From the IMG/VR virus record IMGVR_UViG_3300038441_000458, positions 4,199 through 68,198 of that record: a stretch of 64,000 nucleotides of DNA, one strand, 5' to 3'. The notes under the pieces are model-generated. The model saw only the letters and a program-made list of their open reading frames with translations. It made no database searches and had not been told where the DNA came from. The DNA comes from a virus. The translations under genes and the position numbers were made by a program. Positions 1 through 64,000 of this stretch are shown here, piece by piece (position 1 is the first letter of the stretch; every line of letters begins with the position of its first letter).

Positions 1-69
1 GAGGATCAGGGCGCAGCGGATTCTCGAAGACGACGTGTATCCATCACCTCGTCACAGAGAGGGACTACC

Positions 70-492
70 GTGAAACGACTGGCATTCTGGACGCTCGTGG
101 TCGTCATCGTGCTTCTTGCATTCATGACCACCACCAGCGACGGACTGGACGTAGAGATAACCGCATTCATCGGAGCGATCATGCTCCTCGGCTCGCTGGT
201 CATGCTGGCGTTCACGCGGGTTTGGACGGAGCGCGGCATCGGCCTGTTGTACGTCCTGTTGGGCGGCGCGATCCTCGAGCTCGGAAGCGTGATCCTGCTG
301 AAGCGACCAGCGCTGATCGTGGATTGGGCAGAGCCGACCAGGGACTCGGTGAGGGCGCTGTGGCTGGTCGGAGGACCGCTGATGCTGTACGGGTTTATCC
401 GGTACGGATGGGACATGTGGAAGACGCGGCACGGACAGCGACCGGACTGGACCGGAACCACGGAGCGCAGAGGAGAACCAGACAATGAGTGA
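70..492 (+). CDS. Multi-pass membrane protein, putative holin/lysis accessory
   Basis: Several hydrophobic segments; overlaps the endolysin start. Confidence 0.55.
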   Translation: MKRLAFWTLVVVIVLLAFMTTTSDGLDVEITAFIGAIMLLGSLVMLAFTRVWTERGIGLLYVLLGGAILELGSVILLKRPALIVDWAEPTRDSVRALWLVGGPLMLYGFIRYGWDMWKTRHGQRPDWTGTTERRGEPDNE

Positions 493-1459
493 CGTAATCA
501 TCAACATGAAGGCGCACCGCTTCCCCGGCATGGACAAGGATGTTTGGCTGCCAGACGACATTGAGGTGGTCTATCGTCCGATTCCGGCGAGCATGATCGG
601 GTGGGTCCGGTCCGGCGTGAAGTCGACACGCCAGAACAAAACGCTGTTCCACGAAACCGGGAACCGCAAGCGAGGAGCGAACGCACTCGCGGAGGCGAAC
701 TACCTACTCGGAGGACCGGAGGACGAAGACGGCAACCGCAGGCAAGTCGGCTACAACTTCGCGGTGGACGACGTTCGGATTGTCTTCCTGTGCCCGCTGA
801 ACGAAGTGACGTGGCACGCAGGGCGGGCAGAGTGGAACGCGACCTCATGGGGCATCGAGCAGTGCGTCGGGCTCGACGTGAACCTGGCGAAGGCGCGGCG
901 CAACGCGGCGGCGTTGCACGCAGGGCTGTTGCAGGCAATCGGCACGACACCAGCGAAGGCGATGTGGCAGCACTGGGTTGTGTACCAGAAGAACTGTCCC
1001 GCGATCATCCGGGCGAACTCGCTGTGGGATGAGATTGAGGGCATGGCAGCGGAGGCGTCGGCGCTGGCGTATGCGGCCGCAGCCGGAGGCGGCGTGGTCA
1101 AGCCAGGCGAGCCGACCCTTGCGAAACCATCGGCGATCAAGGAACTGCAGTACACCGGCGATCCGCCGTCGTGGGCAGTGGTGAACCAGAGCGATGGCAC
1201 GAAGTTGACCTACTTCTACGTGGGCGACATGGTGCAGGCGACGAAGACCACGAAGCGTTACCAGTACGCGAACCGCGACGGCGCGGTGGTTGGACCAGAC
1301 ATTACGACGAAGGACGCACCGTTCCGGGTGGAGTGGGCGACGCAGTTGCCGAACGGCGAGCGGTGGTTCATCACCCCGTTCTGGACCCGCATCTTCATGG
1401 ACGACACGAAGCGCGTGTCGGACACGTACACGATCCCGGAAGGCGTCGAGACCGATTAG
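485..1459 (+). CDS. Endolysin, N-acetylmuramoyl-L-alanine amidase (Amidase_2-like) with C-terminal putative cell-wall-binding region
   Basis: HETGN, YNFAVD, E.TWHAG, GIEQC, QH...KNCP zinc-amidase motifs; AGGAGA RBS. Confidence 0.85.
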   Translation: MSDVIINMKAHRFPGMDKDVWLPDDIEVVYRPIPASMIGWVRSGVKSTRQNKTLFHETGNRKRGANALAEANYLLGGPEDEDGNRRQVGYNFAVDDVRIVFLCPLNEVTWHAGRAEWNATSWGIEQCVGLDVNLAKARRNAAALHAGLLQAIGTTPAKAMWQHWVVYQKNCPAIIRANSLWDEIEGMAAEASALAYAAAAGGGVVKPGEPTLAKPSAIKELQYTGDPPSWAVVNQSDGTKLTYFYVGDMVQATKTTKRYQYANRDGAVVGPDITTKDAPFRVEWATQLPNGERWFITPFWTRIFMDDTKRVSDTYTIPEGVETD

Positions 1460-1483
1460 GAACCGGAGCAGAGGAGGAGCGAC

Positions 1484-1903
1484 ATGCAAGAGCCGACACC
1501 ACTGGTCGTCGTACCAGAGAACCAGCAGTTGGCAACGGAGCCCGCGAGGACCGTTGCCGTGGAGACGAAGCAGGCGTTCGCCGGGAAGGACGACCTGAAG
1601 TTGGCCCTTGCGGCCGTCTTCGGGCTCCTCGCGGCCGCAGGAATCAATGTGGCACCCAGTGTCCCATCGAACATCGAAACGCTTGTGACGGTCCTTGTGC
1701 CGTTCCTGGTGGCCGGTTACGCCAGGTGGCAGACCGAACGCACGAAGCGCGACCAGGCGGCGACGCAGGGCGAAGCGACCAGGGAGGCGGTGTACGCACC
1801 GGCGAGCGTGGCGCAGATCGTGCAGGACGTGAAGGCGCAGGAGCCCGTACCGGCCGTGACGATCCCAGGACCAGGCGTTGTGCCGGTTCGGCCGGGGACT
1901 TGA
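1484..1903 (+). CDS. Putative holin (two TM segments)
   Basis: Two hydrophobic helices, directly after the endolysin, GAGGAGG RBS. Confidence 0.65.
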   Translation: MQEPTPLVVVPENQQLATEPARTVAVETKQAFAGKDDLKLALAAVFGLLAAAGINVAPSVPSNIETLVTVLVPFLVAGYARWQTERTKRDQAATQGEATREAVYAPASVAQIVQDVKAQEPVPAVTIPGPGVVPVRPGT

Positions 1904-1928
1904 CAACCGGCGCAGGCGAGCATAGGAT
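1900..1928 (+). promoter_or_regulatory. Sigma70-type promoter for tRNA-Met
   Basis: TTGACA-N17-TAGGAT. Confidence 0.7.
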
Positions 1929-2022
1929 AGTGCCGTTGGAGAACGGAGCGGTTAAGACCACCGAACTTCACCGGCGATTGACCAGCGCAGGCAATCGCCG
2001 CGCGGGTGGGAAACCACCCTGT

Positions 2023-2099
2023 CGCGGGTTAGCTCAGTCCGGCAGAGCAGCGGGCTCATAACCCGATTGTCACAGGTTCAAATCCTGTACCCGCCACCA
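2023..2099 (+). tRNA. tRNA-Met(CAT), initiator (fMet)-type
   Basis: Cloverleaf, CTCATAA loop, three G-C pairs in anticodon stem, unpaired C1/C72, GGTTCAAATCC T-arm, encoded CCA. Confidence 0.92.
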
Positions 2100-2187
2100 C
2101 CATCCCACTCCACACCACGCCAGACGAACGCGCCAGGGAGCAATCCACTGGCGCGTTCGCATATCCGGCGAAAACAAAACACAAGAG

Positions 2188-2285
2188 AACACTTGACAAC
2201 GCAACAGATAGGCCCCATACTTCAGTTATGAGGTTGAGGCGAGACGGAAGGACCGGAACGCCAGGAACCACGAAGGGCAAGCGAC
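2188..2285 (+). promoter_or_regulatory. Repeated promoter-leader cassette 1
   Basis: AACACTTGACAAC, TTGACA-N17-CATACT, AGGTTGAGG, cgg-AAGGA-ccg hairpin, GAAGGGCAA before ATG. Confidence 0.85.
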
Positions 2286-2489
2286 ATGGAATGGTTCACC
2301 GCAGAGTACGTCAACACCGCAGGCGAGACCGTCCGATCACTCGAAGCGCAGGCGAAGAACCTGAAGGGTGCGGTTGCGAAGGCGCGCAACAGCCACAACT
2401 TCCTCCTGACACACGGCGAGGACACCGAAGCGGTCACCTGCAAGATCACGATGGAGACCAGCGGCGAGACGAAGACGATCACGCTCTAA
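2286..2489 (+). CDS. Hypothetical protein (cassette gene)
   Basis: ORF directly behind the cassette leader. Confidence 0.75.
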   Translation: MEWFTAEYVNTAGETVRSLEAQAKNLKGAVAKARNSHNFLLTHGEDTEAVTCKITMETSGETKTITL

Positions 2490-2497
2490 CAGACAAC

Positions 2498-2539
2498 GGG
2501 AGCCGGGAAACCGGCTCCCACCACGAAGGGCAAGCGATC
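2498..2539 (+). repeat. Internal hairpin-leader repeat
   Basis: GGGAGCCGG-GAAA-CCGGCTCCC-ACCAC-GAAGGGCAA-ATG. Confidence 0.85.
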
Positions 2540-2785
2540 ATGGCGACACTTCCCGATTACGCAGGCATCCGGCAGTACAACCGATCACGCGCGACTGGCA
2601 CGATGGTTGGCGTGTACCACGCAGAGGAGGCAGGACTCGACCCATACGACGGACCGTGGGCCGTCATTTGCGAAGACCACGGCGCGATCATCAACGTGGC
2701 GACGCTGGCAGCAGCGAAGCACCACGCACCGGCACCACACGGCTGGTGCGACGAATGCCGCGAGGCGGCAGAGGAGACCACATGA
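2540..2785 (+). CDS. Hypothetical protein, possible Zn-binding (C/H rich)
   Basis: ATG after GAAGGGCAA; CEDH...CDEC. Confidence 0.7.
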   Translation: MATLPDYAGIRQYNRSRATGTMVGVYHAEEAGLDPYDGPWAVICEDHGAIINVATLAAAKHHAPAPHGWCDECREAAEETT

Positions 2786-3069
2786 GCCAGCGACCAGGAC
2801 CAGTGAACCAGCGACACGTCGAGCTCAGTCGATTCGTCCACCGGGCGAAGACGGTCGAGAACCAGCGAGGATCGTTCAGCACGGTAGACATCATCACCCA
2901 GGAGGAGATTGCAACGCTCAGGGAAGCGAGCGACATCATCATGGCACTGGCGACGCTGGCAGAGGCGCAGATACCACGCAAGGTGCTGATCGCCCTAGTG
3001 GGCAACGCGAGCGGCGTGCTGGCGATTGCCGACGAATTGGACAATCCAGACCAGAATTGGAAGGGCTAG
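2782..3069 (+). CDS. Hypothetical protein
   Basis: GAGGAG RBS, ATGA overlap. Confidence 0.65.
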   Translation: MSQRPGPVNQRHVELSRFVHRAKTVENQRGSFSTVDIITQEEIATLREASDIIMALATLAEAQIPRKVLIALVGNASGVLAIADELDNPDQNWKG

Positions 3070-3071
3070 AC

Positions 3072-3812
3072 ATGGAGAGCATCATTCGGGGATGCGGGAC
3101 CAGGATCAAAGGCGGCGTGTATATCGAAGTCGGATTCGCAGAGGACGGCATCGGGGAGCCGTTGGAGCACTTCCTGATCTGCCCGCCAGTCCCGGTTGAC
3201 AAGGAGCGCCAGGGCATCTCCCCCATCGGCGTGACCATCCTGCACGATGAGCGCAGCGGCGTGAACCACGTGCTCGACTGGATAGGGAAGGAGAACTACC
3301 CGAACGTCGCAGATTTCATCGAGGAGGCGCGGCGCTACGGCATCAGCAGGCGCGCCAGCAAGCAACTCCCATTCGAGTTGCTGACGCCAGGGAGCAGGCT
3401 GATCCTTGCCCACGAACGGGCGATCATCCTGAACCCGGAAGACTATCGGACCGCGATCATGCAGGAGGCGGAGGACTATCTGCTGGTCGGCATCCCGGAA
3501 CCTTGCCCGAACTCGAAGCACAACGCGCTCGGCAAGCACGGCACCGCGACGATGTGCCAGGCGCTCTACTACGAAGACGTGGAAGGCGAGTTGTCGCTGG
3601 ACCCGACCGATGCACCACGAAGCGTCGTGCGACGAATCGGGAGCACGGCGTACAACGCGAGGACGCGACCGCATGGCGTGACGCCGAAGTACGGGCTCGG
3701 CATCTTCGCGAGTTTCCCGATCACGAACATTGCGGTGATCGCAGGCGACCATGAAGCGGCAGAACAGGCGGCGCGCAAGAGCACGCTGGACGTTCGCATC
3801 GAAAACGAATAG
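3072..3812 (+). CDS. Hypothetical protein
   Basis: Long ORF, typical codon usage, starts MESIIRGCG. Confidence 0.75.
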   Translation: MESIIRGCGTRIKGGVYIEVGFAEDGIGEPLEHFLICPPVPVDKERQGISPIGVTILHDERSGVNHVLDWIGKENYPNVADFIEEARRYGISRRASKQLPFELLTPGSRLILAHERAIILNPEDYRTAIMQEAEDYLLVGIPEPCPNSKHNALGKHGTATMCQALYYEDVEGELSLDPTDAPRSVVRRIGSTAYNARTRPHGVTPKYGLGIFASFPITNIAVIAGDHEAAEQAARKSTLDVRIENE

Positions 3813-3820
3813 AGGAGCAC

Positions 3821-4087
3821 GTGGAAGGAACAGAAGGCAAGGTGGAGACGAAGACCACCACGAAGCGCATCCCGGCTGAGGTCCAGATTCGGGAGTTCCA
3901 CGGACGGGCATTCTCGTCGTTCTACACGGAGGCGGCAACGATTGACGACTGCCCGATCAATAAGATCGGCAGGAGCGAGACCAGCCCGTTCATCTTCTAC
4001 CTGTTCAACAGCGGGAAGTTGGTTGCGGAAGTGGACGTCCAGCGGGCGATTATGGCGGCAGTGGCCGACCAGGAAGGGCGAGCGTAG
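3821..4087 (+). CDS. Hypothetical protein
   Basis: GAGGAG RBS, GTG start. Confidence 0.65.
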   Translation: MEGTEGKVETKTTTKRIPAEVQIREFHGRAFSSFYTEAATIDDCPINKIGRSETSPFIFYLFNSGKLVAEVDVQRAIMAAVADQEGRA

Positions 4088-4091
4088 CACC

Positions 4092-4991
4092 ATGACAGAC
4101 ACGACACAGCGAGACCTTGCAGACCTGTACGGCGACACCGAAGGCATGGATCGCCAGGAGACGGCAGACGTCCTCCTGCAACTGATCGAGGACCTTCCAG
4201 CGGCCGTGCCGGCCGATCTGAAGCGGAGCATCCAGACACGCGGGCAGATGGTGCCAGTGATCCTCAACGCCAGCGAGGACCGCGAGACCTACACGATCAT
4301 CGACGGGCGGCGACGCATCCGGGCGATGCGCGACCTTGGGATGGTGGCAGTGAGCGCGGTCGTGTACAACGCGCCAGACATGGTGGGGTGGGCTATGGCG
4401 GCGACCGCGAACGCGGTCCGGGGAGACAACCCGGAGAATGAGCTAGAGGCGATTGAGGCACTGACCGGCGAAGGCTACACGGAGAGCCAGATTGCGCAGG
4501 CAACCGGCATGAGCGTCCAGACGATCAGGAAGCGCGAGCGGTTGCTGGTGCTGGCCCCGATCCTTCGGGAAGGATTGAAGACCGGCAAGCTGGCCATTGG
4601 CGTGGCAGAGCAGATCGCGAAGCTGCCAGAGGAGGCGCGAGCGCGAGCGGCCGCGATCTTTGCGGAGGACGGGAAGATCACCGGACACCAGGTGCGGGAG
4701 TTGCTGGCCGTGGAGCGCGACGAAGCGACCGCGAGCCTGTCCGAGGCGATCTTCGGGGAGCCGGTTGACGAAGCGACCCGCTGGCGCACGACCTTGCGCC
4801 AGGCGAAGGAGCGCATGGACACGGCCGCATTCGACGCGGCGATGAAGGAGTTGGGGTATGTCCGGGCAGAAGTTGCGACCAGCGAAGCGGATCAAGGTGC
4901 AGCACCGGGAGGCGAGCCCGCAGGGACGCCAGTGGCCGGTAAGCGTAAAGTTGGGCGTCCCCGAAAGAATGCTCCAGCCACAACCGGATGA
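4092..4991 (+). CDS. ParB/Spo0J-family protein (ParB-N, HTH, C-terminal AT-hook-like motif)
   Basis: YTIIDGRRRIRA arginine patch; ESQIAQATGMSVQTI HTH; KRKVGRPRK. Confidence 0.85.
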   Translation: MTDTTQRDLADLYGDTEGMDRQETADVLLQLIEDLPAAVPADLKRSIQTRGQMVPVILNASEDRETYTIIDGRRRIRAMRDLGMVAVSAVVYNAPDMVGWAMAATANAVRGDNPENELEAIEALTGEGYTESQIAQATGMSVQTIRKRERLLVLAPILREGLKTGKLAIGVAEQIAKLPEEARARAAAIFAEDGKITGHQVRELLAVERDEATASLSEAIFGEPVDEATRWRTTLRQAKERMDTAAFDAAMKELGYVRAEVATSEADQGAAPGGEPAGTPVAGKRKVGRPRKNAPATTG

Positions 4992-5421
4992 TCTGGACTT
5001 CGGCGACGGCGTGGCCTACAACGCAGGCGAGGATGTGTTCATCCTTGCCTGCGGCACCGGAGCGCAGGCGGTGATTATGGGCGCGAAGGAATTGGCGACG
5101 ATCATCGCTCGAGGATTCGCCGGGATGCAGGACCAGGAGGAGCAGGAGACCGCTTCCGAAGCGGTGAAGTGCCCCGGCTGCGGCCGCTACATTCTCTGGG
5201 TGAAGATCGACAACAGCGAGCACCGCTGGCTTGCGCTCGACTCGATTCCGAGCCCGAACGGCACGCTGGTATTGACGGCAGACCGGACGCACGCCAGGGC
5301 GCTCATGCCAGGCACGGAGCCGACCGGTCCGACCTACAACGCACACGTGGGGTGGTGCGACTGGATGCGACAGGGAGAGCGTCGTTGGGCAGGACCAGGA
5401 GCAGAAGCGGAGGACTCGTGA
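4969..5421 (+). CDS. Hypothetical protein with Zn-ribbon
   Basis: KCPGCG...HVGWC. Confidence 0.6.
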   Translation: MLQPQPDDLDFGDGVAYNAGEDVFILACGTGAQAVIMGAKELATIIARGFAGMQDQEEQETASEAVKCPGCGRYILWVKIDNSEHRWLALDSIPSPNGTLVLTADRTHARALMPGTEPTGPTYNAHVGWCDWMRQGERRWAGPGAEAEDS

Positions 5422-5924
5422 TCGACGAAAGCGATGAGAAGCGCGAGAAGCGCATAGCGTTCCGGGAGGCGGTCAGGGAGGAGCGTATCAACAGGCGAGC
5501 CAGGATCATCGGAATGACTGAGGGACGATGCTGGTACTGCGGCATCACGCCAGAGCAGGAACTCCTGACGCTGGACCACATGTTCCCGAAGTCGAAAGGC
5601 GGTAGCAGCGGAGACGGCAACCTCGTACCCGCGTGCGTCTACTGCAACAGCAAGAAGGGTGACATGCTGGTGGAGGAGTTCCGCCAGCGGTTCCACTTCA
5701 CGGAGTTTTACGGAGAGGCGTTGGCGAAGGGAGCCAGACATGCAGACACCATCAGCACCGACATTGCTGCGCGTCGGCGACGCGGCGAAGCAAGCAAGCG
5801 TGAGAACGGACACGATGTATCGCTGGATTCGGGAAGGCTACCTACCGAAGGACGCGGTCGTTCGGATCGGGACCAGGACCGTCCGGCTCAACCAGGAGAA
5901 GTTCAACGCATGGCTGCGGAATAA
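5418..5924 (+). CDS. HNH endonuclease
   Basis: CWYCG...TLDHMFPKSKGG...NLVPACVYCNSKKG. Confidence 0.85.
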   Translation: MIDESDEKREKRIAFREAVREERINRRARIIGMTEGRCWYCGITPEQELLTLDHMFPKSKGGSSGDGNLVPACVYCNSKKGDMLVEEFRQRFHFTEFYGEALAKGARHADTISTDIAARRRRGEASKRENGHDVSLDSGRLPTEGRGRSDRDQDRPAQPGEVQRMAAE

Positions 5925-5970
5925 CCCGACCGGCGCAACGCTTGACAACGGAACACAACAAAACGCATAA
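5740..5970 (+). CDS. Excisionase-like (MerR/HTH_17) DNA-binding protein
   Basis: LLRVGDAAKQASVRTDTMYRWIREG...VRIGTRTVRL; GGGAG RBS. Confidence 0.75.
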   Translation: MQTPSAPTLLRVGDAAKQASVRTDTMYRWIREGYLPKDAVVRIGTRTVRLNQEKFNAWLRNNPTGATLDNGTQQNA

Positions 5971-5971
5971 T
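5942..5971 (+). promoter_or_regulatory. Promoter upstream of the SSAP gene
   Basis: TTGACA-N18-CATAAT. Confidence 0.6.
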
Positions 5972-6014
5972 TCAATCAGACGGCGGAAGACCGCCAGCAC
6001 GAAGGAGCACGACG

Positions 6015-6659
6015 ATGGAAGGGCAAAAGGCGTTCGAGCCAGCGAAGCACCTGTCGCTGGTGAGTGGGAACGAATACCTCGAGGTGAAGTGGCGGCTGGT
6101 GTGGCTCCGCAGCGAGCACCCGGACGCCAGCATCGAGACGGAACTGGTGAAGCACGCGAACGGCGAAGCGATCTTCCGGGCGAATGTGTCGATCCCAGGA
6201 GGCGGGTCGTCAACCGGCTACGGAAGCGAAGACACGCAGTCGTTCGGGGACTACATCGAGAAGGCGGAGACGAAGGCTATCGGACGGGCGCTTGCTGCCC
6301 TCGGGTTCGGGACACAGTTCTGCATGGACTTCGACTTCGGCGCGAGTCACGGCAAGGTCGTTGACGCACCGGTCAACACCAGAGGCGGAGGCGGGTACAG
6401 TGTTTCACGTGAAACACCCGCGAGCGGAGGCGGGTACAACGGTCCGGCACCGTCGAGTACGGACCGGGCGACCGCGAAACAGATGGGCGCGATCTGGGGC
6501 GCGAAGAAACGCAACGGCATCAGCGACCAGGACTTCGGCGACCTGTGCTACGACACGGTGGGCGTTCGGGACATTGGCGACCATGACGACCGGTCCGGCG
6601 AAGTGCCGAACATTAGCAAGGCTGACGCGAGCGCGATCATCCAGGCGCTGATGGGCTAG
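6015..6659 (+). CDS. Rad52/Sak-like single-strand annealing protein
   Basis: YLEVKWRL...IEKAETKAIGRALAALGFG core; C-terminal ATAKQ...ASAII helical module. Confidence 0.75.
   Translation: MEGQKAFEPAKHLSLVSGNEYLEVKWRLVWLRSEHPDASIETELVKHANGEAIFRANVSIPGGGSSTGYGSEDTQSFGDYIEKAETKAIGRALAALGFGTQFCMDFDFGASHGKVVDAPVNTRGGGGYSVSRETPASGGGYNGPAPSSTDRATAKQMGAIWGAKKRNGISDQDFGDLCYDTVGVRDIGDHDDRSGEVPNISKADASAIIQALMG
6401..6416. promoter_or_regulatory. parS site (chromosomal ParB consensus)
   Basis: Perfect 16-bp palindrome TGTTTCACGTGAAACA. Confidence 0.85.
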
Positions 6660-6703
6660 GAGTTGGGGAGCCACAACCAGGCTCCCCAATATCCGGTCTA
6701 CAT

Positions 6704-6800
6704 AACACTTGACAACAGGCGCAGAATACCCCATGATTCACTCAGCGGTTGAGGGTGGCCGGATGGACCGGGCAGCCGAAGACCACGAAGGGCAATCTCC
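6704..6800 (+). promoter_or_regulatory. Repeated promoter-leader cassette 2
   Basis: TTGACA-N17-CATGAT, ccgg-ATGGA-ccgg, GAAGGGCAA. Confidence 0.85.
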
Positions 6801-7382
6801 ATGAACCAGCACATCACCATCGGGTACGACGTCTTCCTGCTGGCCGACAAGTACGCGGCGCAGGATGCGAGCCGACCGGCGCTCTACACGGTCAACGTCA
6901 ACGCGCGGCAGCACCGGCTGGAAGCGGCTGACGGGTTCGTGCTCGGCACGATGCCGTTCTACCTCGGCGAGGAGGACAGCATCGACCACTCGATTCTGAT
7001 CCCGGTCCCGGCGCTGAAGAAGGTCCAGAAGCTCACGGACAAGGGCGAGTCGGTCCACGTCTGGGAAGTGGACGGAAAGTGGCACCTCGGGAAACCAGAG
7101 GACTACAGCATCGTCTTCAAGCCGGTTGACGCGATCTTCGCGAACGTGGACGAAATCATGGACCGGGCGAAGGATCACAAGGACCGGTTCGCAATCGGAC
7201 CGAAGTACCTGAAACGGCTGGCAGAGACCGCGATTGCGGAAGGCTCACCGGTCGTGTGGTTCCAGTCGAACGGTCCGACCAGCGGCATCCGGTTCGCAAT
7301 CGGAGCCGACAACGAATCGAAGCTCATCAGCGGCATGGTGATGCCGGTCGTGACACGCGGCGACATTACCCCGTTCGACTAG
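6801..7382 (+). CDS. Sliding-clamp (DnaN)-like protein
   Basis: DASRPALYTV...EAADGFVL...MVMPV resembles beta-clamp domains II-III. Confidence 0.6.
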   Translation: MNQHITIGYDVFLLADKYAAQDASRPALYTVNVNARQHRLEAADGFVLGTMPFYLGEEDSIDHSILIPVPALKKVQKLTDKGESVHVWEVDGKWHLGKPEDYSIVFKPVDAIFANVDEIMDRAKDHKDRFAIGPKYLKRLAETAIAEGSPVVWFQSNGPTSGIRFAIGADNESKLISGMVMPVVTRGDITPFD

Positions 7383-7433
7383 CACGCGAGGCGGGATCGG
7401 GCACAACCCGATCCCGCCAGCGAGGAGTGAGAC

Positions 7434-7982
7434 ATGGCGACCTGGGATGACTTGCGCAAGCAGGAGACGACGAAGCGGGTGATGGACAAGCACGGCACTG
7501 TCCCGCCAGCGGAGCGACGCGAGCAGGAAGTTCACGGCGCGATGCGACACCACTTGCACGAAGGGAGCGCCAGCCACCGGCCACTGAGCACCGGCTACGA
7601 GCAGGTGGGCATCGCAGGCGAGCAGGCGTTCGCCAGGGAGTTCGGCATCGAGTGGGACAGGGAACTGCGACCAGGTGGCAACGGCGGATCGAACTTCCGG
7701 TATCGCGGGAAGCGGGTCAACGTCTACACCGCACGCAAGCCACTGAACCTGATCGTCGAGAAGGGCAAGGCGACCGCAGACATTTACGTGTTGGCCGGCT
7801 ACCGTGACGGGAGCGCCAGGCTGATCGGTTGGGCGACGAAGCGCATGGTGCTGGACGCACCAGTGAAGGACGTTGGAGGATTCGGGATCATGAGTCACGC
7901 GATCCCGTTCGAGGACCTGTTCGCGATGAGCGAACTGGACAAGGCGCTGGCACCAGAGCCAGTGCAGGAGACGTTGCTATGA
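7434..7982 (+). CDS. Hypothetical protein (possibly degenerate PD-(D/E)XK fold)
   Basis: GAGGAG RBS; GIAGEQAFA...ADIYVLA...IGWA. Confidence 0.65.
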   Translation: MATWDDLRKQETTKRVMDKHGTVPPAERREQEVHGAMRHHLHEGSASHRPLSTGYEQVGIAGEQAFAREFGIEWDRELRPGGNGGSNFRYRGKRVNVYTARKPLNLIVEKGKATADIYVLAGYRDGSARLIGWATKRMVLDAPVKDVGGFGIMSHAIPFEDLFAMSELDKALAPEPVQETLL

Positions 7983-8272
7983 CGGAACCACGGACATCGA
8001 CAAAACTCAGCGTCGCGATGCATCTGATGAACGCGAAGCGAGAGTTGCGACTGGCACGAAGGGAGGCGCACGAAGGGCTCGACCACGAAGGTGGTCCGGA
8101 AACCTGCACCAGCGTGGCCTGCGTGGCCCTCAGCGCGTTGATAACGGCTACCCCGAACGCTGACACCTTATTCACGGATTTGGCACTCAGAGAGGCGCAG
8201 GGCGCGCGAGAGCGCGAGCGGCAAAACAAAACGGACACTGCCAGCGTGCGGAGACCGGCAGTGTCCGTCTAA
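7979..8272 (+). CDS. Hypothetical protein
   Basis: ATGA overlap with the upstream gene. Confidence 0.55.
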   Translation: MTEPRTSTKLSVAMHLMNAKRELRLARREAHEGLDHEGGPETCTSVACVALSALITATPNADTLFTDLALREAQGARERERQNKTDTASVRRPAVSV

Positions 8273-8530
8273 AAGGGCTGGCGCGCCAGCCGCCAGGAGC
8301 GGGTCCAAGGAACAGAAACCCGACTCCCATCACGATGGTAGACCGGCGAGGAGGAGCCGACAACATCGGCGGGACAAAACGACGGCGAAGGCGCATACTT
8401 GAGAAACGGAAACCGCTCCCTGTTGGCACGTGGGAGCGGTTACCTGTTTACATTTCCACCGGCGTCTCACGACCGGGTTACTGCGTCCAGTATACCACTG
8501 ATGGTATTGGATGCACAGGAGCACTACCCC

Positions 8531-8845
8531 ATGTGGCCGTTCCGCAGGAATCGACCAGCACCCGTCCGGTACGACACGCAGCAGGTTTACCTCATGCACT
8601 GCGCTGCGACCGGGCTCTACAAAATCGGCATCAGCCAGCACCCAACGAAGCGCAAGCGCCAGGTTGAGCTCAACAGCGGGCACCTTGTCACCATCATCCA
8701 GACGTGGCTTGCCGAGGACGCGCGAGCCATTGAGGCGGCACTCCACAAGAACTTTGCAGAGAAGCGCCAGGAAGGCGAGTGGTTCGCCCTGACCCCGGAG
8801 GACGTCTTCGCGATGGAGGCGGTTCTGGGAGGAGCGCAGGAGTGA
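8531..8845 (+). CDS. GIY-YIG / T5orf172-domain protein
   Basis: VYLM...LYKIGIS...E..LH..F...GEWF. Confidence 0.8.
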   Translation: MWPFRRNRPAPVRYDTQQVYLMHCAATGLYKIGISQHPTKRKRQVELNSGHLVTIIQTWLAEDARAIEAALHKNFAEKRQEGEWFALTPEDVFAMEAVLGGAQE

Positions 8846-9759
8846 GCCTGAAACTGCTGGACGTGATCGCAGACCTGACCGGCGAGAACCGGACCGTGAC
8901 GTTCCCGCGCACCTACGTGGAGTGGCTGGAAGGCGACTACGTTGCGGCCGTGGTCCTGAACGAAGTCGTGTGGTGGACGAACTGGTCCCACCAGAACGGC
9001 AAGGACGGGTGGTTCTACCGCACCGAAGGCGAGTGGGTGGAGCGCACCAGGCTGACCAGGAAGCAGGTGGTCCGGGCGATCACGACGATCAACGACCGGG
9101 CAGGTAGGGCCCTGATCGAGCGCATGACGAAGCGCGCTGAGGGGAGCCCAACCATGCACTTCCGGCTGGACGACCGGGCGTTCGCCGACCTTGTCAAGGG
9201 CGAATGGAAACTGCCCAAAGGGCAAAATAGAAACGTCCCAAAGGGAACAATCCAAACAGCCGAAACGGCAAGTTCCTTAACAGATAAGACAACAGATAAG
9301 ACAACAGAGACCGGTCCTACGGACGGCGTAAACGCCGCACCTTCTCCTTCCGTTCCGGAATCGGCTCAACCCATCCCACCTGTCCGGCGCGGCGCACCGC
9401 TGCCGAACGGCCGCGAGCCAGGCCATGTCTACGCGCTGGTGGACGCCTACGCAGCGGCGAAGGGCATGAAGGCGAGCGACATTGCCGACCGCCAGCGACG
9501 CGAGGCGTTCAACGCATTCAAGAGCCTGCCCGCGTGGGTGGGACCAGAGGAGGTACGCGGGTGCGTCTCCTACCTGCGAACCGATCCATGGTGGCGCGAG
9601 CCAGGACGGCTGACCACGAAGAAACTGGTGGAGACGATAGGCGACTGGAACGCGAGCGGCAGACCGCAGGCGATAGCACCGAAACCGGGCAAGGAAGGGA
9701 GGCTCGACCTCGGGCAGATTCTCAACCAGGTGGCGGAGTACGAGAGGAGAGGCGAATGA
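8842..9759 (+). CDS. Replication initiator (replisome organiser, wHTH)
   Basis: DGWFYRTEGEW...LTRKQVVRA; position before loader and DnaB; internal repeats. Confidence 0.75.
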   Translation: MSLKLLDVIADLTGENRTVTFPRTYVEWLEGDYVAAVVLNEVVWWTNWSHQNGKDGWFYRTEGEWVERTRLTRKQVVRAITTINDRAGRALIERMTKRAEGSPTMHFRLDDRAFADLVKGEWKLPKGQNRNVPKGTIQTAETASSLTDKTTDKTTETGPTDGVNAAPSPSVPESAQPIPPVRRGAPLPNGREPGHVYALVDAYAAAKGMKASDIADRQRREAFNAFKSLPAWVGPEEVRGCVSYLRTDPWWREPGRLTTKKLVETIGDWNASGRPQAIAPKPGKEGRLDLGQILNQVAEYERRGE

Positions 9760-9962
9760 AACCCGTTGCGTTCACGACGGAGACGATGGCGGTCATGTCG
9801 CACGACACCGGGAACCAGATCGGGAAGGCGATTGCAGACGGCGTGGCTGACGGCATGGAGCCGAAGACACCACCGATGAACCGGCACGAACGGCGCAAGC
9901 ACGAAAAGCTCGAGCGTCAGCGGGCGAAGCGCGAGCAGACGAAGGGCACGAAGGATGAATAA
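9756..9962 (+). CDS. Hypothetical protein
   Basis: GAGGAGAGG RBS; MNRHERR motif. Confidence 0.55.
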   Translation: MKPVAFTTETMAVMSHDTGNQIGKAIADGVADGMEPKTPPMNRHERRKHEKLERQRAKREQTKGTKDE

Positions 9963-10512
9963 GGCAGAGACCGGAAAGATCATCGCGATCCTGGTTGGCG
10001 CAGGAGGACGGTCGGACGTCACGGAAATGACGATCCCCGTCTGGCAGCAGGCGTTGGTTGACCTGCCCTACCACCTGGTCGAGCAGGCGGCGATGGAGTG
10101 GACCAGAGACCGGAAGTACTGGCCCTACCCGGCAGAGTTGCGGGAGATAGTGGCCCGGAACCTGATCGGCCTGCCAGCGGATGCAGGCGAGGCGTGGGAG
10201 CGCATTCTGACGATGTTGCGGGAGCGGCGCGGCACGACCGCGTTGGACCCGGCGACGAAGGTGGCACTCGACCGGATCGGCGGCTACGCAGCGGTCCACC
10301 AGGCTGATGACCTGACGTGGTTGCGGAAGGAGTTCAGCCAGACGTTCGCAACGGCGAAGATCATGGCGTCGCAGCCGGAGGCGCTGGCGGAACACGCGAG
10401 GAGCCTCGGCATCGAGTGGGACATGCAGTTGACCACGCTCGGGAACGGCAAGATGAAGATGGTCGGCACCATGACGACCCGCGACCAGCGCGAGAAGGGC
10501 AAGAACCAATGA
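9955..10512 (+). CDS. Helicase loader/inhibitor (G39P-like)
   Basis: W...L.DLPY..VEQA...W.YPAELR...AGEAW; lies between initiator and DnaB. Confidence 0.7.
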   Translation: MNKAETGKIIAILVGAGGRSDVTEMTIPVWQQALVDLPYHLVEQAAMEWTRDRKYWPYPAELREIVARNLIGLPADAGEAWERILTMLRERRGTTALDPATKVALDRIGGYAAVHQADDLTWLRKEFSQTFATAKIMASQPEALAEHARSLGIEWDMQLTTLGNGKMKMVGTMTTRDQREKGKNQ

Positions 10513-11921
10513 CCAGGACAGCCGACCCGGTTGACGCGTTCAGCAGCGTCGAGACAGAGAACATGCTGATCGGCGCACTCCTATTCGACCGCGACGCGAT
10601 TGTGACTGTCGTGGACACGTTGACACCGGAGGACTTCACCTCACCAGGAGCGCGAGCAGCCTACGAGGCGGCGCTGCGATTGTGGAACCGGCCGCAGAAG
10701 GAAGCGCCAGACATTCTCAGCATCTCCGAGGAGTTGCGCGCAGCCGGGAAGGACTACCCCGACATTGACACGCTCATGTCGTGGATGACCGGACTGAACG
10801 GCGTCGGCTACGCGATCCACGCACCCTTCTACGCAGCCCGCATCGCCCGGTTGGCAAAGCGTCGACGGTTCGTCTCGGCGATGGGCGAGCAGATCATGGC
10901 GATGCACCAGGACCCTGACCTCGACCCGATGGACGCGCTCGGGAAGGTTGCCGAACAGATCGCAGGCGACCAGGTGGGCACGACCGATGGACCGCGATCA
11001 TTCGCCGACCTTGTCCCGGAGACCGTGCAGCGGATCGAGGACGAACGGCACGGACTGATCGAGCGGCTGGTGACACCGCTCGGGTTCCATGAGATTGACG
11101 ACATTCTGGGAGGAGGACTATCGGCGCAGGACCTGTGCATTCTGGCGGCACGGAGCAGCATGGGGAAGACGGCGCTGGCGTCAGCCATGATGTACCACGC
11201 AGCGGAGACCGGGAACGTCCTGATGTTCTCGCTGGAAATGGGGGCGGATGCCGTCGTCCGGCGCACCATCGGCCGCGAAGGCGGCGTGTCCATGACGACG
11301 ATCAAGCAAGGCACGCTGAGCCCGGAGGAGTTCGATCGGTTCATGGTTGCCAGCGAGGAGGCGAGCCGAAAGACGATCTGGATCGACGACACGCCAGGAC
11401 TGACCACGGAGCGGATGATTGCGCGAGCGCAGCGGTTGAAGGCGGCAGGGAAGTTGAGCCTTGTCGTGATCGACTACATGGAGTTGATCGGCGACGGCAA
11501 CAACAGCGACCGGGAGGTGAACCAGCAGGCGAGAATCAGCAAGATCGTGGGACAACTGAAGTTCATGGCGAGGATTTGCAACGTGCCAGTGATCGTCCTC
11601 TGCCAGGTGAGCAGGGATGTTGACTTGCGCCAGGACAAGATGCCGACCCTTGCGCACCTGCGGTGGAGCGCGATGATCGAGCAGACCGCAGACGAAGTGT
11701 TCTTCCTGACGGCGCACGACCGCTACGTGGACCTCGGCATGGAGGAGCCAGACGAAGCGAAACGCGGCGTGGTGGACGTGTTGCTGGCGAAGCACCGTAA
11801 TGGGAAGATCGGGCGCTTCGAACTTTACGTAGACGCCGAAACCATGAAGTACCAGAGCGCGAGACCGGCCCAACAGTGGACCGGCAAGGCATACGACGGG
11901 TTCACTGACGACCCGTTCTAG
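10509..11921 (+). CDS. dnaB: DnaB-like replicative helicase
   Basis: AARSSMGKT Walker A, FSLEM, VIDYMEL, IEQTAD, AKHRNG. Confidence 0.95.
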   Translation: MTRTADPVDAFSSVETENMLIGALLFDRDAIVTVVDTLTPEDFTSPGARAAYEAALRLWNRPQKEAPDILSISEELRAAGKDYPDIDTLMSWMTGLNGVGYAIHAPFYAARIARLAKRRRFVSAMGEQIMAMHQDPDLDPMDALGKVAEQIAGDQVGTTDGPRSFADLVPETVQRIEDERHGLIERLVTPLGFHEIDDILGGGLSAQDLCILAARSSMGKTALASAMMYHAAETGNVLMFSLEMGADAVVRRTIGREGGVSMTTIKQGTLSPEEFDRFMVASEEASRKTIWIDDTPGLTTERMIARAQRLKAAGKLSLVVIDYMELIGDGNNSDREVNQQARISKIVGQLKFMARICNVPVIVLCQVSRDVDLRQDKMPTLAHLRWSAMIEQTADEVFFLTAHDRYVDLGMEEPDEAKRGVVDVLLAKHRNGKIGRFELYVDAETMKYQSARPAQQWTGKAYDGFTDDPF

Positions 11922-11930
11922 GAGCAGTAC

Positions 11931-12137
11931 ATGGACCAGCGACCAGACCTCAACATCAACATCGGCGGCAGCGGGAACATCGGACCAGCCCTCATCTTCA
12001 GCGGATCGCTGATGATCACGACCGCGTTCGTTCTGGGTGCGGTGTTCGAGACCAGCCCGCACTCGGTGGCGCTCTCGATCTTCGGGGTAATCCTGATCCT
12101 GAGCGGATTCGGGCAGGCGAGCGGAGGAACGAAATGA
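11931..12137 (+). CDS. Small membrane protein
   Basis: Two hydrophobic helices, AGGAG RBS. Confidence 0.6.
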   Translation: MDQRPDLNINIGGSGNIGPALIFSGSLMITTAFVLGAVFETSPHSVALSIFGVILILSGFGQASGGTK

Positions 12138-12445
12138 GCAACAGTTGGAAGGGACCATTCAGGGACAAGTATCACCAGACGCCAGCGGAGCGCCAGGCGG
12201 AGAAGGACGAAGCAGCCCGCGTCGAGCGGATCAGGAAGGAGGACCGCGAGAACCAGTTGACGCCAGGGAGCGACGAACACCTGCGGAACGTTCAGCAGCG
12301 AAACATCAGGATCGTGAGCCAGGTGATCTACGACGCGGCGCACAAAGGAAACTTCGACCTCGAGACTGAAGTCGAAGCGTTGCTCGGGATGGTGCGAACA
12401 CACAAGCGGATCGAGCAGCGCATCGCCGGGAAGGACCAGGCATGA
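12134..12445 (+). CDS. Hypothetical protein
   Basis: Translationally coupled ORF. Confidence 0.6.
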   Translation: MSNSWKGPFRDKYHQTPAERQAEKDEAARVERIRKEDRENQLTPGSDEHLRNVQQRNIRIVSQVIYDAAHKGNFDLETEVEALLGMVRTHKRIEQRIAGKDQA

Positions 12446-13284
12446 AGGCATGGATGGTGACGTCGGACGGCGACGAAGGCGCAGACGTTGTCCACGCAGA
12501 GACCAGAGGACAGGCGAAGCAGAAGACCAGCCTGAACGGCGACTACCTCGACTTCCACGCGACGCGCTACCCGGAGTTCGACAACCGCGAGGCGACGCAA
12601 TGGGCGCTGTTGCAGGAAGGGTGGAACTCCTTCTGCCATGGATGCAGCCAGGAAATCGGCTACGGCGGCTGGTGGTACGACGAAGACGGCGAGGAGCACG
12701 AAGCGGTGAAAGGACCACGCGAGACGGTGTACTGCTCGGAGGAGTGCATCGCCGACACGGAGCGACGCCAGCAGCATTCGTGCACGATCAGCTACCGTCC
12801 GGTGCTCGACCCGGCGACGCTGGAAATGACCATGATCGTCTACCCGCTGGCCGGAGCAGACCAGGAGGAGTGGGAGAAGGTGTGGTCGTTGATCCCGCTG
12901 AACGAACACGGATTCAACCAGTTGCGGATTCGACGCGGCGAAGGAACGCGGGTGGTTCACGTCAACGACCAGATCGAGGACGCGGTGTACATCGGTCGGC
13001 CGATGCCGAGGCGGAAGATACGCGCGAGCCCGTTCGCCAATCCGTTCAAGATCGAGCCCGGAACGACCAGGAGCCAGGCGATCAAGCAGTACCGCGAGCG
13101 GATCATGGGACAGCCGTACTTGATGCACCGATTGCCGGAGTTGCGCGGGAAGGCGCTGGCCTGCTGGTGTCGGCACGACGGCGAAGCGTGGACCAGGGAG
13201 AACTCCTGTCACGGAGACGTGCTCCACCACTTACTGACGGTCCTTACAGACCAGCAGTTGCAGGCATGGGGAGAAGCGGAATAG
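12442..13284 (+). CDS. DUF4326-domain protein with N-terminal Zn-binding region
   Basis: VYIGR...SPFANPF...LRGKALACWC...CHGDVL. Confidence 0.75.
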   Translation: MKAWMVTSDGDEGADVVHAETRGQAKQKTSLNGDYLDFHATRYPEFDNREATQWALLQEGWNSFCHGCSQEIGYGGWWYDEDGEEHEAVKGPRETVYCSEECIADTERRQQHSCTISYRPVLDPATLEMTMIVYPLAGADQEEWEKVWSLIPLNEHGFNQLRIRRGEGTRVVHVNDQIEDAVYIGRPMPRRKIRASPFANPFKIEPGTTRSQAIKQYRERIMGQPYLMHRLPELRGKALACWCRHDGEAWTRENSCHGDVLHHLLTVLTDQQLQAWGEAE

Positions 13285-13661
13285 TGAGGTACGACGGCAT
13301 CCCAGGGAACATACGGAACGACCAGACCACGGAGGCGGAGTGGCAGGCGTCGATTGTGGAAATGGCGACGGCGCTCGGGTGGCTGACCTATCACACGCAC
13401 GACAGCCGGAGGAGCGACAAAGGCTACCCGGACCTGACGTGCAGCCACCCGTTGCACGGCGTGGTCTGGTTTGAGTGCAAGCGCCAGGCGAAACCAAAGA
13501 TCACCCGCGAGCAGCGCGACTGGATTCGGACGTTGCAGCAGAGCGGGAACCTTGCCGCGATTGTTCGACCGTCTGACGCAGATTGGGTCGAGTCGGTGTT
13601 GCGCGGCACCGAACGGTACGAGCCCATACCTCACAAGTTCATCGTCCCGGAGGATCAATAA
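13284..13661 (+). CDS. VRR-NUC nuclease
   Basis: YHTHDSRRSDKGYPDL...FECK...EQRDW. Confidence 0.85.
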   Translation: MRYDGIPGNIRNDQTTEAEWQASIVEMATALGWLTYHTHDSRRSDKGYPDLTCSHPLHGVVWFECKRQAKPKITREQRDWIRTLQQSGNLAAIVRPSDADWVESVLRGTERYEPIPHKFIVPEDQ

Positions 13662-13675
13662 AACCCGTTCTTGAA

Positions 13676-13771
13676 AACACTTGACAACGGGATAGACAGG
13701 CCCCATGATTCATCTATCAGGCAGAGGCGACCGGATGGACCGGGAGCCAACAGCCGGAAGGGCAAACTCCA
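13676..13771 (+). promoter_or_regulatory. Repeated promoter-leader cassette 3
   Basis: TTGACA-N17-CATGAT, ccgg-ATGGA-ccgg, GAAGGGCAA. Confidence 0.85.
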
Positions 13772-14014
13772 ATGACCGCACGCATGATCCCATCCGTCAC
13801 CCGCAACTATCGCACCGGCGTCTGGGTCGGTCAGGTTACTGATTCGGTGACCGGCAAGGTGGTGCTGACCACGCACTACCCGACCCGCGAGCGGTGCTGG
13901 ATCGCCGCTGATGTTGCCGCCGAATGCGCGAACGAATCCGCTGACCCGGCAGACTTCATCACCTCACTGGTCGAGGGGGCGGAGCGAGACCAGTACGACG
14001 TCTCCCCGGAGTAG
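13772..14014 (+). CDS. Hypothetical protein (cassette gene)
   Basis: ORF behind the cassette leader. Confidence 0.75.
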   Translation: MTARMIPSVTRNYRTGVWVGQVTDSVTGKVVLTTHYPTRERCWIAADVAAECANESADPADFITSLVEGAERDQYDVSPE

Positions 14015-14025
14015 GGAAGCACGAA

Positions 14026-14047
14026 GGGAGCCCGGAAACGGGCTCCC
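14026..14047 (+). repeat. Internal hairpin repeat
   Basis: GGGAGCCCG-GAAA-CGGGCTCCC. Confidence 0.8.
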
Positions 14048-14067
14048 AACAGGAAGGAACACAGGAC

Positions 14068-14478
14068 ATGGACACGAACCAGGGAATCGACCACAGCATC
14101 CCCATCGGGACACCGGCGACCATCATCGGCGGCGACGGAACGCTCATGGCGGCGACCGTCACGAACGACATTGTGAACGCACGCGGCTATCGCCAGATCA
14201 CCATCCAGTTGTGCCAGGCGACCTTCGTCGGTGTGACACCAGAAGGCGTCCAGGCGTGGGACATTCAGCCGAACACGAACGAATACATCTTCACCCTGCA
14301 CTTCCGGCCGTGGCGACAATCGGACTCGCTGACGGCGCAGGAGAGCGGCAACCCGGAGGAGGCGCACTGGCGAACGCTCGACGGATTCCCGGTCCACTTC
14401 GGAACGGCCGTCGAATACAACCCGGACTTCAGCGGCCGTGCTTCCAACCAGGAGCCAGCAGAGGCGACCGCCAAATGA
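14068..14478 (+). CDS. Hypothetical protein
   Basis: ORF after hairpin, AGGA RBS. Confidence 0.7.
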   Translation: MDTNQGIDHSIPIGTPATIIGGDGTLMAATVTNDIVNARGYRQITIQLCQATFVGVTPEGVQAWDIQPNTNEYIFTLHFRPWRQSDSLTAQESGNPEEAHWRTLDGFPVHFGTAVEYNPDFSGRASNQEPAEATAK

Positions 14479-14810
14479 TGAAGGGCAAGAAGAAGGGCAC
14501 TGGCCCGCTGAGTCGGGGCATCACGAATCCGACCACCATCGAGGAGGCAATCGCTGCGGTCGAGAACCGCAAGCACGACCGGATATCCAGCACGGAACTG
14601 AAGCGCCAGGCGAAGGCGATCAAGCAGAGAGGAGACCAGGTTATCGAGGACGGGCGCGAGTTGATGCGCCAGCGAGACGACATTCCCACGGACGCCTACG
14701 TTCGCATGTCGAGCGAACTGCACCGCGCGAGCAGCGCGTTGCGACGGTTCGCGGAGACCATGGCGAAGACAGACTTCGCCCTCGGAGAGGAGCCAGACGA
14801 CGATGAATAA
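14475..14810 (+). CDS. Hypothetical protein
   Basis: Coupled ORF. Confidence 0.6.
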   Translation: MMKGKKKGTGPLSRGITNPTTIEEAIAAVENRKHDRISSTELKRQAKAIKQRGDQVIEDGRELMRQRDDIPTDAYVRMSSELHRASSALRRFAETMAKTDFALGEEPDDDE

Positions 14811-15033
14811 GGTCGAAGTCAAGATCAAGGCGCTGAACGGCGCGCATAAGGCGACCGCGACCTACACCGGCGAGGACGGCCGCAAGCTGGCATCCACCCG
14901 GAAAGCGGAGACCGCACGCAAGGCGTACGGCACCGCGAAGCACGACGTGCTCGACGCGCTCGAAGCACTCGGCTGGGACCAGGCGTACGTCGATTCGAGC
15001 CGGATGCTGCTGGCACCGCGAGACCAGTTATGA
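14803..15033 (+). CDS. Hypothetical protein
   Basis: Coupled ORF. Confidence 0.6.
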   Translation: MNKVEVKIKALNGAHKATATYTGEDGRKLASTRKAETARKAYGTAKHDVLDALEALGWDQAYVDSSRMLLAPRDQL

Positions 15034-15263
15034 GCGACTACCTGAACACGGAGAACGTGCTGATCGTGGCCGTCGTGTTCCTGATCGTGAGCCTCCTGTT
15101 TCCCGACAGCCGCCAGGAGTTGCGGAACCTGACGCGGGAAATGGCCGGCATCAGGAATGAGTTGCGGATACTGAACAGCCACCAGCGCGCGGCAGCGGAG
15201 CGGAGACGCAAGCGGGAAGACCAGCCACCAGGCGAGTTCCCGGACAACGAAGCGGATTACTAG
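15030..15263 (+). CDS. Small membrane-anchored protein
   Basis: N-terminal TM helix plus coiled coil. Confidence 0.6.
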   Translation: MSDYLNTENVLIVAVVFLIVSLLFPDSRQELRNLTREMAGIRNELRILNSHQRAAAERRRKREDQPPGEFPDNEADY

Positions 15264-15305
15264 CCACCATCCCGGAAACGGGAGCAACCAGACAAGGAAC
15301 ACACC

Positions 15306-15824
15306 ATGACCCGAATCATCACCAGCATCATCGCCCTCCTGATCGCCCTTGCCGTGGTGACCCCGGCCGCAGCGCAGATCGGAGGACCGGAGTCAGCCGA
15401 CTGGCCGACCATCTCCTACGCGAACACCAGGAGCGGGCAACAGATCGTCGTGTCGGAATACGCGCACCCGAATACCACCGCAGCGAACCTCAGCCTTGCC
15501 GTGATGGACGGCGCAATGGTGCAGGAGAGTTCGGACGGGTTCGCGACCATCACCGAAGAAATGATGCTCAACAGCGGAGCGCGAGCAGACCTTGGCGTGG
15601 ACGACGGGCGGATGATGTTCTTCGTCACGAACGACACGTACACACCAGGCGTAATCCTGATCCTTCAGGACCAGGCGACCCTCTACATCATCTTCTTCGT
15701 TGGAGACGGGAGCACCGGCGACGCCGAAACCTTCGTGGAGTACGCGGCAGACGTGGTCCGTTACGGCGTGGAGACACCACCGCCAGCCGGGTTCGTCCAG
15801 ACCGGGAGCCGGAACCTCGACTAG
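15306..15824 (+). CDS. Secreted protein (Sec signal peptide)
   Basis: MTRIITSIIALLIALAVVTPAAA|Q. Confidence 0.7.
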   Translation: MTRIITSIIALLIALAVVTPAAAQIGGPESADWPTISYANTRSGQQIVVSEYAHPNTTAANLSLAVMDGAMVQESSDGFATITEEMMLNSGARADLGVDDGRMMFFVTNDTYTPGVILILQDQATLYIIFFVGDGSTGDAETFVEYAADVVRYGVETPPPAGFVQTGSRNLD

Positions 15825-15863
15825 CACCAGGACGCGAGCGACACGACCAGCGAGGAGCGATCA

Positions 15864-16325
15864 ATGACCAACACGGAGCCGACACAACTGGTGCTGCTGG
15901 AAGACGATAACGGCAAGGCGAAGCTGACCCTGCGGCAAACGAACCGCAACGGCACCGTCGATGAGGCGGTGTTCAGCGGATACCTCGGGTCGATTGACCA
16001 GCACATTCAGACCAGGGACAACACGGACGGCACGAAGGACGGCGTGATCGATCTGGCGATCACCTTCCTCGGACTTCACCGGGTCGAGCCGGAGCCGGAG
16101 CCAGAGCCAGAGCCGCAGGGTCCGTCGGTGTGGACCATCGGCGACCGGGTGCGAGTGCAGGACGAACGGTTCCCGGATTACCACGGCATCCCAGGGAAGA
16201 TCAAGAACGTGATCGAGCGAGCCGATAACGTCTTCGCCTACACCGTCGAGTTCGAGTACACGACAGAGGACACGGCGCAAACGTGCTGCTTCCTCGGCTC
16301 GGAACTGAAGGGAGAAGGGTCGTGA
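15864..16325 (+). CDS. Hypothetical protein with C-terminal SH3/KOW-like domain
   Basis: EPEPEP linker then IGDRVRV...G.I..V. Confidence 0.6.
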   Translation: MTNTEPTQLVLLEDDNGKAKLTLRQTNRNGTVDEAVFSGYLGSIDQHIQTRDNTDGTKDGVIDLAITFLGLHRVEPEPEPEPEPQGPSVWTIGDRVRVQDERFPDYHGIPGKIKNVIERADNVFAYTVEFEYTTEDTAQTCCFLGSELKGEGS

Positions 16326-17914
16326 GCGAGCGAAGCGCGATCCACCTTCGCCCCTACCAGGAGGATTGCCTGAAGGCGATCACGACCGCATTCATCGGTG
16401 GCAAGCAGCGCGTGCTTGCCACCATGCCAACCGGAGGCGGGAAGACCATCGTATTCGCCAACCTGATCGACCGGATGAAGACCGGACGCGCACTGGTGCT
16501 GGCGCACCGCGACGAACTGATCCACCAGACGGTCCAGAAGATCAAGATGGTGACACCGGATGCAGACGTTGGCGTGGTGAAGGCGAGCGAGAACCAGTAC
16601 TGGACCAGGATCGTCGTCGCCAGCGTGCAGACGGTCCAGCGCGAGGCGCGACTGAGCCAACTCGGGCAATTCGACCTGATCGTGGTGGACGAAGCGCACC
16701 ATGCCGCAGCAGAGACGTGGACCGAAATACTGGTCCAACTCGGCGCGTTCCGGGACGGAGGACCGATGGTCTGCGGATTCACCGCGACGCCAGACCGGGC
16801 AGACAAGGTCGGTCTGGACGTGGTGTTCGAGGAAATCGTCTTCGAAATGCCGACCCTCGACCTGATTCGCCAGAACTACCTGTGCGACATTGTGCCGTTG
16901 CAGGTGAAGGTTGAGGGCATGGACCTGAGCCGCGTCAAAAAGGTGGCCGGAGACTTCGCGGCGAACGCGAGCGGCAAGGCGTTGCTCGACGCAGACGCAC
17001 CAGGCTACGTGGCGCGAGCCCTTCAGGAGTACGCGCCAGGGAGGAGGAGCATCGTCTTCACGCCGACCGTTGCCACCGCAGCGGCCATGGCAGAAGCGAT
17101 CAACGCAGCCGGGATACCAGCGGCATCGCTCGATGCGAAGACGAAGACGGAGGACCGGCGACGCATCATTGCTGACCTGCACAGCGGGAAGATTATGAGC
17201 GTTGCCAATTGCGCGGTGCTGACGGAAGGCACGGACATTCCCCCGGTCGATTGCATCGTGATCGCCAGGCCTACCATGAGCCGGAGCCTGTACCAGCAGA
17301 TGGTAGGCAGAGGACTCCGGCCCTACCCCGGTAAGGAAGATTGCGTTGTGCTGGACATGGTGGGCGTGACCGGGAGGCATAAGCTCCAGACGGCCGCGAC
17401 CCTGTTCGGGATCAGACCGCAATTCCTGAAAAAAGGCGAAGGCATCCTTCAGGCGGCAACGGAACAGGCGCGCCAGGAGGCGATTGCGGCAGAGGCGACC
17501 GGGAAGCTGGTGGCCGTTGGCGTCATGGCATTCGAGGGAGCGCGAGCGCATTGGGTGGCGAGCGGCACCGGGAAGTTCCTGCTGAGCACCGGCGACGGCA
17601 TGATTATGTTGCAGCCCTCGGAAGACGACGCGGCGTTCTGGGATGCTATCGAGCGACCATCGAACGGCTGGGAGCCACACAAGATCATCGCCAGGAAGCT
17701 ATCGCTGGAATACGCACAGGGCGTTGCAGAGGACCGCGCACGCGAAAAGGGAGCGGGAGCCCTTATCGACCCGAACGCTCCGTGGCGAGCCCGTGACGCG
17801 TCCGAGAAGCAGATTGCGTTGTTGCGGCGGCTGAACGTTGACACGACACACATCATCACCGCAGGCCAGGCAAGCGACGCGATCAGCGCGGCGAAGGCGG
17901 GAAGGCACGCATGA
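16322..17914 (+). CDS. Superfamily 2 DEAH helicase
   Basis: LRPYQ, MPTGGGKT, VVDEAHH, GFTATP, LTEGTD, QMVGRGLR. Confidence 0.92.
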   Translation: MSERSAIHLRPYQEDCLKAITTAFIGGKQRVLATMPTGGGKTIVFANLIDRMKTGRALVLAHRDELIHQTVQKIKMVTPDADVGVVKASENQYWTRIVVASVQTVQREARLSQLGQFDLIVVDEAHHAAAETWTEILVQLGAFRDGGPMVCGFTATPDRADKVGLDVVFEEIVFEMPTLDLIRQNYLCDIVPLQVKVEGMDLSRVKKVAGDFAANASGKALLDADAPGYVARALQEYAPGRRSIVFTPTVATAAAMAEAINAAGIPAASLDAKTKTEDRRRIIADLHSGKIMSVANCAVLTEGTDIPPVDCIVIARPTMSRSLYQQMVGRGLRPYPGKEDCVVLDMVGVTGRHKLQTAATLFGIRPQFLKKGEGILQAATEQARQEAIAAEATGKLVAVGVMAFEGARAHWVASGTGKFLLSTGDGMIMLQPSEDDAAFWDAIERPSNGWEPHKIIARKLSLEYAQGVAEDRAREKGAGALIDPNAPWRARDASEKQIALLRRLNVDTTHIITAGQASDAISAAKAGRHA

Positions 17915-18465
17915 CCTACGATCCACACGACTACCTGAGCCAGGCTGACCGGCGAGCCCGCGAGCACCCAACGTTGGAGGAGATACGCCAGCGAGCGGCA
18001 GCGGCGACGCCAGGACCGTGGTATTGGGCAGGGAATACGGACATTCAGAGCCTGTTCCTTGCGACCAGGCTACCAGGAGCCGGACGCTGCACCATCATGG
18101 ACTTCGCCAGGTGGGGTATGCAGCGAGCGAGACCGCGATTCGCGCACCGCGAGCGCAGGAACAATGCCTACCAGGGCGGGCTGATGGAGAACGGCGACGC
18201 CGAAGTGATCTACGAAGTCGCACCGGAGGCGCAGGACCGCGACGATCCGCGCGTGTACCGGGGAGACGTGATCGGCATTCGCAACCCGGATGCGGCGTTC
18301 ATCGCGCACGCACGCCAGGACATAGCGTTCTTGCTATCGCTGGTCTGGGAGCAACAGGAGACCATCGAGCGATACCAGGCGGCACACGACCGGATGGTGG
18401 CACACGACGAATGGGTGCGGTCCGAGCATTTCGGACCGCCAGAGGAGGACCAGGACAATGGTTAA
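17911..18465 (+). CDS. Ead/Ea22-like protein
   Basis: AAATPGPW...DAAFIAHARQDI. Confidence 0.7.
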   Translation: MTYDPHDYLSQADRRAREHPTLEEIRQRAAAATPGPWYWAGNTDIQSLFLATRLPGAGRCTIMDFARWGMQRARPRFAHRERRNNAYQGGLMENGDAEVIYEVAPEAQDRDDPRVYRGDVIGIRNPDAAFIAHARQDIAFLLSLVWEQQETIERYQAAHDRMVAHDEWVRSEHFGPPEEDQDNG

Positions 18466-18901
18466 GGCATGGATTCTGACGGCAGAGGATAACGAGAGCG
18501 ACTACCTGTACACGCAGGCGGTGTTCACGGACACGGAGGAGCGCACCGGCGAGCACGCGGCGAAGGAAATGGCGGATGAGATACGGGCACGGTTCCCGGC
18601 GACCGTCGTGTACACCATCGCGTTCGAGCTCAACCCGGAACCACTCGAGCCCGCAGACGGGCGGCGCTGGTACGGCGTGGAGTTCGACCTGGACGGCGGT
18701 GCCGAAGCATCCATCCTGCACCTGAGCGACTGGGGCGATGAGGCGGTGTACGACGTGCGAATGTTACGCATCGCCAGGACCGGCGAGGACGGCGTCGGTT
18801 TGCCGTGGAGAGCAGACGTGGTGGTCTTCGCGACCAGCGCAGAGGAGGCGGTAGTAGCGGCACGGACCAGGTTGGAGGCGCGCGGTGAAGAAACATCTTG
18901 A
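18458..18901 (+). CDS. Hypothetical protein
   Basis: Coupled ORF with RBS. Confidence 0.6.
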   Translation: MVKAWILTAEDNESDYLYTQAVFTDTEERTGEHAAKEMADEIRARFPATVVYTIAFELNPEPLEPADGRRWYGVEFDLDGGAEASILHLSDWGDEAVYDVRMLRIARTGEDGVGLPWRADVVVFATSAEEAVVAARTRLEARGEETS

Positions 18902-19091
18902 CCGGACGCGGTACATCCATCACCGGGAGTACGCAGCCGGATACGACCACGGCGTTGAGGACGGGTTCGACCTTGGCTGGCTGGCGCACGAAGCGAGCAT
19001 TGCCGACCAGGCGAGACCGTCGTGGCTGGTGGCATCCATCATCCGGCGCGCGCACCTTGTCCTGACGTGGATCAGGCGAGAACTCCTATAG
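18885..19091 (+). CDS. Hypothetical protein
   Basis: GGAGG RBS, GTG start. Confidence 0.5.
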   Translation: MKKHLDRTRYIHHREYAAGYDHGVEDGFDLGWLAHEASIADQARPSWLVASIIRRAHLVLTWIRRELL

Positions 19092-19143
19092 CAAACACTT
19101 GACGAAGGCGGTACACTTGACAACAGAAACGGAGGACCCATGA

Positions 19144-19629
19144 ATGGCGACAATCACACCAGCAGGCAAGGCGCGAGCGACCCCGGAACTTCGGGACAGG
19201 GCTCGGGCACTCGCCGACCAGGGACACACGAAGAAAGAGATTCTGGAAGAACTGAACGTTCACGAATCGACGCTGGCACGGTGGCTACCGGCGACCAGGG
19301 ATGAGAAGCGGCGCGAGGCGATGGAGGCGCTGCGCGACCAGGGAGCGACCTACGAGACCATCGGCGCGCGGTTTGGGATCACGCGCCAGGCGGTGGCACA
19401 GATACTCGGACCACGGCGCAAGGCGGAGCGCGGCATCCGGCGCAACATCAACCTCGGGGCGGATCGGTGGGACGGGTTGCGAGCGGCAGCGAAGGCGCTC
19501 GGGCTGATCTACGCAGACGGCACGAAGGAAGGACGCGGCAGCATCATCCTGTTGCTGGACGCTATCGGCAGAGGCGACGCAAGGGTGGAGTGGAACGGAG
19601 GAGCGCGAGGACTTGGGGAGCCCGAATAA
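19144..19629 (+). CDS. Tandem-HTH DNA-binding protein, candidate repressor
   Basis: HTH1 TKKEILEELNVHESTLARW; HTH2 TYETIGARFGITRQAVAQIL; GGAGG RBS. Confidence 0.8.
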   Translation: MATITPAGKARATPELRDRARALADQGHTKKEILEELNVHESTLARWLPATRDEKRREAMEALRDQGATYETIGARFGITRQAVAQILGPRRKAERGIRRNINLGADRWDGLRAAAKALGLIYADGTKEGRGSIILLLDAIGRGDARVEWNGGARGLGEPE

Positions 19630-19653
19630 GGCTCCCCAAAATTGGCCCTTACA

Positions 19654-19749
19654 AACGCTTGACAACAGGCGCGCCAGGCCCCATGATTCAGCCATGAGGT
19701 TGAGGGAGCCGGAAGGACCGGAGCCCGAAGACCGGAAGGGCAATCGACC
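19654..19749 (+). promoter_or_regulatory. Repeated promoter-leader cassette 4
   Basis: TTGACA-N17-CATGAT, AGGTTGAGG, ccgg-AAGGA-ccgg, GAAGGGCAA. Confidence 0.85.
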
Positions 19750-20016
19750 ATGACGACATGTACCCGATGCGACGGAACCGGCAAGACGATCTATCGCAAT
19801 CGCGGCGGCGTCTGCTTCAAGTGCTGGGGCACCGGCGACAGCGCGCATCCGGGTACGCCAGACGTTATCACCAGCCGGTTCGAGTACGCCGTCTCGCAGG
19901 ACCTCATTGACCGGCACTCGGCACAGAAGGCGGAGGCAACCGCGACACTGGGATACGAGCCGAAGACCGTTGGAGAAATCGAGGCGGCGACCGGCCGGGA
20001 AATGGACTGGTTCTAG
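19750..20016 (+). CDS. Zn-finger (CxxCxGxG) protein (cassette gene)
   Basis: CTRCDGTG...CFKCWGTG. Confidence 0.75.
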   Translation: MTTCTRCDGTGKTIYRNRGGVCFKCWGTGDSAHPGTPDVITSRFEYAVSQDLIDRHSAQKAEATATLGYEPKTVGEIEAATGREMDWF

Positions 20017-20071
20017 AGAACGGGAGCCCGGTTCCGGGCTCCCACCACCACGCAGGAGAGGAGCGGGATCG

Positions 20072-20332
20072 GTGACCGGACGCCAGGAAATCATCTACCT
20101 TCACGAAAGGCTATTCAGGATGCAGAAGGAAGCGCAGCACAACGGCGTTTCGCCGCATACGCTGGAAGGCTACGTCGAGACCAGGAACGCGGCGAACGCA
20201 GCCCTCAGCAACGCGGTTGAGAGCGGCACCTTCGACTTCGAGAAGTTCAGCCAGCACATGACGACGCTGCGCCAGGACGTCTTCTCGGACGGGCGGGAGC
20301 CGGACACGAACGACGAAGGAAGCGACAACTAG
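20072..20332 (+). CDS. Hypothetical protein
   Basis: GTG start after hairpin 20022-20043 and GAGGAG. Confidence 0.55.
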   Translation: MTGRQEIIYLHERLFRMQKEAQHNGVSPHTLEGYVETRNAANAALSNAVESGTFDFEKFSQHMTTLRQDVFSDGREPDTNDEGSDN

Positions 20333-20396
20333 CCGGAAGGTTGCTACCATTGCGCTACGACAACTTGTAGCGCAATGTGGCATCAGGGAGCATGAC

Positions 20397-21035
20397 GTGG
20401 CAGAGAGCAGTTGGCAGAACAGGATCACCAGGACCGGCGAGGAGGACCCGCGAGACCTCCAGGCAAACCCGGCGAACTGGCGCACGCATGGCCAGGAGCA
20501 GCGAGACATTGCCGTGGCGATGATCGGCTCGACCGGGTGGGTGCGAGACGTGATCGTCAATGAGACGACCGGGCACCTGCTGGACGGGCACATGCGCGTC
20601 GCCCTTGCCGTGGAGCGCAGGATGCCAACGGTGCCCGTCTCATACGTGGCACTGACAGAGGAGGAGGAGGCGCTGGCACTGGCGACCTTCGACCCGCTGG
20701 CAGAGTTGGCGCTCACGGACACCGGGAAGCTGAGCCAGGCGATGCGGAACGGCAACGTCGAGGATTGGGCAAGCGCCTTGCTCGGCGCGATGCGCGAGCG
20801 CGCGGGAGCACCGGACGAACTGCCGACCGGAGCGGTAGCGTTCCGCGAGGAAGCGATGGACTCCTACCTGAACGGCGACCAGCGGCAGATACACGTCCCG
20901 ATGCTGGTCGAGGAGTACGTCGTGGCAGACATGGCGATGGGCGCGATCAAGACGGCGCTCGACTTCGGGCGCAACACGGACGTGCTGCTGTGGCTGATCG
21001 AGCAGGACCAGGAAGCGCAGGCGACAACGGTATGA
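20397..21035 (+). CDS. ParB-N-terminal-domain protein, paralog 1
   Basis: NPANWRTH...VIVNETTGHLLDGHMR. Confidence 0.8.
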   Translation: MAESSWQNRITRTGEEDPRDLQANPANWRTHGQEQRDIAVAMIGSTGWVRDVIVNETTGHLLDGHMRVALAVERRMPTVPVSYVALTEEEEALALATFDPLAELALTDTGKLSQAMRNGNVEDWASALLGAMRERAGAPDELPTGAVAFREEAMDSYLNGDQRQIHVPMLVEEYVVADMAMGAIKTALDFGRNTDVLLWLIEQDQEAQATTV

Positions 21036-21718
21036 CAGAGACATGGGAGCAGCGGATTGTCGGACACGCCGAAGTTGACCCGGCGACCCTGAAGGCGCAT
21101 CCGGGGAACTGGCGCGTCCACCCGACGAAGCAGCGCAGCGCGATGGGAGACGTTCTCGGTGATCTGGGGTGGATTCAGGGCATCCTGGTCAACCAGCGAA
21201 GCGGCTACGTGCTGGACGGGCACATGCGGTTGGACATGGCGGTACGCACCGGCCAGGCGACCGTGCCAGTGACCTACGTGGACCTCAGCGATGAGGAGGA
21301 AATGCGGGTGCTGGCGACCCTGAATCCGCTCGGGGCGTTGGCCGGCACGGATGAAGGCAAGCGGGCGGCGTTGCGGGAACTGATGCACACGGAGCGCGAG
21401 AGCCTGCGGCTGTTGGCCGGGTTCGCAGCGGAGAGCCAGGAGCCAGCAGAGGACGATGACCGGGCGGCGCTGGTTCACGATCACACGGCGGCAATCGTGG
21501 CGGGCGACGATGAAGACGGCGAGGACCTTGCCGAAGACTACGGCTCATTCGAGGACCAGTACAGCGGCACGTCGATCAAGCTCATCAACTTCGTTATGAC
21601 GAAGGAGGAGTTCGAGACGATCATCACGGCGCTGGAAGTAATCGGCGAGCGCGAGAATCTGGCGAGCAACGCAGACGTGGTCCTGTGGCTGTTGGAAGAA
21701 TACGAAGTCGAACGCTGA
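21032..21718 (+). CDS. ParB-N-terminal-domain protein, paralog 2
   Basis: HPGNWRVH...ILVNQRSGYVLDGHMR. Confidence 0.8.
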   Translation: MTETWEQRIVGHAEVDPATLKAHPGNWRVHPTKQRSAMGDVLGDLGWIQGILVNQRSGYVLDGHMRLDMAVRTGQATVPVTYVDLSDEEEMRVLATLNPLGALAGTDEGKRAALRELMHTERESLRLLAGFAAESQEPAEDDDRAALVHDHTAAIVAGDDEDGEDLAEDYGSFEDQYSGTSIKLINFVMTKEEFETIITALEVIGERENLASNADVVLWLLEEYEVER

Positions 21719-21733
21719 ATATTCGTCGACGAA

Positions 21734-21829
21734 AACACTTGACAACGGACGCGCCTACCCCCATACTTCACTCATCAGGTTGAGGGAGGCGGGAAGGACC
21801 CGCCACCCGACACCGGAAGGGCAAGCACA
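21734..21829 (+). promoter_or_regulatory. Repeated promoter-leader cassette 5
   Basis: TTGACA-N17-CATACT, ggcggg-AAGGA-cccgcc, GAAGGGCAA. Confidence 0.85.
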
Positions 21830-22123
21830 ATGTTCATGGCGCAGTTCCGATCCACCGGCGAGACCGAGTTCAAGACCTTCTACGGACCAGTCTTCACCCG
21901 CACTCGGGCGCAGGAAGCAATCGACGACGCGGCACCATGCGGCCGCGAGTACCGGATCGTGGAGACACCGGAGTTGTTCAACATCGACATTCTCCCGGAG
22001 ACCATTCGCCACTACTACCCGGCAGAGCGACCGTGGGTCGTGGACCTTGGGCAAGAGAACAACTGGAACACCTTCGCCACCCGCGAAGCAGCCGAACAGT
22101 TCATGGCGGAGGAGCGATCATGA
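21830..22123 (+). CDS. Hypothetical protein (cassette gene)
   Basis: ORF behind the cassette leader. Confidence 0.75.
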   Translation: MFMAQFRSTGETEFKTFYGPVFTRTRAQEAIDDAAPCGREYRIVETPELFNIDILPETIRHYYPAERPWVVDLGQENNWNTFATREAAEQFMAEERS

Positions 22124-22800
22124 GACTGCTCGACCTCTTCTGCGGAGCCGGAGGAGCCGGAGAAGGCTACCGGCGAGCGGGATTCGATGTGACCGGCGTG
22201 GACCTGAGTGCCATGCCGGAGAACCCGCACACGTTCATCCAGGCGGATGCGCTCGACTACCTGCGCGAGCACGGACACGAATACGACGCGATCCACGCCA
22301 GCCCGCCATGTCAGGCGCACAGCATCACCCGGAACATCTGGAAGGACAACGTCGCGTGGCAGGAGGCGCACACGGACATGATCGGCGCGACGCGTGACCT
22401 GTTGGAGGCGAGCGGCAAGCCCTACGTGATCGAGAACGTTCCCGGCGCACCGCTCCGCAACCCGATCACGCTGTGCGGAAACAGCTTCGGGCTCCGCGTC
22501 TACCGGCACCGGCTGTTCGAGGCGAACTGGATGCTCATGGCGGCACCGCACGTGAAGCACGTCCATCGCGCAAGCTATGGCCGGATTCCGGTTGGCGAGG
22601 AGTTCTACACGATCAGCGGCCACTACGGCGACTTCGCCGGAGCGAGCGCGGCAATGGGCATCGACTGGATGACACATAAGCAACTGGCGCAGGCGATCCC
22701 GCCAGCCTACACGGAGCACATCGGTTTACAGTTACGGGAGTTGCTGGTAAACTTGCAAGATGAACACAAAGACATGCTCCCTGACGGGATGCGACCGTGA
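22120..22800 (+). CDS. Compact C5-cytosine DNA methyltransferase
   Basis: LDLFCGAGG (I), ASPPCQ (IV), IENV (VI), RHRLF (VIII), QAIPP (X). Confidence 0.85.
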
Positions 22801-23290
22801 ACATTACGCGAGAGGATACTGTGCCCTTCACTATCAGCGGTGGCGCACGAAAGGCGACCCCGAACACAAAGGTGATGGACGATTCAGGCCAGGTCCCGAC
22901 CCGCGTCGCCGATCAGAGCGAATGCGTTGCAGCGTTGACGAATGCGATCGAAATGTTGCAAGCAACGGCATGTGTCGGATGCATTGGGGAAGACAACAGC
23001 GCAGGGAAGCAGGAGTACCCGAGCGAAAAAAGTTCTTCGAACCAAGGAACCTCAAGAGCGGATACGTTCAGGTCCACGTTGACGGAAAATGGAAAATGGA
23101 GCACCGGGTTGTCATGGAGAGGCACCTTGGGAGACCCCTCACACCCGAGGAGACAGTTCACCACAAAAACGGACATCGAGCCGACAACAAAATTACCAAC
23201 CTCGAACTGTGGACATCAAAGCACCCTGCCGGACAACGCGCCGAGGACCTACTCGAATTCGCGCGCGAGATCATCAAGTTGTACGGATGA
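22760..23290 (+). CDS. HNH homing-type endonuclease
   Basis: Two CxxxxC...CxxH repeats; EHRVVME...[11 protein letters not shown]...NLELW; more A/T-rich than neighbours. Confidence 0.85.
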
Positions 23291-23344
23291 CGATAAGCAC
23301 ATCGGGAACCAACTGATGCGCATTCTGACCGAAGGAGCAAACGA

Positions 23345-24556
23345 ATGAGCAAGGAACTCAGCAAGGTTGGCGACCAGATCACCGTGGTCGATAGCGACGT
23401 TGCCGAAATGAAGGTGACGCTTCACCTCATGGACGGTTGGCTGTCGGTGACAGCAGAGCGTCCACACCACATCTTCCAGGTGCCAGTGCGGGCACCAGCG
23501 CTGATGCAGGCGAGCCCGGAGGAGTCCACGCTACGCCGGATTGCCGACCTCGAGAAGGCGGTGAAGGCGAACGCTGAGATGTGCGACGCGCGATCAACAT
23601 GGGCGCACGAAGCGAATACGCAACTCATGGCAAAGATCAATGCGTTGCAGCCGGAGGCATCAGCGGAGGACCAGGAGTGGACCTGCACGGCGTGTTACGG
23701 ACGCGGCGACGCCAGAGGCGAGAACGATGAAGGGTGGGAGTGCAGCGTGTGCGACGGCACCGGCGAGCAGGAGCCGGAGCCGGAGCCGATCACGGCGCGA
23801 GGACCGAAGGCGCACTCGCTGAAGACGCTGCGGCCGTTCTTCGAGGCGATCAAGCTGCGAGAGAAGACCTTCGAGATACGGAAGAACGACCGCGACTACC
23901 GGGTGGGAGACACGCTGATACTGTGCGAGTGGACCGGCGAGGCGTATACCGGGCGAATGCTGGACACCGAAGTGACCTACATCACGGACTACGACCAGCA
24001 GCCAGGCTACGTCGTGATGGGACTTCGCCTGTTGGAGCGAGGCGTTGACGACCAGGAAGCGTGGGAGGTGATTGCAGAGCGGGCGTGTGATGAATACTTC
24101 GAGCAGCCAATTTGGCATGCCCTCTCTTCGGCCGGGAAGGACTCTTGGCGGCAGGTGGCGCGCGCGGTCGTTGCAGAGGCGGTCAGGCGAGACATTGTGG
24201 TGTCGCACCCGCAACTGAAGCGCGAGCGCGAGAACGTTGCAGCGATCACCCGCGAGAAGACCATCGGCGAGTTCAAGCAGGCACCGTCCCAGCACGTTCC
24301 ACCCGAGGATCAGCCTGCGATGAATGCCGATGAGGCGGCAGACCTCCCCTCGCTGACGTGGGGGCACCTCACGGCCGCACACAATGCGTTCAAGGCGCAT
24401 CGCCAGCAGTATCCAGACGAGAACGCAGAGTGGGGCGCGATGGGCACGGCGATCCTTGCCGCCAGGCGGTACGAGCGCAACCGGAAGACCAGCGACTACC
24501 CGATCCCGGCCGTGTTCGCTGGCCCGTTCCGCAACCGGAAGGAGCCGACCGAATGA
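23345..24556 (+). CDS. Multidomain protein with CxxCxGxG Zn-finger and DUF3850/ASCH domain
   Basis: HSLKTLRPFFEAIKLREKTFEIRKNDRDYRVGDTLIL. Confidence 0.75.
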   Translation: MSKELSKVGDQITVVDSDVAEMKVTLHLMDGWLSVTAERPHHIFQVPVRAPALMQASPEESTLRRIADLEKAVKANAEMCDARSTWAHEANTQLMAKINALQPEASAEDQEWTCTACYGRGDARGENDEGWECSVCDGTGEQEPEPEPITARGPKAHSLKTLRPFFEAIKLREKTFEIRKNDRDYRVGDTLILCEWTGEAYTGRMLDTEVTYITDYDQQPGYVVMGLRLLERGVDDQEAWEVIAERACDEYFEQPIWHALSSAGKDSWRQVARAVVAEAVRRDIVVSHPQLKRERENVAAITREKTIGEFKQAPSQHVPPEDQPAMNADEAADLPSLTWGHLTAAHNAFKAHRQQYPDENAEWGAMGTAILAARRYERNRKTSDYPIPAVFAGPFRNRKEPTE

Positions 24557-25023
24557 GCGACCAGAGCAGCGGCATCATCGGATTCATCAAGGCACGCGAG
24601 CAGGCGCTCGACAACAGCAGGGCGCACACGGAGAGCCCGCTGACCAGCCACCGCGTCGACAAAATCCTTCAGGACTGCCGCATCCGGGAAGGCGAGGACG
24701 AACTGACGATGATCGTCGTCGAAGGCATCCAGCGCGTCTACGGATTCCACCCGCAGCGGTTGGCCGCGCACCGCGAGGACATTCGGCTGATGCTCGGCGA
24801 ACTGGACGATACGTTCCAGGAGGAGAAGGGCGGCTGGTCGTTCCTGAACGCCTGCATGGACCGGCGCGGCGACCAGTGGACAGACCTGCACCCGACGATG
24901 GAGGCGCTGCTGGTGATGGGCCAGGCGCTCGACCTTGGCGCGTTCATGCCAGGACGCGAGTTGTGGCCGATCCTGCCAGGCGGGATGCCGTACTACGTTT
25001 GCGCGAAGGAATGCCGACCATGA
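24553..25023 (+). CDS. Hypothetical phage protein
   Basis: Coupled ORF; GGWSFLNACMDRRGDQW. Confidence 0.7.
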   Translation: MSDQSSGIIGFIKAREQALDNSRAHTESPLTSHRVDKILQDCRIREGEDELTMIVVEGIQRVYGFHPQRLAAHREDIRLMLGELDDTFQEEKGGWSFLNACMDRRGDQWTDLHPTMEALLVMGQALDLGAFMPGRELWPILPGGMPYYVCAKECRP

Positions 25024-25892
25024 GCCAGGCACCATCAGCCGTTCGCGAGCGGGTGCTGACGAAGCGCACGCTGAACCTGAAGGACTACAAGCACCGGAGT
25101 CCGGCAGAGGAGGACTACAGCGAACTCATCACGGAGCCCTCGCTGATCTTCGATGCCGAAACCAACAATCTGGAAATCGTGTATCTGGTGCTGGACGACG
25201 ACACCACGCAGATTGCGGAGGCGTTGCAGCGCATCCGGTTCGGGAAGACGGTGAGGACCAGCGGCCTGGTGACGACCAGCCGGGTGATCGGGAACCAGCC
25301 GCGCAACCTGCCGCAGCGCGACCACTGCACGGCGAGCAGCCTTGCCACGGAGGACCCGGAGGCGCATCACGTGATCGCGTCGTATGCGGAGAAGATCAGC
25401 CAGTACTATCACGACTACAACCCGGCGCTCTACGACCGGCACCAGGAGGCGACGCAGAAGGTGCTCGACGACTGGCGGATGGAAGGGAGCGTCTTCACCA
25501 GCGGCATCATCAACCGGAACAACCCGCTGAGCTACCACTTCGACGCAGGCAACTTCAAGAACGTTTGGAGCAACATGCTGGTGCTGAAGCACGACGTGAC
25601 CGGAGGCTACCTGAGCGTCCCGGAGTACGACGTTGCGTTCGCCTTGCCGAACAACAGCCTACTGATGTTCGACGGGCAGAGCCTCCTGCACGGCGTGACG
25701 CCTATCGGACGGCACAGCGAGGACGCCTACCGCTACAGCATCGTGTTCTACAGCCTGAAGCAGATGTGGCAGTGCCTTCCGGTCACGGACGAATTGATCC
25801 GCATTCGGAAGCGGAGGACAGACCGCGAGCGAGCCCGCGCCAGGGGAGAAGTGGACCAGACGATCATCGACCAGAAGGACCGCAAGCAGTGA
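25020..25892 (+). CDS. TET/JBP-like 2-oxoglutarate Fe(II) dioxygenase
   Basis: FTSGIINRN..YHFDAGN (HxD), LLHGVTP (distal His), RYSIVFY (2OG-binding Arg). Confidence 0.8.
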   Translation: MSQAPSAVRERVLTKRTLNLKDYKHRSPAEEDYSELITEPSLIFDAETNNLEIVYLVLDDDTTQIAEALQRIRFGKTVRTSGLVTTSRVIGNQPRNLPQRDHCTASSLATEDPEAHHVIASYAEKISQYYHDYNPALYDRHQEATQKVLDDWRMEGSVFTSGIINRNNPLSYHFDAGNFKNVWSNMLVLKHDVTGGYLSVPEYDVAFALPNNSLLMFDGQSLLHGVTPIGRHSEDAYRYSIVFYSLKQMWQCLPVTDELIRIRKRRTDRERARARGEVDQTIIDQKDRKQ

Positions 25893-26773
25893 GGACGATA
25901 GACCGGGTAGAACCGGCGTTCGCCGCATTCGCCCGACACCATGTCGAGACGGGCGACATCGACCCGGCGTACCCCGTCCTTCGCTCCCTGATGGATCGTT
26001 GGGGACTTGACACGGAGGAGCGGCTGTGGCTCCTGACGCTGCACCTTGCCTACTACCAGATCGGCAGCGCGATAGTGGCGTTCGACCTGACCGGAGGACG
26101 CGCACGACGGCGCTACCCAGAGGCAATGCGCGACCTTCCCTGCAACACGGAGCGGCGCGGGCTACGCGGCGGGAAGGCGGTGGACTACATCGACATTGTG
26201 AGCCAGGCGACCAGAAACCAGGAGGCGTACTGGTTCACGGACCTTCCCGGCACACCAGAGGCGGCGTTCGACCTGACGTGGGCGAGAGCAGTAGCCTTGC
26301 CGTACAACGGGCGATGGGCGGCGTTCAAGTGGATAGACCTGCTGATGCACACGATGGACGCGCCAATCGCGATGCCGGACATGCGACTCGACCAATGCAC
26401 CGGACCGCGAGAAGGGCTCTCATGGCTCTACGACGATCCGACCGCAAGCACCAGCACGCTCACGCGACACGCTGAGGACGCGCGCGTACGGTTGAAGCAC
26501 CACGGCATCGACGTGCCGTGGGACCAGTTGGAGACCGTTCTGTGCGACTGGAACAGCCTCCGAAAGGGACGGTATTACGTCGGGCACGACATAGATAGCC
26601 AGTTGCACGACCTACGGATTGCGGCAGAGCACACCGGGCTCTACCTGGACAGCATGGAGGCGCGAGCAGAGACCTTCCCGGACGCCTATCTCGGCGAGCG
26701 GCACGGATGGGACGGTCCTGACCGGGAGCGACGCCGCACCTACCGCGACACCGGAGAGGTTGTGCTGCGATGA
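25889..26773 (+). CDS. Amino acid:DNA transferase (aGPT-PPlase clade 2-like)
   Basis: GDIDPAY, TERRGLRG, GRWAAFK..D, ETVLCDWNS..KGRYYVGHDID. Confidence 0.75.
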   Translation: MRTIDRVEPAFAAFARHHVETGDIDPAYPVLRSLMDRWGLDTEERLWLLTLHLAYYQIGSAIVAFDLTGGRARRRYPEAMRDLPCNTERRGLRGGKAVDYIDIVSQATRNQEAYWFTDLPGTPEAAFDLTWARAVALPYNGRWAAFKWIDLLMHTMDAPIAMPDMRLDQCTGPREGLSWLYDDPTASTSTLTRHAEDARVRLKHHGIDVPWDQLETVLCDWNSLRKGRYYVGHDIDSQLHDLRIAAEHTGLYLDSMEARAETFPDAYLGERHGWDGPDRERRRTYRDTGEVVLR

Positions 26774-27672
26774 ACTTGCTGGTGGTGGGAGCCGGATTCT
26801 GGGGAAGCACGGCGGCGATCATTGCCCGCGCGCACGGTCACGCGGTGACGGTGCTGGACGACGGCAACCCGCGAGGCGCGAGCCGAAACGCAGCCGGGAT
26901 GGTGCATCCAGAGTGGTACAAGCACGCCAGCGGTGCAAGCTACCGGATTCCCACGCGCTGGACACCGGCACACATCTCCGAGAGCATCGGGTGGCTAGAG
27001 ACGACATGGGGCGCAACCAGTCGAGGCGAACTGTTCAGCAGTTACCATAACCCGGAAGCGTGGAGACATAAGCCAGGACTCCGCACCCTGCACAACCCGC
27101 TGGCGATCCTGGAGTCGGCAGAGCCGGAGCGGGCGAGGATTACGCACGTCGAGCCCGCGCACCAGGGATGGGCTGCAGTGGCAGAGGACGGCCGCACGTG
27201 GGAGGCACGCACGCTCCTGCTGGCGACCGGCGCATGGACCGATGCCATACTCGAGACCAGCGGGCTTCCACCAGTCGGCGTCGTGCCCTTGCGAGGACAC
27301 GCGCTCATCATCACCGGAGACCTTGTAAGCGACTTGCCCATGACGCGGTATGTCGCACCGTATAGGCACTACACGATCCGGCCATGGTTGAAGCGTGGCC
27401 AGTGGCGAGCAGGCGACACCGTCGAGCGCACCATCAGCACCGAACGCGCAGCGGCAACACTCGGAACCTTGCGCGACTATTGCAAGACCATGATCCCGGA
27501 ACACCAGGAACAGGACGTGCTCGACGGCTATCGACCGATCCGACCAGATCACGGCATGGACGTCGAGACCATCGCCCCAGGATTGCTGGTAGCCACCGGA
27601 GGACACCGCATCGGACTCGGCGTTGCCGCTGTGGCAGCGCACGACGTACTACGACGAATGGAGACACCATGA
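26770..27672 (+). CDS. FAD-dependent oxidoreductase (DAO/glycine-oxidase fold)
   Basis: VVGAGFWG, ASRNAAG, LATGAW, GYRP, ATGGHRIG. Confidence 0.85.
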   Translation: MNLLVVGAGFWGSTAAIIARAHGHAVTVLDDGNPRGASRNAAGMVHPEWYKHASGASYRIPTRWTPAHISESIGWLETTWGATSRGELFSSYHNPEAWRHKPGLRTLHNPLAILESAEPERARITHVEPAHQGWAAVAEDGRTWEARTLLLATGAWTDAILETSGLPPVGVVPLRGHALIITGDLVSDLPMTRYVAPYRHYTIRPWLKRGQWRAGDTVERTISTERAAATLGTLRDYCKTMIPEHQEQDVLDGYRPIRPDHGMDVETIAPGLLVATGGHRIGLGVAAVAAHDVLRRMETP

Positions 27673-28214
27673 CCAGGCGACCACTCCTCTACGTGATCGG
27701 TCCCAGCGGGAGCGGCAAGAGCACGCTGGTACGACACCTGCTCGGCGACCTGACCAGGGCAGAACTGAAGGACCCCATAGGCCATATCCTCTACCGCAGC
27801 GGAGCGATCCAGTTGGGAACCAATCGCACGACCTTCAGCGGCACGGACGCCTTGCCCCTGAACGTCAACCCAAAGGCGATCCGGTTCATCCAGGAGACCA
27901 GCGCACCCGCAGTGATCGCAGAAGGCGACCGGCTGGCTAATGACAAGTTCTTCGACGCAGCGATCAAAGCCGGTTGGGACCTGACCATCGTGTACCTGAG
28001 CATCACCGACGATGAGTGCGCCAGACGGCGCTCAGAGCGTCACCACGCCATGAGCCCGTCGTTTGTGAAGGGCAGGGCAACGAAGTCCGTAAACCTCTAC
28101 AGGCGCTGGCAGGCGAGCGCCAACGTCCTCATCCTCAACGCCAACCGCGCACCAGAGGACATCGCCCGCGAACTCACCAGCCACCCGGCAGTTCGTATAG
28201 CCCGTGGAGGCTAG
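27669..28214 (+). CDS. P-loop nucleotide kinase (5-hydroxymethylpyrimidine DNA kinase-like)
   Basis: GPSGSGKST, FSGTDAL, AEGDRL. Confidence 0.75.
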   Translation: MTRRPLLYVIGPSGSGKSTLVRHLLGDLTRAELKDPIGHILYRSGAIQLGTNRTTFSGTDALPLNVNPKAIRFIQETSAPAVIAEGDRLANDKFFDAAIKAGWDLTIVYLSITDDECARRRSERHHAMSPSFVKGRATKSVNLYRRWQASANVLILNANRAPEDIARELTSHPAVRIARGG

Positions 28215-28222
28215 TCAGGCCG

Positions 28223-28265
28223 TTGACATAACCAGCAGAGGCGGGTAGCATAAACACTTGACAAC
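28223..28265 (+). promoter_or_regulatory. Promoter of the packaging genes with overlapping AACACTTGACAAC box
   Basis: TTGACA-N17-TAGCAT followed by AAACACTTGACAAC at about +1. Confidence 0.65.
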
Positions 28266-28284
28266 AGATAAGGGAGCCAGAGTT

Positions 28285-28959
28285 ATGGCACGCACCAGGG
28301 GCATGGGCCCGATCTACGATGAGGACGGAAAGCAGGTATGCGGCGGCAAGTTGCGGCACCGCGAAGGCACCTGCCGCAACCCGCCAGTGCCAGGACGGAA
28401 CCGTTGCAAGTGGCACGGCGGGAAGACACCGGTAGGCATCGCCAGCCCGCATTTCAAGCACGGCAGGACCAGCACGTACATGGACGCCTTGCCGGACAGG
28501 ATGCGCGGCGACTTCACCGCAGCGATGCTCGACCCGGACTTGCTGAGGCTCACGGAGCAGGTGGCCGTCGTGGACACCAGGCTACTGGACCTTATGCGCA
28601 CGGCGAACGTCGGCGTGACGACGCAGTTGTGGCGCGACCTGCGAGCACAGTGGCGCGCGTTCAAGGTAGCGCAGGGAGGAGGAGACGTTCCCGGCATGAA
28701 CGCGGCGATCACGGCGATGGACAGCCTGATCCAGCACGGAGCCAGCGAGGCGGCGGCATGGGACGAAATCGGGAAGCAGATCGACCGCAGCGTACGCGTC
28801 CGGGAAGCGGAGCAGAAGCGCAGGATCGCGATGGAACTCATGGTAGACATGAATAAGCTCGACAACCTGAAAGGGCAGATTCTCGGAGCGATCAAGGCTG
28901 AGGTGACAGACCGCGAGACGCTGGTGCGACTCGCCGAACGATTGTCGCAGGTGATGTGA
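28285..28959 (+). CDS. terS: Terminase small subunit (HGGxSTG-type)
   Basis: CGGK...CRNPPVPGRNRCKWHGGKT; upstream of TerL. Confidence 0.7.
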   Translation: MARTRGMGPIYDEDGKQVCGGKLRHREGTCRNPPVPGRNRCKWHGGKTPVGIASPHFKHGRTSTYMDALPDRMRGDFTAAMLDPDLLRLTEQVAVVDTRLLDLMRTANVGVTTQLWRDLRAQWRAFKVAQGGGDVPGMNAAITAMDSLIQHGASEAAAWDEIGKQIDRSVRVREAEQKRRIAMELMVDMNKLDNLKGQILGAIKAEVTDRETLVRLAERLSQVM

Positions 28960-29171
28960 TGGACCAGGACGGCGAAGACACGGAGAGTTGGCAGGTGGTC
29001 TTGCACCATCGACCCGTCTGGGAGGCGCGGGTGGAGAGCCCGTTCGACCAGAGCACGCTGAGAGGCTACGGCGAGACGAAGGAAGACGCTGAGCGGCAAG
29101 TGATGCTGAAGCTGTTCGGGAACGCAGCAGAGCACGATATTGAGCTCAGCAGGTATACGGCAGGCGAATGA
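28956..29171 (+). CDS. Hypothetical protein
   Basis: Coupled small ORF between the terminase genes. Confidence 0.5.
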   Translation: MMDQDGEDTESWQVVLHHRPVWEARVESPFDQSTLRGYGETKEDAERQVMLKLFGNAAEHDIELSRYTAGE

Positions 29172-30733
29172 GCGTCCAGTACACCGGCCTGTCGGCCGCA
29201 GAACGATTCTTGCAGGACATTGCGACCGGGCTCCTCGGCGAGGTAGACCCGAAGACCACGGCGCGCGAGCGGTTCCCGCGAGAAGTGCCCGCGTTCATCC
29301 GAACGGCGCTCGGCTTCGACATGTGGCCGATCCAGGAGGAGATCGCGCAGGCGATTGAGGACCACAGCAGCATCGCCGTCCGTTCGTGCCACGCCGCAGG
29401 CAAGAGCGCGATCAGCGCACGCATTTGCCTTGCCTTCCTGCACACCAGACCGAACAGCATCGTGGTGACGACCGCTCCCACTGCACGCCAGGTGCAGAAC
29501 ATTCTCTGGCGCTACATCAACACCAGCGCGAGGAGGAGCAGCATTCCGCTGATGGGACGCGCCTTGCAGACACGCTACGAAATCGAGTCGGACTGGTACG
29601 CACTCGGGTTCAAAGGGAGCGACGACAACAGCGACGCCTTCCAGGGCTTCCACGCTGAGGACATTCTGGTGATCGCCGACGAATCGGCAGGCGTGTCGGA
29701 GAGCGTGTTCGAGGGCATGGACAGCATCCTCACCGGCGCAGGCGCGAAGCAACTCCTGATCGGCAACCCAACCAGCGTGAGCGGCACCTTCCGGCGTGCA
29801 TTCCACGAAGCGCGAGCGGTCTACCACGGCATCAAGATCAGCGCCTACGACACGCCGAACTTCACGACCTTCGGCATCACCAGGGAGGACATGCTCAGCG
29901 GCGAGTGGAAGCAGAAGATCGCCGGGAAGACCTTGCCCTACCCGGCGCTGATCGACCCGCGTTGGGTGGCGAAACAGATCATCACGCACGGAGCGGAGAG
30001 CCCATACGTCAGGAGCCGGGTGGATGCGGAGTTCCCGGAAGACGACGGCACGACCCTCATCCCGCTGTCGTGGATCGAGCGAGCAGAGAACAACGTCGGC
30101 ACCTTGCACCAGGAGGACGCCGAACGGTTCGTAGGGATCGACGCGGCGCGCTTCGGCGACGATGAGACCAGCGTGCTGTTGCGGCACGGCATGGAGAGCG
30201 GCCCGCACGATAGCTGGAACGGGCTGGACACGATGGAGAGCGTCGGACGGGTGGTTGCCTTCCTGGACAAGTACGGGTACACGAAGGAGAACACCACTGA
30301 GGTTCGGGTGGACGACGTTGGCGTTGGCGCAGGCATTGCCGACCGGATGAAAGAACTCGGCTGGAAGGTGCGGCGCGTCAACGTGGGCGGCAAGAGCAGC
30401 GACAAGGAGAAGTGGCCGAACCTTCGACACGAACTGTGGTGGCAGTTGCGGATGCGCTACCAGGAGGACCGGATTGCCCCCATGGCCGCAGGGCGATGGA
30501 ACGCATGGCAGGGCAAGTTCGACGATGAGATGAAGGGACAATTGAGCGACATCAAGTTCCGCTACGACAGCAACCACACCAGGCCACTGATCGAGCGGAA
30601 GGAGGAGGCGAAGAAACGCGGCGTCAAGAGCCCGGATAGAGCGGAGGCGCAGATGCTGGCGTTCGGGAACTACCCGCGCGGCGAAGGCGTCCCAGGCGTC
30701 ATGGCATTCGGCACGACGAAAAGTCGACGGTAG
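29168..30733 (+). CDS. terL: Terminase large subunit
   Basis: SCHAAGKS Walker A, VIADES Walker B, IGNP, GIDAARFGDD and SPDRAEA nuclease motifs. Confidence 0.92.
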   Translation: MSVQYTGLSAAERFLQDIATGLLGEVDPKTTARERFPREVPAFIRTALGFDMWPIQEEIAQAIEDHSSIAVRSCHAAGKSAISARICLAFLHTRPNSIVVTTAPTARQVQNILWRYINTSARRSSIPLMGRALQTRYEIESDWYALGFKGSDDNSDAFQGFHAEDILVIADESAGVSESVFEGMDSILTGAGAKQLLIGNPTSVSGTFRRAFHEARAVYHGIKISAYDTPNFTTFGITREDMLSGEWKQKIAGKTLPYPALIDPRWVAKQIITHGAESPYVRSRVDAEFPEDDGTTLIPLSWIERAENNVGTLHQEDAERFVGIDAARFGDDETSVLLRHGMESGPHDSWNGLDTMESVGRVVAFLDKYGYTKENTTEVRVDDVGVGAGIADRMKELGWKVRRVNVGGKSSDKEKWPNLRHELWWQLRMRYQEDRIAPMAAGRWNAWQGKFDDEMKGQLSDIKFRYDSNHTRPLIERKEEAKKRGVKSPDRAEAQMLAFGNYPRGEGVPGVMAFGTTKSRR

Positions 30734-30750
30734 CAGCGAGGAGCGGAGAC

Positions 30751-31353
30751 ATGCTGGCACCAGGAACAGAGTGGCAGGACATTGCGATTGCGGTAGGAGC
30801 GTACATCGTGGCCATTGCGGCGGTGACGGTGATCGGCTACACGGCAGCGGTCAGGCGCAACCAGCGAGCGGAGCGCGAGCGGGAAGCGCGCAACCGGCTC
30901 GGCACCGCGAGTCCGTCGAAGCTGCTGCTGCAGAACGCACGGCGAGACCGCGAGCGTGGCTACCAGACGCACACGGTAGACGGGCAGGAGTACGCGACCT
31001 TCCCGGACGGGCACACCACGCCGATTGGACCAGCGATGAAGCGACTGGTGGCGACCATCGACAGCGAGATACAGAGCATTGACGCCGTGTCCACCCGGTT
31101 GCGCCAGGAGGAGGACGCAGCGCGAGCGGCGCGCAAGGCGGAACTGGTTGCGTCGATCCGGGTCATGAGCAGGGATGGGAGCCTGATGCGGCTAGAGGAC
31201 TACATGTGGGCACGCAGCAAGGGTGTCCTGAAGCGACCAGAACTCTACCGGTTGACCTTCGACCCGGCACCCGGATACGACGAAGACGAAGCGGAACTCC
31301 TCACGGAAGTTCTCAGCGAGACACGCAAGCACATAGGGGACATAGGAGCATGA
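30751..31353 (+). CDS. Membrane-anchored hypothetical protein
   Basis: N-terminal TM helix; GAGGAG/GGAG RBS. Confidence 0.65.
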   Translation: MLAPGTEWQDIAIAVGAYIVAIAAVTVIGYTAAVRRNQRAEREREARNRLGTASPSKLLLQNARRDRERGYQTHTVDGQEYATFPDGHTTPIGPAMKRLVATIDSEIQSIDAVSTRLRQEEDAARAARKAELVASIRVMSRDGSLMRLEDYMWARSKGVLKRPELYRLTFDPAPGYDEDEAELLTEVLSETRKHIGDIGA

Positions 31354-31664
31354 GCCGAACCATGATCCTCTCACCACGGAGGCGGAACGTGCTCTGCCTT
31401 CGTGCAGCCGGATTCAGCCAGGAGCAGATTGCGGCGACGCTCGGCATCACCGAAGGGTTGGTGCGGAAGGACGTTGTGGCGATCAGCAAGCTCCTCATTC
31501 CCGGCGTGACCGATGGACTCCCCGGCGAGGCGAAGGCGTACCGGCTGGTGTACGTGCTCGGGCTGCTGGACGCAGGCGTGCCCGCAGAGGAGGTAGGCGA
31601 CTACATGCGCGCCTTGGTGGACCGGGTGATGATGCGCCAGGCGCAGGAGACCGCTGAAGCGTAG
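31350..31664 (+). CDS. LuxR/sigma-region-4-like HTH regulator
   Basis: LSPRRRNVL..RAAGFSQEQIAATLGITEGLVR. Confidence 0.75.
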   Translation: MSRTMILSPRRRNVLCLRAAGFSQEQIAATLGITEGLVRKDVVAISKLLIPGVTDGLPGEAKAYRLVYVLGLLDAGVPAEEVGDYMRALVDRVMMRQAQETAEA

Positions 31665-31759
31665 TCGGGACGGAACGCACCCTGCCATGCCACATTGCGC
31701 TACGACAACGTGCATAATCGTGGCACAATGGCGCATCGGCTACGAAGGCGGGGAGTGAC

Positions 31760-33517
31760 ATGACACGACGGACACCAGGCGAGCGGCAGGCAACAGTCGA
31801 GAAGTTGATCGCACGGCGCGCGGCGCATCCAGAGGAGACGCACCAGCAGACGGCGACCGCACTCGGCGTGTCGCGGCAGTGGGTGTCGAAAGAGTTGCGA
31901 GCGCGCGAGGACGTTCCGGCCGCGAGCCACCGCGAGGTAGCCATACCCGCGCACAACACCAGCAGAGCGGTCGTGGGCGTCGCACAGCGAGGCGGAGGAC
32001 GCAAGACCAGCACAAACCAGTTTGGCCCGCAGGGCGGGCTCCTGACGATCCTGCCACCACCAGACGAATACAGCCGGTGGGCAGAGTTCGGGCTGGACAT
32101 GAAGGATTGGGACCGCATCGGCACGGCGAAGCTGATGCGCGTGCTGCGGAACATGTCGCCCGACATGAGCAGGGCGATCTGGGACTACATGCGTCTCCTC
32201 AACAACGGCTACGAAATCACGGCGTACAAGCCAGGCGGCACCGATCCCGACACGCGAGCGCAGGCGAGAGTTGACGAACTGACCAGCCTGATCGAGGACC
32301 TGTACGGGAGCGCGAAGGTGCAGTTCGGTCGGATGTTCATGAATAAGCTGATGCGCGGCGCGATGCTGGTCGAGCTTGTCCTGGACGACGCAGGACGGCG
32401 AGCGGTGGACCTTGTGGTTCCCGACCCGGCGACCGTCCGGTTCCGGCGCGTGGAAGACCCGGTACGCGGCATGATCTGGCAGATGGGGCAATGGCAGAAC
32501 GGCACCTTCGTGATCCTCGACCAGCCGACCATTCGCTACATTGCGACCGATCCCGACCCGGACAACCCGTATGGCCAGCCGATGCTGACCAGCGCGATAT
32601 TCCCGATCCTGTTCCTGATCGGCCTGTTGCAGGACCTGCGGCGCGTCGTGGCGCAGCAGGGCTACCCGCGCACGGACATTGTGGTCAAGATGGAGCAACT
32701 GCGCGACGCATTCGAGACCACCAGCGACGCAGACCTGCGCGAACTCGCTCGCGCTACGGTGCGGGAAATCACGGAATACTACGGACAACTGGAACCAGAC
32801 GATGCGTTCGCCCACACGGACTTCGTAGAGGTGAGCACGAACGGCGGCGCTATCGGGACGCAGGTGCTGGCGAGCATCCAGCCGCTGATCGAGGTGTTGG
32901 AGCGCCAGGCGATGCGGGCGCTGAAGAGCACACCGCTGATGATGGGGATGGTGTCGCAGACCAGCGAGGCGAACGCAAACCGGCAGTGGGAAATCTTCGC
33001 AGCCGGAATCAAGAGCATCCAGCAGGACGCCGAAACCTTGCTCGGGCAACTCTACGAATTGAACCTCGAAATCCAGGGCATCCAGGCGACCGTCGAAGTG
33101 CGCTTCGCAGAACTGCGAGCGGCAGAGGAGGCGCGCGACGAACAGACGTTCAAGGCGAAGCTCGAGAATGCGATTGTCGCCCGCGACCAGGGATTCTGGG
33201 ACCAGGAGCAGGCGAGCATGCACGCCATTGGCGAGCCGCCAGCGTTGGCTGAGGCACCCGCACCAGCGGCCGTCCCGACCACGGACGATGAGGACCAGAC
33301 AGAGGACCAGGCGGAGCAGGAAGACGGAGACGACAGCGAGCGGCGCACGGAGATACGACGGCGCATGGCGCTGATGGGCGTGACGCGAGCGGTGGACATT
33401 AGCGACGTGGACGACGCGGCGATCATGGACGCAGCGGCGACATGGGAGGACGTGTTCGCCGACACGCGGTACGAGGACCTGATCTACGCCGACCTGATCG
33501 GAGCGACCGATGCCTAG
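31760..33517 (+). CDS. Portal protein (with N-terminal HTH-like extension)
   Basis: Size and position between TerL and MuF; DPDNPYGQP motif; acidic tail. Confidence 0.75.
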   Translation: MTRRTPGERQATVEKLIARRAAHPEETHQQTATALGVSRQWVSKELRAREDVPAASHREVAIPAHNTSRAVVGVAQRGGGRKTSTNQFGPQGGLLTILPPPDEYSRWAEFGLDMKDWDRIGTAKLMRVLRNMSPDMSRAIWDYMRLLNNGYEITAYKPGGTDPDTRAQARVDELTSLIEDLYGSAKVQFGRMFMNKLMRGAMLVELVLDDAGRRAVDLVVPDPATVRFRRVEDPVRGMIWQMGQWQNGTFVILDQPTIRYIATDPDPDNPYGQPMLTSAIFPILFLIGLLQDLRRVVAQQGYPRTDIVVKMEQLRDAFETTSDADLRELARATVREITEYYGQLEPDDAFAHTDFVEVSTNGGAIGTQVLASIQPLIEVLERQAMRALKSTPLMMGMVSQTSEANANRQWEIFAAGIKSIQQDAETLLGQLYELNLEIQGIQATVEVRFAELRAAEEARDEQTFKAKLENAIVARDQGFWDQEQASMHAIGEPPALAEAPAPAAVPTTDDEDQTEDQAEQEDGDDSERRTEIRRRMALMGVTRAVDISDVDDAAIMDAAATWEDVFADTRYEDLIYADLIGATDA

Positions 33518-34187
33518 GGAGGATAGCAGTTGGGACTGGGACCGGAAGTCGCGGCGCTATCGCGGGAAGGACACCGGCCGCTACATGAGTCACGGCCAGG
33601 TGACGAACCTGCGAGACAAATACACGGACGCGCGGCGCACGACGATCCGCAGCCTTGTCCGGGAGACCTTGCCGCTGAACGCGAAGGCTGACCCGCTGTC
33701 GTGGAACGTTGGCGTCCGGGTACTGAGGGAGAAGGGCTGGCGGGAAGTCGAGCGGAGCATGATCGCGCAGTACACGTTCGGCAGAGGCGGCACGAACGCC
33801 ATGACCAGCGCAGACCGCGTGATCGTGCAGCAGATGTTGCGCGACCAGAAGGGCTATTGGGATCGGTTCATGATGGAGGCGTTGCAGAGCCCGGACATGA
33901 GCATGGAGTACGCGGCGAACAGGGCGACGATGTATGCCGATGCCAGCACCGCGTTCTACGAGCGAGGACGCGAGACGGCGTTCGACATTCGGTTGCCAGG
34001 GCATCCGGGAGACGGTGGCACCGAATGCCTCAGCCGATGCCGATGCAGTTGGGAAATCGTGGAACGGAAGACGAAGGTTGAGGCGATCTGGCACGCCAAC
34101 GGCGGCGACAACGTGTGCGACGGATGCCGTGGCAGAGCGGCACAATGGAGCCTGCTCACGTTCGAGCGGGTGACGGAAGGAACGTAG
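33510..34187 (+). CDS. Minor head / MuF-like morphogenesis protein
   Basis: PGDGGTECLSRCRC, VCDGC; follows the portal. Confidence 0.7.
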   Translation: MPREDSSWDWDRKSRRYRGKDTGRYMSHGQVTNLRDKYTDARRTTIRSLVRETLPLNAKADPLSWNVGVRVLREKGWREVERSMIAQYTFGRGGTNAMTSADRVIVQQMLRDQKGYWDRFMMEALQSPDMSMEYAANRATMYADASTAFYERGRETAFDIRLPGHPGDGGTECLSRCRCSWEIVERKTKVEAIWHANGGDNVCDGCRGRAAQWSLLTFERVTEGT

Positions 34188-34360
34188 ACGATGTGCAGGA
34201 ACTGTTCAGGAGCCGCAGGAGCGGCAGAAGACGATCAGACGGCAGAAGATACCCGGAAGGCGGAGGAGGACGCACAGCGACCCGCTCAGACGGCCAGGCG
34301 ACCGGTTCCAGCCGACCCTCGCCAGAAGCGACCGGTTGGGAGCCGGATGCAGAAACCGCA

Positions 34361-34603
34361 ATGAGCGCGAGCGCGAGCGACCTTGGCATCCGGGAAGTGG
34401 AGATTCGGGAGGAGTGGCGAGCCCGGATTACGACGCACCCGATGCGGGCGACGGTGTACCTTCCGTGGCGCGAGGACCAGGCGACGGTGACGATGGAGGC
34501 GCGCAACCGGAAGGCGAACCATCCAGACTGGCGCGTCGAAATCGAGCGGAGGACGGTAAAGGTCTACGTGCTTGCCAGCCACCAGACCGTCACGGTAGAA
34601 TGA
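34361..34603 (+). CDS. Hypothetical protein
   Basis: ORF ending before the terminator. Confidence 0.45.
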   Translation: MSASASDLGIREVEIREEWRARITTHPMRATVYLPWREDQATVTMEARNRKANHPDWRVEIERRTVKVYVLASHQTVTVE

Positions 34604-34621
34604 CCACGGACTGAGAGACCC

Positions 34622-34671
34622 ATGACCATTGGCCGGCTGCCCCGAATGCACCGGCCAATGGTCATTTTTGT
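34622..34671 (+). terminator. Intrinsic terminator
   Basis: ATGACCATTGGCCGG...CCGGCCAATGGTCAT followed by TTTTGT. Confidence 0.75.
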
Positions 34672-34693
34672 GCCTGCAAAATTGGTTCTTGAA

Positions 34694-34788
34694 AACACTT
34701 GACAACAGGCGCAGCGACCCCCATACTTCAGTCAAGAGGTTGAGGCGACGGGATGGACCCGGAGCCGGAAACCAAAGGAGACTCCCAA
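34694..34788 (+). promoter_or_regulatory. Repeated promoter-leader cassette 6
   Basis: TTGACA-N17-CATACT, AGGTTGAGG, cggg-ATGGA-cccg; AAAGGAG RBS variant. Confidence 0.85.
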
Positions 34789-34974
34789 ATGTTCACAGTC
34801 CTGCTTCGATACAACTACTCGACCAACCCGAACGGTGGAGTCGTCCTCGGACGATACTCCAACCGGGAGGAGGCCGCTGAAAAGGCGGCTGAGGTCCAGA
34901 AGGACCTCACCTCCGAGTACTCGGCCGTCGTGGTCGAGAACTCGGAGGTCCTCTGGCCAGTCCACTGGCTATAG
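34789..34974 (+). CDS. Hypothetical protein (cassette gene)
   Basis: ORF behind the leader. Confidence 0.7.
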   Translation: MFTVLLRYNYSTNPNGGVVLGRYSNREEAAEKAAEVQKDLTSEYSAVVVENSEVLWPVHWL

Positions 34975-35017
34975 GGCTCCGGTCCACCGGGAGTAGCGAC
35001 CCCGGTGGACAACCGCA

Positions 35018-35090
35018 AGCGACCAGCGACCAGCGACCAGCGACCAGCGACCAGCGACCAGCGACCAGCGACCAGCGACCAGCGACCAGC
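35018..35090. repeat. Tandem heptamer repeat (AGCGACC) x10
   Basis: Ten perfect copies plus AGC, intergenic. Confidence 0.95.
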
Positions 35091-35107
35091 ACAGAAGGGC
35101 AAACACC

Positions 35108-35362
35108 ATGACCAGCACGACCCGCAAGACGTGGAGCATTCGACCTACCTGCGGCCACGAAGCACTCCACAACTACACCAGCCCGCGCCTTGCGAAGGCG
35201 CACGCGCAAGCGCACGCAGACCGCAGCGGGTGCCCGGTCCACCTGACCTTCACGGACGTTGACGGATCGCCCGTCGCCGTCAAGACCTTGCGACCACGCT
35301 TCCACGGTCCGTGGCTCCCCTGCCAGACCGCGAGGAGCGAGCGCCAGGCGTTCGACGACTAG
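35108..35362 (+). CDS. Hypothetical protein (cassette gene)
   Basis: ATG after GAAGGGCAA. Confidence 0.65.
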   Translation: MTSTTRKTWSIRPTCGHEALHNYTSPRLAKAHAQAHADRSGCPVHLTFTDVDGSPVAVKTLRPRFHGPWLPCQTARSERQAFDD

Positions 35363-35382
35363 CCCGAATATCCGTTCCCCGG

Positions 35383-35476
35383 AACGCTTGACAACGGGAG
35401 CGGCAACCCGCATGATTCACTCAACAGGCGAAGGGGAGCGGATGGACCGCTTCCCGGAGCCGGAAGGGCAAGCACC
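35383..35476 (+). promoter_or_regulatory. Repeated promoter-leader cassette 7
   Basis: TTGACA-N17-CATGAT, ggggagcgg-ATGGA-ccgcttccc, GAAGGGCAA. Confidence 0.85.
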
Positions 35477-35791
35477 ATGTTCTACGTACACCAGCGCTGG
35501 GACGGGCTCTCGGCACGACGCACACAGAGCCACCGCTCGTTGTTCGCAGCCATGAACCACGCTGACGAAATCGCGGCGCTGGTGAAGTCGGAACGGAATA
35601 AGGGCATCTTCGATGCGAACATCCAGCCAGACTACGTGGTCGTCGAGACCGATTCCGGCGCTGAGGTGAAGCGGGTGCGGATCGCGATTGACCCGACCTT
35701 GGAGCCGTGGTGCGGATGGGAGCCGGGTCGGCCGTGGCACGGATGCGGCAAGTGCGACCGCTGCCGGGAGCACGCAGCACGGACGGCGTAG
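35477..35791 (+). CDS. Hypothetical protein with C-terminal Cys cluster (cassette gene)
   Basis: ORF behind the leader; CGKCDRC. Confidence 0.7.
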   Translation: MFYVHQRWDGLSARRTQSHRSLFAAMNHADEIAALVKSERNKGIFDANIQPDYVVVETDSGAEVKRVRIAIDPTLEPWCGWEPGRPWHGCGKCDRCREHAARTA

Positions 35792-35845
35792 GACACACGA
35801 CCAGGAGCCCGGAAACGGGCTCCACCACACTGAAGGGCAAGCACG

Positions 35846-36028
35846 ATGAACATTCTGGAAACGCGGGTGAAGCTGACGTGGATCAGCCCGGAAGGCAAGC
35901 TCCTCACGATCCTGTACTTCTCCAGCGTGGAGAGCGCGAACCACTGGACACGGCAGAAGATCGGAACCTTCATCTTCGACGCGGTGCCCTACCGGACGGA
36001 ACGCCAGCGCGAGGAGTACCAGGCATGA
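35846..36028 (+). CDS. Hypothetical protein (cassette gene)
   Basis: Behind internal hairpin 35804 and GAAGGGCAA. Confidence 0.7.
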   Translation: MNILETRVKLTWISPEGKLLTILYFSSVESANHWTRQKIGTFIFDAVPYRTERQREEYQA

Positions 36029-36101
36029 TCGACGTGCGACGCGGGTAGGATTCATCTACCACCAGGAGCCCGCCTACCGTCCCTGAAAATTGCCCTCGGA
36101 A

Positions 36102-36196
36102 AACGCTTGACAACGGGATACGGAGCCCCCATACTTCAGTTATCAGGTTGAGGGAGCCGGATGGACCGGCTCCCAGAAACCGGAAGGGCAAACACG
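36102..36196 (+). promoter_or_regulatory. Repeated promoter-leader cassette 8
   Basis: TTGACA-N17-CATACT, gggagccgg-ATGGA-ccggctccc, GAAGGGCAA. Confidence 0.85.
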
Positions 36197-36442
36197 ATGA
36201 AGGCTTCCGAACTCCAGATCACCGCCACCATGATCCACAACCGCAAGCTCGACCTCGCCGAAATGACGAACCGCGCGAGCGACCTCTACAACAATGGGAA
36301 GTTCGAACAGGCCGACGAACTCCGACCGCAGATGAACTGCGTTGGCAGCGAAATCGCCGGAATCCTCAGCCTCTGCACCCGGCTCGGCGTCCTCCAGGAC
36401 GTATGTGCCCTGCTTCCGGCGCACACGGAGCGCATCGGCTAG
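36197..36442 (+). CDS. Hypothetical protein (cassette gene)
   Basis: ORF behind the leader. Confidence 0.7.
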   Translation: MKASELQITATMIHNRKLDLAEMTNRASDLYNNGKFEQADELRPQMNCVGSEIAGILSLCTRLGVLQDVCALLPAHTERIG

Positions 36443-36495
36443 AGTACGCAGGGAGCCCGGCGACGGGCTCCCACCACACTGAAGGGCAAGCTCCA

Positions 36496-36702
36496 ATGAC
36501 CACGCAGAAGACCATCACCATCCGCCAGTACTTCCACCCGGTGCTTCGCCGCACGATGCAGTTGCGGGAGATCGGCAACGGACTCGCTGAGGTGTACGAC
36601 AGTGGCGGCTGGACCGGAGCGACGCAGCCGATCCCGGAAGCGGAGAAGAACCTGTACGGGATGGGCTACAAGCTCGACCGGCTGTTTGAGGCAACGCTCT
36701 AG
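36496..36702 (+). CDS. Hypothetical protein (cassette gene)
   Basis: Behind hairpin 36451 and GAAGGGCAA. Confidence 0.7.
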   Translation: MTTQKTITIRQYFHPVLRRTMQLREIGNGLAEVYDSGGWTGATQPIPEAEKNLYGMGYKLDRLFEATL

Positions 36703-36753
36703 GACACGCAGGGAGCCCGGAGACGGGCTCCCACAACGGAGAGGACCAGCACC

Positions 36754-36993
36754 ATGGCATTGCACGCACAACCGTCCCAGGAGCCCGCAGACTGCGGCCA
36801 CCACTACCCGGAGTACATCGGCACGAACGACCTCGGCGAGCCCGTTCACGTTCGGAACGTGTACGTCCACCCGGAGGACCTGACCACCACGCTGTGCCCG
36901 CACTGCTTCGACGATGCGATGTACGCCAGGGTCCCGAAGATGAGCCAGGACCAGATCGCGGCCGCGTTCGGCGCGAACGGCATCGCCAAATAA
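36754..36993 (+). CDS. Hypothetical protein, possible Zn-binding (cassette gene)
   Basis: Behind hairpin 36711; CGH...CPHC. Confidence 0.7.
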   Translation: MALHAQPSQEPADCGHHYPEYIGTNDLGEPVHVRNVYVHPEDLTTTLCPHCFDDAMYARVPKMSQDQIAAAFGANGIAK

Positions 36994-37004
36994 TCGTTCG
37001 CCGG

Positions 37005-37098
37005 AACACTTGACAACGCGAGCGCCAGGCCCCATGATTCAGTCAACGGGTTAGGGAACCGGATGGACCGGCTCCCGACACCACGAAGGGCAAGCAGC
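37005..37098 (+). promoter_or_regulatory. Repeated promoter-leader cassette 9
   Basis: TTGACA-N17-CATGAT, ccgg-ATGGA-ccgg, GAAGGGCAA. Confidence 0.85.
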
Positions 37099-37335
37099 AT
37101 GTATCAGGTTGCAGCATACGGGTACAACCGAATCACCAGCATCGCACACGGCGCAAGCATGGAGGAGGCGCGATCGGTTGCCAGGGAGTACGTGGCGAAG
37201 GAAGACGTTGGACACGTGGCGATCATCGGCGACAGCGGCATCACCGCTGAGTACTGGAAGTGCATCGACGGGAAACCGCGATCATTCGACGCTCGGGCGA
37301 ATCACATGGCCTACCGCGACATGATGTCGGCGTAG
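37099..37335 (+). CDS. Hypothetical protein (cassette gene)
   Basis: ORF behind the leader. Confidence 0.7.
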   Translation: MYQVAAYGYNRITSIAHGASMEEARSVAREYVAKEDVGHVAIIGDSGITAEYWKCIDGKPRSFDARANHMAYRDMMSA

Positions 37336-37387
37336 GAGACGCAGGGAGCCCGGAGACGGGCTCCCGACACCACGAAGGGCAAGTGAC

Positions 37388-37639
37388 ATGCGAAGCTACA
37401 CCATTACCTACCGCGAGAAGGTCAACGGCACCTTCACCGTCACGCACGACCTTCACAACTGGCGACACGTCCAGAACGCAAGCGACCAGGCGAAGGCGTA
37501 CATGGAGGACACGGCGAACCACGGACCGGTTGCTTGGGCGAGGATCACGAACGATGATACCGGTGTCGTCGCCAGAGTCCTGGAATGGGACGGAGGACGC
37601 GTCCGATCCCGGAAGTGGAGCCCAACCTTCGACGCGTAG
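37388..37639 (+). CDS. Hypothetical protein (cassette gene)
   Basis: Behind hairpin 37344 and GAAGGGCAA. Confidence 0.7.
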   Translation: MRSYTITYREKVNGTFTVTHDLHNWRHVQNASDQAKAYMEDTANHGPVAWARITNDDTGVVARVLEWDGGRVRSRKWSPTFDA

Positions 37640-37698
37640 GGATCGACCAGCACGGAGCCCGGAGACGGGCTCCACCACCGACACGGAAGGGTAAGACC

Positions 37699-37857
37699 AT
37701 GAAGCGAGCCACGAAGCAGGAAATCGACGCGCTCTGGGAGAAGTTGCAACGGGTCCAGATACTCCAGGAGCCGAAGGGTCTGACTCCGAGCACCTATCGC
37801 CGGTTGCACCGGCTCGAAATGGCACTGAGCGAGAAGTTCCTCTCGCTCAACATCTAG
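37699..37857 (+). CDS. Hypothetical protein (cassette gene)
   Basis: Behind hairpin 37654 and GAAGGGTAA. Confidence 0.65.
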   Translation: MKRATKQEIDALWEKLQRVQILQEPKGLTPSTYRRLHRLEMALSEKFLSLNI

Positions 37858-37869
37858 CAGGAGACCAGG

Positions 37870-38307
37870 ATGGAGAAGGACCCATACACCGAACTCGGCG
37901 AGGACGCGCTTGAACTGATCCTCTTTGCTGAGAATCATGGACCACTGAACGCAGACCGCGAGCGCATCCTGCGGCTGCTGATGGGCGACTACGAACGCGG
38001 CAACTACAGCACCTACCGCGCGAGCCTGTTGTGGAAGCAGCACCTGAACCGCCAGCGCCAGGCCTACCGCCACACCATGAAGGCTCCGATGTTCTTCGTC
38101 GCCTTGTCGGCAGAGGACCAGGAGCCGACCAGGATCGAGTTCGCGGAACTGGTCGAGTGGTTGGAGAAGCACGAACGCATCCTTATCGAAAACGGTGAGT
38201 ACGACCACCTGCGCAAGCAGCGCGGGTTCAGTGGGAGGAGGATCAAGCTACGTGCGGAGGCGCGCAAGCGCCAGGAGAAGATTCGCTGGCAACCAGTACG
38301 CACCTGA
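37870..38307 (+). CDS. Hypothetical protein
   Basis: AGGAG RBS. Confidence 0.65.
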   Translation: MEKDPYTELGEDALELILFAENHGPLNADRERILRLLMGDYERGNYSTYRASLLWKQHLNRQRQAYRHTMKAPMFFVALSAEDQEPTRIEFAELVEWLEKHERILIENGEYDHLRKQRGFSGRRIKLRAEARKRQEKIRWQPVRT

Positions 38308-38320
38308 AAGGAACACACGA

Positions 38321-38683
38321 ATGGGCAAGCAGGCACGCACACTCATCCTCGCGACGATCATCACCATCACGGCCGTCTTCGGAGGATTCCAGCCCGGAGC
38401 GCCAGCCCTTGCGGCAAGCTGTAGCGGAACGCCAGTGGCCGGGAGCGGTGTGGCGATTGCGAACGTCGCCTGCACCAGCACGACCAGCGTTCGCGTCTGT
38501 CTCCACCAGGACGGCTACCTCGTCGGCTGCACCTACCGCAGCGTGATCGGATTCAAGACCGTCTCCATCGCGCCAGGCTGTTGGGCGACCAGCGCGAGTC
38601 ACCGGTTCCAATCGACCCTTGCGTTCAACGGCGTTCACTACGCGAGCAGCGGGTACAAGTACGCAGCGATGAGTTGCCGCTAG
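38321..38683 (+). CDS. Secreted Cys-rich protein
   Basis: Signal peptide ending PALA; six Cys in the mature part. Confidence 0.7.
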   Translation: MGKQARTLILATIITITAVFGGFQPGAPALAASCSGTPVAGSGVAIANVACTSTTSVRVCLHQDGYLVGCTYRSVIGFKTVSIAPGCWATSASHRFQSTLAFNGVHYASSGYKYAAMSCR

Positions 38684-38709
38684 ACCGCGAGAACCAGGAC
38701 CAGAGGACC

Positions 38710-38744
38710 AGCCCGGAAGCACAACGCTTCCGGGCTCTCTTGTG
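38710..38744 (+). terminator. Putative intrinsic terminator
   Basis: AGCCCGGAAGC-N5-GCTTCCGGGCT then CTCTTGTG; near-identical to the 44484 hairpin. Confidence 0.6.
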
Positions 38745-38763
38745 CCCAAAACCCGTCGACGAA

Positions 38764-38858
38764 AACACTTGACAACAGGATACGCTACCCCCATACTTCA
38801 CTCATTGGAACTGGGGAGCGGGAAGGACCTGCTGGCCGGAACCGGAAGGGCAAACACC
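38764..38858 (+). promoter_or_regulatory. Repeated promoter-leader cassette 10
   Basis: TTGACA-N17-CATACT, agcggg-AAGGA-cctgct, GAAGGGCAA. Confidence 0.85.
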
Positions 38859-39173
38859 ATGAGCGAGCACCGCGATCAGGCTGAGGACCAGGACGGCGTT
38901 CGGACCGGAAGCTACCGCTGCACCTGCATGGGCGTCCTCGGCGAGTGCGAGCGATGCGGCGGCTGCGGCTACCGCACGATCACGATCCACGCCAGCGACC
39001 CGGTGAGCATCGTCGTCACCTTCCCGGATGATTCGTTCATCTCCGAGGACGTTCCGGCTGGCCGGGTACGCACGACGATCACCCGCTGGCTGGCGGAGAC
39101 GAACGCGATCCGGGCGACATGGTTCGTCGGCGACCACGGTCGAGCGGTCTACCCGGAGTGGGTCGGCCGCTAA
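38859..39173 (+). CDS. Hypothetical Zn-finger protein (cassette gene)
   Basis: CTC...CERCGGCG. Confidence 0.7.
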   Translation: MSEHRDQAEDQDGVRTGSYRCTCMGVLGECERCGGCGYRTITIHASDPVSIVVTFPDDSFISEDVPAGRVRTTITRWLAETNAIRATWFVGDHGRAVYPEWVGR

Positions 39174-39228
39174 CACGCAACGGAGCCGGTCAGCGTTGGC
39201 CGGCTCACCACACAGAAGGGCAAGCACG

Positions 39229-39561
39229 ATGACGACCAGGATTCAGCGACACGCACCGAAGCGCTCTGAGACGCCGCAGGATCGCCCACAGCACGTCGGA
39301 ATGAGCATGGGCAGCACATTACCCACACCAGGCGGCACGCAGGGCATCACGGTCTGCCTGCGAGACGACAACGGCGCTATGCGAACTAGTTGGTACACGG
39401 TGCCGCAGGACGAAGGCGATCAGATGCACGAAGACTTCACCCGGTGGCAGGAGGCGAACGGAGAGCACGAACCAGGCTACGGCTACATGGTGCCGATGAG
39501 CGCGGCGCAGGCATGGTTCCGCGAGCGGTTGCGGAGCGTCACGGATAAGGAGCGGTTGTGA
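39229..39561 (+). CDS. Hypothetical protein (cassette gene)
   Basis: Behind hairpin 39183 and GAAGGGCAA. Confidence 0.7.
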   Translation: MTTRIQRHAPKRSETPQDRPQHVGMSMGSTLPTPGGTQGITVCLRDDNGAMRTSWYTVPQDEGDQMHEDFTRWQEANGEHEPGYGYMVPMSAAQAWFRERLRSVTDKERL

Positions 39562-39824
39562 TCGAGTTACGGATGAAGCGCCAGGTGAAGGGTGGCGAGC
39601 CCGTCGAGGAGACGGTGGAGACCTTGCGACACACGTGGGCGGCTGCGGCCGTCTTGACCAGGATTCAGACAGCGTTCACGATCATGGAGTACCAGACGAT
39701 GCTCGACACGGAGGACATGCTCATCATGGCGAGCGAGCACGAAGTTGTCGTCGTGACCAGGAACGGAGCAGGCGACGAAACCACGCTGGAACCAGCCGAA
39801 ATATCCGTTCTTGAAAACACTTGA
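39558..39824 (+). CDS. Hypothetical protein
   Basis: TAAGGAG RBS, GTGA overlap; stop lies in the next -35 box. Confidence 0.65.
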   Translation: MIELRMKRQVKGGEPVEETVETLRHTWAAAAVLTRIQTAFTIMEYQTMLDTEDMLIMASEHEVVVVTRNGAGDETTLEPAEISVLENT

Positions 39825-39952
39825 CAACTAGTACGTTAGGCCCCATGATTCATTCAACAAGTTCAGGGTGGCCGGATGGACCGGCTCCCAACACCACGCT
39901 GGCGGCGACCTTGCCGCCAGCACCACTCACTCCCGGAAAGGGGATCACCACC
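39816..39952 (+). promoter_or_regulatory. Repeated promoter-leader cassette 11 (with an extra hairpin)
   Basis: TTGACA-N17-CATGAT, gccgg-ATGGA-ccggc, extra GCTGGCGGC..GCCGCCAGC stem. Confidence 0.8.
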
Positions 39953-40255
39953 ATGATCACGCTCACCATCACCACCGCCAACGGCCACCAGTCCACCCGT
40001 ATGTACGGTGACGACCTCGACCAGGCGGAGGAGGCGTATGCCGAATTCCTGTGCCAGCGAGCGGCTGGCGCAACGGTCCTCGACCTTCGCGATGCCGAAG
40101 GCGACAAGATCGCCGGGTACGATGCCCAGAGCGGCATCCTGTCCTCTCACGAATCGTGGGAATACTTCCTGCGCAAGTGGGACCGCGAGTCCTTGGAGGC
40201 GCGCCAGAAGGTGCGCCAGGAGTTCGGGCGAGCGGTGGCCGTAGCCACCGCATAG
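39953..40255 (+). CDS. Hypothetical protein (cassette gene)
   Basis: ORF behind the leader. Confidence 0.7.
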   Translation: MITLTITTANGHQSTRMYGDDLDQAEEAYAEFLCQRAAGATVLDLRDAEGDKIAGYDAQSGILSSHESWEYFLRKWDRESLEARQKVRQEFGRAVAVATA

Positions 40256-40296
40256 CGCGCCAGCGAGCGCCAGCGAGCGCCAGGAAGGAAACGATC

Positions 40297-40857
40297 ATGG
40301 GCTTGTGCCAGGTGACAGAAGTTCGGGCGGCGAAGAAGGATCAGGGCAAGTGCGGGAAGTGCGGCCAGGCGTTGCCAGCAGGAAGCTCGTACCGCTGGTG
40401 GAAGGGTCGGTTCGGCCCGAAGCACGTGCGGTGCGTCGGGTGCAAGGTCGAGGACTGGGAGCGCGAGACCAACCCGCTGCGAGCCGAACATATGCAGGCG
40501 GATGAGACGCTCGGGCTGGTGGAGCGAGACGTGGACGTGGCCGATCCGAGCGGTGCGGCCGTTCACCTGCGAGACGCGATCAGCGCAACGGAGAGCATCG
40601 TTGACACGCTGACCGAACGACTGGATGGGTGGAGCGGAACCGGGCTCGAGAACAGCGAGCAGTACAGCGCAACGGAGACCACGCGCGACGAACTGCAACA
40701 GTGGATCGACGACGCAGAGAGCGCAGCCGATGAGCTCGAAGGGATGGAGCAGCCAGACAGCGCAGACGATGAGGAGGCGTGGGAGGAGTGGGAGAAGGAA
40801 ATCCGGGACGCCTACGACGCGCTGCCGGAGTATCCACCGCTGGACCTTGGCGCATGA
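40297..40857 (+). CDS. Zn-ribbon plus acidic helical protein
   Basis: CGKCG...CVGC then a highly acidic C-terminal half. Confidence 0.7.
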   Translation: MGLCQVTEVRAAKKDQGKCGKCGQALPAGSSYRWWKGRFGPKHVRCVGCKVEDWERETNPLRAEHMQADETLGLVERDVDVADPSGAAVHLRDAISATESIVDTLTERLDGWSGTGLENSEQYSATETTRDELQQWIDDAESAADELEGMEQPDSADDEEAWEEWEKEIRDAYDALPEYPPLDLGA

Positions 40858-41186
40858 ACCTGCACGACAGAGTCGCCTTGCAGCGGATCGTCGGGGAGTG
40901 GGCGGCTGAGACCTTCCCTGACGACACCAGAGACACCATCAGCGCGAGCATCCGCCAGGAGTCCCAGAATCTCCGCCAGGCGGTGTTGAACGCCAGGACG
41001 GCACCAGCACCCATCGACCCGCCATTCAACACGGAGATAGCCCGCAGCGTGAGCACGATGTACCTGCTGCTGCTGCGCCTTGCCGATAAGGAAGGATTCA
41101 GCCTCCACCACGAAGCGATCCTGCGGCACGCGCTACACACAATGACGACGCCGAAACCGGCGACCACGGAGGACCAGGCGACATGA
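40854..41186 (+). CDS. MazG-like (dNTP pyrophosphatase fold) protein, degenerate
   Basis: LQRIVGEWAAETFP...LLLLRLADKEGFSL. Confidence 0.5.
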   Translation: MNLHDRVALQRIVGEWAAETFPDDTRDTISASIRQESQNLRQAVLNARTAPAPIDPPFNTEIARSVSTMYLLLLRLADKEGFSLHHEAILRHALHTMTTPKPATTEDQAT

Positions 41187-41419
41187 ACATCATCCTGCGA
41201 GGAGCGAAACCACCGAAGTATTCGTGGATCGGGAAGTGGCAGATCACGGACTGCCACACGGTCGTCGAGTTGACCGAAGACGACGTTGACGCGGTGAAGG
41301 AAATCGATGGTGGCTACAACCAGCGACCAGACATGAAGATCATGTGCCCGGTCTGCGAGGAGTGGCAGTACGCCAAACGCTACTACCCGCCAGAATATGA
41401 GGACCAGTACGGCCGCTAA
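41183..41419 (+). CDS. Hypothetical Zn-ribbon protein
   Basis: DCH...CPVC. Confidence 0.6.
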   Translation: MNIILRGAKPPKYSWIGKWQITDCHTVVELTEDDVDAVKEIDGGYNQRPDMKIMCPVCEEWQYAKRYYPPEYEDQYGR

Positions 41420-41434
41420 ATATTCGTCGACGAA

Positions 41435-41532
41435 AACACTTGACAACGGACGCGCCAGGCCCCATGATTAAGGAGTTGAAGCGAGTCGGGCCGGATGGAC
41501 CGGGCGACGAAGCTCACGAAGGGCAAGCGACC
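41435..41532 (+). promoter_or_regulatory. Repeated promoter-leader cassette 12
   Basis: TTGACA-N17-CATGAT, ccgg-ATGGA-ccgg, GAAGGGCAA. Confidence 0.85.
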
Positions 41533-41775
41533 ATGACACTCATCAACAATCACATCGACAGCGAAGCGGCGAAGGCGAAGATCGAGGAACTGAAGGTTGA
41601 GCTTCAGGCGATCTACAACGCGGCAGACCGCGACTACGACATGATCTGGGCGAAGATGAGCGCCAACACGGACATGGACCCGGTCGAATGGACTGCGCTT
41701 CAGGAGCAGATGAACGCAGCGATCCAGATCATGCTCTTGGCGCAGGCGGCAGGAGCGAAGCGGTTTACGGTCTAG
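41533..41775 (+). CDS. Hypothetical protein (cassette gene)
   Basis: ORF behind the leader. Confidence 0.7.
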   Translation: MTLINNHIDSEAAKAKIEELKVELQAIYNAADRDYDMIWAKMSANTDMDPVEWTALQEQMNAAIQIMLLAQAAGAKRFTV

Positions 41776-41829
41776 AGACCACGAAGGGGAGCCCGGAGAC
41801 GGGCTCCCTCACCACGAAGGGCAAACGAC

Positions 41830-42201
41830 ATGTGGCACAAAAATCGGCAGTGGAACATCACGGACGCGCTGAACAGCGCGACGCTGGCATTCGACATGAC
41901 CCGGATTGACTGGACGCTCTGCACGGCATGGAGGCTCCCAACGAAGGAAGGCAACCTCCTGTTCCTGAACGACAGCCTGAGCGAGGACGGCGCGGTGGAG
42001 TACGGCGTGGTCCATGAGGAGACGCTAATCCAGATCGAGAGCCTGACCATTCGCGACCAGGAGCAGGCGGCGCGGCTGATCCAGCAGACGGTCGAGACGT
42101 TCGAGGAGAAGGGTCCACTCGGCAGCATCGTCACGGACGTTCCGCAAGTGGCACAGTGGCAACTGACGACACACGGCGAACGCTGCTACTTCTGCGCGTA
42201 G
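41830..42201 (+). CDS. Hypothetical protein (cassette gene)
   Basis: Behind hairpin 41787 and GAAGGGCAA; LFLNDSLSEDGAVEYGV. Confidence 0.75.
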   Translation: MWHKNRQWNITDALNSATLAFDMTRIDWTLCTAWRLPTKEGNLLFLNDSLSEDGAVEYGVVHEETLIQIESLTIRDQEQAARLIQQTVETFEEKGPLGSIVTDVPQVAQWQLTTHGERCYFCA

Positions 42202-42252
42202 GACACGACCAGAGCCGGTCACGTTGGCCGGCTCACCACGAAGGGCAAGAAC

Positions 42253-42465
42253 ATGGGAGCATTAAATCGCCGGTCGGAGGAGTTGACTGACGTTCACGTT
42301 GAGTGGATCGCACCAGAGGAGCGGGATCATCCGGCCGATGAATTCCGGGTGGCGAAGGAGAGCGGAGCCATATACCTTGCGACCAGGAAGGAAGTCGAGA
42401 CGTTCGCGGATTCGCTTCAGGCGTTGCTCGACATGACGAAGGACACGACCAATGGCAAGCGTTGA
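42253..42465 (+). CDS. Hypothetical protein (cassette gene)
   Basis: Behind hairpin 42212 and GAAGGGCAA. Confidence 0.65.
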   Translation: MGALNRRSEELTDVHVEWIAPEERDHPADEFRVAKESGAIYLATRKEVETFADSLQALLDMTKDTTNGKR

Positions 42466-42829
42466 CCTGCGGCAGACCATCGAGCGCGCGTGCGTCCTCC
42501 TGGTCCGGGAAGTGGACGCGCGAGGAGAGCCGACCAGCGACCGCGAGGCGTACGCGACCAGGCACCTGCACTACCTCCTCGACGAAGGGCTCAGCTTCCT
42601 TGCCCTTGCGGAACGCGGCGCAACGAACGACACCATCATCGAGCGCGGCTGGCGCGACACGGAGGCGCACCGTATGGCATACCAGGATCGGAGCCAGGCG
42701 ACACCAGCGGAGCGCGAGCGCGTGCGAATCATGGCCCGCAACCTGTTCCGAGCCCAACCGGTCGTCATGAAAATTGGTCCCCGTAAACACTTGACAACGC
42801 GAACCGCAGGCCCCATACTTCGATCATAA
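42452..42829 (+). CDS. Hypothetical protein
   Basis: AAGGA RBS; C-terminus reads through the next promoter. Confidence 0.55.
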   Translation: MASVDLRQTIERACVLLVREVDARGEPTSDREAYATRHLHYLLDEGLSFLALAERGATNDTIIERGWRDTEAHRMAYQDRSQATPAERERVRIMARNLFRAQPVVMKIGPRKHLTTRTAGPILRS

Positions 42830-42881
42830 GGTTGAGGCGGGAGGAGGGACCTTCCACCGAAGACCACGAAGGGCAAGCGAC
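42786..42881 (+). promoter_or_regulatory. Repeated promoter-leader cassette 13
   Basis: TTGACA-N17-CATACT, AGGTTGAGG, gggagg-AGGGA-ccttcc, GAAGGGCAA. Confidence 0.85.
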
Positions 42882-43067
42882 ATGAGCAACCAGACAGTCA
42901 CCTGCGGCAAGTGCGAAGACGAAGGCATCATCGTTTGGGTCGTCCCGACCACGCTGGAGAATCCAGAAGGCATCGACTACCGCTACTGCGATTGCAAGAT
43001 CGGCGAGGAGCGAGACTCGGTGGACCAGAATGACGGGTTCGACGCGTGGGACCGCACGCAGGACTAG
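42882..43067 (+). CDS. Small Zn-binding protein (cassette gene)
   Basis: CGKC...CDC. Confidence 0.7.
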   Translation: MSNQTVTCGKCEDEGIIVWVVPTTLENPEGIDYRYCDCKIGEERDSVDQNDGFDAWDRTQD

Positions 43068-43116
43068 CAGCAACGGGAGCCGGGAAACCGGCTCCCTCAC
43101 CAGAAGGGCAAGCGAT

Positions 43117-43611
43117 ATGACCAGAAGGGCACCAGAGGACGTTATCACCTACGCGATAGCGCGCCAGGCGGCACAACGGATGCGCGACGAATGCGAATCA
43201 GGCTCGGAGAAGCTACACGAAGACTGGCTCACCGATCTGGTGTTCCTCGGAGCGTTGACCGTCCAGACGATCATCGACGAAACGAAGCAGCGCATGGCGG
43301 AGGAGCAGGATGAGTACATGAAGGCGCTGGTCGGCGACCGCCAGATAGTCGCGAAGCTCTTCCCGCCGATGAAGGACGGCGAGACCATCGAAGGCTACGA
43401 CTGGTATCACGGTACGATGCAGCCAGGCGACCGGTTCAAACCGCGAGCGATCTACGTCGAGCAGAATGTGTGGGGTGGAGACGGCGTGGCAGGCATCCAG
43501 AAGCGATGCGCCTATCGAAGCAGCGGCACATGGAAGCTGTTGCCCATAGAGGACGATCCGAACGCGTACGACGCCTACCGGCACGGCAACGGACCAGGCC
43601 AGAACGCTTGA
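43117..43611 (+). CDS. Hypothetical protein (cassette gene)
   Basis: Behind hairpin 43075 and GAAGGGCAA. Confidence 0.7.
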   Translation: MTRRAPEDVITYAIARQAAQRMRDECESGSEKLHEDWLTDLVFLGALTVQTIIDETKQRMAEEQDEYMKALVGDRQIVAKLFPPMKDGETIEGYDWYHGTMQPGDRFKPRAIYVEQNVWGGDGVAGIQKRCAYRSSGTWKLLPIEDDPNAYDAYRHGNGPGQNA

Positions 43612-43637
43612 CAACGGAGCCACCCGGAGGCGAGAAT
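43608..43637 (+). promoter_or_regulatory. Promoter of the tRNA cluster
   Basis: TTGACA-N18-GAGAAT immediately before tRNA-Leu. Confidence 0.55.
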
Positions 43638-43646
43638 GTCCGGGAT

Positions 43647-43723
43647 GCGTCTTTAGCCCAATTGGCAGAGGCGACCGCTTCAAAGGCGGTAGGTTCCAGG
43701 TTCGAATCCTGGAAGACGCACCA
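43647..43723 (+). tRNA. tRNA-Leu(CAA), short variable loop
   Basis: GCGTCTT/AAGACGC acceptor, ACCGC-TTCAAAG-GCGGT, GGTTCGAATCC, ACCA end. Confidence 0.85.
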
Positions 43724-43794
43724 GGTGGTTGTAGTCGGAAACGATTCCCACCGAAGACCAGCGGGGAGTTGTTTGCCCTTCGACCCGCTGGCAT

Positions 43795-43877
43795 GGATGG
43801 TGACTGGCAGGACGAAGACACCCGCTTGAAACGGGCTGGCCCACCAGGGCTCCAGGGTTCGATTCCCTGACCATCCT
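43795..43877 (+). tRNA. tRNA-Ser(TGA), long variable arm, atypical D-arm
   Basis: GGATGGT/ACCATCC acceptor, CCCG-CTTGAAA-CGGG, GCCC-ACCA-GGGC variable arm, CAGGG-TTCGATT-CCCTG. Confidence 0.75.
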
Positions 43878-43895
43878 CCGCTGACGAATAGGCGA

Positions 43896-43969
43896 AGTCC
43901 CGTAGCTCAACAGGGAGAGCACTGGTTGAAAGACACCAGAGGCACCAGGCTCAACACCTGGCGGGTGAT
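43896..43969 (+). pseudogene. Degenerate tRNA-like element
   Basis: TAGCTC..GAGC D-arm, CTGGT/ACCAG stem with 8-nt loop, CCAGG-CTCAACA-CCTGG; only 4 acceptor pairs. Confidence 0.55.
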
Positions 43970-44011
43970 GCAAGTACGTCAATCCTGAATCAGCCAGGAT
44001 AGTCGGCGACA

Positions 44012-44084
44012 CGGTGTCTGGCCCAATTGGCAGGGCACCCGGTTTGGGACCGGGAGATTGCAGGTTCGAGCCCTGCGACGCCGA
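44012..44084 (+). tRNA. tRNA-Pro(TGG)
   Basis: CGGTGTC/GACGCCG acceptor, CCCGG-TTTGGGA-CCGGG, GCAGG-TTCGAGC-CCTGC. Confidence 0.85.
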
Positions 44085-44190
44085 CCGGGAAGGGTTCCAT
44101 CCTCCCTTCCCACACCGCAGGCGGAACCAAGCGCCATCTGCGGCGAGCCCGGAACAGGGTAACTTGACCCTTCCCCCGGTCCGGGCTCAT

Positions 44191-44263
44191 GCCAGTGAAG
44201 CTCATGAGGATGAGCGGCTGTTTTGTAAACAGCAGGTAGCGGGTTCGATTCCTGCGACTGGCT
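44191..44263 (+). tRNA. tRNA-Thr(TGT)
   Basis: GCCAGT/ACTGGC acceptor, GCTGT-TTTGTAA-ACAGC, GCGGG-TTCGATT-CCTGC. Confidence 0.85.
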
Positions 44264-44395
44264 CCGGCGATGCGCGAGGATTAGATTCGACCCTGCCTCG
44301 CGAGCAGCCGAACGGGAGCGGCAGGGATTGTTGTCATGACTTTATTTGCAGAGTTCATGGTGGGCGGCGATCCCTGCTCAACCCGTTACCCGCGA

Positions 44396-44481
44396 GGACC
44401 GGCACACTCATTGGCGAGAGTAGCTGGCTGTAAACCAGTGGCGCACGCGCTTTGGCGGTTCGATTCCGTCCCGATCCACCA
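44396..44481 (+). tRNA. tRNA-Tyr(GTA)
   Basis: GCTGG-CTGTAAA-CCAGT, long variable arm, GGCGG-TTCGATT-CCGTC, ACCA end; one acceptor mismatch. Confidence 0.8.
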
Positions 44482-44483
44482 CC

Positions 44484-44517
44484 GAGCCCGGAAGCATTGC
44501 TTCCGGGCTCTTTGCTT
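44484..44517 (+). terminator. Intrinsic terminator after the tRNA cluster
   Basis: GAGCCCGGAAGCA-T-TGCTTCCGGGCTC then TTTGCTT. Confidence 0.75.
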
Positions 44518-44696
44518 GCCCGCCAGCGAGCGGAACCACCGCACCCTACCCAACCACCCCAAAACAGCCGAACAAACGCACCCTGGACCGCTCAGCGCGT
44601 TCAGGGTCATTACGTCCCGCACCTTGCCCGAACGCTAGACGGCAGGGTGCGACCGCTTATACGCTCATGGCACGTTAGCAGCGAGGAGCGGAGGCT

Positions 44697-46022
44697 ATGG
44701 GCGAAACCTACCAAATGACAGCACGGCCGCTGGAGCGGGTGAAGTTCGACCCGAACGCCGCACTCGACCGGGATGCCTTGTTGACATTGGCCCGCGAGCG
44801 GGCAGCGGATGAAACCGTTTTCGAGACGCAGAACGCCGCGTTCTGGCGCGTGGCCGCGAGCAATAACATGCTCGACTTCTACTACACGATCATGGACCAG
44901 AGCACCCTGAAGAACTTCGCCGCAGACCTGAACGACGGCGTGAGTTACCAGGACTCGCACGACGCCAGGAAGAATGGCTGGGGGCAGAGCATTCGCGGCG
45001 TGGTGGCAACACACGACGGCGCGACCGTGCCGGAGACCGGCGAGAAGTTGCTGTCGGTGGAGGGCACGTTCTTCACCCTCGAAGACCAGCAACTCGGCGC
45101 ACAGAACACGACCGCATTCCTGAACATGATCCGCGCAGGCGTCTGGAAGGACGTGTCCGTTGGCTTCTACGCCAGCGACTTCCGCTGCTCGATCTGCGGT
45201 CAGCAGAGTTTTGAGTGGTGGAAGGAAGACGGGTGTATGCACATCCCCGGATTCACCTACACCGCAGAGGAGACAGGCGGGAAGGCGACCGTTGCGTTCG
45301 CGAAGATTCACGACGGGCGGCTGTTGGAAGTCAGCCAGGTGTACGACGGCGCGACGCCAGGAGCGAGCGTGCTGAAGGCAACCCAACTGAGTGACAACGG
45401 GCGGCTGAAGGACGTGGAGCGCGCGGCAATCGAGCGACGCTACAACATTCGGCTGGCCGACCGCCAGCAGACATTTTCGATCCCGGAACTCACCAGGGCG
45501 GCGAGTGTCGCACCGGAGCCGGACACGACCAGGAGTGAAGATATGGGCATACTGGACGGCGTGACACCAGAGGACTACGAGCGGTTGACCGCACGCAGCG
45601 CGATGCTGGACACGATCACATCGTTGTTCGGCGAGACCGCAGCAGCCGACCCGGTAGCAACGATCCGCACGACCCTTACCGACCTCGAGACCGCGAAGGC
45701 GGAAGTCGAGCGCCTGACCCCGCTGGCCGCAACCGGCGAGCGCTACCGCGAGGACCTGATCGAGGAGACGCTGAAGTCCGGCGTCCGGGCAGAGTCCGAT
45801 GCATTCAAGACAGACCGCTACAAGGCGATGCTGGAACGGCTGGACGTGGACGACATTCGGCTGATGAAGGAGGACCTGGACCGGCGAGGAGACGAACGCC
45901 TGAAGGGTTCCGGCACAACAGTCGGTGGCCGTCGCACCAGCGATACGGCAGAGCCCGAAGGTCCGAAGACCGAAGGCGACCAGAAGCGACGCCGTAGGGG
46001 AACCAATTCGTTCAAGGCGTAG
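44697..46022 (+). CDS. Prohead protease with scaffold-like C-terminus
   Basis: DSH, DVSVGF, CSICG..GCMHIPG, EVSQVYDGATPGA; coiled-coil tail. Confidence 0.8.
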   Translation: MGETYQMTARPLERVKFDPNAALDRDALLTLARERAADETVFETQNAAFWRVAASNNMLDFYYTIMDQSTLKNFAADLNDGVSYQDSHDARKNGWGQSIRGVVATHDGATVPETGEKLLSVEGTFFTLEDQQLGAQNTTAFLNMIRAGVWKDVSVGFYASDFRCSICGQQSFEWWKEDGCMHIPGFTYTAEETGGKATVAFAKIHDGRLLEVSQVYDGATPGASVLKATQLSDNGRLKDVERAAIERRYNIRLADRQQTFSIPELTRAASVAPEPDTTRSEDMGILDGVTPEDYERLTARSAMLDTITSLFGETAAADPVATIRTTLTDLETAKAEVERLTPLAATGERYREDLIEETLKSGVRAESDAFKTDRYKAMLERLDVDDIRLMKEDLDRRGDERLKGSGTTVGGRRTSDTAEPEGPKTEGDQKRRRRGTNSFKA

Positions 46023-46066
46023 AGTCGGGAACCAGGAAGCGCAGAGCCGCAGAGGAGTAGAGGCAC

Positions 46067-46447
46067 ATGGCAAATCCACGAATGATCCAGAAGTTCGATG
46101 AGATTGCTGCTCACCGGACAACGTTTGAAGCAGACGGTACGTCGCTGGTGTTCGACCGCAACCAGCCGTTCGGCACCGCACACCGCCACAAGCCCGTAAA
46201 GGTGACGGCGAACGGCACGGTCGGTTTGGCCGGCAACGATGAGAAGGTCTTCGGTTCGCTCGATCACATCGAGCCGGACGGGAGCGTCGTCGTGGTCGAT
46301 GGTGGCTACGTTCGCTTCAGCGGCGCAGGCACCGTGAACCTCGGCGTGGTCGGCAACACCGGCAACATCGTGAAGGCGGCGAGCACCGGCGCGAGCACCG
46401 GCGCAGTGGTCTACGTCGGCTCCGGCTACGTGATCGCGAAGATTTAG
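46067..46447 (+). CDS. Head decoration/cement protein
   Basis: Small Gly/Val-rich protein between protease and capsid. Confidence 0.65.
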   Translation: MANPRMIQKFDEIAAHRTTFEADGTSLVFDRNQPFGTAHRHKPVKVTANGTVGLAGNDEKVFGSLDHIEPDGSVVVVDGGYVRFSGAGTVNLGVVGNTGNIVKAASTGASTGAVVYVGSGYVIAKI

Positions 46448-46486
46448 CACACTTAGGCGGCGACCAGGCCGAACGGAGGACCGAAC

Positions 46487-47734
46487 ATGGCAGAGCTCAC
46501 AGGATTCCGACCGCGCGTCAAGGACCTGAACGAACAGATCAATTGGCGCATGATGGAGAAGGCGTACAACGACGGCATGTCGCTGGAGCGTTTTCTCGAA
46601 TTGGAAGACCCAACGTCCGACTGGTCGGCAGATGACGACGAAGGCAAGCTGACCGCATTCGAGCGGCAGTTGGCGTTCATGAACATCGCGACCAATGACG
46701 ACCCGGAGAGCGGCGCGTACGCCGATCAGTTCCGCGCATTCGAGGACCACGGCGAAGCAGGACGCGTCCTGCAAGCAGAGTGGATGGCCCATCACTACCG
46801 GAAGGTGAGCCAGTCCACCCGCAAGGGCGGAGGACGCTCGATCCTCACCAGCGACTGGGGCACCCTCGGGAGCGCGCTGCGACCGTACGTTGAGGCGGCA
46901 CAGCTTCGCACAGAGGAGATTGTCCCCGCGATCCCGCTGAACGAACTTGTCGCGTTCACGACACCGATTGATAGCAACGCCTACCGCGCGCTGTACCTGA
47001 ACGACACGACCGCAGACAACTACCGCATGGTGCGCGTTGGTGAAGCGGCTGAGATTCCGGGCAGCACGTTGACCGCAGGCGAGCGACCGGTTGACCTGTA
47101 CAAGTACGGTCGTCGGTTGGACGTCTCCTACGAGATTCTTCGCCGGGCACCGATCCCCGTCGTGGCGTTCTTCATCGCCAGGCTGGCGGTCCAGGCGGAA
47201 GTCGATAAGGTATCGACCGTGATCGACGTGCTGGTCAACGGCGACGGCAACGCGGGCACCGCAGCCACCGTCGTCCCGCTGATCGAACTCGACCCGGCCG
47301 CGACCGTGGCGAACGTGCTGACCCTGAAGGCGTGGCTTGCGTTCAAGCTGAAGTTCCGCAACCCGTACACGCTCACCACCGAGTTGGTGCGCGAGGACGT
47401 GCTGTTGCAGCAGATGTTGCTGAACACCGGAAGCGCCAACGTCCCATTGCTGATGATCCAGGGAACCGGCTTCGGCGGGTTCACGCCGATCAACCCGGCA
47501 CTGGCCGACAACGTGCGCTACGGCATCAGCGACGAAGCGCCAGCCAACAAGATTCTTGCCTTCGACCGCCAGTTCGCCATTGAGCGCGTGACCGAAATCG
47601 GCGCGAACATCAATGAGACGCAGCGGTGGATCAAGAACCAGACCGAAATCATGACCTTCACCGAAGTCGAAGGCTACGCCGTGATCGATTCCAAGGCGGC
47701 GAAGATTCTCGACCTCACGGACGTTACCCCGTAA
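46487..47734 (+). CDS. Major capsid protein (HK97 fold)
   Basis: RVGEAAEIP, KYGRRLDVSYE, LVNGDGN; size and position. Confidence 0.9.
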   Translation: MAELTGFRPRVKDLNEQINWRMMEKAYNDGMSLERFLELEDPTSDWSADDDEGKLTAFERQLAFMNIATNDDPESGAYADQFRAFEDHGEAGRVLQAEWMAHHYRKVSQSTRKGGGRSILTSDWGTLGSALRPYVEAAQLRTEEIVPAIPLNELVAFTTPIDSNAYRALYLNDTTADNYRMVRVGEAAEIPGSTLTAGERPVDLYKYGRRLDVSYEILRRAPIPVVAFFIARLAVQAEVDKVSTVIDVLVNGDGNAGTAATVVPLIELDPAATVANVLTLKAWLAFKLKFRNPYTLTTELVREDVLLQQMLLNTGSANVPLLMIQGTGFGGFTPINPALADNVRYGISDEAPANKILAFDRQFAIERVTEIGANINETQRWIKNQTEIMTFTEVEGYAVIDSKAAKILDLTDVTP

Positions 47735-47822
47735 CAACCAGCCAGGGGATAAGGGATAGGGAAGGAGAGAGGCGTAGGCAATAGCGCCTATGCCTCTCTC
47801 CATTCACAGAAGGAGCAGCACC

Positions 47823-48284
47823 ATGAGCGAGGCACAGAAGACACCGGACCAGATGAACCGCGAGGAGTTGAACGCCTACGCAGACGGGCTCGGCATTGCG
47901 TCGGCTGACTACAGCCGCAAGGAAGACCTCCTCAACGCGGTGATGGAGCAGGAGGACCTTGCGCCAGGCGCAGACCAGGACCTGCCGAACGATCCAGCCG
48001 ACCCGGCACCGGACGCAGGCGCACCAGACCAGGACCCGTCTGCAAACGTCGTGGTGGCGAACGACAGCGCACCGATGGACCCCGAAGGCGACACCGATTC
48101 CGGGCGATCCTACATCACGGTCAAGAGCGCGAAGGAAGACGGCCGCACCGCATTCTGGGAGCGCAGCGAGGAGCAGCCGAACGGCGAAGTCTTCGTGTCC
48201 GGGAACGGGCGACCAGTGAAGGTTGCGGCGACGAATGCCGTGTACGCGGCGATCACCAGCGGGCGGCTGGTAGAGGCGAAGTAG
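47823..48284 (+). CDS. Head-associated protein with Rho-N/HeH-like motif
   Basis: MNREELNAYADGLGI...RKEDLLNAV; follows the capsid gene. Confidence 0.6.
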   Translation: MSEAQKTPDQMNREELNAYADGLGIASADYSRKEDLLNAVMEQEDLAPGADQDLPNDPADPAPDAGAPDQDPSANVVVANDSAPMDPEGDTDSGRSYITVKSAKEDGRTAFWERSEEQPNGEVFVSGNGRPVKVAATNAVYAAITSGRLVEAK

Positions 48285-48285
48285 C

Positions 48286-48714
48286 ATGGTGACGATCCTC
48301 GACGAAGGCGTGATGGACAGCGCGAGACTCCTGCTCGGGGTAACAGCAGAGCAGGTGCCGAACAGCGTCCTCGAGAATCCATTGATCGGAGGAGCCGCAG
48401 AGGCAAGCATCCGCGCATACGTCGAGCCGCCAACGTTCGAGGATCGTCCACCCGCTGAGCAGGCAATGATGGAGAACGCGGTTGCCTACCAGACGGCCGC
48501 GAACTACCTTGCGACGCAGCGCGGGAGCATGTCGTACACCAGCGAGCAGTTCAGCCAGCAGTACCGGTACACCAGGGAGTCGGTGAACACGGACGGCTGG
48601 ATTGCGGAACTGACCAGGAAGGCGTACGAGGCGATAGCCGGGCTGATCGTGCCACCACCAGCACCCGTCACAACCGGATTCTTCATGCTGGCGAGCGGGC
48701 GACGCGGGGAGTAA
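48286..48714 (+). CDS. Head-tail adaptor
   Basis: Size and position. Confidence 0.55.
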   Translation: MVTILDEGVMDSARLLLGVTAEQVPNSVLENPLIGGAAEASIRAYVEPPTFEDRPPAEQAMMENAVAYQTAANYLATQRGSMSYTSEQFSQQYRYTRESVNTDGWIAELTRKAYEAIAGLIVPPPAPVTTGFFMLASGRRGE

Positions 48715-48720
48715 GCAGAC

Positions 48721-49176
48721 ATGGCAGCGGTCACAATGGAGTGGTTCACCAGTGGACCAGCGAACATCGTTGGAGGCGAGACCGGAGGCGAGGCGCATAC
48801 GCTCGACTGGATCACGGACACCGTGAAGGTTGCGCTGCTGAACGCCTTGCCGAACAAGGATACTGCTGAGTTTTGGAGCGACATTTCCAGCACGGAAGTG
48901 ACCGGCACCGGATGGGCAGCCGGAGGCGTGGCCCTCACGTCGAAGGCGATCCTGCGAGACAACGCGTCGAACCGCATCGGGCTCGACGCGGCAGACGTGT
49001 CCGTGCCGACCGTGACGGTGACAGGCGTGACACACATCGCCGTCTACAAGGACACCGGCACCGCAGCGACCAGCGCGCTCCTCGGGTTCGGCACGCTGGA
49101 CGTGACCAGCGGGAGCAGCGGTGGCACGTTGAGCATCCCCTGGAACACGCTCGGCATCCTCACCTTCACCTCATAG
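48721..49176 (+). CDS. Virion structural protein
   Basis: DTVKVALL...GTGWAAGG..L...DAADV...YKDTG. Confidence 0.65.
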   Translation: MAAVTMEWFTSGPANIVGGETGGEAHTLDWITDTVKVALLNALPNKDTAEFWSDISSTEVTGTGWAAGGVALTSKAILRDNASNRIGLDAADVSVPTVTVTGVTHIAVYKDTGTAATSALLGFGTLDVTSGSSGGTLSIPWNTLGILTFTS

Positions 49177-49191
49177 AGCCGGAGGCGACCA

Positions 49192-50568
49192 ATGGCTATA
49201 GCGGTCGTTGGCACGCCATACAAGGCGCAGAACGCCAGCGCAGACCCGCAGGTATTCAGCGGCATCCCAGCCACCACCGCAGGCAATGCGCTGGTGGCTG
49301 CGTTTTCGATGCGCATCGGCGCGAGCGGTAGCGTCGCCTCCGTCACGGACAGCGCAGGAAACACGTGGGTCCACCAGACCGCAGGATTCGTCAGCGGTTC
49401 CAACAATCGCGCCGAAATATGGACGTGCGCGAACGCGGCGAGCATCACCAGCCTGACCGCAGACCTGACCGGAGCCTACGCCGTCTCGCTCATCCTCTAC
49501 GAAATCAGCGGAGCCGACCCGGCCGCGTTGGTGGACACGAAGACCACAACCGGAGCGACCAGCAGCGACGCAGTGAGCGACACCGCGTGGGGCATCGGCA
49601 CGCTTACGCCAACCGCAGGCGGCAACTACGTCCTGATCCACGTCGTCTCGACCTCCAACACGCTCAGCGTCACCACCTGGACACCGCCAGCCGGATACAG
49701 CACCGGAGGACACACCAGCGGCACGGCAACCTTGCAGATGCAGGGCAGCGTCTACCAGGCGGTGACGGCCGCGAGCGGTTCCTACGGTGGGAGCGTGACG
49801 ACGAATCGCGCGACCACGAACGGCTACGCGGCGGTGGCGATCACGGAGTTGGCAGGCGGCGCGACCGGGCTCACGATCACCGCGAGCAACGCAGGCGACA
49901 CCACCACCGCAGGCCAGGCGGCGACCTTCACCGGAGGACTGACGGCGAGCGCGAGCAACGCAGGAAACACCGTTGCAGCCGGACAACCCGCGACCTTCAC
50001 CACCACCAGTGGATTGACGATCACCGCGAGCAACGCAGGCAACACGACCGCGAGCGGCCAGGCGGCAACGCTCCGAGGCGGGTTCACGGCCGTTGCAGGA
50101 GGCGCAGGCAACACCACAGCCGCAGGACAACCCGCAACGCTGCGCGGAGGATTCACGGCCGCAGCCGGGAACGCAGGGAACGTCACCGCAGCCGGTCAGC
50201 CAGCGACGCTCCGAGGAGGATTCACGGCGACCGCGACCGCAGGCAACGCGACCGCGAGCGGTTGGCCCGCGACCTTCACCAGCGGCGAATTGATCCCCGT
50301 CGTTCCGGTCAAGAGCGCGACCAGGATCAGGCGACCGCAGCCGACCGCGACCAGGACGCAGCGAGCCCTGCCAACGGCGACCAGGACACCACGCGAGACA
50401 CCGGTAGCCCTCACCCGCGTCCAATGGGACAGAGGTGCCCAGGCAACGCGCGTTGCCCGCGAACACCCGATTACACTGGAACGCATCGAGCGACCAGGAC
50501 CAGTAGCGGCGACCAGGATCGAGCGCGAACCACCCGTCGCCCTCACCAGGACACTGAAGGAGGACTAG
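49192..50568 (+). CDS. Ala/Thr/Gly-rich virion protein with internal repeats
   Basis: Six TASNAGNTTAAGQPATF-like repeats, Arg-rich repeated tail. Confidence 0.7.
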   Translation: MAIAVVGTPYKAQNASADPQVFSGIPATTAGNALVAAFSMRIGASGSVASVTDSAGNTWVHQTAGFVSGSNNRAEIWTCANAASITSLTADLTGAYAVSLILYEISGADPAALVDTKTTTGATSSDAVSDTAWGIGTLTPTAGGNYVLIHVVSTSNTLSVTTWTPPAGYSTGGHTSGTATLQMQGSVYQAVTAASGSYGGSVTTNRATTNGYAAVAITELAGGATGLTITASNAGDTTTAGQAATFTGGLTASASNAGNTVAAGQPATFTTTSGLTITASNAGNTTASGQAATLRGGFTAVAGGAGNTTAAGQPATLRGGFTAAAGNAGNVTAAGQPATLRGGFTATATAGNATASGWPATFTSGELIPVVPVKSATRIRRPQPTATRTQRALPTATRTPRETPVALTRVQWDRGAQATRVAREHPITLERIERPGPVAATRIEREPPVALTRTLKED

Positions 50569-50569
50569 C

Positions 50570-50974
50570 ATGGCAGAAGTGATACGCGGCGACACGACGA
50601 TGTGGGACATTGCGATTGTGGGCGCAGACGACTTGCCACTGAACCTAACCGGGTGCTCGGTGTGGGTCACGGTGAAGACCAGCGCAGACCAGCCAGACAG
50701 CGAGGCGTTGTACCAGCACACGTTGACGGTCAGCGGCGCAGGAGCGACCACACACACGGACGGGCTCTCGGTTGGCACCGGAGGCGTGACCGCAGGGATC
50801 GTGGTCGAGGAGTTGACACCAGCAGAGAGCGCGCTGTTCGCCACCGGCGACTACGTGTACGACATTCAGGTGATGCTGGCGAACGGCCGCATCTACACAC
50901 CGGTTCTCGGCGGCGAGGAGACCGTTGTAGCCGACCTGACCAGGGACATAACGAAACCTGAGGTGATCCCATGA
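50570..50974 (+). CDS. BppU-N-like structural protein
   Basis: IRGDT...PLNLTG...GDYVYDIQV. Confidence 0.6.
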   Translation: MAEVIRGDTTMWDIAIVGADDLPLNLTGCSVWVTVKTSADQPDSEALYQHTLTVSGAGATTHTDGLSVGTGGVTAGIVVEELTPAESALFATGDYVYDIQVMLANGRIYTPVLGGEETVVADLTRDITKPEVIP

Positions 50975-51204
50975 TCCGCATCGCGAAGATGACCGGCCGC
51001 AGGACCACCCTTCAGGCGACCCGCGAGGAGTGGGAGGAGACGCTGAAGACCATGAAGCGGAAGGGCAGCACGGAGGACCGGCAACGCGCGATACGCCAGG
51101 ACGATGCGATAGCGAAGGCGATTGCAGGCGCGAACCGCGTGATCCGGGTGACGCTCACGGCAGAGGACGCGAAGAACCTCCTCGACCAGCACGAAGGGCA
51201 GTGA
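50971..51204 (+). CDS. Hypothetical protein
   Basis: GAGGTG RBS, coupled ORF. Confidence 0.55.
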   Translation: MIRIAKMTGRRTTLQATREEWEETLKTMKRKGSTEDRQRAIRQDDAIAKAIAGANRVIRVTLTAEDAKNLLDQHEGQ

Positions 51205-51206
51205 CC

Positions 51207-51863
51207 ATGTGGACAGGGACGATAGCAACCGCGAGGAGCCGGGCGACCGCGTTCCTTGCGGCGACCGCGAGCGTGGAGCGGAAGGTTGACGATCTGTGGG
51301 TCGAAGTGGCCGCAGCGTTGCCGTGTGCCGTCGAGAACCAGAACGCAGGGAGCAACCTGCCAGGCGAGCCCATCAATCGCCAGATCACGGAGACGTTGGC
51401 GTGGAAGGTGAGCTTCGCCTACGGCGCAGACGTGCGCACCGGCGACCGGATTCAGGTGGCAGGCGGAGACGGCGAGCAGGCGTTCCCGGTCATGATCGTC
51501 GGGAAGCAGATTGCCGAGAGCATGGCCGTGTTGGCGCAGGTGATCGCGACAGCAGAGGACAGCGCTGTGGAGCGGTACACCATCACGTTGGAGCGATGGA
51601 ACGATGCGACAGAGAGCAACGACGTTTCCGGTCCGTACACGATTCAGGCCGTTCTTCAGTGGGGAAGCAACAGCACCACAGTCGAGGAGAACGGAGGCGA
51701 AGCGGCGATACGCACTGGCACGATGTTCTTTGGCACCACGGAAGACGTGCAGGCGGGCGACTGGATCATGGGATTGCCGTGGGGATACGGGCGGGTGACG
51801 GCCGTGTTCCAGCCAGTCGGGAGCAGGCGAGACGTGCAGTTCCGCCTGACGACGGGAGCGTAG
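51207..51863 (+). CDS. Head closure protein (possibly two tandem domains)
   Basis: DVRTGDRI and DVQAGDWI motifs; position. Confidence 0.55.
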   Translation: MWTGTIATARSRATAFLAATASVERKVDDLWVEVAAALPCAVENQNAGSNLPGEPINRQITETLAWKVSFAYGADVRTGDRIQVAGGDGEQAFPVMIVGKQIAESMAVLAQVIATAEDSAVERYTITLERWNDATESNDVSGPYTIQAVLQWGSNSTTVEENGGEAAIRTGTMFFGTTEDVQAGDWIMGLPWGYGRVTAVFQPVGSRRDVQFRLTTGA

Positions 51864-51864
51864 C

Positions 51865-52281
51865 ATGGCACGGCGACAGACCACCGGGCACGCCAGGACC
51901 ACCGGCAAGGGATTCACCGCGAGCGGCATGGGCATGAGCCTGAAGTGGCGGGTGAGCCCGACCACCATGGCGTCGTCCTACGCAGGGTGGTGGCAGTACA
52001 CCAGGCTGCGACTCTCGACCGCGTTGCGCCAGGTGGGCGACCAGGCGGTGGTGTTCATGCGCATGGCCCATCCGTGGACGAACCGCACCGGCGACGCCGA
52101 AGCGGGATTGCGGGCGGAGGTGAGCGACAACGGCAACACCCTCACGCTGGTCCTGTCGCACAGCGTGTACTACGGCGTGTACCTCGAAAACCGATGGGGC
52201 GGGAAGTGGGGCGTGTTGCCAATGACCGTCGAGCGGTTTGCCAACCAGGCAATGACGGCGATGCAAGGAGTGTTGACCTGA
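51865..52281 (+). CDS. Tail completion protein (HK97 gp10-like)
   Basis: PWTNRTGDA...HSVYYGVYLE. Confidence 0.7.
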   Translation: MARRQTTGHARTTGKGFTASGMGMSLKWRVSPTTMASSYAGWWQYTRLRLSTALRQVGDQAVVFMRMAHPWTNRTGDAEAGLRAEVSDNGNTLTLVLSHSVYYGVYLENRWGGKWGVLPMTVERFANQAMTAMQGVLT

Positions 52282-52751
52282 TGGGCACGGATATTCTGAC
52301 AGGAATCAAGAACCTGATCGAGGCGAGACCGGAGGCAATGGCACTGTTGCCAGGACTGGTCTGGACACGGTCGATCAAGCCGAATGCGCCAGGCGAGACG
52401 AACACGCCAGGCGCGACACCGGAGGCGTTCCTGAACGGACGCATCCAGGTGTGCGCCAGCATCCAGCCATCGGCAGGATCGCAGGCGCAATTGGCCGGTC
52501 CGAAGAATGCCTACTGGATCACCCCGGAGATTGTGGTGCGGTGTATGCCGCACGCGAGCGAGAAGCTGAAGGCGGAGTACGCCTGCATCGAGATTATGAA
52601 GGCGCTCGACGATCAGGTGATTACCGGGCTCAGCGGCGAAGGATTGTGCCTCTCGCTGGCGGGACACATCGGCCCGTTTGACGACCCGATTATTGAGCCA
52701 GCGGTGCTATACATGGTGAGAGTCCAGGTTGATAGCATTTGGAAAACGTAG
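52281..52751 (+). CDS. Tail terminator-like protein
   Basis: Size and position. Confidence 0.55.
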   Translation: MGTDILTGIKNLIEARPEAMALLPGLVWTRSIKPNAPGETNTPGATPEAFLNGRIQVCASIQPSAGSQAQLAGPKNAYWITPEIVVRCMPHASEKLKAEYACIEIMKALDDQVITGLSGEGLCLSLAGHIGPFDDPIIEPAVLYMVRVQVDSIWKT

Positions 52752-52769
52752 CCACAGAGGAGGACCAGC

Positions 52770-52973
52770 ATGGCAAAGGACCTGACGAAGACCGAAGCGG
52801 ATAAGGTGCTTGCGGAGTTGAAGGAGACCGGCACGGTGCCAACCGGGTACGCCGTTGACTGGTTCGCCAACCCGGTCGTGTCCCGCGTCGAGACCATGGC
52901 CGTTGCGCCAGATGCCGAGCCACCGATGAACACCACCGTTGAGGTCAAGACCGATGAAGCGCCAGCCACTTGA
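52770..52973 (+). CDS. Hypothetical protein
   Basis: GAGGAGG RBS. Confidence 0.55.
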   Translation: MAKDLTKTEADKVLAELKETGTVPTGYAVDWFANPVVSRVETMAVAPDAEPPMNTTVEVKTDEAPAT

Positions 52974-53538
52974 ACCAGACCTTCCATCGTGGGCGAATAG
53001 CGGCAAGCCGTTGTTCGCAGAGCCGGACATGCCGGAGCCACCGAAGGGACACGTCTGGGTAGAGTGGGTTGGCGAGGTGAGCCCGCTCGACAACCCGGTT
53101 GTCGAGTACAAGCTGGTGACGAACCAGCTTGACGCCGAAACCGCAGACATACTCCGCTCGATTGCACAGCACCGGGTGGCGCGGGTCGAAGGATTCAGTT
53201 GGCGCTCACTGCACACCGGGAACGGGCTCGGGGAAATCAACCACCTGCAAGAGCCAATCATCGTGTGGGGACCCAACGGCAGAGCCAGGCCAGGCGAAAT
53301 CGGAAGCTATATCCAGGCGGTCAAGTTCGCCGACGCAGACAAGATCAAGAGCACGGAAGTTGCCCATCAATTCCGCATTTGGTGGGAGCGCGACGGACTA
53401 GCGGCGATGAACTTCTCGCTCCCCTCGCAGACCATCCTTCTTGGGAAGGAAGAACTGTTCGAGGACCTGACGAGTTTCAGGAGGGCGATGGGCTGGAACG
53501 TGAACCAGCAGCGCGCGAGCGGCGAGTTCATTCGGTAA
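52954..53538 (+). CDS. Hypothetical protein
   Basis: ORF in the tail module. Confidence 0.6.
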   Translation: MKRQPLEPDLPSWANSGKPLFAEPDMPEPPKGHVWVEWVGEVSPLDNPVVEYKLVTNQLDAETADILRSIAQHRVARVEGFSWRSLHTGNGLGEINHLQEPIIVWGPNGRARPGEIGSYIQAVKFADADKIKSTEVAHQFRIWWERDGLAAMNFSLPSQTILLGKEELFEDLTSFRRAMGWNVNQQRASGEFIR

Positions 53539-53625
53539 ACGAATGGTGAACCACGGCAGGCACGTAGCCTGTCGGATCACAGCAGAGACCAGACGGGCGC
53601 GTGATTCGCCCTAAGGAGCAGCACA

Positions 53626-54156
53626 ATGCCATACGGTGAGATTCCTCGCGGCCTAGCCGACCTGAAGGTGTACCCGATTACGGGCGTCTCCACGGTCGGC
53701 ACTTCTGTTGACGTGCCAGGCGCACGCAGCCTCGCGTTCAACATCGACAGCACCAGCGATGAACTGGAAGGCGACAACCAGATCATCGCGAAGGCACCAG
53801 GCTCCAAGTCCATGACCGGCTCGATGGAGTTCGGCCGCATCAACCTTGCGGCGCTGGCCGTGATCTTCGGCGGCACGGTGGGCACGACCGGCACGACCCC
53901 ATCCCAGATATCGTCCCTCGATCACGACTCCGCGACCACGTTCCGGTTCTTCCAGATCGTCGGGCAGGCACCCGATGCGGAGAGTTCCACCAGCGCCTAC
54001 CGCGTCACGATCTACAAGGCGAGCGCGACCGCAGGCCTCGACGAAACACTCGAGACCGGCGCATGGAACACGCCAGGCGTGAACTTCGACGGCATCGCCA
54101 TTGGCGGGAACCTGCTGAAGCGCCAGCAGTACGAGACGCAGATCGCTATCGTCTAA
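53626..54156 (+). CDS. Major tail tube protein
   Basis: GLADLKVYP...ELEGDN; TAAGGAG RBS; precedes chaperones and tape measure. Confidence 0.8.
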   Translation: MPYGEIPRGLADLKVYPITGVSTVGTSVDVPGARSLAFNIDSTSDELEGDNQIIAKAPGSKSMTGSMEFGRINLAALAVIFGGTVGTTGTTPSQISSLDHDSATTFRFFQIVGQAPDAESSTSAYRVTIYKASATAGLDETLETGAWNTPGVNFDGIAIGGNLLKRQQYETQIAIV

Positions 54157-54269
54157 GCCACTCAGTTGGCCCAGGACGCGCGAAACGTCGGCGCATGACC
54201 CAATACACCGCTGCGGAGCGAACGGCTCCGCAGCGGCCCCCTCAACGATCCACACAAAGGAACAATTCA

Positions 54270-54875
54270 ATGGCAACGCGAACTCCAACGAAGTTCACCC
54301 GCGAGGCGGCACAGCGGCGGCGCGTGAAGCAGGACGAAGGATTCGAGTTCATCCTGGAAAACACGCTCGACGAAGACGGCAACCCGTTCAGCGTCCGAGC
54401 CCGGATTCCCAGCCCGCACAACCCGGACGATCTGATGCGGGCACCAGCCGACCTGCAGCGGTACATCTTTGACGTGATGAGCAAGGCGGAGAAGGCTGGA
54501 CCGGAGGCGATGAACGCGCCAGGCATTGACCCGGACGACTTTGAAGCGAACATCGAGAAGATTAACGAAGCGGAAGACGCGATCCGGTTCTACATCGTCA
54601 TGGGATTCGTGGAACCGCGAGCGTACAGCACGGTCGAGGAGGCGGAGGAGCAGGGCGGCATCTGGTGGAAGGACGTTGAGTACTTCGACCGGGTAGCGTT
54701 CGTGGCGCACTGCACCAGCCAGACGAAGGCGGTGGCCGCTGCGGTGAAACCGTTTCGTGCAGGACAGGATGGAGTTGTACACAATCCACCTGCTGGCAAA
54801 GACGTATCCGGGGATGGGCGGTCCAAGCGAAATCGCCGGACTGCGACCGTTCTTGCGAACGAAGCACCTGCCTAA
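54270..54875 (+). CDS. Tail assembly chaperone (gpG-like)
   Basis: Position between tail tube and tape measure; AAAGGA RBS. Confidence 0.7.
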   Translation: MATRTPTKFTREAAQRRRVKQDEGFEFILENTLDEDGNPFSVRARIPSPHNPDDLMRAPADLQRYIFDVMSKAEKAGPEAMNAPGIDPDDFEANIEKINEAEDAIRFYIVMGFVEPRAYSTVEEAEEQGGIWWKDVEYFDRVAFVAHCTSQTKAVAAAVKPFRAGQDGVVHNPPAGKDVSGDGRSKRNRRTATVLANEAPA

Positions 54876-55194
54876 CGACTTCATCGAGTTGATTTGCCGC
54901 GACTACGACCGGGCGTGCATGTGGCACGGACGGTGGGCAGAGGCGAGAGACGACGCGACGAAGACCGTCAATGCACCACGGAGGAGTAAGAACTCTCCAC
55001 CGCAGATGCAAGTCAAGAAATACACCACCCTCTCAGACGTTTTGGCACTCGGAACAGAGAAGGAGCCGGAGCCGGGAGCGGAGCCCGCGACACCGAAACC
55101 ACCGAAGCTCACGAAAGCAGAACGCAAGGCGAAGGAACTCCTCAGCAACCCGGACGCCATGAACGACTTTATTCAGGGAATTGTGACGGGATAG
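54754..55194 (+). CDS. Tail assembly chaperone extension (gpT-like), probably frameshift-expressed
   Basis: Overlaps the previous ORF in the +1 frame, opening just upstream of TTT CGT. Confidence 0.6.
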   Translation, partial: FVQDRMELYTIHLLAKTYPGMGGPSEIAGLRPFLRTKHLPNDFIELICRDYDRACMWHGRWAEARDDATKTVNAPRRSKNSPPQMQVKKYTTLSDVLALGTEKEPEPGAEPATPKPPKLTKAERKAKELLSNPDAMNDFIQGIVTG

Positions 55195-55198
55195 CACC

Positions 55199-58100
55199 AT
55201 GGCAGGCATTCGCTCCGCATCCGGCGACATCAACATCAACGTGGCCCAGGCGGCAGCGGCCGTCTCCCAATTGCAGGGAGGACTGGTCGGGCTCGGGAAC
55301 ACACAGATCGGTGCGCCGAATGCGGGCGGATTCAACAGTGCCATGACGAACGCGCAGAACGTGACGCGAGGATTCGGCGACCAGGTGATGGGACTCGAGC
55401 GCGAGTTGAACGTCGCCGGAGCCGGACTCATCGGGTTCGGCGGCGTGATCACCGGCGCGTTCGTTCTCGGCGGCAAGAGCGCGGCAGACTTCGAGGAGCA
55501 GATGAGCGGGCTCGAAGCGATCATGGGCTCTGAGCAGTGGGGATCGTTCGGCGGCGAGATGCGCGACCTTGCGTTGACGCTCGGCAAGGAGACGTCGTTC
55601 GGCGCAAACGATGCAGCGCTGGCGATCACGGAATTGAGCAAGGCGGGCATCAGCGCTGAGAACATTATGAACGGCGCAGCGGAAGGCGTCGTCCTGTTGG
55701 CAGAGGCGAGCGGCACGGACCTGGTGACGGCCGCAGGAATCGCCAGTGTGGCGATGAACCAGTTCGGACTCGCTGGCGAGGACATGGGGCGGATTGCCGA
55801 CATTCTCACGAACGGTGCGAACAAATCCAGCGCGAGCGTCGAGAGTTTGGGGCAGGGACTCACCTACGTTGGTGCGACCGCGAACACGCTCGGCATCCCG
55901 TTGGAGGACACGATTGCAGCCCTGTCGGCCCTGACCGATAGAGGACTCGACGCCAGCACCGCAGGCACCAGCCTGAACCACGCACTGACCAGCATCATCA
56001 ATCCGACCGGCCAGGCGAAGACCGCCATGGACGAACTCGGGCTGAGCATGGGCCAGGCGAACTCGCTCATCAACGAAGACGGGTCATTCAAGAGCCTGAC
56101 CGAGATTATCGAAAACGTCGACGCGGCGACGAAGGACCTGACCGAGACCGAACGCCAGCGGTACATCGACCAGATATTCGGCATCCAGGGCGGGCGGGCG
56201 ATCAACGCCTTGCTGGACACGCAGAGCGAGGCATCGAAGGAGGCTGGTAAAAGCTGGCAGGACTACATGGATGCGATCTATGAGACCGGCACAGCGCAGG
56301 AGCAGGCAAAGGTTCGGATGGACAACCTGAAAGGCTCCATCGAGGAGTTGAAGGGCACCATCGAAGTTATCGCGATTGAAGTCATGAGCAGGCTCCTTCC
56401 GGCACTGAAGGCGATGACAGACTTCCTCGGCGCGGCACTCGGCGTCTTCCTCGACCTTCCGGCACCGATCCAGACCACCATCGCGGCGCTGGTCGGGTTG
56501 ACCGGCGCGAGCAGCCTCCTCCTCGGCGCGTTCCTACTGGCGTTGCCGAAGATGGTGGAGTTCAGCCGAGCCCTTCGCATCCTTGCGGCCCAGGGAGGGC
56601 TGTTGGGCGCGTTCGGCAAGAGCGCGGCAGGACTGGCCCGGTTCGTGCGCATCGGCATGTTGGCGCTCACCGGATTCGGACTTGCGGCCGTCGCCTTCTA
56701 CGCGGTGTACAAGACGAACCTGTTCGGCATCGGCGACATAACCAGGGACTTCGTTGACGGGTTTACGGCGAGTTGGAACACGCTGCGCGCCAACGGCATG
56801 AACCCGGTCAGCGCAGGACTGCACAGCATCGAGCGCGCGTTGCTCACGGTGTCCCTGCGAGGAGGAGCGGTTGGCAAGGCGGCGAAGCGGCTGAGCGCAG
56901 GATTCCGGGACGTTGCGAACGCAGCCGACTGGGTTGGCGACACCTTCGGGACGATCTGGCGCACCGGCGAGATTGTGCAGGGAACGTTCGACTTCCTTCC
57001 AGGACCGTTGGAGGACGTGGCGCACGGATTCGCGCTGGTGTTCGACTCGGTTGGCGACCTGACCAGGGCATTCCAGGCGGGAGGATTGAGAGGCGCGCTG
57101 GCGGCGCTGCCAGGCGAGTTCAGCATCATCAAGACCGGATTGCAGGAAATGGCATCCGGCCTGCTGGAAGGCGCAAAGATCGCCGCAGGCTGGATTCTGG
57201 ACGTTGGCGCGCCAGCGGTTGCGGGATGGATTGCCGACCACGCAGGAGACGCATGGGAGGCGATCAAGACAGCCGCAGGTTGGGCGCTGGAAATGGCCGG
57301 CAACCTCGGAGCGTGGGCGCTGGACACGGCGGCACCGGCAATCGGCGGCTGGATCGCGACGGCCGCAGGCAACGTCTGGGAAGCGATCAAGACCGCAGCC
57401 GGATGGGCATGGGGAGGACTCGCCAACCTCGGCTCGTGGATCATGAACACCGCAGCACCGAAGGTTGCTGGCTGGATCAAGACGGCGGCGAGCGGCGCGT
57501 GGGATGCGATCAAGACGGCCGCAGGCTGGTCCGGCACGATGCTGGCGAACCTCGGAAGCTGGCTGCTGAACACGGCCGCACCGAAGGTGACAGGATGGAT
57601 CGCAACCGCAGCGGGCGGCGTTTGGGAAGCGCTGAAGACGATTACCGGTTGGACCTTCGACCTGTGGGTGAACGCAGGCGATTGGGCGATGAACACCACA
57701 GAGCCAGACATGATTACCGGCTGGCTCTCGGACACCGCAGGCGATACGTGGGAGGCGCTGAAGACCGCGACCGGCTGGAACTTCGACGGCACGGTGCCAC
57801 TCGGAGCGTTGACCGTCACGGTGGACAGCATCGACTGGTCAGACCTGAGCACGAAGCTGGTCAGCGGCGTGCAGGCGGTGTTCGAGGGAGCGTTCAACCT
57901 CGGCGAGGGCGTCGGATCGTTGCCAGACTTCGCAGCCGACATCATGGAGTGGGTAGCCAGGGAGATTGACGACGTTGAGTGGGACGAAGTCGGCAAGGCG
58001 GTGCCGAAGCTGTTCGCCGCAGGAGTGGTCGGCGCATTCGCCGCATTGACGGCGATCCCAGGACTCGCGATTGCGTTCGGCGCAGGCGTCTTCCAGGGAC

Positions 58101-59647
58101 TTGTTGACGTGGACTGGCCGAGAGTTGGCCGGGCGTTCGTGAATCTGCTGGATTCCGGGATCGGCGCAGCCAACGAACTGATCGGCGGCATCTTCGAGGG
58201 CATCTGGGAAATGCTACCCGAAGGACTCAGCGAGGCGATTGCCAGAGTCATGGCCCAAATCCGGCAGATGGTCAACGACATCATCGTCAACCTGAACCTT
58301 GTCATATCGGGCATCAACGCCTTGTCGCCAGGAACAGCGGCAGACATTCCGCTGATCCCGTTGCTGGAAGGCGTCGGGAACAAGCTGAAGGACGTGACGG
58401 TCGGCGCGCAAGCGGCGGGGCGGGCGCTGAAGGATGCGTTCAGCTTGAAGCCGACCGTGCCGGAAACGGAGAACGGCGACGCGGGCGCACCGCGAGGCGA
58501 CAACGGCGGAGGCGGCGGCGGCGGCGGCGGGATGTTCGAGCTCGAACAGTTCATGAGCCCGACGATCTTCGAGCCATACATCGCCGGGCTGGCGAACGTG
58601 ACGACGGCCATTGGCGGTGCGAAGAACGCGCTGGTTGACCTCGGCAGCGGAGCCGGACGCGAGGCGATGGGCGCGCTGAAGGCGGCATACGACGCGAACG
58701 TGCCAGCGATCAGCCTCGGGTTCCAGCAGACACCGGCGACCTGGTCGGCTCCGAGCATCGCGGCACTGACGGCGATCAAGACGGGATTCACGACGGTCCT
58801 GCCGTCATTGGCCGCGACGGTGAGCACGCAGTTCAACGCACTGAAGACCGCAGGCGTCAGCAGCATCAACGCGCTGAAGACAGACGTCGTGACGCACACC
58901 GGCACCATGGCGAGCGGGAGCATCAAGAACGCGTCGAACATGAACAGCCAGTCGTCCCAGCAGGCGGCGGCGATGAAGACGGCGGTTGCCAATTCGTTCA
59001 TGACGATGAACACCACTGTTGCCACGCAGATGAGCATCATGAAGATCATCACGACGGCGGCGTTCACGGAAATGGCGAGCAGCAGCAGGAACGCCGCGAC
59101 GGCGATCAGCAGCGCGATGCAGCAGGGAGCGGCGCGAGCGGCCGCAGGCGTACGCAGCGGGCTCTCACCGATCCCAGGCATCGTCGCCAGCGTCGGCAAC
59201 TCGGCAGCGGGCGTGGCGCGAGGCATCGGCGCGAATATCGGCAACGCCTTCGCCGCAGGAATGCGGAGCGCGCTTGGCTCGATTGCCGCAGCCGCGAACG
59301 CGATGGTGGCCGCAGCTCAGAAGGCGCTCATGGCGAAGGCGATGATCAGCAGCCCGTCGCGGCTGTTCATGGAACTCGGCATGTACACCGGCCAGGGCTA
59401 CGAGCAGGGCATCCTCTCGACCGTGCCAGACGTGGCCGCAGCGGGCGCGGCGCTGGTGCAGCCGCCAACACCACCGGAGTTCTTCGGCGGGATGCGAGCA
59501 GGGTACGGAGGAGCCGGAAGCGTGACGATCATCCACGACAACCGGTCGTTCGACATTGACGTGAACGAATCGGCCACACCAGCGGCGACCACGGACGAAA
59601 TCTATGACCGGCTGTACCAGGACTATGACAGCGTAGGCGGAGTGTAA
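55199..59647 (+). CDS. Tape measure protein
   Basis: 1482 aa, Ala/Gly-rich; TP901-like core (ASTAGTSL, IFG..G, MDNLKG); Trp-periodic repeats. Confidence 0.93.
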   Translation: MAGIRSASGDININVAQAAAAVSQLQGGLVGLGNTQIGAPNAGGFNSAMTNAQNVTRGFGDQVMGLERELNVAGAGLIGFGGVITGAFVLGGKSAADFEEQMSGLEAIMGSEQWGSFGGEMRDLALTLGKETSFGANDAALAITELSKAGISAENIMNGAAEGVVLLAEASGTDLVTAAGIASVAMNQFGLAGEDMGRIADILTNGANKSSASVESLGQGLTYVGATANTLGIPLEDTIAALSALTDRGLDASTAGTSLNHALTSIINPTGQAKTAMDELGLSMGQANSLINEDGSFKSLTEIIENVDAATKDLTETERQRYIDQIFGIQGGRAINALLDTQSEASKEAGKSWQDYMDAIYETGTAQEQAKVRMDNLKGSIEELKGTIEVIAIEVMSRLLPALKAMTDFLGAALGVFLDLPAPIQTTIAALVGLTGASSLLLGAFLLALPKMVEFSRALRILAAQGGLLGAFGKSAAGLARFVRIGMLALTGFGLAAVAFYAVYKTNLFGIGDITRDFVDGFTASWNTLRANGMNPVSAGLHSIERALLTVSLRGGAVGKAAKRLSAGFRDVANAADWVGDTFGTIWRTGEIVQGTFDFLPGPLEDVAHGFALVFDSVGDLTRAFQAGGLRGALAALPGEFSIIKTGLQEMASGLLEGAKIAAGWILDVGAPAVAGWIADHAGDAWEAIKTAAGWALEMAGNLGAWALDTAAPAIGGWIATAAGNVWEAIKTAAGWAWGGLANLGSWIMNTAAPKVAGWIKTAASGAWDAIKTAAGWSGTMLANLGSWLLNTAAPKVTGWIATAAGGVWEALKTITGWTFDLWVNAGDWAMNTTEPDMITGWLSDTAGDTWEALKTATGWNFDGTVPLGALTVTVDSIDWSDLSTKLVSGVQAVFEGAFNLGEGVGSLPDFAADIMEWVAREIDDVEWDEVGKAVPKLFAAGVVGAFAALTAIPGLAIAFGAGVFQGLVDVDWPRVGRAFVNLLDSGIGAANELIGGIFEGIWEMLPEGLSEAIARVMAQIRQMVNDIIVNLNLVISGINALSPGTAADIPLIPLLEGVGNKLKDVTVGAQAAGRALKDAFSLKPTVPETENGDAGAPRGDNGGGGGGGGGMFELEQFMSPTIFEPYIAGLANVTTAIGGAKNALVDLGSGAGREAMGALKAAYDANVPAISLGFQQTPATWSAPSIAALTAIKTGFTTVLPSLAATVSTQFNALKTAGVSSINALKTDVVTHTGTMASGSIKNASNMNSQSSQQAAAMKTAVANSFMTMNTTVATQMSIMKIITTAAFTEMASSSRNAATAISSAMQQGAARAAAGVRSGLSPIPGIVASVGNSAAGVARGIGANIGNAFAAGMRSALGSIAAAANAMVAAAQKALMAKAMISSPSRLFMELGMYTGQGYEQGILSTVPDVAAAGAALVQPPTPPEFFGGMRAGYGGAGSVTIIHDNRSFDIDVNESATPAATTDEIYDRLYQDYDSVGGV

Positions 59648-59648
59648 G

Positions 59649-62207
59649 ATGCCAACCCTCGGACGCAAGCCCGCACTGAATAACGATGCCGGAGTCGGCG
59701 AGATGGGGAGCGGCACGATCCGCGCGAGCATCATGGGCTCCCTCTCGGCGGCAGGATGGGCGACGCGCATCGGTGGCCGGATGGGGAGGAGCACCGGCGC
59801 GAACGCGACCGCAGCCCTTGCCCTCTACAAGGCGACCAGCACGGCGATCACGAACCGCGTCGCGCAGACCAGCACCTTCGCCGTGTCGGTGTACATGGAC
59901 CCGAGCGACCGCACGACCGGCACGGACTACACGCAGGCGTTGACCGGCGTTCCCATCTCGCCAGGGCAAATCTACGCAATCGCGTTGCGGTGCGCGAGCC
60001 AGAGCATCAGTCACGGCCAGGACAACAGCGGCCACCCGATGCATTTCAAGACCGCAGGGAGTTTCCCCGATCCGTACGCAGCCGGGAGCGTCAGCGCGCA
60101 AGGCAAGATGAGCCTGTGGGTCGAGGTGACGACGAACCGCAAGCCGAACACGCCAACGGTTCCGAGCCCGGCGAGCGGCGCGGTGACGGTCAACGTGCGG
60201 CCACCGATCACGGTCCGGCACTCGGACCCGGATACGGTCTACGGCGACTACATGAAGCAGTACAAGGTTGAAATCTGGAACGAAGCGAACACCACGCTCA
60301 TCATGACCAGCGGCGTGTTGACGGCGACCGGACCGCAGCAGACCGCAGGCGAAGCGATCTGGACACCAGGAGCCGACCTCGTCGCCGGTTCGACCTACAC
60401 GATCCGGGCGAACACCTACGACTACCACGGCGTGGCGAGCGACCCGCGAACGCAGAAGGTGACGATCCAGAGCGGCGGCGCATTCTCGGACGTGGCGATG
60501 CACCCGGACGACATTGCCGGGAGCCGGAGCGGGAACGTCATAACCAACACGACCAGCCCGCGATTCGTTGGGACGTGGGAACACGAAGACAGCGTGGACG
60601 CAGACAGCGTCACGATGCGCATTCGCAACATGGACACGAACACCGTGTACCGGGCAGACAAGACCAGCACGGTGAACATCATCGACGGCGGCACCTTCAC
60701 CTACGGATTCGCAGACGGCGCTCCGACCTGGTCGGCAATGGCGCGAGGAGCGACCCGCTACCGGTTCGAGGTGTACGCGACAGACGCGCTCGGCGGAATC
60801 TCGCCGGTTGCGCAGAGCCCAACCTTCGTGGTCAATGCGACGCCAGGCACGCCAACCGCGTTGACCCCGGCGAGCGGGAGCGTCACGGAGTTGCCGACCT
60901 TGCGCAGCACGAACAGCGACGCGAACGATGGACCGGAGAACCTGAGCGTTTCCCATGAGATTCGGGTGAGCCCGGCAGGGACACCGGTTGCCGTGACCGC
61001 GACCTACGAAGGCGCAGGCGTCTTCAGGAGCGTCGCAACACCGGCACAGATGCCAGGATACGGAACCTACGACTTCCGCGCTGTGGCGAGCGACGGGTGG
61101 GGCGGAGTGGGCACCAGCAGTTGGGTGACGTTCACGTACACCAGTCCACCGGTTATCACGAACCTCTATCCGGCCGTTGGCGAGGTGATCGTGACAGCCG
61201 CACCGAACATCAGCTACACGCTGGACCGGACGCAGGCGAAGCACCAGATCACCATTACGGCGCAGGGAGGATCGCAGGTGTACTACCAGAGCACGGTGAT
61301 GCCAACCTCGAGCACGGCGCACGCGGTTCCTTCCGGGAAGTTGCGCAACAACATCAACTACGACCTGACGATCTGGATTGAGGCGGCAGACGGGCTCACC
61401 ACGCAGAAGACCATCCCGTTCCGGGTGCAGTACGAGCAGCCAGACCCGGTCGAGGACGCAACCATCGAGAACGTCCAGTCGTCGGTGTACGACTCACCGA
61501 GTGGCACCTTCCCCGGCCAGGAGCCCAACGTTCGGTTGGGATGGACACCGGTCAGCGAGGCGACCGTCTCGACGACAGATTGGGACAAGTACCTGATCGG
61601 CCGCACCAGGCTTGACCGCGAGGAGCCAGCGCGGTCGTGGGAAATCTTCGACCGCAACCAGGGCGAGTTCGTGGACACGTCGCCGACCGGAGGCGCGCTC
61701 TACGAGTACCGGCTGCAGTACGTCCGGAAGGTGAATGCCGGGTTGGATACGGTGCATTCGGAGCCCGTCACGTTCACGACGGCGGTGGTGATCCGGTACA
61801 CGACGATCACCAGCGAGGAAGCAGACGATCCGGCCGTGACCTTCCACTTCTGGAACCGGCGCGAGAGCGACCTGATTACGGACGTGGTGGTCGTCGAGGG
61901 ATGGGGCGAGAAACCCATCATGTTCCAGGGAGCGATGAATTACGAGAAGCTGAGCGGCACCTTCCAGCTACTCGACGACGACAGCGGGAACGACCTGTAC
62001 TCGGCGCACGACATTGTCGAGTCGGGCAAGCACCTTGCGACACCGATCACCAGCGAGGAGGACGGCAAGCTGCGGCCGCGACTGCTGAACCTTCGCGACC
62101 CAACCGGACGTTCGATCCGGGGAGCACTCACCCGGTTCCGGGTGATAGATAATCATTCGGAGCGGCGAGCGGATATTCAGGTTGAGTTCACGGAGCACGG
62201 CGCGTAG
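59649..62207 (+). CDS. Minor tail protein with Ig/FN3-like domains
   Basis: 852 aa Thr/Ser/Pro-rich beta repeats directly after the tape measure. Confidence 0.7.
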   Translation: MPTLGRKPALNNDAGVGEMGSGTIRASIMGSLSAAGWATRIGGRMGRSTGANATAALALYKATSTAITNRVAQTSTFAVSVYMDPSDRTTGTDYTQALTGVPISPGQIYAIALRCASQSISHGQDNSGHPMHFKTAGSFPDPYAAGSVSAQGKMSLWVEVTTNRKPNTPTVPSPASGAVTVNVRPPITVRHSDPDTVYGDYMKQYKVEIWNEANTTLIMTSGVLTATGPQQTAGEAIWTPGADLVAGSTYTIRANTYDYHGVASDPRTQKVTIQSGGAFSDVAMHPDDIAGSRSGNVITNTTSPRFVGTWEHEDSVDADSVTMRIRNMDTNTVYRADKTSTVNIIDGGTFTYGFADGAPTWSAMARGATRYRFEVYATDALGGISPVAQSPTFVVNATPGTPTALTPASGSVTELPTLRSTNSDANDGPENLSVSHEIRVSPAGTPVAVTATYEGAGVFRSVATPAQMPGYGTYDFRAVASDGWGGVGTSSWVTFTYTSPPVITNLYPAVGEVIVTAAPNISYTLDRTQAKHQITITAQGGSQVYYQSTVMPTSSTAHAVPSGKLRNNINYDLTIWIEAADGLTTQKTIPFRVQYEQPDPVEDATIENVQSSVYDSPSGTFPGQEPNVRLGWTPVSEATVSTTDWDKYLIGRTRLDREEPARSWEIFDRNQGEFVDTSPTGGALYEYRLQYVRKVNAGLDTVHSEPVTFTTAVVIRYTTITSEEADDPAVTFHFWNRRESDLITDVVVVEGWGEKPIMFQGAMNYEKLSGTFQLLDDDSGNDLYSAHDIVESGKHLATPITSEEDGKLRPRLLNLRDPTGRSIRGALTRFRVIDNHSERRADIQVEFTEHGA

Positions 62208-62224
62208 CGCCAGGAGAGCGACGA

Positions 62225-63235
62225 ATGACAGTAGGACAGACGGCATTCCCTACGGAACTGGACACGGCGACAGACCTTCTCACGATGTACGACAACCTCG
62301 GCACGACCCTCAGTGGGAGCGTAGACAGCAGCGTGACGACGATCCCCGTCACGGACACGACCGGCTGGCCGACCGCAGGATTGTTCGTGATCGACGGCGA
62401 GAAGATCACCTACACCGGGAAGACCACCACCACGTTCACCGGCTGCACCAGGGGAGCGTTCATCAGCGAGGGCGGCGCAGGAGCGACCAGCCACATCGCA
62501 GGCGCACCCGTCGAGCAGTTGATTACCGCGCGGCACCTGAACGTCCTCAGCGACGCGATCCGGGCGTTGGAGGCGAAGGTGGGCACCACGGCCGCAGCCC
62601 GCGAGCCGATCAGCACCTACTACGTGAAAGACGACTTCGGTGTTGGGACGGCCGCGACCGGCGCAATCGGTGAGCTCCGCTGGACGCTGGCGTCACCAGC
62701 CACCGGCGCATTGCAGACGGTGATCGTCGGGAACCTCGGGCACTTCCGGGTAGGATCGAGCGCGACCCTGAACGCAATCGGGGCGATCACCCTGCGAGCC
62801 ACCGGAGGCGCGTTGCAGACCACGCCAGACTTCGACATGCGCTGGGTCCTGCGGCTGGGGCAGGCGTCGGACACGGCAACCATCGTTCGCATGGGATCGG
62901 TGGCGACCGCGACCGGCAACCCGCCAACGGACGGCATCTACTTCGAGAAGCTGGCAGCCGACACGGCGTGGTTCGCGGTGTGCCGGAACGCGAGCGCACA
63001 GACCAGGAACGTAACCGGCGTGAATACGGATGCAAACTTCCACCGGTTCGAGATTGTGCGACGCGGCGCAGCGGTGATGTTCTACATCGACGGCGCGTTG
63101 GTCTCGACCATCAGCACGTCAAACGTCCCGAACGCAGCGCAGAGCATCGTCGCCCAGGTGGGCAACAATGTTGCCGTCGAGAAGTTCATCGACATTGACT
63201 TCTTCGATCTTGCGGTCTACGGAATGACCAGGTAA
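62225..63235 (+). CDS. Tail fibre / receptor-binding protein with lectin-like C-terminus
   Basis: IDGEKITYTGKT..FTGCTRG; FHRFEI...FYIDG..V. Confidence 0.65.
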   Translation: MTVGQTAFPTELDTATDLLTMYDNLGTTLSGSVDSSVTTIPVTDTTGWPTAGLFVIDGEKITYTGKTTTTFTGCTRGAFISEGGAGATSHIAGAPVEQLITARHLNVLSDAIRALEAKVGTTAAAREPISTYYVKDDFGVGTAATGAIGELRWTLASPATGALQTVIVGNLGHFRVGSSATLNAIGAITLRATGGALQTTPDFDMRWVLRLGQASDTATIVRMGSVATATGNPPTDGIYFEKLAADTAWFAVCRNASAQTRNVTGVNTDANFHRFEIVRRGAAVMFYIDGALVSTISTSNVPNAAQSIVAQVGNNVAVEKFIDIDFFDLAVYGMTR

Positions 63236-63247
63236 GCAGGAGCATCC

Positions 63248-64000
63248 ATGCCGACACCACGAAGCGCGACCTTCCGGGCGGGCACGACCAGGCCAAATGA
63301 ATACGGCGAGGCTGGTTGGCGCTTGCCCGCGTCGGCATGGCAGCGAGCGCGAGCAGGCGTGTCGCGGGCAATGACGGTGCGACCTTCGGCGACCACGGAG
63401 GCGAGGACCTACCGCGCGCTGGCGATCATCCCGCTGAACTACACACCACCCGTTGGCGTCGGGCTTCCGGCGAGCGTGACGATGGACGCGCCAACGCAGT
63501 CGTTCGCGGAGGCGTGCGCCAGGGACATGGAGCGCCAGATTCTCCGCTACAGCAACGGTCGAGCCCGCGTGCTGGTGCGAACGCTGGTGTACACCGGCAT
63601 GGTCACGGACCAGGAGTACAGCGAGTACAAGGGACAATACTGGATCGATCCAGGGAAGATGACGGCGAAGGTTGCGCCAGACCTCGACTACGACTTCGTG
63701 ATGGTCTACACGGACACGGACGCGACCGGCACCGTCGTCTTCTCGGGACTGACGACCAACGTTGGATTCTGGGTTGATACGAACTTCACGAACGCAGCCA
63801 CCACGGCGCTGGCAGGACCGCACCAGTGGCTCCATTGGATGCAGCAGCAGACCACGGCGCAGGGATACCCGGACGTGTGGCCGGAAGGCGGAGGCGTTGA
63901 CCGGAACGCGCACTACGGCTACGCGAGCGGCTGGCAGGAGGACTGGTACGAGGCGTTGTTGACCGGGAGCCTGCCAGACGGGAAGGGCATGACGCCATAC
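63248..64000 (+). CDS. Partial tail-region protein (runs off the window)
   Basis: AGGAG RBS, ATG at 63248, open to the end (read by hand); contains PHQWLHW. Confidence 0.6.
   Translation, partial: MPTPRSATFRAGTTRPNEYGEAGWRLPASAWQRARAGVSRAMTVRPSATTEARTYRALAIIPLNYTPPVGVGLPASVTMDAPTQSFAEACARDMERQILRYSNGRARVLVRTLVYTGMVTDQEYSEYKGQYWIDPGKMTAKVAPDLDYDFVMVYTDTDATGTVVFSGLTTNVGFWVDTNFTNAATTALAGPHQWLHWMQQQTTAQGYPDVWPEGGGVDRNAHYGYASGWQEDWYEALLTGSLPDGKGMTPY

What the first reader, a model, noticed from the sequence alone, without database searches (positions are those of the whole stretch)
34694..43611. Modular gene-cassette array: about 25 mostly small orphan genes, each behind a stereotyped promoter or hairpin leader
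Seen: 13 copies (TTGACA at 2193, 6709, 13681, 19659, 21739, 34699, 35388, 36107, 37010, 38769, 39821, 41440, 42791) of AAC(A/G)CTTGACAAC, a 17-nt spacer, CATACT/CATGAT, an AGGTTGAGG-like box, a hairpin and usually GAAGGGCAA-ATG. TTGACA-to-ATG distance is 89-93 nt in 12 of the 13. Twelve further hairpins of the same stem family precede internal genes. Eight promoters sit in this 9-kb stretch. The cargo ORFs (mostly 50-190 aa) look unrelated to one another. Distant copies share long exact blocks, e.g. 38 nt AATATTCGTCGACGAAAACACTTGACAACGGACGCGCC near 21718 and 41419. Known analogues: PeSL cassettes of T4-type phages and start-associated sequences of cluster K mycobacteriophages. Inference: a plug-in expression/recombination platform for early host-takeover or anti-defence genes, shuffled by homologous recombination, plausibly by the phage's own Rad52-like SSAP.
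Basis: partly seen in the sequence, partly recalled or inferred. Interest (0 to 1): 0.9.

Follow-up and report, generated by a model that had tools for sequence, protein, structure and literature searches.

The report
Repeated promoter-leader cassettes driving phage orphan genes
An uncultured soil phage carries about 25 small genes of unknown function, each behind one of two standard control units (a strong promoter with a folded RNA leader, or a hairpin plus a fixed ribosome site), a layout like gene-cassette systems already described in other phages.

Summary
The 68-kb phage has 13 full copies of one unit, all on the + strand. Each unit has UP-like A-tracts, AACRCTTGACAAC, a 17-nt spacer, CATACT or CATGAT, a covarying three-tier RNA hairpin with an invariant A-N-GGA pentaloop, and usually GAAGGGCAA before ATG. 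Eight copies lie at 34.7-43.6 kb. Twelve further hairpins of the same stem family, mostly with GNRA loops, precede internal genes.

The 25 array genes match no Pfam or PHROG family and have no paralogues. The array fills a slot between the portal-side gene and the scaffold gene. That slot is 11.2 kb here, against a median of 1.2 kb (maximum 4.7 kb) in 52 related loci.

Two relatives have the same architecture built from unrelated sequences. This argues for function at the level of expression, not a recent duplication.

My best reading is standardised early-expression cassettes for accessory genes, of the PeSL/SAS kind. Recombination between units is supported only indirectly, by mosaic leaders and one cargo gene relocated in a relative. 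No close relatives or raw reads were available to test it. The ANGGA loop fits CsrA/Rsm-type recognition, but the host is unknown.

This scan has found PeSL-like arrays before on other DNA, so I rate this a new variant of a known kind.

The parts
34673..34788 (+). Class A unit 1: UP-like A-tracts, AACACTTGACAAC, N17, CATACT, leader hairpin with AUGGA loop, AAGGAG SD
   Evidence: (46.9 bits)
35362..35476 (+). Class A unit 2 (CATGAT; AUGGA loop; GAAGGGCAA)
   Evidence: (42.4 bits)
36081..36196 (+). Class A unit 3 (CATACT; AUGGA loop; 9-bp continuous stem; GAAGGGCAA)
   Evidence: (54.5 bits)
36984..37098 (+). Class A unit 4 (CATGAT; AUGGA loop; GAAGGGCAA)
   Evidence: (41.8 bits)
38743..38858 (+). 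Class A unit 5 (CATACT; AAGGA loop; stem with G.U pair; GAAGGGCAA)
   Evidence: (34.5 bits)
39795..39952 (+). Class A unit 6 (CATGAT; AUGGA loop), with an extra 10-bp hairpin before a GGAAAGGGGA SD; TTGACA-to-ATG distance 132 nt
   Evidence: (37.6 bits)
41414..41532 (+). Class A unit 7 (CATGAT; AUGGA loop; outer helices AGC:GCU and GUCG:CGAC covary; GAAGGGCAA)
   Evidence: 36.3 bits; 38-nt block shared with the 21739 unit
42765..42881 (+). Class A unit 8 (CATACT; AGGGA loop; GAAGGGCAA); the promoter lies inside the 3' end of gene 42452-42829
   Evidence: (44.8 bits)
2167..2285 (+). Class A unit outside the array (TTGACA at 2193)
   Evidence: 32.1 bits
6683..6800 (+). Class A unit outside the array (6709), before a clamp/RusA-like gene
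13655..13771 (+). Class A unit outside the array (13681); outer helix GGC:GCC
19633..19749 (+). Class A unit outside the array (19659), directly after the tandem-HTH gene
21713..21829 (+). Class A unit outside the array (21739)
35804..35845 (+). Class B unit: 8-bp GGAGCCCG hairpin, GAAA loop, then GAAGGGCAA-N5-ATG
36451..36495 (+). Class B unit (9 bp, GCGA loop, GAAGGGCAA)
36711..36753 (+). Class B hairpin (9 bp, GAGA loop) followed by an ordinary GGAGAGGA SD
37344..37387 (+). Class B unit (9 bp, GAGA loop, GAAGGGCAA)
37654..37698 (+). Class B unit (8 bp, GAGA loop, GAAGGGTAA)
39183..39228 (+). Class B unit, variant stem GAGCCGGTCA (10 bp, GCGT loop), GAAGGGCAA
41786..41829 (+). Class B unit (10 bp, GAGA loop, GAAGGGCAA)
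42212..42252 (+). Class B unit, variant stem GAGCCGGTCA (10 bp), GAAGGGCAA
43075..43116 (+). Class B unit (9 bp, GAAA loop, GAAGGGCAA)
2498..2539 (+). Class B unit outside the array (GAAA loop, GAAGGGCAA)
14026..14067 (+). Class B hairpin outside the array (GAAA loop; ordinary SD)
20022..20071 (+). Class B hairpin outside the array (GTTC loop; ordinary SD)
34789..35362 (+). Transcription unit 1 cargo: genes 34789-34974 and 35108-35362
   Evidence: no Pfam or PHROG family
35477..36028 (+). Unit 2 cargo: genes 35477-35791 and 35846-36028
36197..36993 (+). Unit 3 cargo: genes 36197-36442, 36496-36702 and 36754-36993
37099..38683 (+). Unit 4 cargo: genes 37099-37335, 37388-37639, 37699-37857, 37870-38307 and 38321-38683
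38859..39824 (+). Unit 5 cargo: genes 38859-39173, 39229-39561 and 39558-39824
39953..41419 (+). Unit 6 cargo: genes 39953-40255, 40297-40857 (Zn-ribbon plus acidic helical protein, a large unannotated family), 40854-41186 and 41183-41419
41533..42829 (+). Unit 7 cargo: genes 41533-41775, 41830-42201 (the only cargo with a homologue in relative G002, at another locus), 42253-42465 and 42452-42829
42882..43611 (+). Unit 8 cargo: genes 42882-43067 and 43117-43611
34622..34665 (+). 15-bp hairpin followed by TTTTTGTG: terminator-like, just before the first array promoter
   Evidence: fold; not listed by the simple scan
38710..38736 (+). 11-bp hairpin followed by CTCTTGTG, before class A unit 5
43603..43637 (+). 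AACGCTTGACAAC box with GAGAAT -10 and no class A leader: promoter of the tRNA array
43647..44481 (+). Five tRNA genes (Leu, Ser, Pro, Thr, Tyr)
44484..44510 (+). Intrinsic-terminator-like hairpin with T-run that closes the inserted block
33510..34187 (+). Conserved gene on the left border of the slot (follows the portal in relatives)
44697..46022 (+). Conserved gene on the right border of the slot (precedes the major capsid protein gene in relatives)

Best explanation
The stretch is an 8-operon array of accessory genes built from two kinds of standard expression units.

Class A unit. This is a strong host-RNA-polymerase (sigma-70/sigma-A type) promoter. It has a perfect TTGACA, a 17-nt spacer, CATACT or CATGAT, and two A-tracts at about -57 and -43 that look like an UP element. 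It is fused to a roughly 60-nt leader. The first 45 nt of the leader fold into a three-tier hairpin beginning about 4-5 nt from the predicted RNA 5' end. The hairpin is capped by an invariant A-N-GGA pentaloop and is followed by a fixed translation-initiation region (GAAGGGCAA, 4-6 nt, ATG).

Class B unit. This follows the stop codon of an upstream gene. It is an 8-10-bp G+C hairpin of the same stem family, mostly with a GNRA tetraloop and without a U-run, placed just 5' of the same initiation region.

Inferred mechanism:
- The promoters fire on the host polymerase early in infection.
- The 5'-proximal hairpins protect the messages from 5'-end-dependent decay.
- The hairpins also insulate each ribosome site from whatever coding sequence lies upstream, so any small gene placed behind a unit is expressed at a set level.
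- The invariant class A loop is probably also a protein-binding site that gives all 13 transcripts a common post-transcriptional control.

The roughly 100-nt units are also the only long homologies in the region. They are therefore the likely places where cassettes are gained, lost or moved, as in PeSL.

What is shown: the elements, their number, their strand bias, the RNA covariation, the orphan cargo, the expanded slot, and the analogous system in relatives. What is inferred: the timing, the stabilising and insulating role, the protein binding, and the recombination.
For: Repeats and strand bias:
- 17 boxes against 0.12 expected, all on +.
- 13 promoter-like sites in 33500-45000 against 1.7 +/- 1.4 in shuffles.

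Leader structure:
- All 12 leaders whose folded segment reached the start codon show a hairpin capped by the A-N-GGA loop. In 11 of them it is enclosed by two outer helices. The 35388 segment was cut short by my script.
- On the raw MAFFT alignment 75.7% of cells pair, against 65.4% in shuffles (0 of 500 reach it) and 26-51% when partners are slid.
- The covariation score is 0.251 against 0.096 (0 of 500). 7 of 13 pairs show double changes, and G.U pairs occur. The model-fitted alignment gives the same picture.
- The covariance model finds 13 hits at 32-54 bits, all on +, then nothing above 17 bits. It finds none in 67 other loci totalling 1.09 Mb. No Rfam family matches.

Loops: A-N-GGA in 13 of 13 class A units. 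GNRA in 9 of 12 class B units.

Fixed initiation region: 23 copies of GAAGGG(C/T)A(A/G) lie 4-7 nt before an ATG. 15 of them precede 15 of the 25 array genes.

The homology stops at the unit borders. Pairwise matches are 84-154 nt at 70-82% identity and do not run on into the cargo genes.

Family-wide architecture:
- Relative G002 (MCP 62% identical) has 8 promoters of the form TTGCAY-N17-TAnnnT, all on one strand. 7 of the 8 have the fixed site GGAGACGACC 67-74 nt downstream.
- G002 has 22 such sites on + and 0 on -. It also has GTAGCC...GGCTAC leader hairpins and stop-hairpin-site units.
- Relative G001:C4 (TerL 57%, MCP 64%) has 8 such sites on + and 0 on - in 34 kb, with the same promoter box.

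The five class A units outside the array lie in the replication arm, which holds ParB-like, DnaD/O-like, DnaB-like and helicase genes.

Slot: the portal-to-scaffold distance is 11,179 bp here, against a median of 1,242 bp and a maximum of 4,683 bp in 52 related loci.
Against: - No transcript data exist. The start sites, the timing and the promoter strength are all predictions.
- The host is unknown, so 'host-type promoter' rests on the general bacterial consensus.
- A pure stabiliser or insulator would not need an invariant loop. The relatives' leader hairpins have variable loops, so part of the function here is unexplained.
- Class B stems hardly vary, so for them RNA structure cannot be told apart from a DNA-level inverted repeat.
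- The extended -35 box also occurs without a usable -10 at 19117 and 28258. This suggests it is in addition an operator.
- The gene calls come from my own crude codon-score caller.
- One cargo protein is not an orphan. Gene 40297-40857 has 427 representatives at E <= 0.001.
Confidence: 0.65

Rival explanations
1. The units exist chiefly as recombination linkers, as in PeSL. Homologous recombination between copies excises, inserts and reorders cassettes, and expression comes along as a by-product. This overlaps with the best explanation and does not exclude it.
For: - Leader segments are reassorted. 70% of informative site pairs are incompatible, and neighbouring sites are more compatible than distant ones (PHI-like statistic 0.882 against 0.935 in permutations, p = 0.007).
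- Exact shared blocks: 38 nt in 1 pair and 22-24 nt in 6 pairs.
- The slot is about 9 times the family median.
- Cargo gene 41830-42201 has its only homologue in G002 in that phage's early region, not in the slot.
- PeSL mini-circles and indels bounded by PeSLs are documented in T4-type phages (PMC2839356, passages).
Against: - No genome with the same units but different cargo was found. The only hit, L094, is the same phage at 99.97% identity.
- Unit identity is only 70-82% and the exact blocks are short.
- Stem covariation may itself inflate the PHI-like signal.
- The relatives keep the architecture with quite different sequences, which points to selection on expression.
- The proposed SSAP is unconfirmed.
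Confidence: 0.3
2. The class A hairpin is a binding site for a CsrA/RsmA-family protein of the host. Thirteen strongly transcribed leaders would either titrate the regulator early in infection or use it to stabilise or time the early messages.
For: - The loop is A-N-GGA on a G-C-closed stem in 13 of 13 units, with N variable: AUGGA 8, AAGGA 4, AGGGA 1.
- Duss et al. 2014 (PMC4005645, passages) give ANGGAX on a stem as the high-affinity consensus. They report AGGGA and AAGGA pentaloops as high-affinity RsmE targets.
- A second GGA at or next to the SD, about 20-25 nt downstream, is present in 8 of 13 units (listing).
- Class B hairpins share the stem but have GNRA loops instead, so the loop is class-specific.
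Against: - The host is unknown.
- The phage encodes no CsrA.
- The MAG that holds the closest relative's contig has no CsrA hit. Only 28 of 151 sampled genomes of that MAG's phylum have one (this count includes the unpublished genome G040).
- About 30% of bacterial genomes have csrA (PMC13443453, passages).
- 8 of 13 loops have U at position N. The passages I read speak only of purines there.
- 5 of 13 units lack the second GGA.
- The relatives' leader hairpins have no GGA loops.
Confidence: 0.13
3. The conserved flanks of the -35 (AAC[A/G]C...AC) are an operator for the phage's tandem-HTH protein (19144-19629). That protein would switch all 13 (or 17) promoters off or on together. The stereotypy would then reflect regulator binding and not only promoter strength.
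For: - The box is conserved well beyond the hexamer in 17 sites.
- It occurs where no proper -10 follows. One full copy and a half copy lie just before the HTH gene, and one lies downstream of a separate TTGACA-N17-TAGCAT promoter before terS.
- The HTH protein matches HTH_23 and HTH_28, and scores near threshold for sigma-70 region 4.
- Its homologues are kept in both relatives, next to a promoter unit. In those relatives the -35 lies in a different, partly palindromic box, GTTGCAC-N3-GGCAAC.
Against: - No binding data exist.
- A perfect TTGACA with UP-like tracts needs no activator.
- The box is not palindromic, although the protein has two HTH domains.
- This reading explains the promoter part only, not the leader or the class B units.
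Confidence: 0.25
4. The hairpins are nut/put-like antitermination signals that let polymerase read through the terminators between cassettes.
For: - The hairpins lie shortly downstream of every promoter.
- Class B loops are GNRA-type, like the fold of lambda boxB (this comparison is recalled, not tested).
- Terminator-like hairpins lie at 34622 and 38710.
Against: - No boxA-like element or N-like protein was identified.
- Only 2-3 terminator-like hairpins lie in the array, each directly followed by a fresh promoter, so read-through is not needed.
- Class A loops are not GNRA-like.
Confidence: 0.05

Closest known systems
PeSL (promoter-early stem-loop) cassettes of T4-type phages (Arbiol, Comeau, Krisch and co-workers 2010, PMC2839356; 2014, PMC4122927)
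   Same: - Repeated roughly 100-bp composite motifs with a sigma-70-consensus early promoter, a conserved G/C stem-loop and an SD.
- All copies in one orientation.
- Concentrated among orphan genes in a hyperplastic region. The paper describes eight PeSLs in about 5 kb, similar to eight units in 9 kb here.
- Proposed as both expression units and recombination linkers.
   Different: - The phage lineage is unrelated, with no sequence similarity.
- Here the conserved hairpin lies downstream of the promoter in the transcribed leader. It has three covarying tiers and an invariant ANGGA loop. It is not an upstream terminator.
- A second, promoter-less unit class punctuates the operons.
- Exchange of cargo at the motifs and mini-circles are shown for PeSLs and are untested here.
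Start-associated sequences (SAS) and extended SAS of cluster K mycobacteriophages (Pope et al. 2011, PMC3203893)
   Same: - An asymmetric conserved motif holding the SD core a few bases before ATG.
- One orientation, and only before non-structural genes of unrelated families.
- About half of the motifs have an imperfect inverted repeat just upstream, which corresponds to the class B hairpin plus GAAGGGCAA.
- The function is unknown there as well.
   Different: - The sequence differs (GGGATAGGAGCCC against GAAGGGCAA), as do the phage group and the host.
- Here the motif is also fused to a repeated promoter-leader.
- The relatives G002 and G001:C4 use a third sequence, GGAGACGACCA(A)TG.
Host-takeover module of Bacillus phage SPO1 (Stewart et al. 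1998, recalled; described in PMC6873191, passages)
   Same: A cluster of about 24-26 mostly small early genes in several short operons. Their promoters and ribosome sites are typical of highly expressed genes.
   Different: - It lies in the terminal redundancy, not inside the head module.
- As far as I read, it has no shared structured leader or fixed hairpin units.
- Functions are known for several SPO1 genes and for none here.
CsrA/RsmA binding hairpins (RsmZ/RsmY stem-loops; Duss et al. 2014, PMC4005645)
   Same: A GGA in an A(N)GGA loop directly on a stem, with multiple copies per cell. AAGGA and AGGGA pentaloops are reported as high-affinity targets.
   Different: - These hairpins sit in mRNA leaders of a phage, not in a sponge sRNA.
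- 8 of 13 loops are AUGGA.
- The host, and whether it has CsrA, is unknown.
- No binding was tested.

Membership tests
PeSL cassettes (T4-type phages) | Repeated motif holding a sigma-70-consensus early promoter | tested here: met
   TTGACA-N17-CATACT/CATGAT in 13 units. The box is enriched 17 against 0.12 expected.
PeSL cassettes (T4-type phages) | Adjacent conserved stem-loop that acts as terminator of the upstream unit | tested here: inconclusive
   The conserved stem-loop here is downstream of the promoter, in the leader. Upstream terminator-like hairpins are seen before only some units: 34622, 38710, and hairpins before 6709 and 19659.
PeSL cassettes (T4-type phages) | Preferential location among ORFans in hyperplastic regions | tested here: met
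   8 of 13 units lie in a 9-kb block of 25 genes with no Pfam or PHROG family. The slot is 11.2 kb against a median of 1.2 kb in 52 related loci.
PeSL cassettes (T4-type phages) | Insertions, deletions and replacements of ORFans between close relatives bounded by the motifs | not testable with these tools
PeSL cassettes (T4-type phages) | Mini-circles or junctions formed by recombination between motifs | not testable with these tools
   Only short Logan contigs were available. Four of the five 'joints' with letters listed between their sides match other leader copies of the same genome. The other has sides of only 21 letters and stays unexplained.
PeSL cassettes (T4-type phages) | Sequence homology or common descent with T4-type motifs and genomes | tested here: not met
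   No DNA match to any of 50,697 phage records. The best TerL hit is 38% identical and not from a T4-type phage.
SAS/ESAS of cluster K mycobacteriophages | Conserved asymmetric motif 3-8 nt before start codons, in one orientation, before non-structural genes | tested here: met
   23 copies of GAAGGG(C/T)A(A/G) lie 4-7 nt before ATG on the + strand. This is an analogy only.
SAS/ESAS of cluster K mycobacteriophages | The 13-bp sequence GGGATAGGAGCCC | tested here: not met
   The motif here is GAAGGGCAA. The SAS sequence is taken from the paper's passages.
SAS/ESAS of cluster K mycobacteriophages | A subset with an imperfect inverted repeat immediately upstream (ESAS) | tested here: met
   9 of 12 class B hairpins are followed within 5-12 nt by the motif.
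CsrA/Rsm binding site | GGA presented in an A(N)GGA(X) loop on a stem | tested here: met
   13 of 13 class A loops. The closing G-C pairs are invariant.
CsrA/Rsm binding site | Second GGA at the SD at a bridging distance | tested here: inconclusive
   8 of 13 units have one (listing).
CsrA/Rsm binding site | A CsrA-family protein present in the infected cell | not testable with these tools
   The host is unknown. There is none in the phage and none in the MAG G001. 28 of 151 genomes of that MAG's phylum have one (includes the unpublished G040).
Rfam RNA families | Match to a curated covariance model | tested here: not met
   Only tRNAs reach the gathering score in the window. There are 0 matches at E <= 1 in 34600-38900.

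The most novel reading that the evidence does not exclude
The 13 strongly transcribed early leaders carry a purpose-built high-affinity A-N-GGA hairpin that captures the host's CsrA/Rsm-type global translational regulator, or a still unknown loop-specific RNA-binding protein. On this reading the phage uses its own early mRNAs as a regulator sponge or as a common post-transcriptional switch. The relatives' lineage-specific promoter, hairpin and start-site triplets would then mark co-evolution of whole expression 'operating systems' with different hosts.
Probability: 0.15. Interest if true: 0.8.

Novelty: new variant of a known kind. Interest (0 to 1): 0.5.

Why it matters
- It extends the PeSL/SAS idea of portable, standardised expression units in front of interchangeable orphan genes to an unrelated, uncultured lineage of soil phages.
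- It shows the two ideas combined in one genome: promoter-leader units together with promoter-less hairpin/start-site units.
- Related phages keep the architecture while replacing every sequence element. This is a natural experiment on what such units need in order to work.
- The class A leader is a well-supported new RNA motif: 13 copies, covariation, and no Rfam match. Its invariant loop points to a specific binding partner that could be tested directly.
- The units are compact natural 'parts' (promoter, insulator hairpin, ribosome site) of possible use in high-GC bacteria.
- The 25 cargo genes are candidates for host-takeover or counter-defence functions.

Tried and rejected
- Close relatives with the same units were not found. 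Megablast and blastn against phage records gave no match. The promoter pattern in viral contigs gave 5 single, unrelated hits. In metagenome contigs it gave one fragment of the same phage (L094, 99.97% identical) and one chance hit. A portal search in viral contigs found nothing.
- I laid contigs of 4 soil-metagenome runs on 33400-45000. Only short contigs were served. Four of the five joints with letters listed between their sides carry the spacer or hairpin of the 6709, 2193 or 21739 units of the same genome, and the joint 39884->42857, found in the same three runs, lies between two leader copies. I therefore read these as other leader copies laid in pieces. The remaining joint, 34496->36818 in X5, has sides of 21 letters and stays unexplained. 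This gives no verdict on deletion variants or circles.
- Parts of the stretch without contig cover are not interpreted.
- Cargo against 166 fetched loci (2.45 Mb) by tblastn, and cargo against cargo by blastp, gave no hits.
- The Atlas search for 43117-43611 gave no usable hit.
- The fold search of the 40297-40857 model gave no PDB match at E <= 0.001. The weak similarity to a PARP1 zinc finger is not interpreted.
- RegA (PF01818) and CsrA (PF02599) were not found in the phage.
- I considered the class B hairpins as intrinsic terminators and rejected this. No U-run follows them, and the terminator scan lists none of them.
- I considered RNase III sites and rejected them from general knowledge, because the stems are too short (8-13 bp).
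- Host identification failed. Relatives' contigs sit in MAGs of several phyla, which is unreliable for phage contigs.
- I asked for no supplementary files of any paper. The PeSL and SAS supplements may hold motif lists that I did not see.

Full report
WHAT THE WINDOW IS. The window is bases 4199-68198 of a 68,198-bp IMG/VR virus record. The record has a 69-bp direct terminal repeat and is rated 100% complete. G+C is 61-66% throughout. By my own codon-score caller every predicted gene lies on the + strand.

The left arm holds replication genes: ParB-like, DnaD/O-like, DnaB-like and helicase. From 28.3 kb come terS, terL, the portal, the major capsid protein and tail genes.

No cultured phage is close. 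There is no DNA match among 50,697 phage records, and the best TerL hit is 38% identical. The stretch is held by soil-metagenome runs: 7 of the 15 listed hold at least half of its sampled words.

AACRCTTGACAAC occurs 17 times with up to one mismatch, always on the + strand, against 0.12 expected. The whole genome has 16 exact copies forward and none reverse.

Thirteen copies are full units. Each has:
- two A-tracts about 21 and 9 nt upstream of the hexamer;
- TTGACA, a 17-nt spacer, and CATACT (6 units) or CATGAT (7 units);
- a leader of about 60 nt;
- in 11 of 13 units, GAAGGGCAA 4-6 nt before ATG.

The TTGACA-to-ATG distance is 89-93 nt in 12 of 13 units. The 39821 unit has 132 nt because it carries an extra 10-bp hairpin. 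Eight units lie between 34,699 and 42,791. The consensus scan of 33500-45000 finds 13 promoter-like sites against 1.7 +/- 1.4 in shuffles.

The placing of the A-tracts matches the two subsites of an UP element. That comparison is from my recall of the E. coli literature and was not tested here.

THE LEADER IS A STRUCTURED RNA. Folds of the 12 leaders whose segment reached the start codon all give a hairpin capped by the A-N-GGA loop. In 11 of them it sits inside two outer helices. The 35388 segment was cut short by my script. The architecture is:
- an outer helix, usually GGUU:AACC, but GGC:GCC in two units and AGC:GCU in one;
- a middle helix: GGG:CCC, GGC:GCC, GGCG:CGCC or GUCG:CGAC;
- an apical helix: CCGG:CCGG, CGGG:CCCG, GCGG:CCGC, GGAGG:CCUUC, or GCGGG:CCUGC with a G.U pair;
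- a pentaloop: AUGGA (8 units), AAGGA (4) or AGGGA (1).

On the unfitted MAFFT alignment 75.7% of cells pair. Shuffles give 65.4% (0 of 500 reach the observed value), and slid partners give 26-51%. The covariation score is 0.251 against 0.096 (0 of 500). 7 of 13 pairs show changes on both sides. The model-fitted alignment gives 78.1% and 0.268.

A covariance model built on this structure finds exactly the 13 units at 32-54 bits, all on +, and then nothing above 17 bits. It finds nothing in 67 other loci totalling 1.09 Mb or in the two relatives' records. Rfam has no matching family.

G.U pairs and the exclusive strand argue for RNA and against a DNA-level repeat.

A SECOND UNIT CLASS. Twelve hairpins of the same stem family (GGGAGCC(C/G)G...; two have the variant GAGCCGGTCA) lie 5-14 nt after a stop codon. 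They have 8-10 bp. 9 of 12 have GNRA loops (GAAA 4, GAGA 4, GCGA 1). No U-run follows them. In 9 of 12 the same GAAGGG(C/T)AA start region follows within 5-12 nt. Nine of the twelve lie in the array.

Across the window, 23 copies of the start motif lie 4-7 nt before an ATG. 15 of them precede 15 of the 25 array genes. Structural genes use ordinary GGAG-type sites.

The array is thus eight short operons of 2-5 genes. Each is headed by a class A unit and punctuated by class B units. Terminator-like hairpins lie at 34622 and 38710. A further box-type promoter at 43608 drives five tRNAs, and a clean terminator closes the block at 44484.

THE CARGO.
- None of the 25 array genes, nor the gene at 34361-34603 just upstream (26 tested), reaches a Pfam family. 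One sub-threshold hit is ignored.
- None matches a PHROG.
- There are no paralogues among them and no hits in 166 fetched loci.
- They look like ordinary small proteins. Several have CxxC pairs and many are acidic.
- They are not all true orphans. Gene 40297-40857 has 427 representatives at E <= 0.001 in the 1.84-billion-protein library. It folds with pLDDT 97 into a zinc ribbon plus helical bundle, with no PDB match at E <= 0.001.
- Gene 41830-42201 has two word-search relatives.

THE SLOT. In relatives found through the capsid protein the gene order is conserved: portal, then in some the 33510 homologue, then a gap, the 44697 homologue, the 46067 homologue and the MCP. The portal-to-scaffold distance in 52 loci runs from about 0 to 4,683 bp, with a median of 1,242 bp. 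Here it is 11,179 bp. In the three closest relatives (L096, L097, L023) it is 1.1-2.1 kb. The array is therefore a lineage-specific expansion of a variable slot in the head module.

THE RELATIVES HAVE THE SAME ARCHITECTURE IN OTHER WORDS. This is the most informative result. I fetched the 62-kb record G002 (MCP 62% identical) and 34 kb of contig G001:C4 (TerL 57%, MCP 64%).

G002 has:
- 8 promoters of the form GTTGCAC-N3-GGCAAC...TATAAT/TATACT (a TTGCAY -35, a 17-nt spacer), all on one strand;
- in 7 of the 8, the fixed start site GGAGACGACC(A)ATG 67-74 nt downstream;
- 22 such start sites on that strand and none on the other;
- GTAGCC-loop-GGCTAC hairpins beginning about 6 nt after the -10, and several stop-hairpin-start-site units.

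G001:C4 has 8 start sites (0 on the other strand) and the same promoter box.

None of these sequences resembles those of our phage. The leader loops of the relatives vary. The architecture of promoter, 5'-proximal hairpin, fixed start site and promoter-less hairpin/start-site units is thus a family trait. Its components are replaced together between lineages. This argues for selected expression functions, and for co-adaptation to a host or to a phage-encoded factor. It argues against a recent accidental duplication.

In G002 these units lie in the early/replication arm, not in the portal-scaffold slot. The one array gene with a G002 homologue (41830-42201; 38% over 121 residues) lies there too. 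Overall 24 of my 100 called proteins have a G002 hit.

MECHANISM. I take the class A units to be early promoters for the host polymerase. The hairpins of both classes would protect 5' ends, primary or processed, and would isolate the ribosome site from variable upstream sequence. Diverse small genes would then be expressed reliably. This part is inference.

The invariant A-N-GGA loop needs more than that. The same stem carries GNRA loops in class B, so the loop is class-specific and probably binds a protein. It fits the CsrA/Rsm consensus: ANGGAX on a stem, with AAGGA and AGGGA pentaloops reported as high-affinity (PMC4005645, passages). 8 of 13 units have a second GGA at the SD.

Against the CsrA reading:
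- The host is unknown.
- The phage has no CsrA.
- The MAG holding the closest relative's contig has none. Only 28 of 151 genomes sampled from that MAG's phylum do (this includes the unpublished G040).
- The relatives' loops lack GGA.
I give this reading about 0.13.

The extended -35 box may in addition be an operator of the tandem-HTH protein. That belongs to a neighbouring finding.

RECOMBINATION. The units are the only long repeats in the region. Pairwise matches are 84-154 nt at 70-82% identity and stop at the unit borders. Exact blocks reach 38 nt (1 pair) and 22-24 nt (6 pairs). Segments are reassorted among copies, and a PHI-like permutation test gives p = 0.007. Stem covariation may contribute to that signal.

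Together with the expanded slot and the relocated cargo gene, this fits PeSL-type shuffling (PMC2839356, passages). Direct evidence is missing. No genome shares the units with other cargo, and the contig data could not show junctions. The proposed Rad52-like annealing protein is unconfirmed.

COMPARISON AND NOVELTY. The closest known systems are PeSLs (promoter plus stem-loop among ORFans) and cluster K SAS/ESAS (a fixed start-associated sequence with an upstream inverted repeat; PMC3203893, passages). SPO1's host-takeover module is a functional parallel (PMC6873191, passages). This is not a member of either family by descent or by sequence. It works like both at once.

This scan has already reported PeSL-like promoter-leader arrays on other DNA. 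The general phenomenon is therefore not new. What is new:
- the three-tier covarying leader with an invariant ANGGA loop;
- the coupling of two unit classes on one stem family;
- the position inside the head module;
- the finding that related phages keep the architecture while replacing every element.

I rate it a new variant of a known kind, with interest about 0.5.

Noticed in passing
window 35018-35090: A perfect 7-nt tandem repeat (AGCGACC x 10.4) lies in the intergenic leader of gene 35108-35362, just before its GAAGGGCAA start site. Contigs of two runs show a 1-nt deletion at 35035. It may be a variable-number repeat that tunes expression of this cistron.
   Followed up: partly
window 40297-40857: This cargo protein of 186 aa (net charge -24) belongs to a large unannotated family: 427 representatives at E <= 0.001, and 87 at E <= 1e-10. 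Among the ten closest members it has an N-terminal CxxC...YxWWKGR zinc ribbon, a helical bundle, an acidic linker and a mostly conserved C-terminal PELDLGA tail. The AlphaFold model has pLDDT 97. There is no PDB fold match at E <= 0.001.
   Followed up: partly
window 19095-19143 and 28253-28265: AACACTTGACAAC boxes occur without a usable -10. One and a half copies lie before the tandem-HTH gene (19144-19629; HTH_23, HTH_28, near-threshold sigma-70 region 4). One lies downstream of a TTGACA-N17-TAGCAT promoter before terS. The placement looks like an operator.
   Followed up: partly
G002 (L178-L181) and G001:C4 (L183, L184): Two related phages carry their own stereotyped system: a GTTGCAC-N3-GGC(A/T)AC promoter box, GTAGCC...G(G)CTAC hairpins and the fixed start site GGAGACGACCA(A)TG. 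G002 has 22 start sites and G001:C4 has 8, all on one strand.
   Followed up: yes
L076 and L049 (viral-contig loci): More distant relatives have other repeated intergenic palindromes. TTGTCTGGCGCGCCAGACAA occurs 9 times in 21 kb of L076, and 3 of those copies lie in its 4.7-kb portal-scaffold gap. GTCACGTCAACGTGAC occurs 5 times in L049.
   Followed up: partly
Its nearest Atlas clusters carry PF27148 (Slr1353_N, dsRNA-binding-domain-like), commonest in Chloroflexota and viruses. One structural row is Rad52/Rad22 at TM 0.48.
   Followed up: partly
window 34572-34601: A further promoter-like site (TTGCCA-18-TAGAAT) lies inside the 3' end of gene 34361-34603, just before the terminator-like hairpin at 34622.
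   Followed up: no
window 5937-6014: An AACGCTTGACAAC box with GCATAAT as -10 has a different, shorter leader hairpin (GGCGG-AAGA-CCGCC) and an AAGGAG SD, before gene 6015-6659. This is a third leader type.
   Followed up: no
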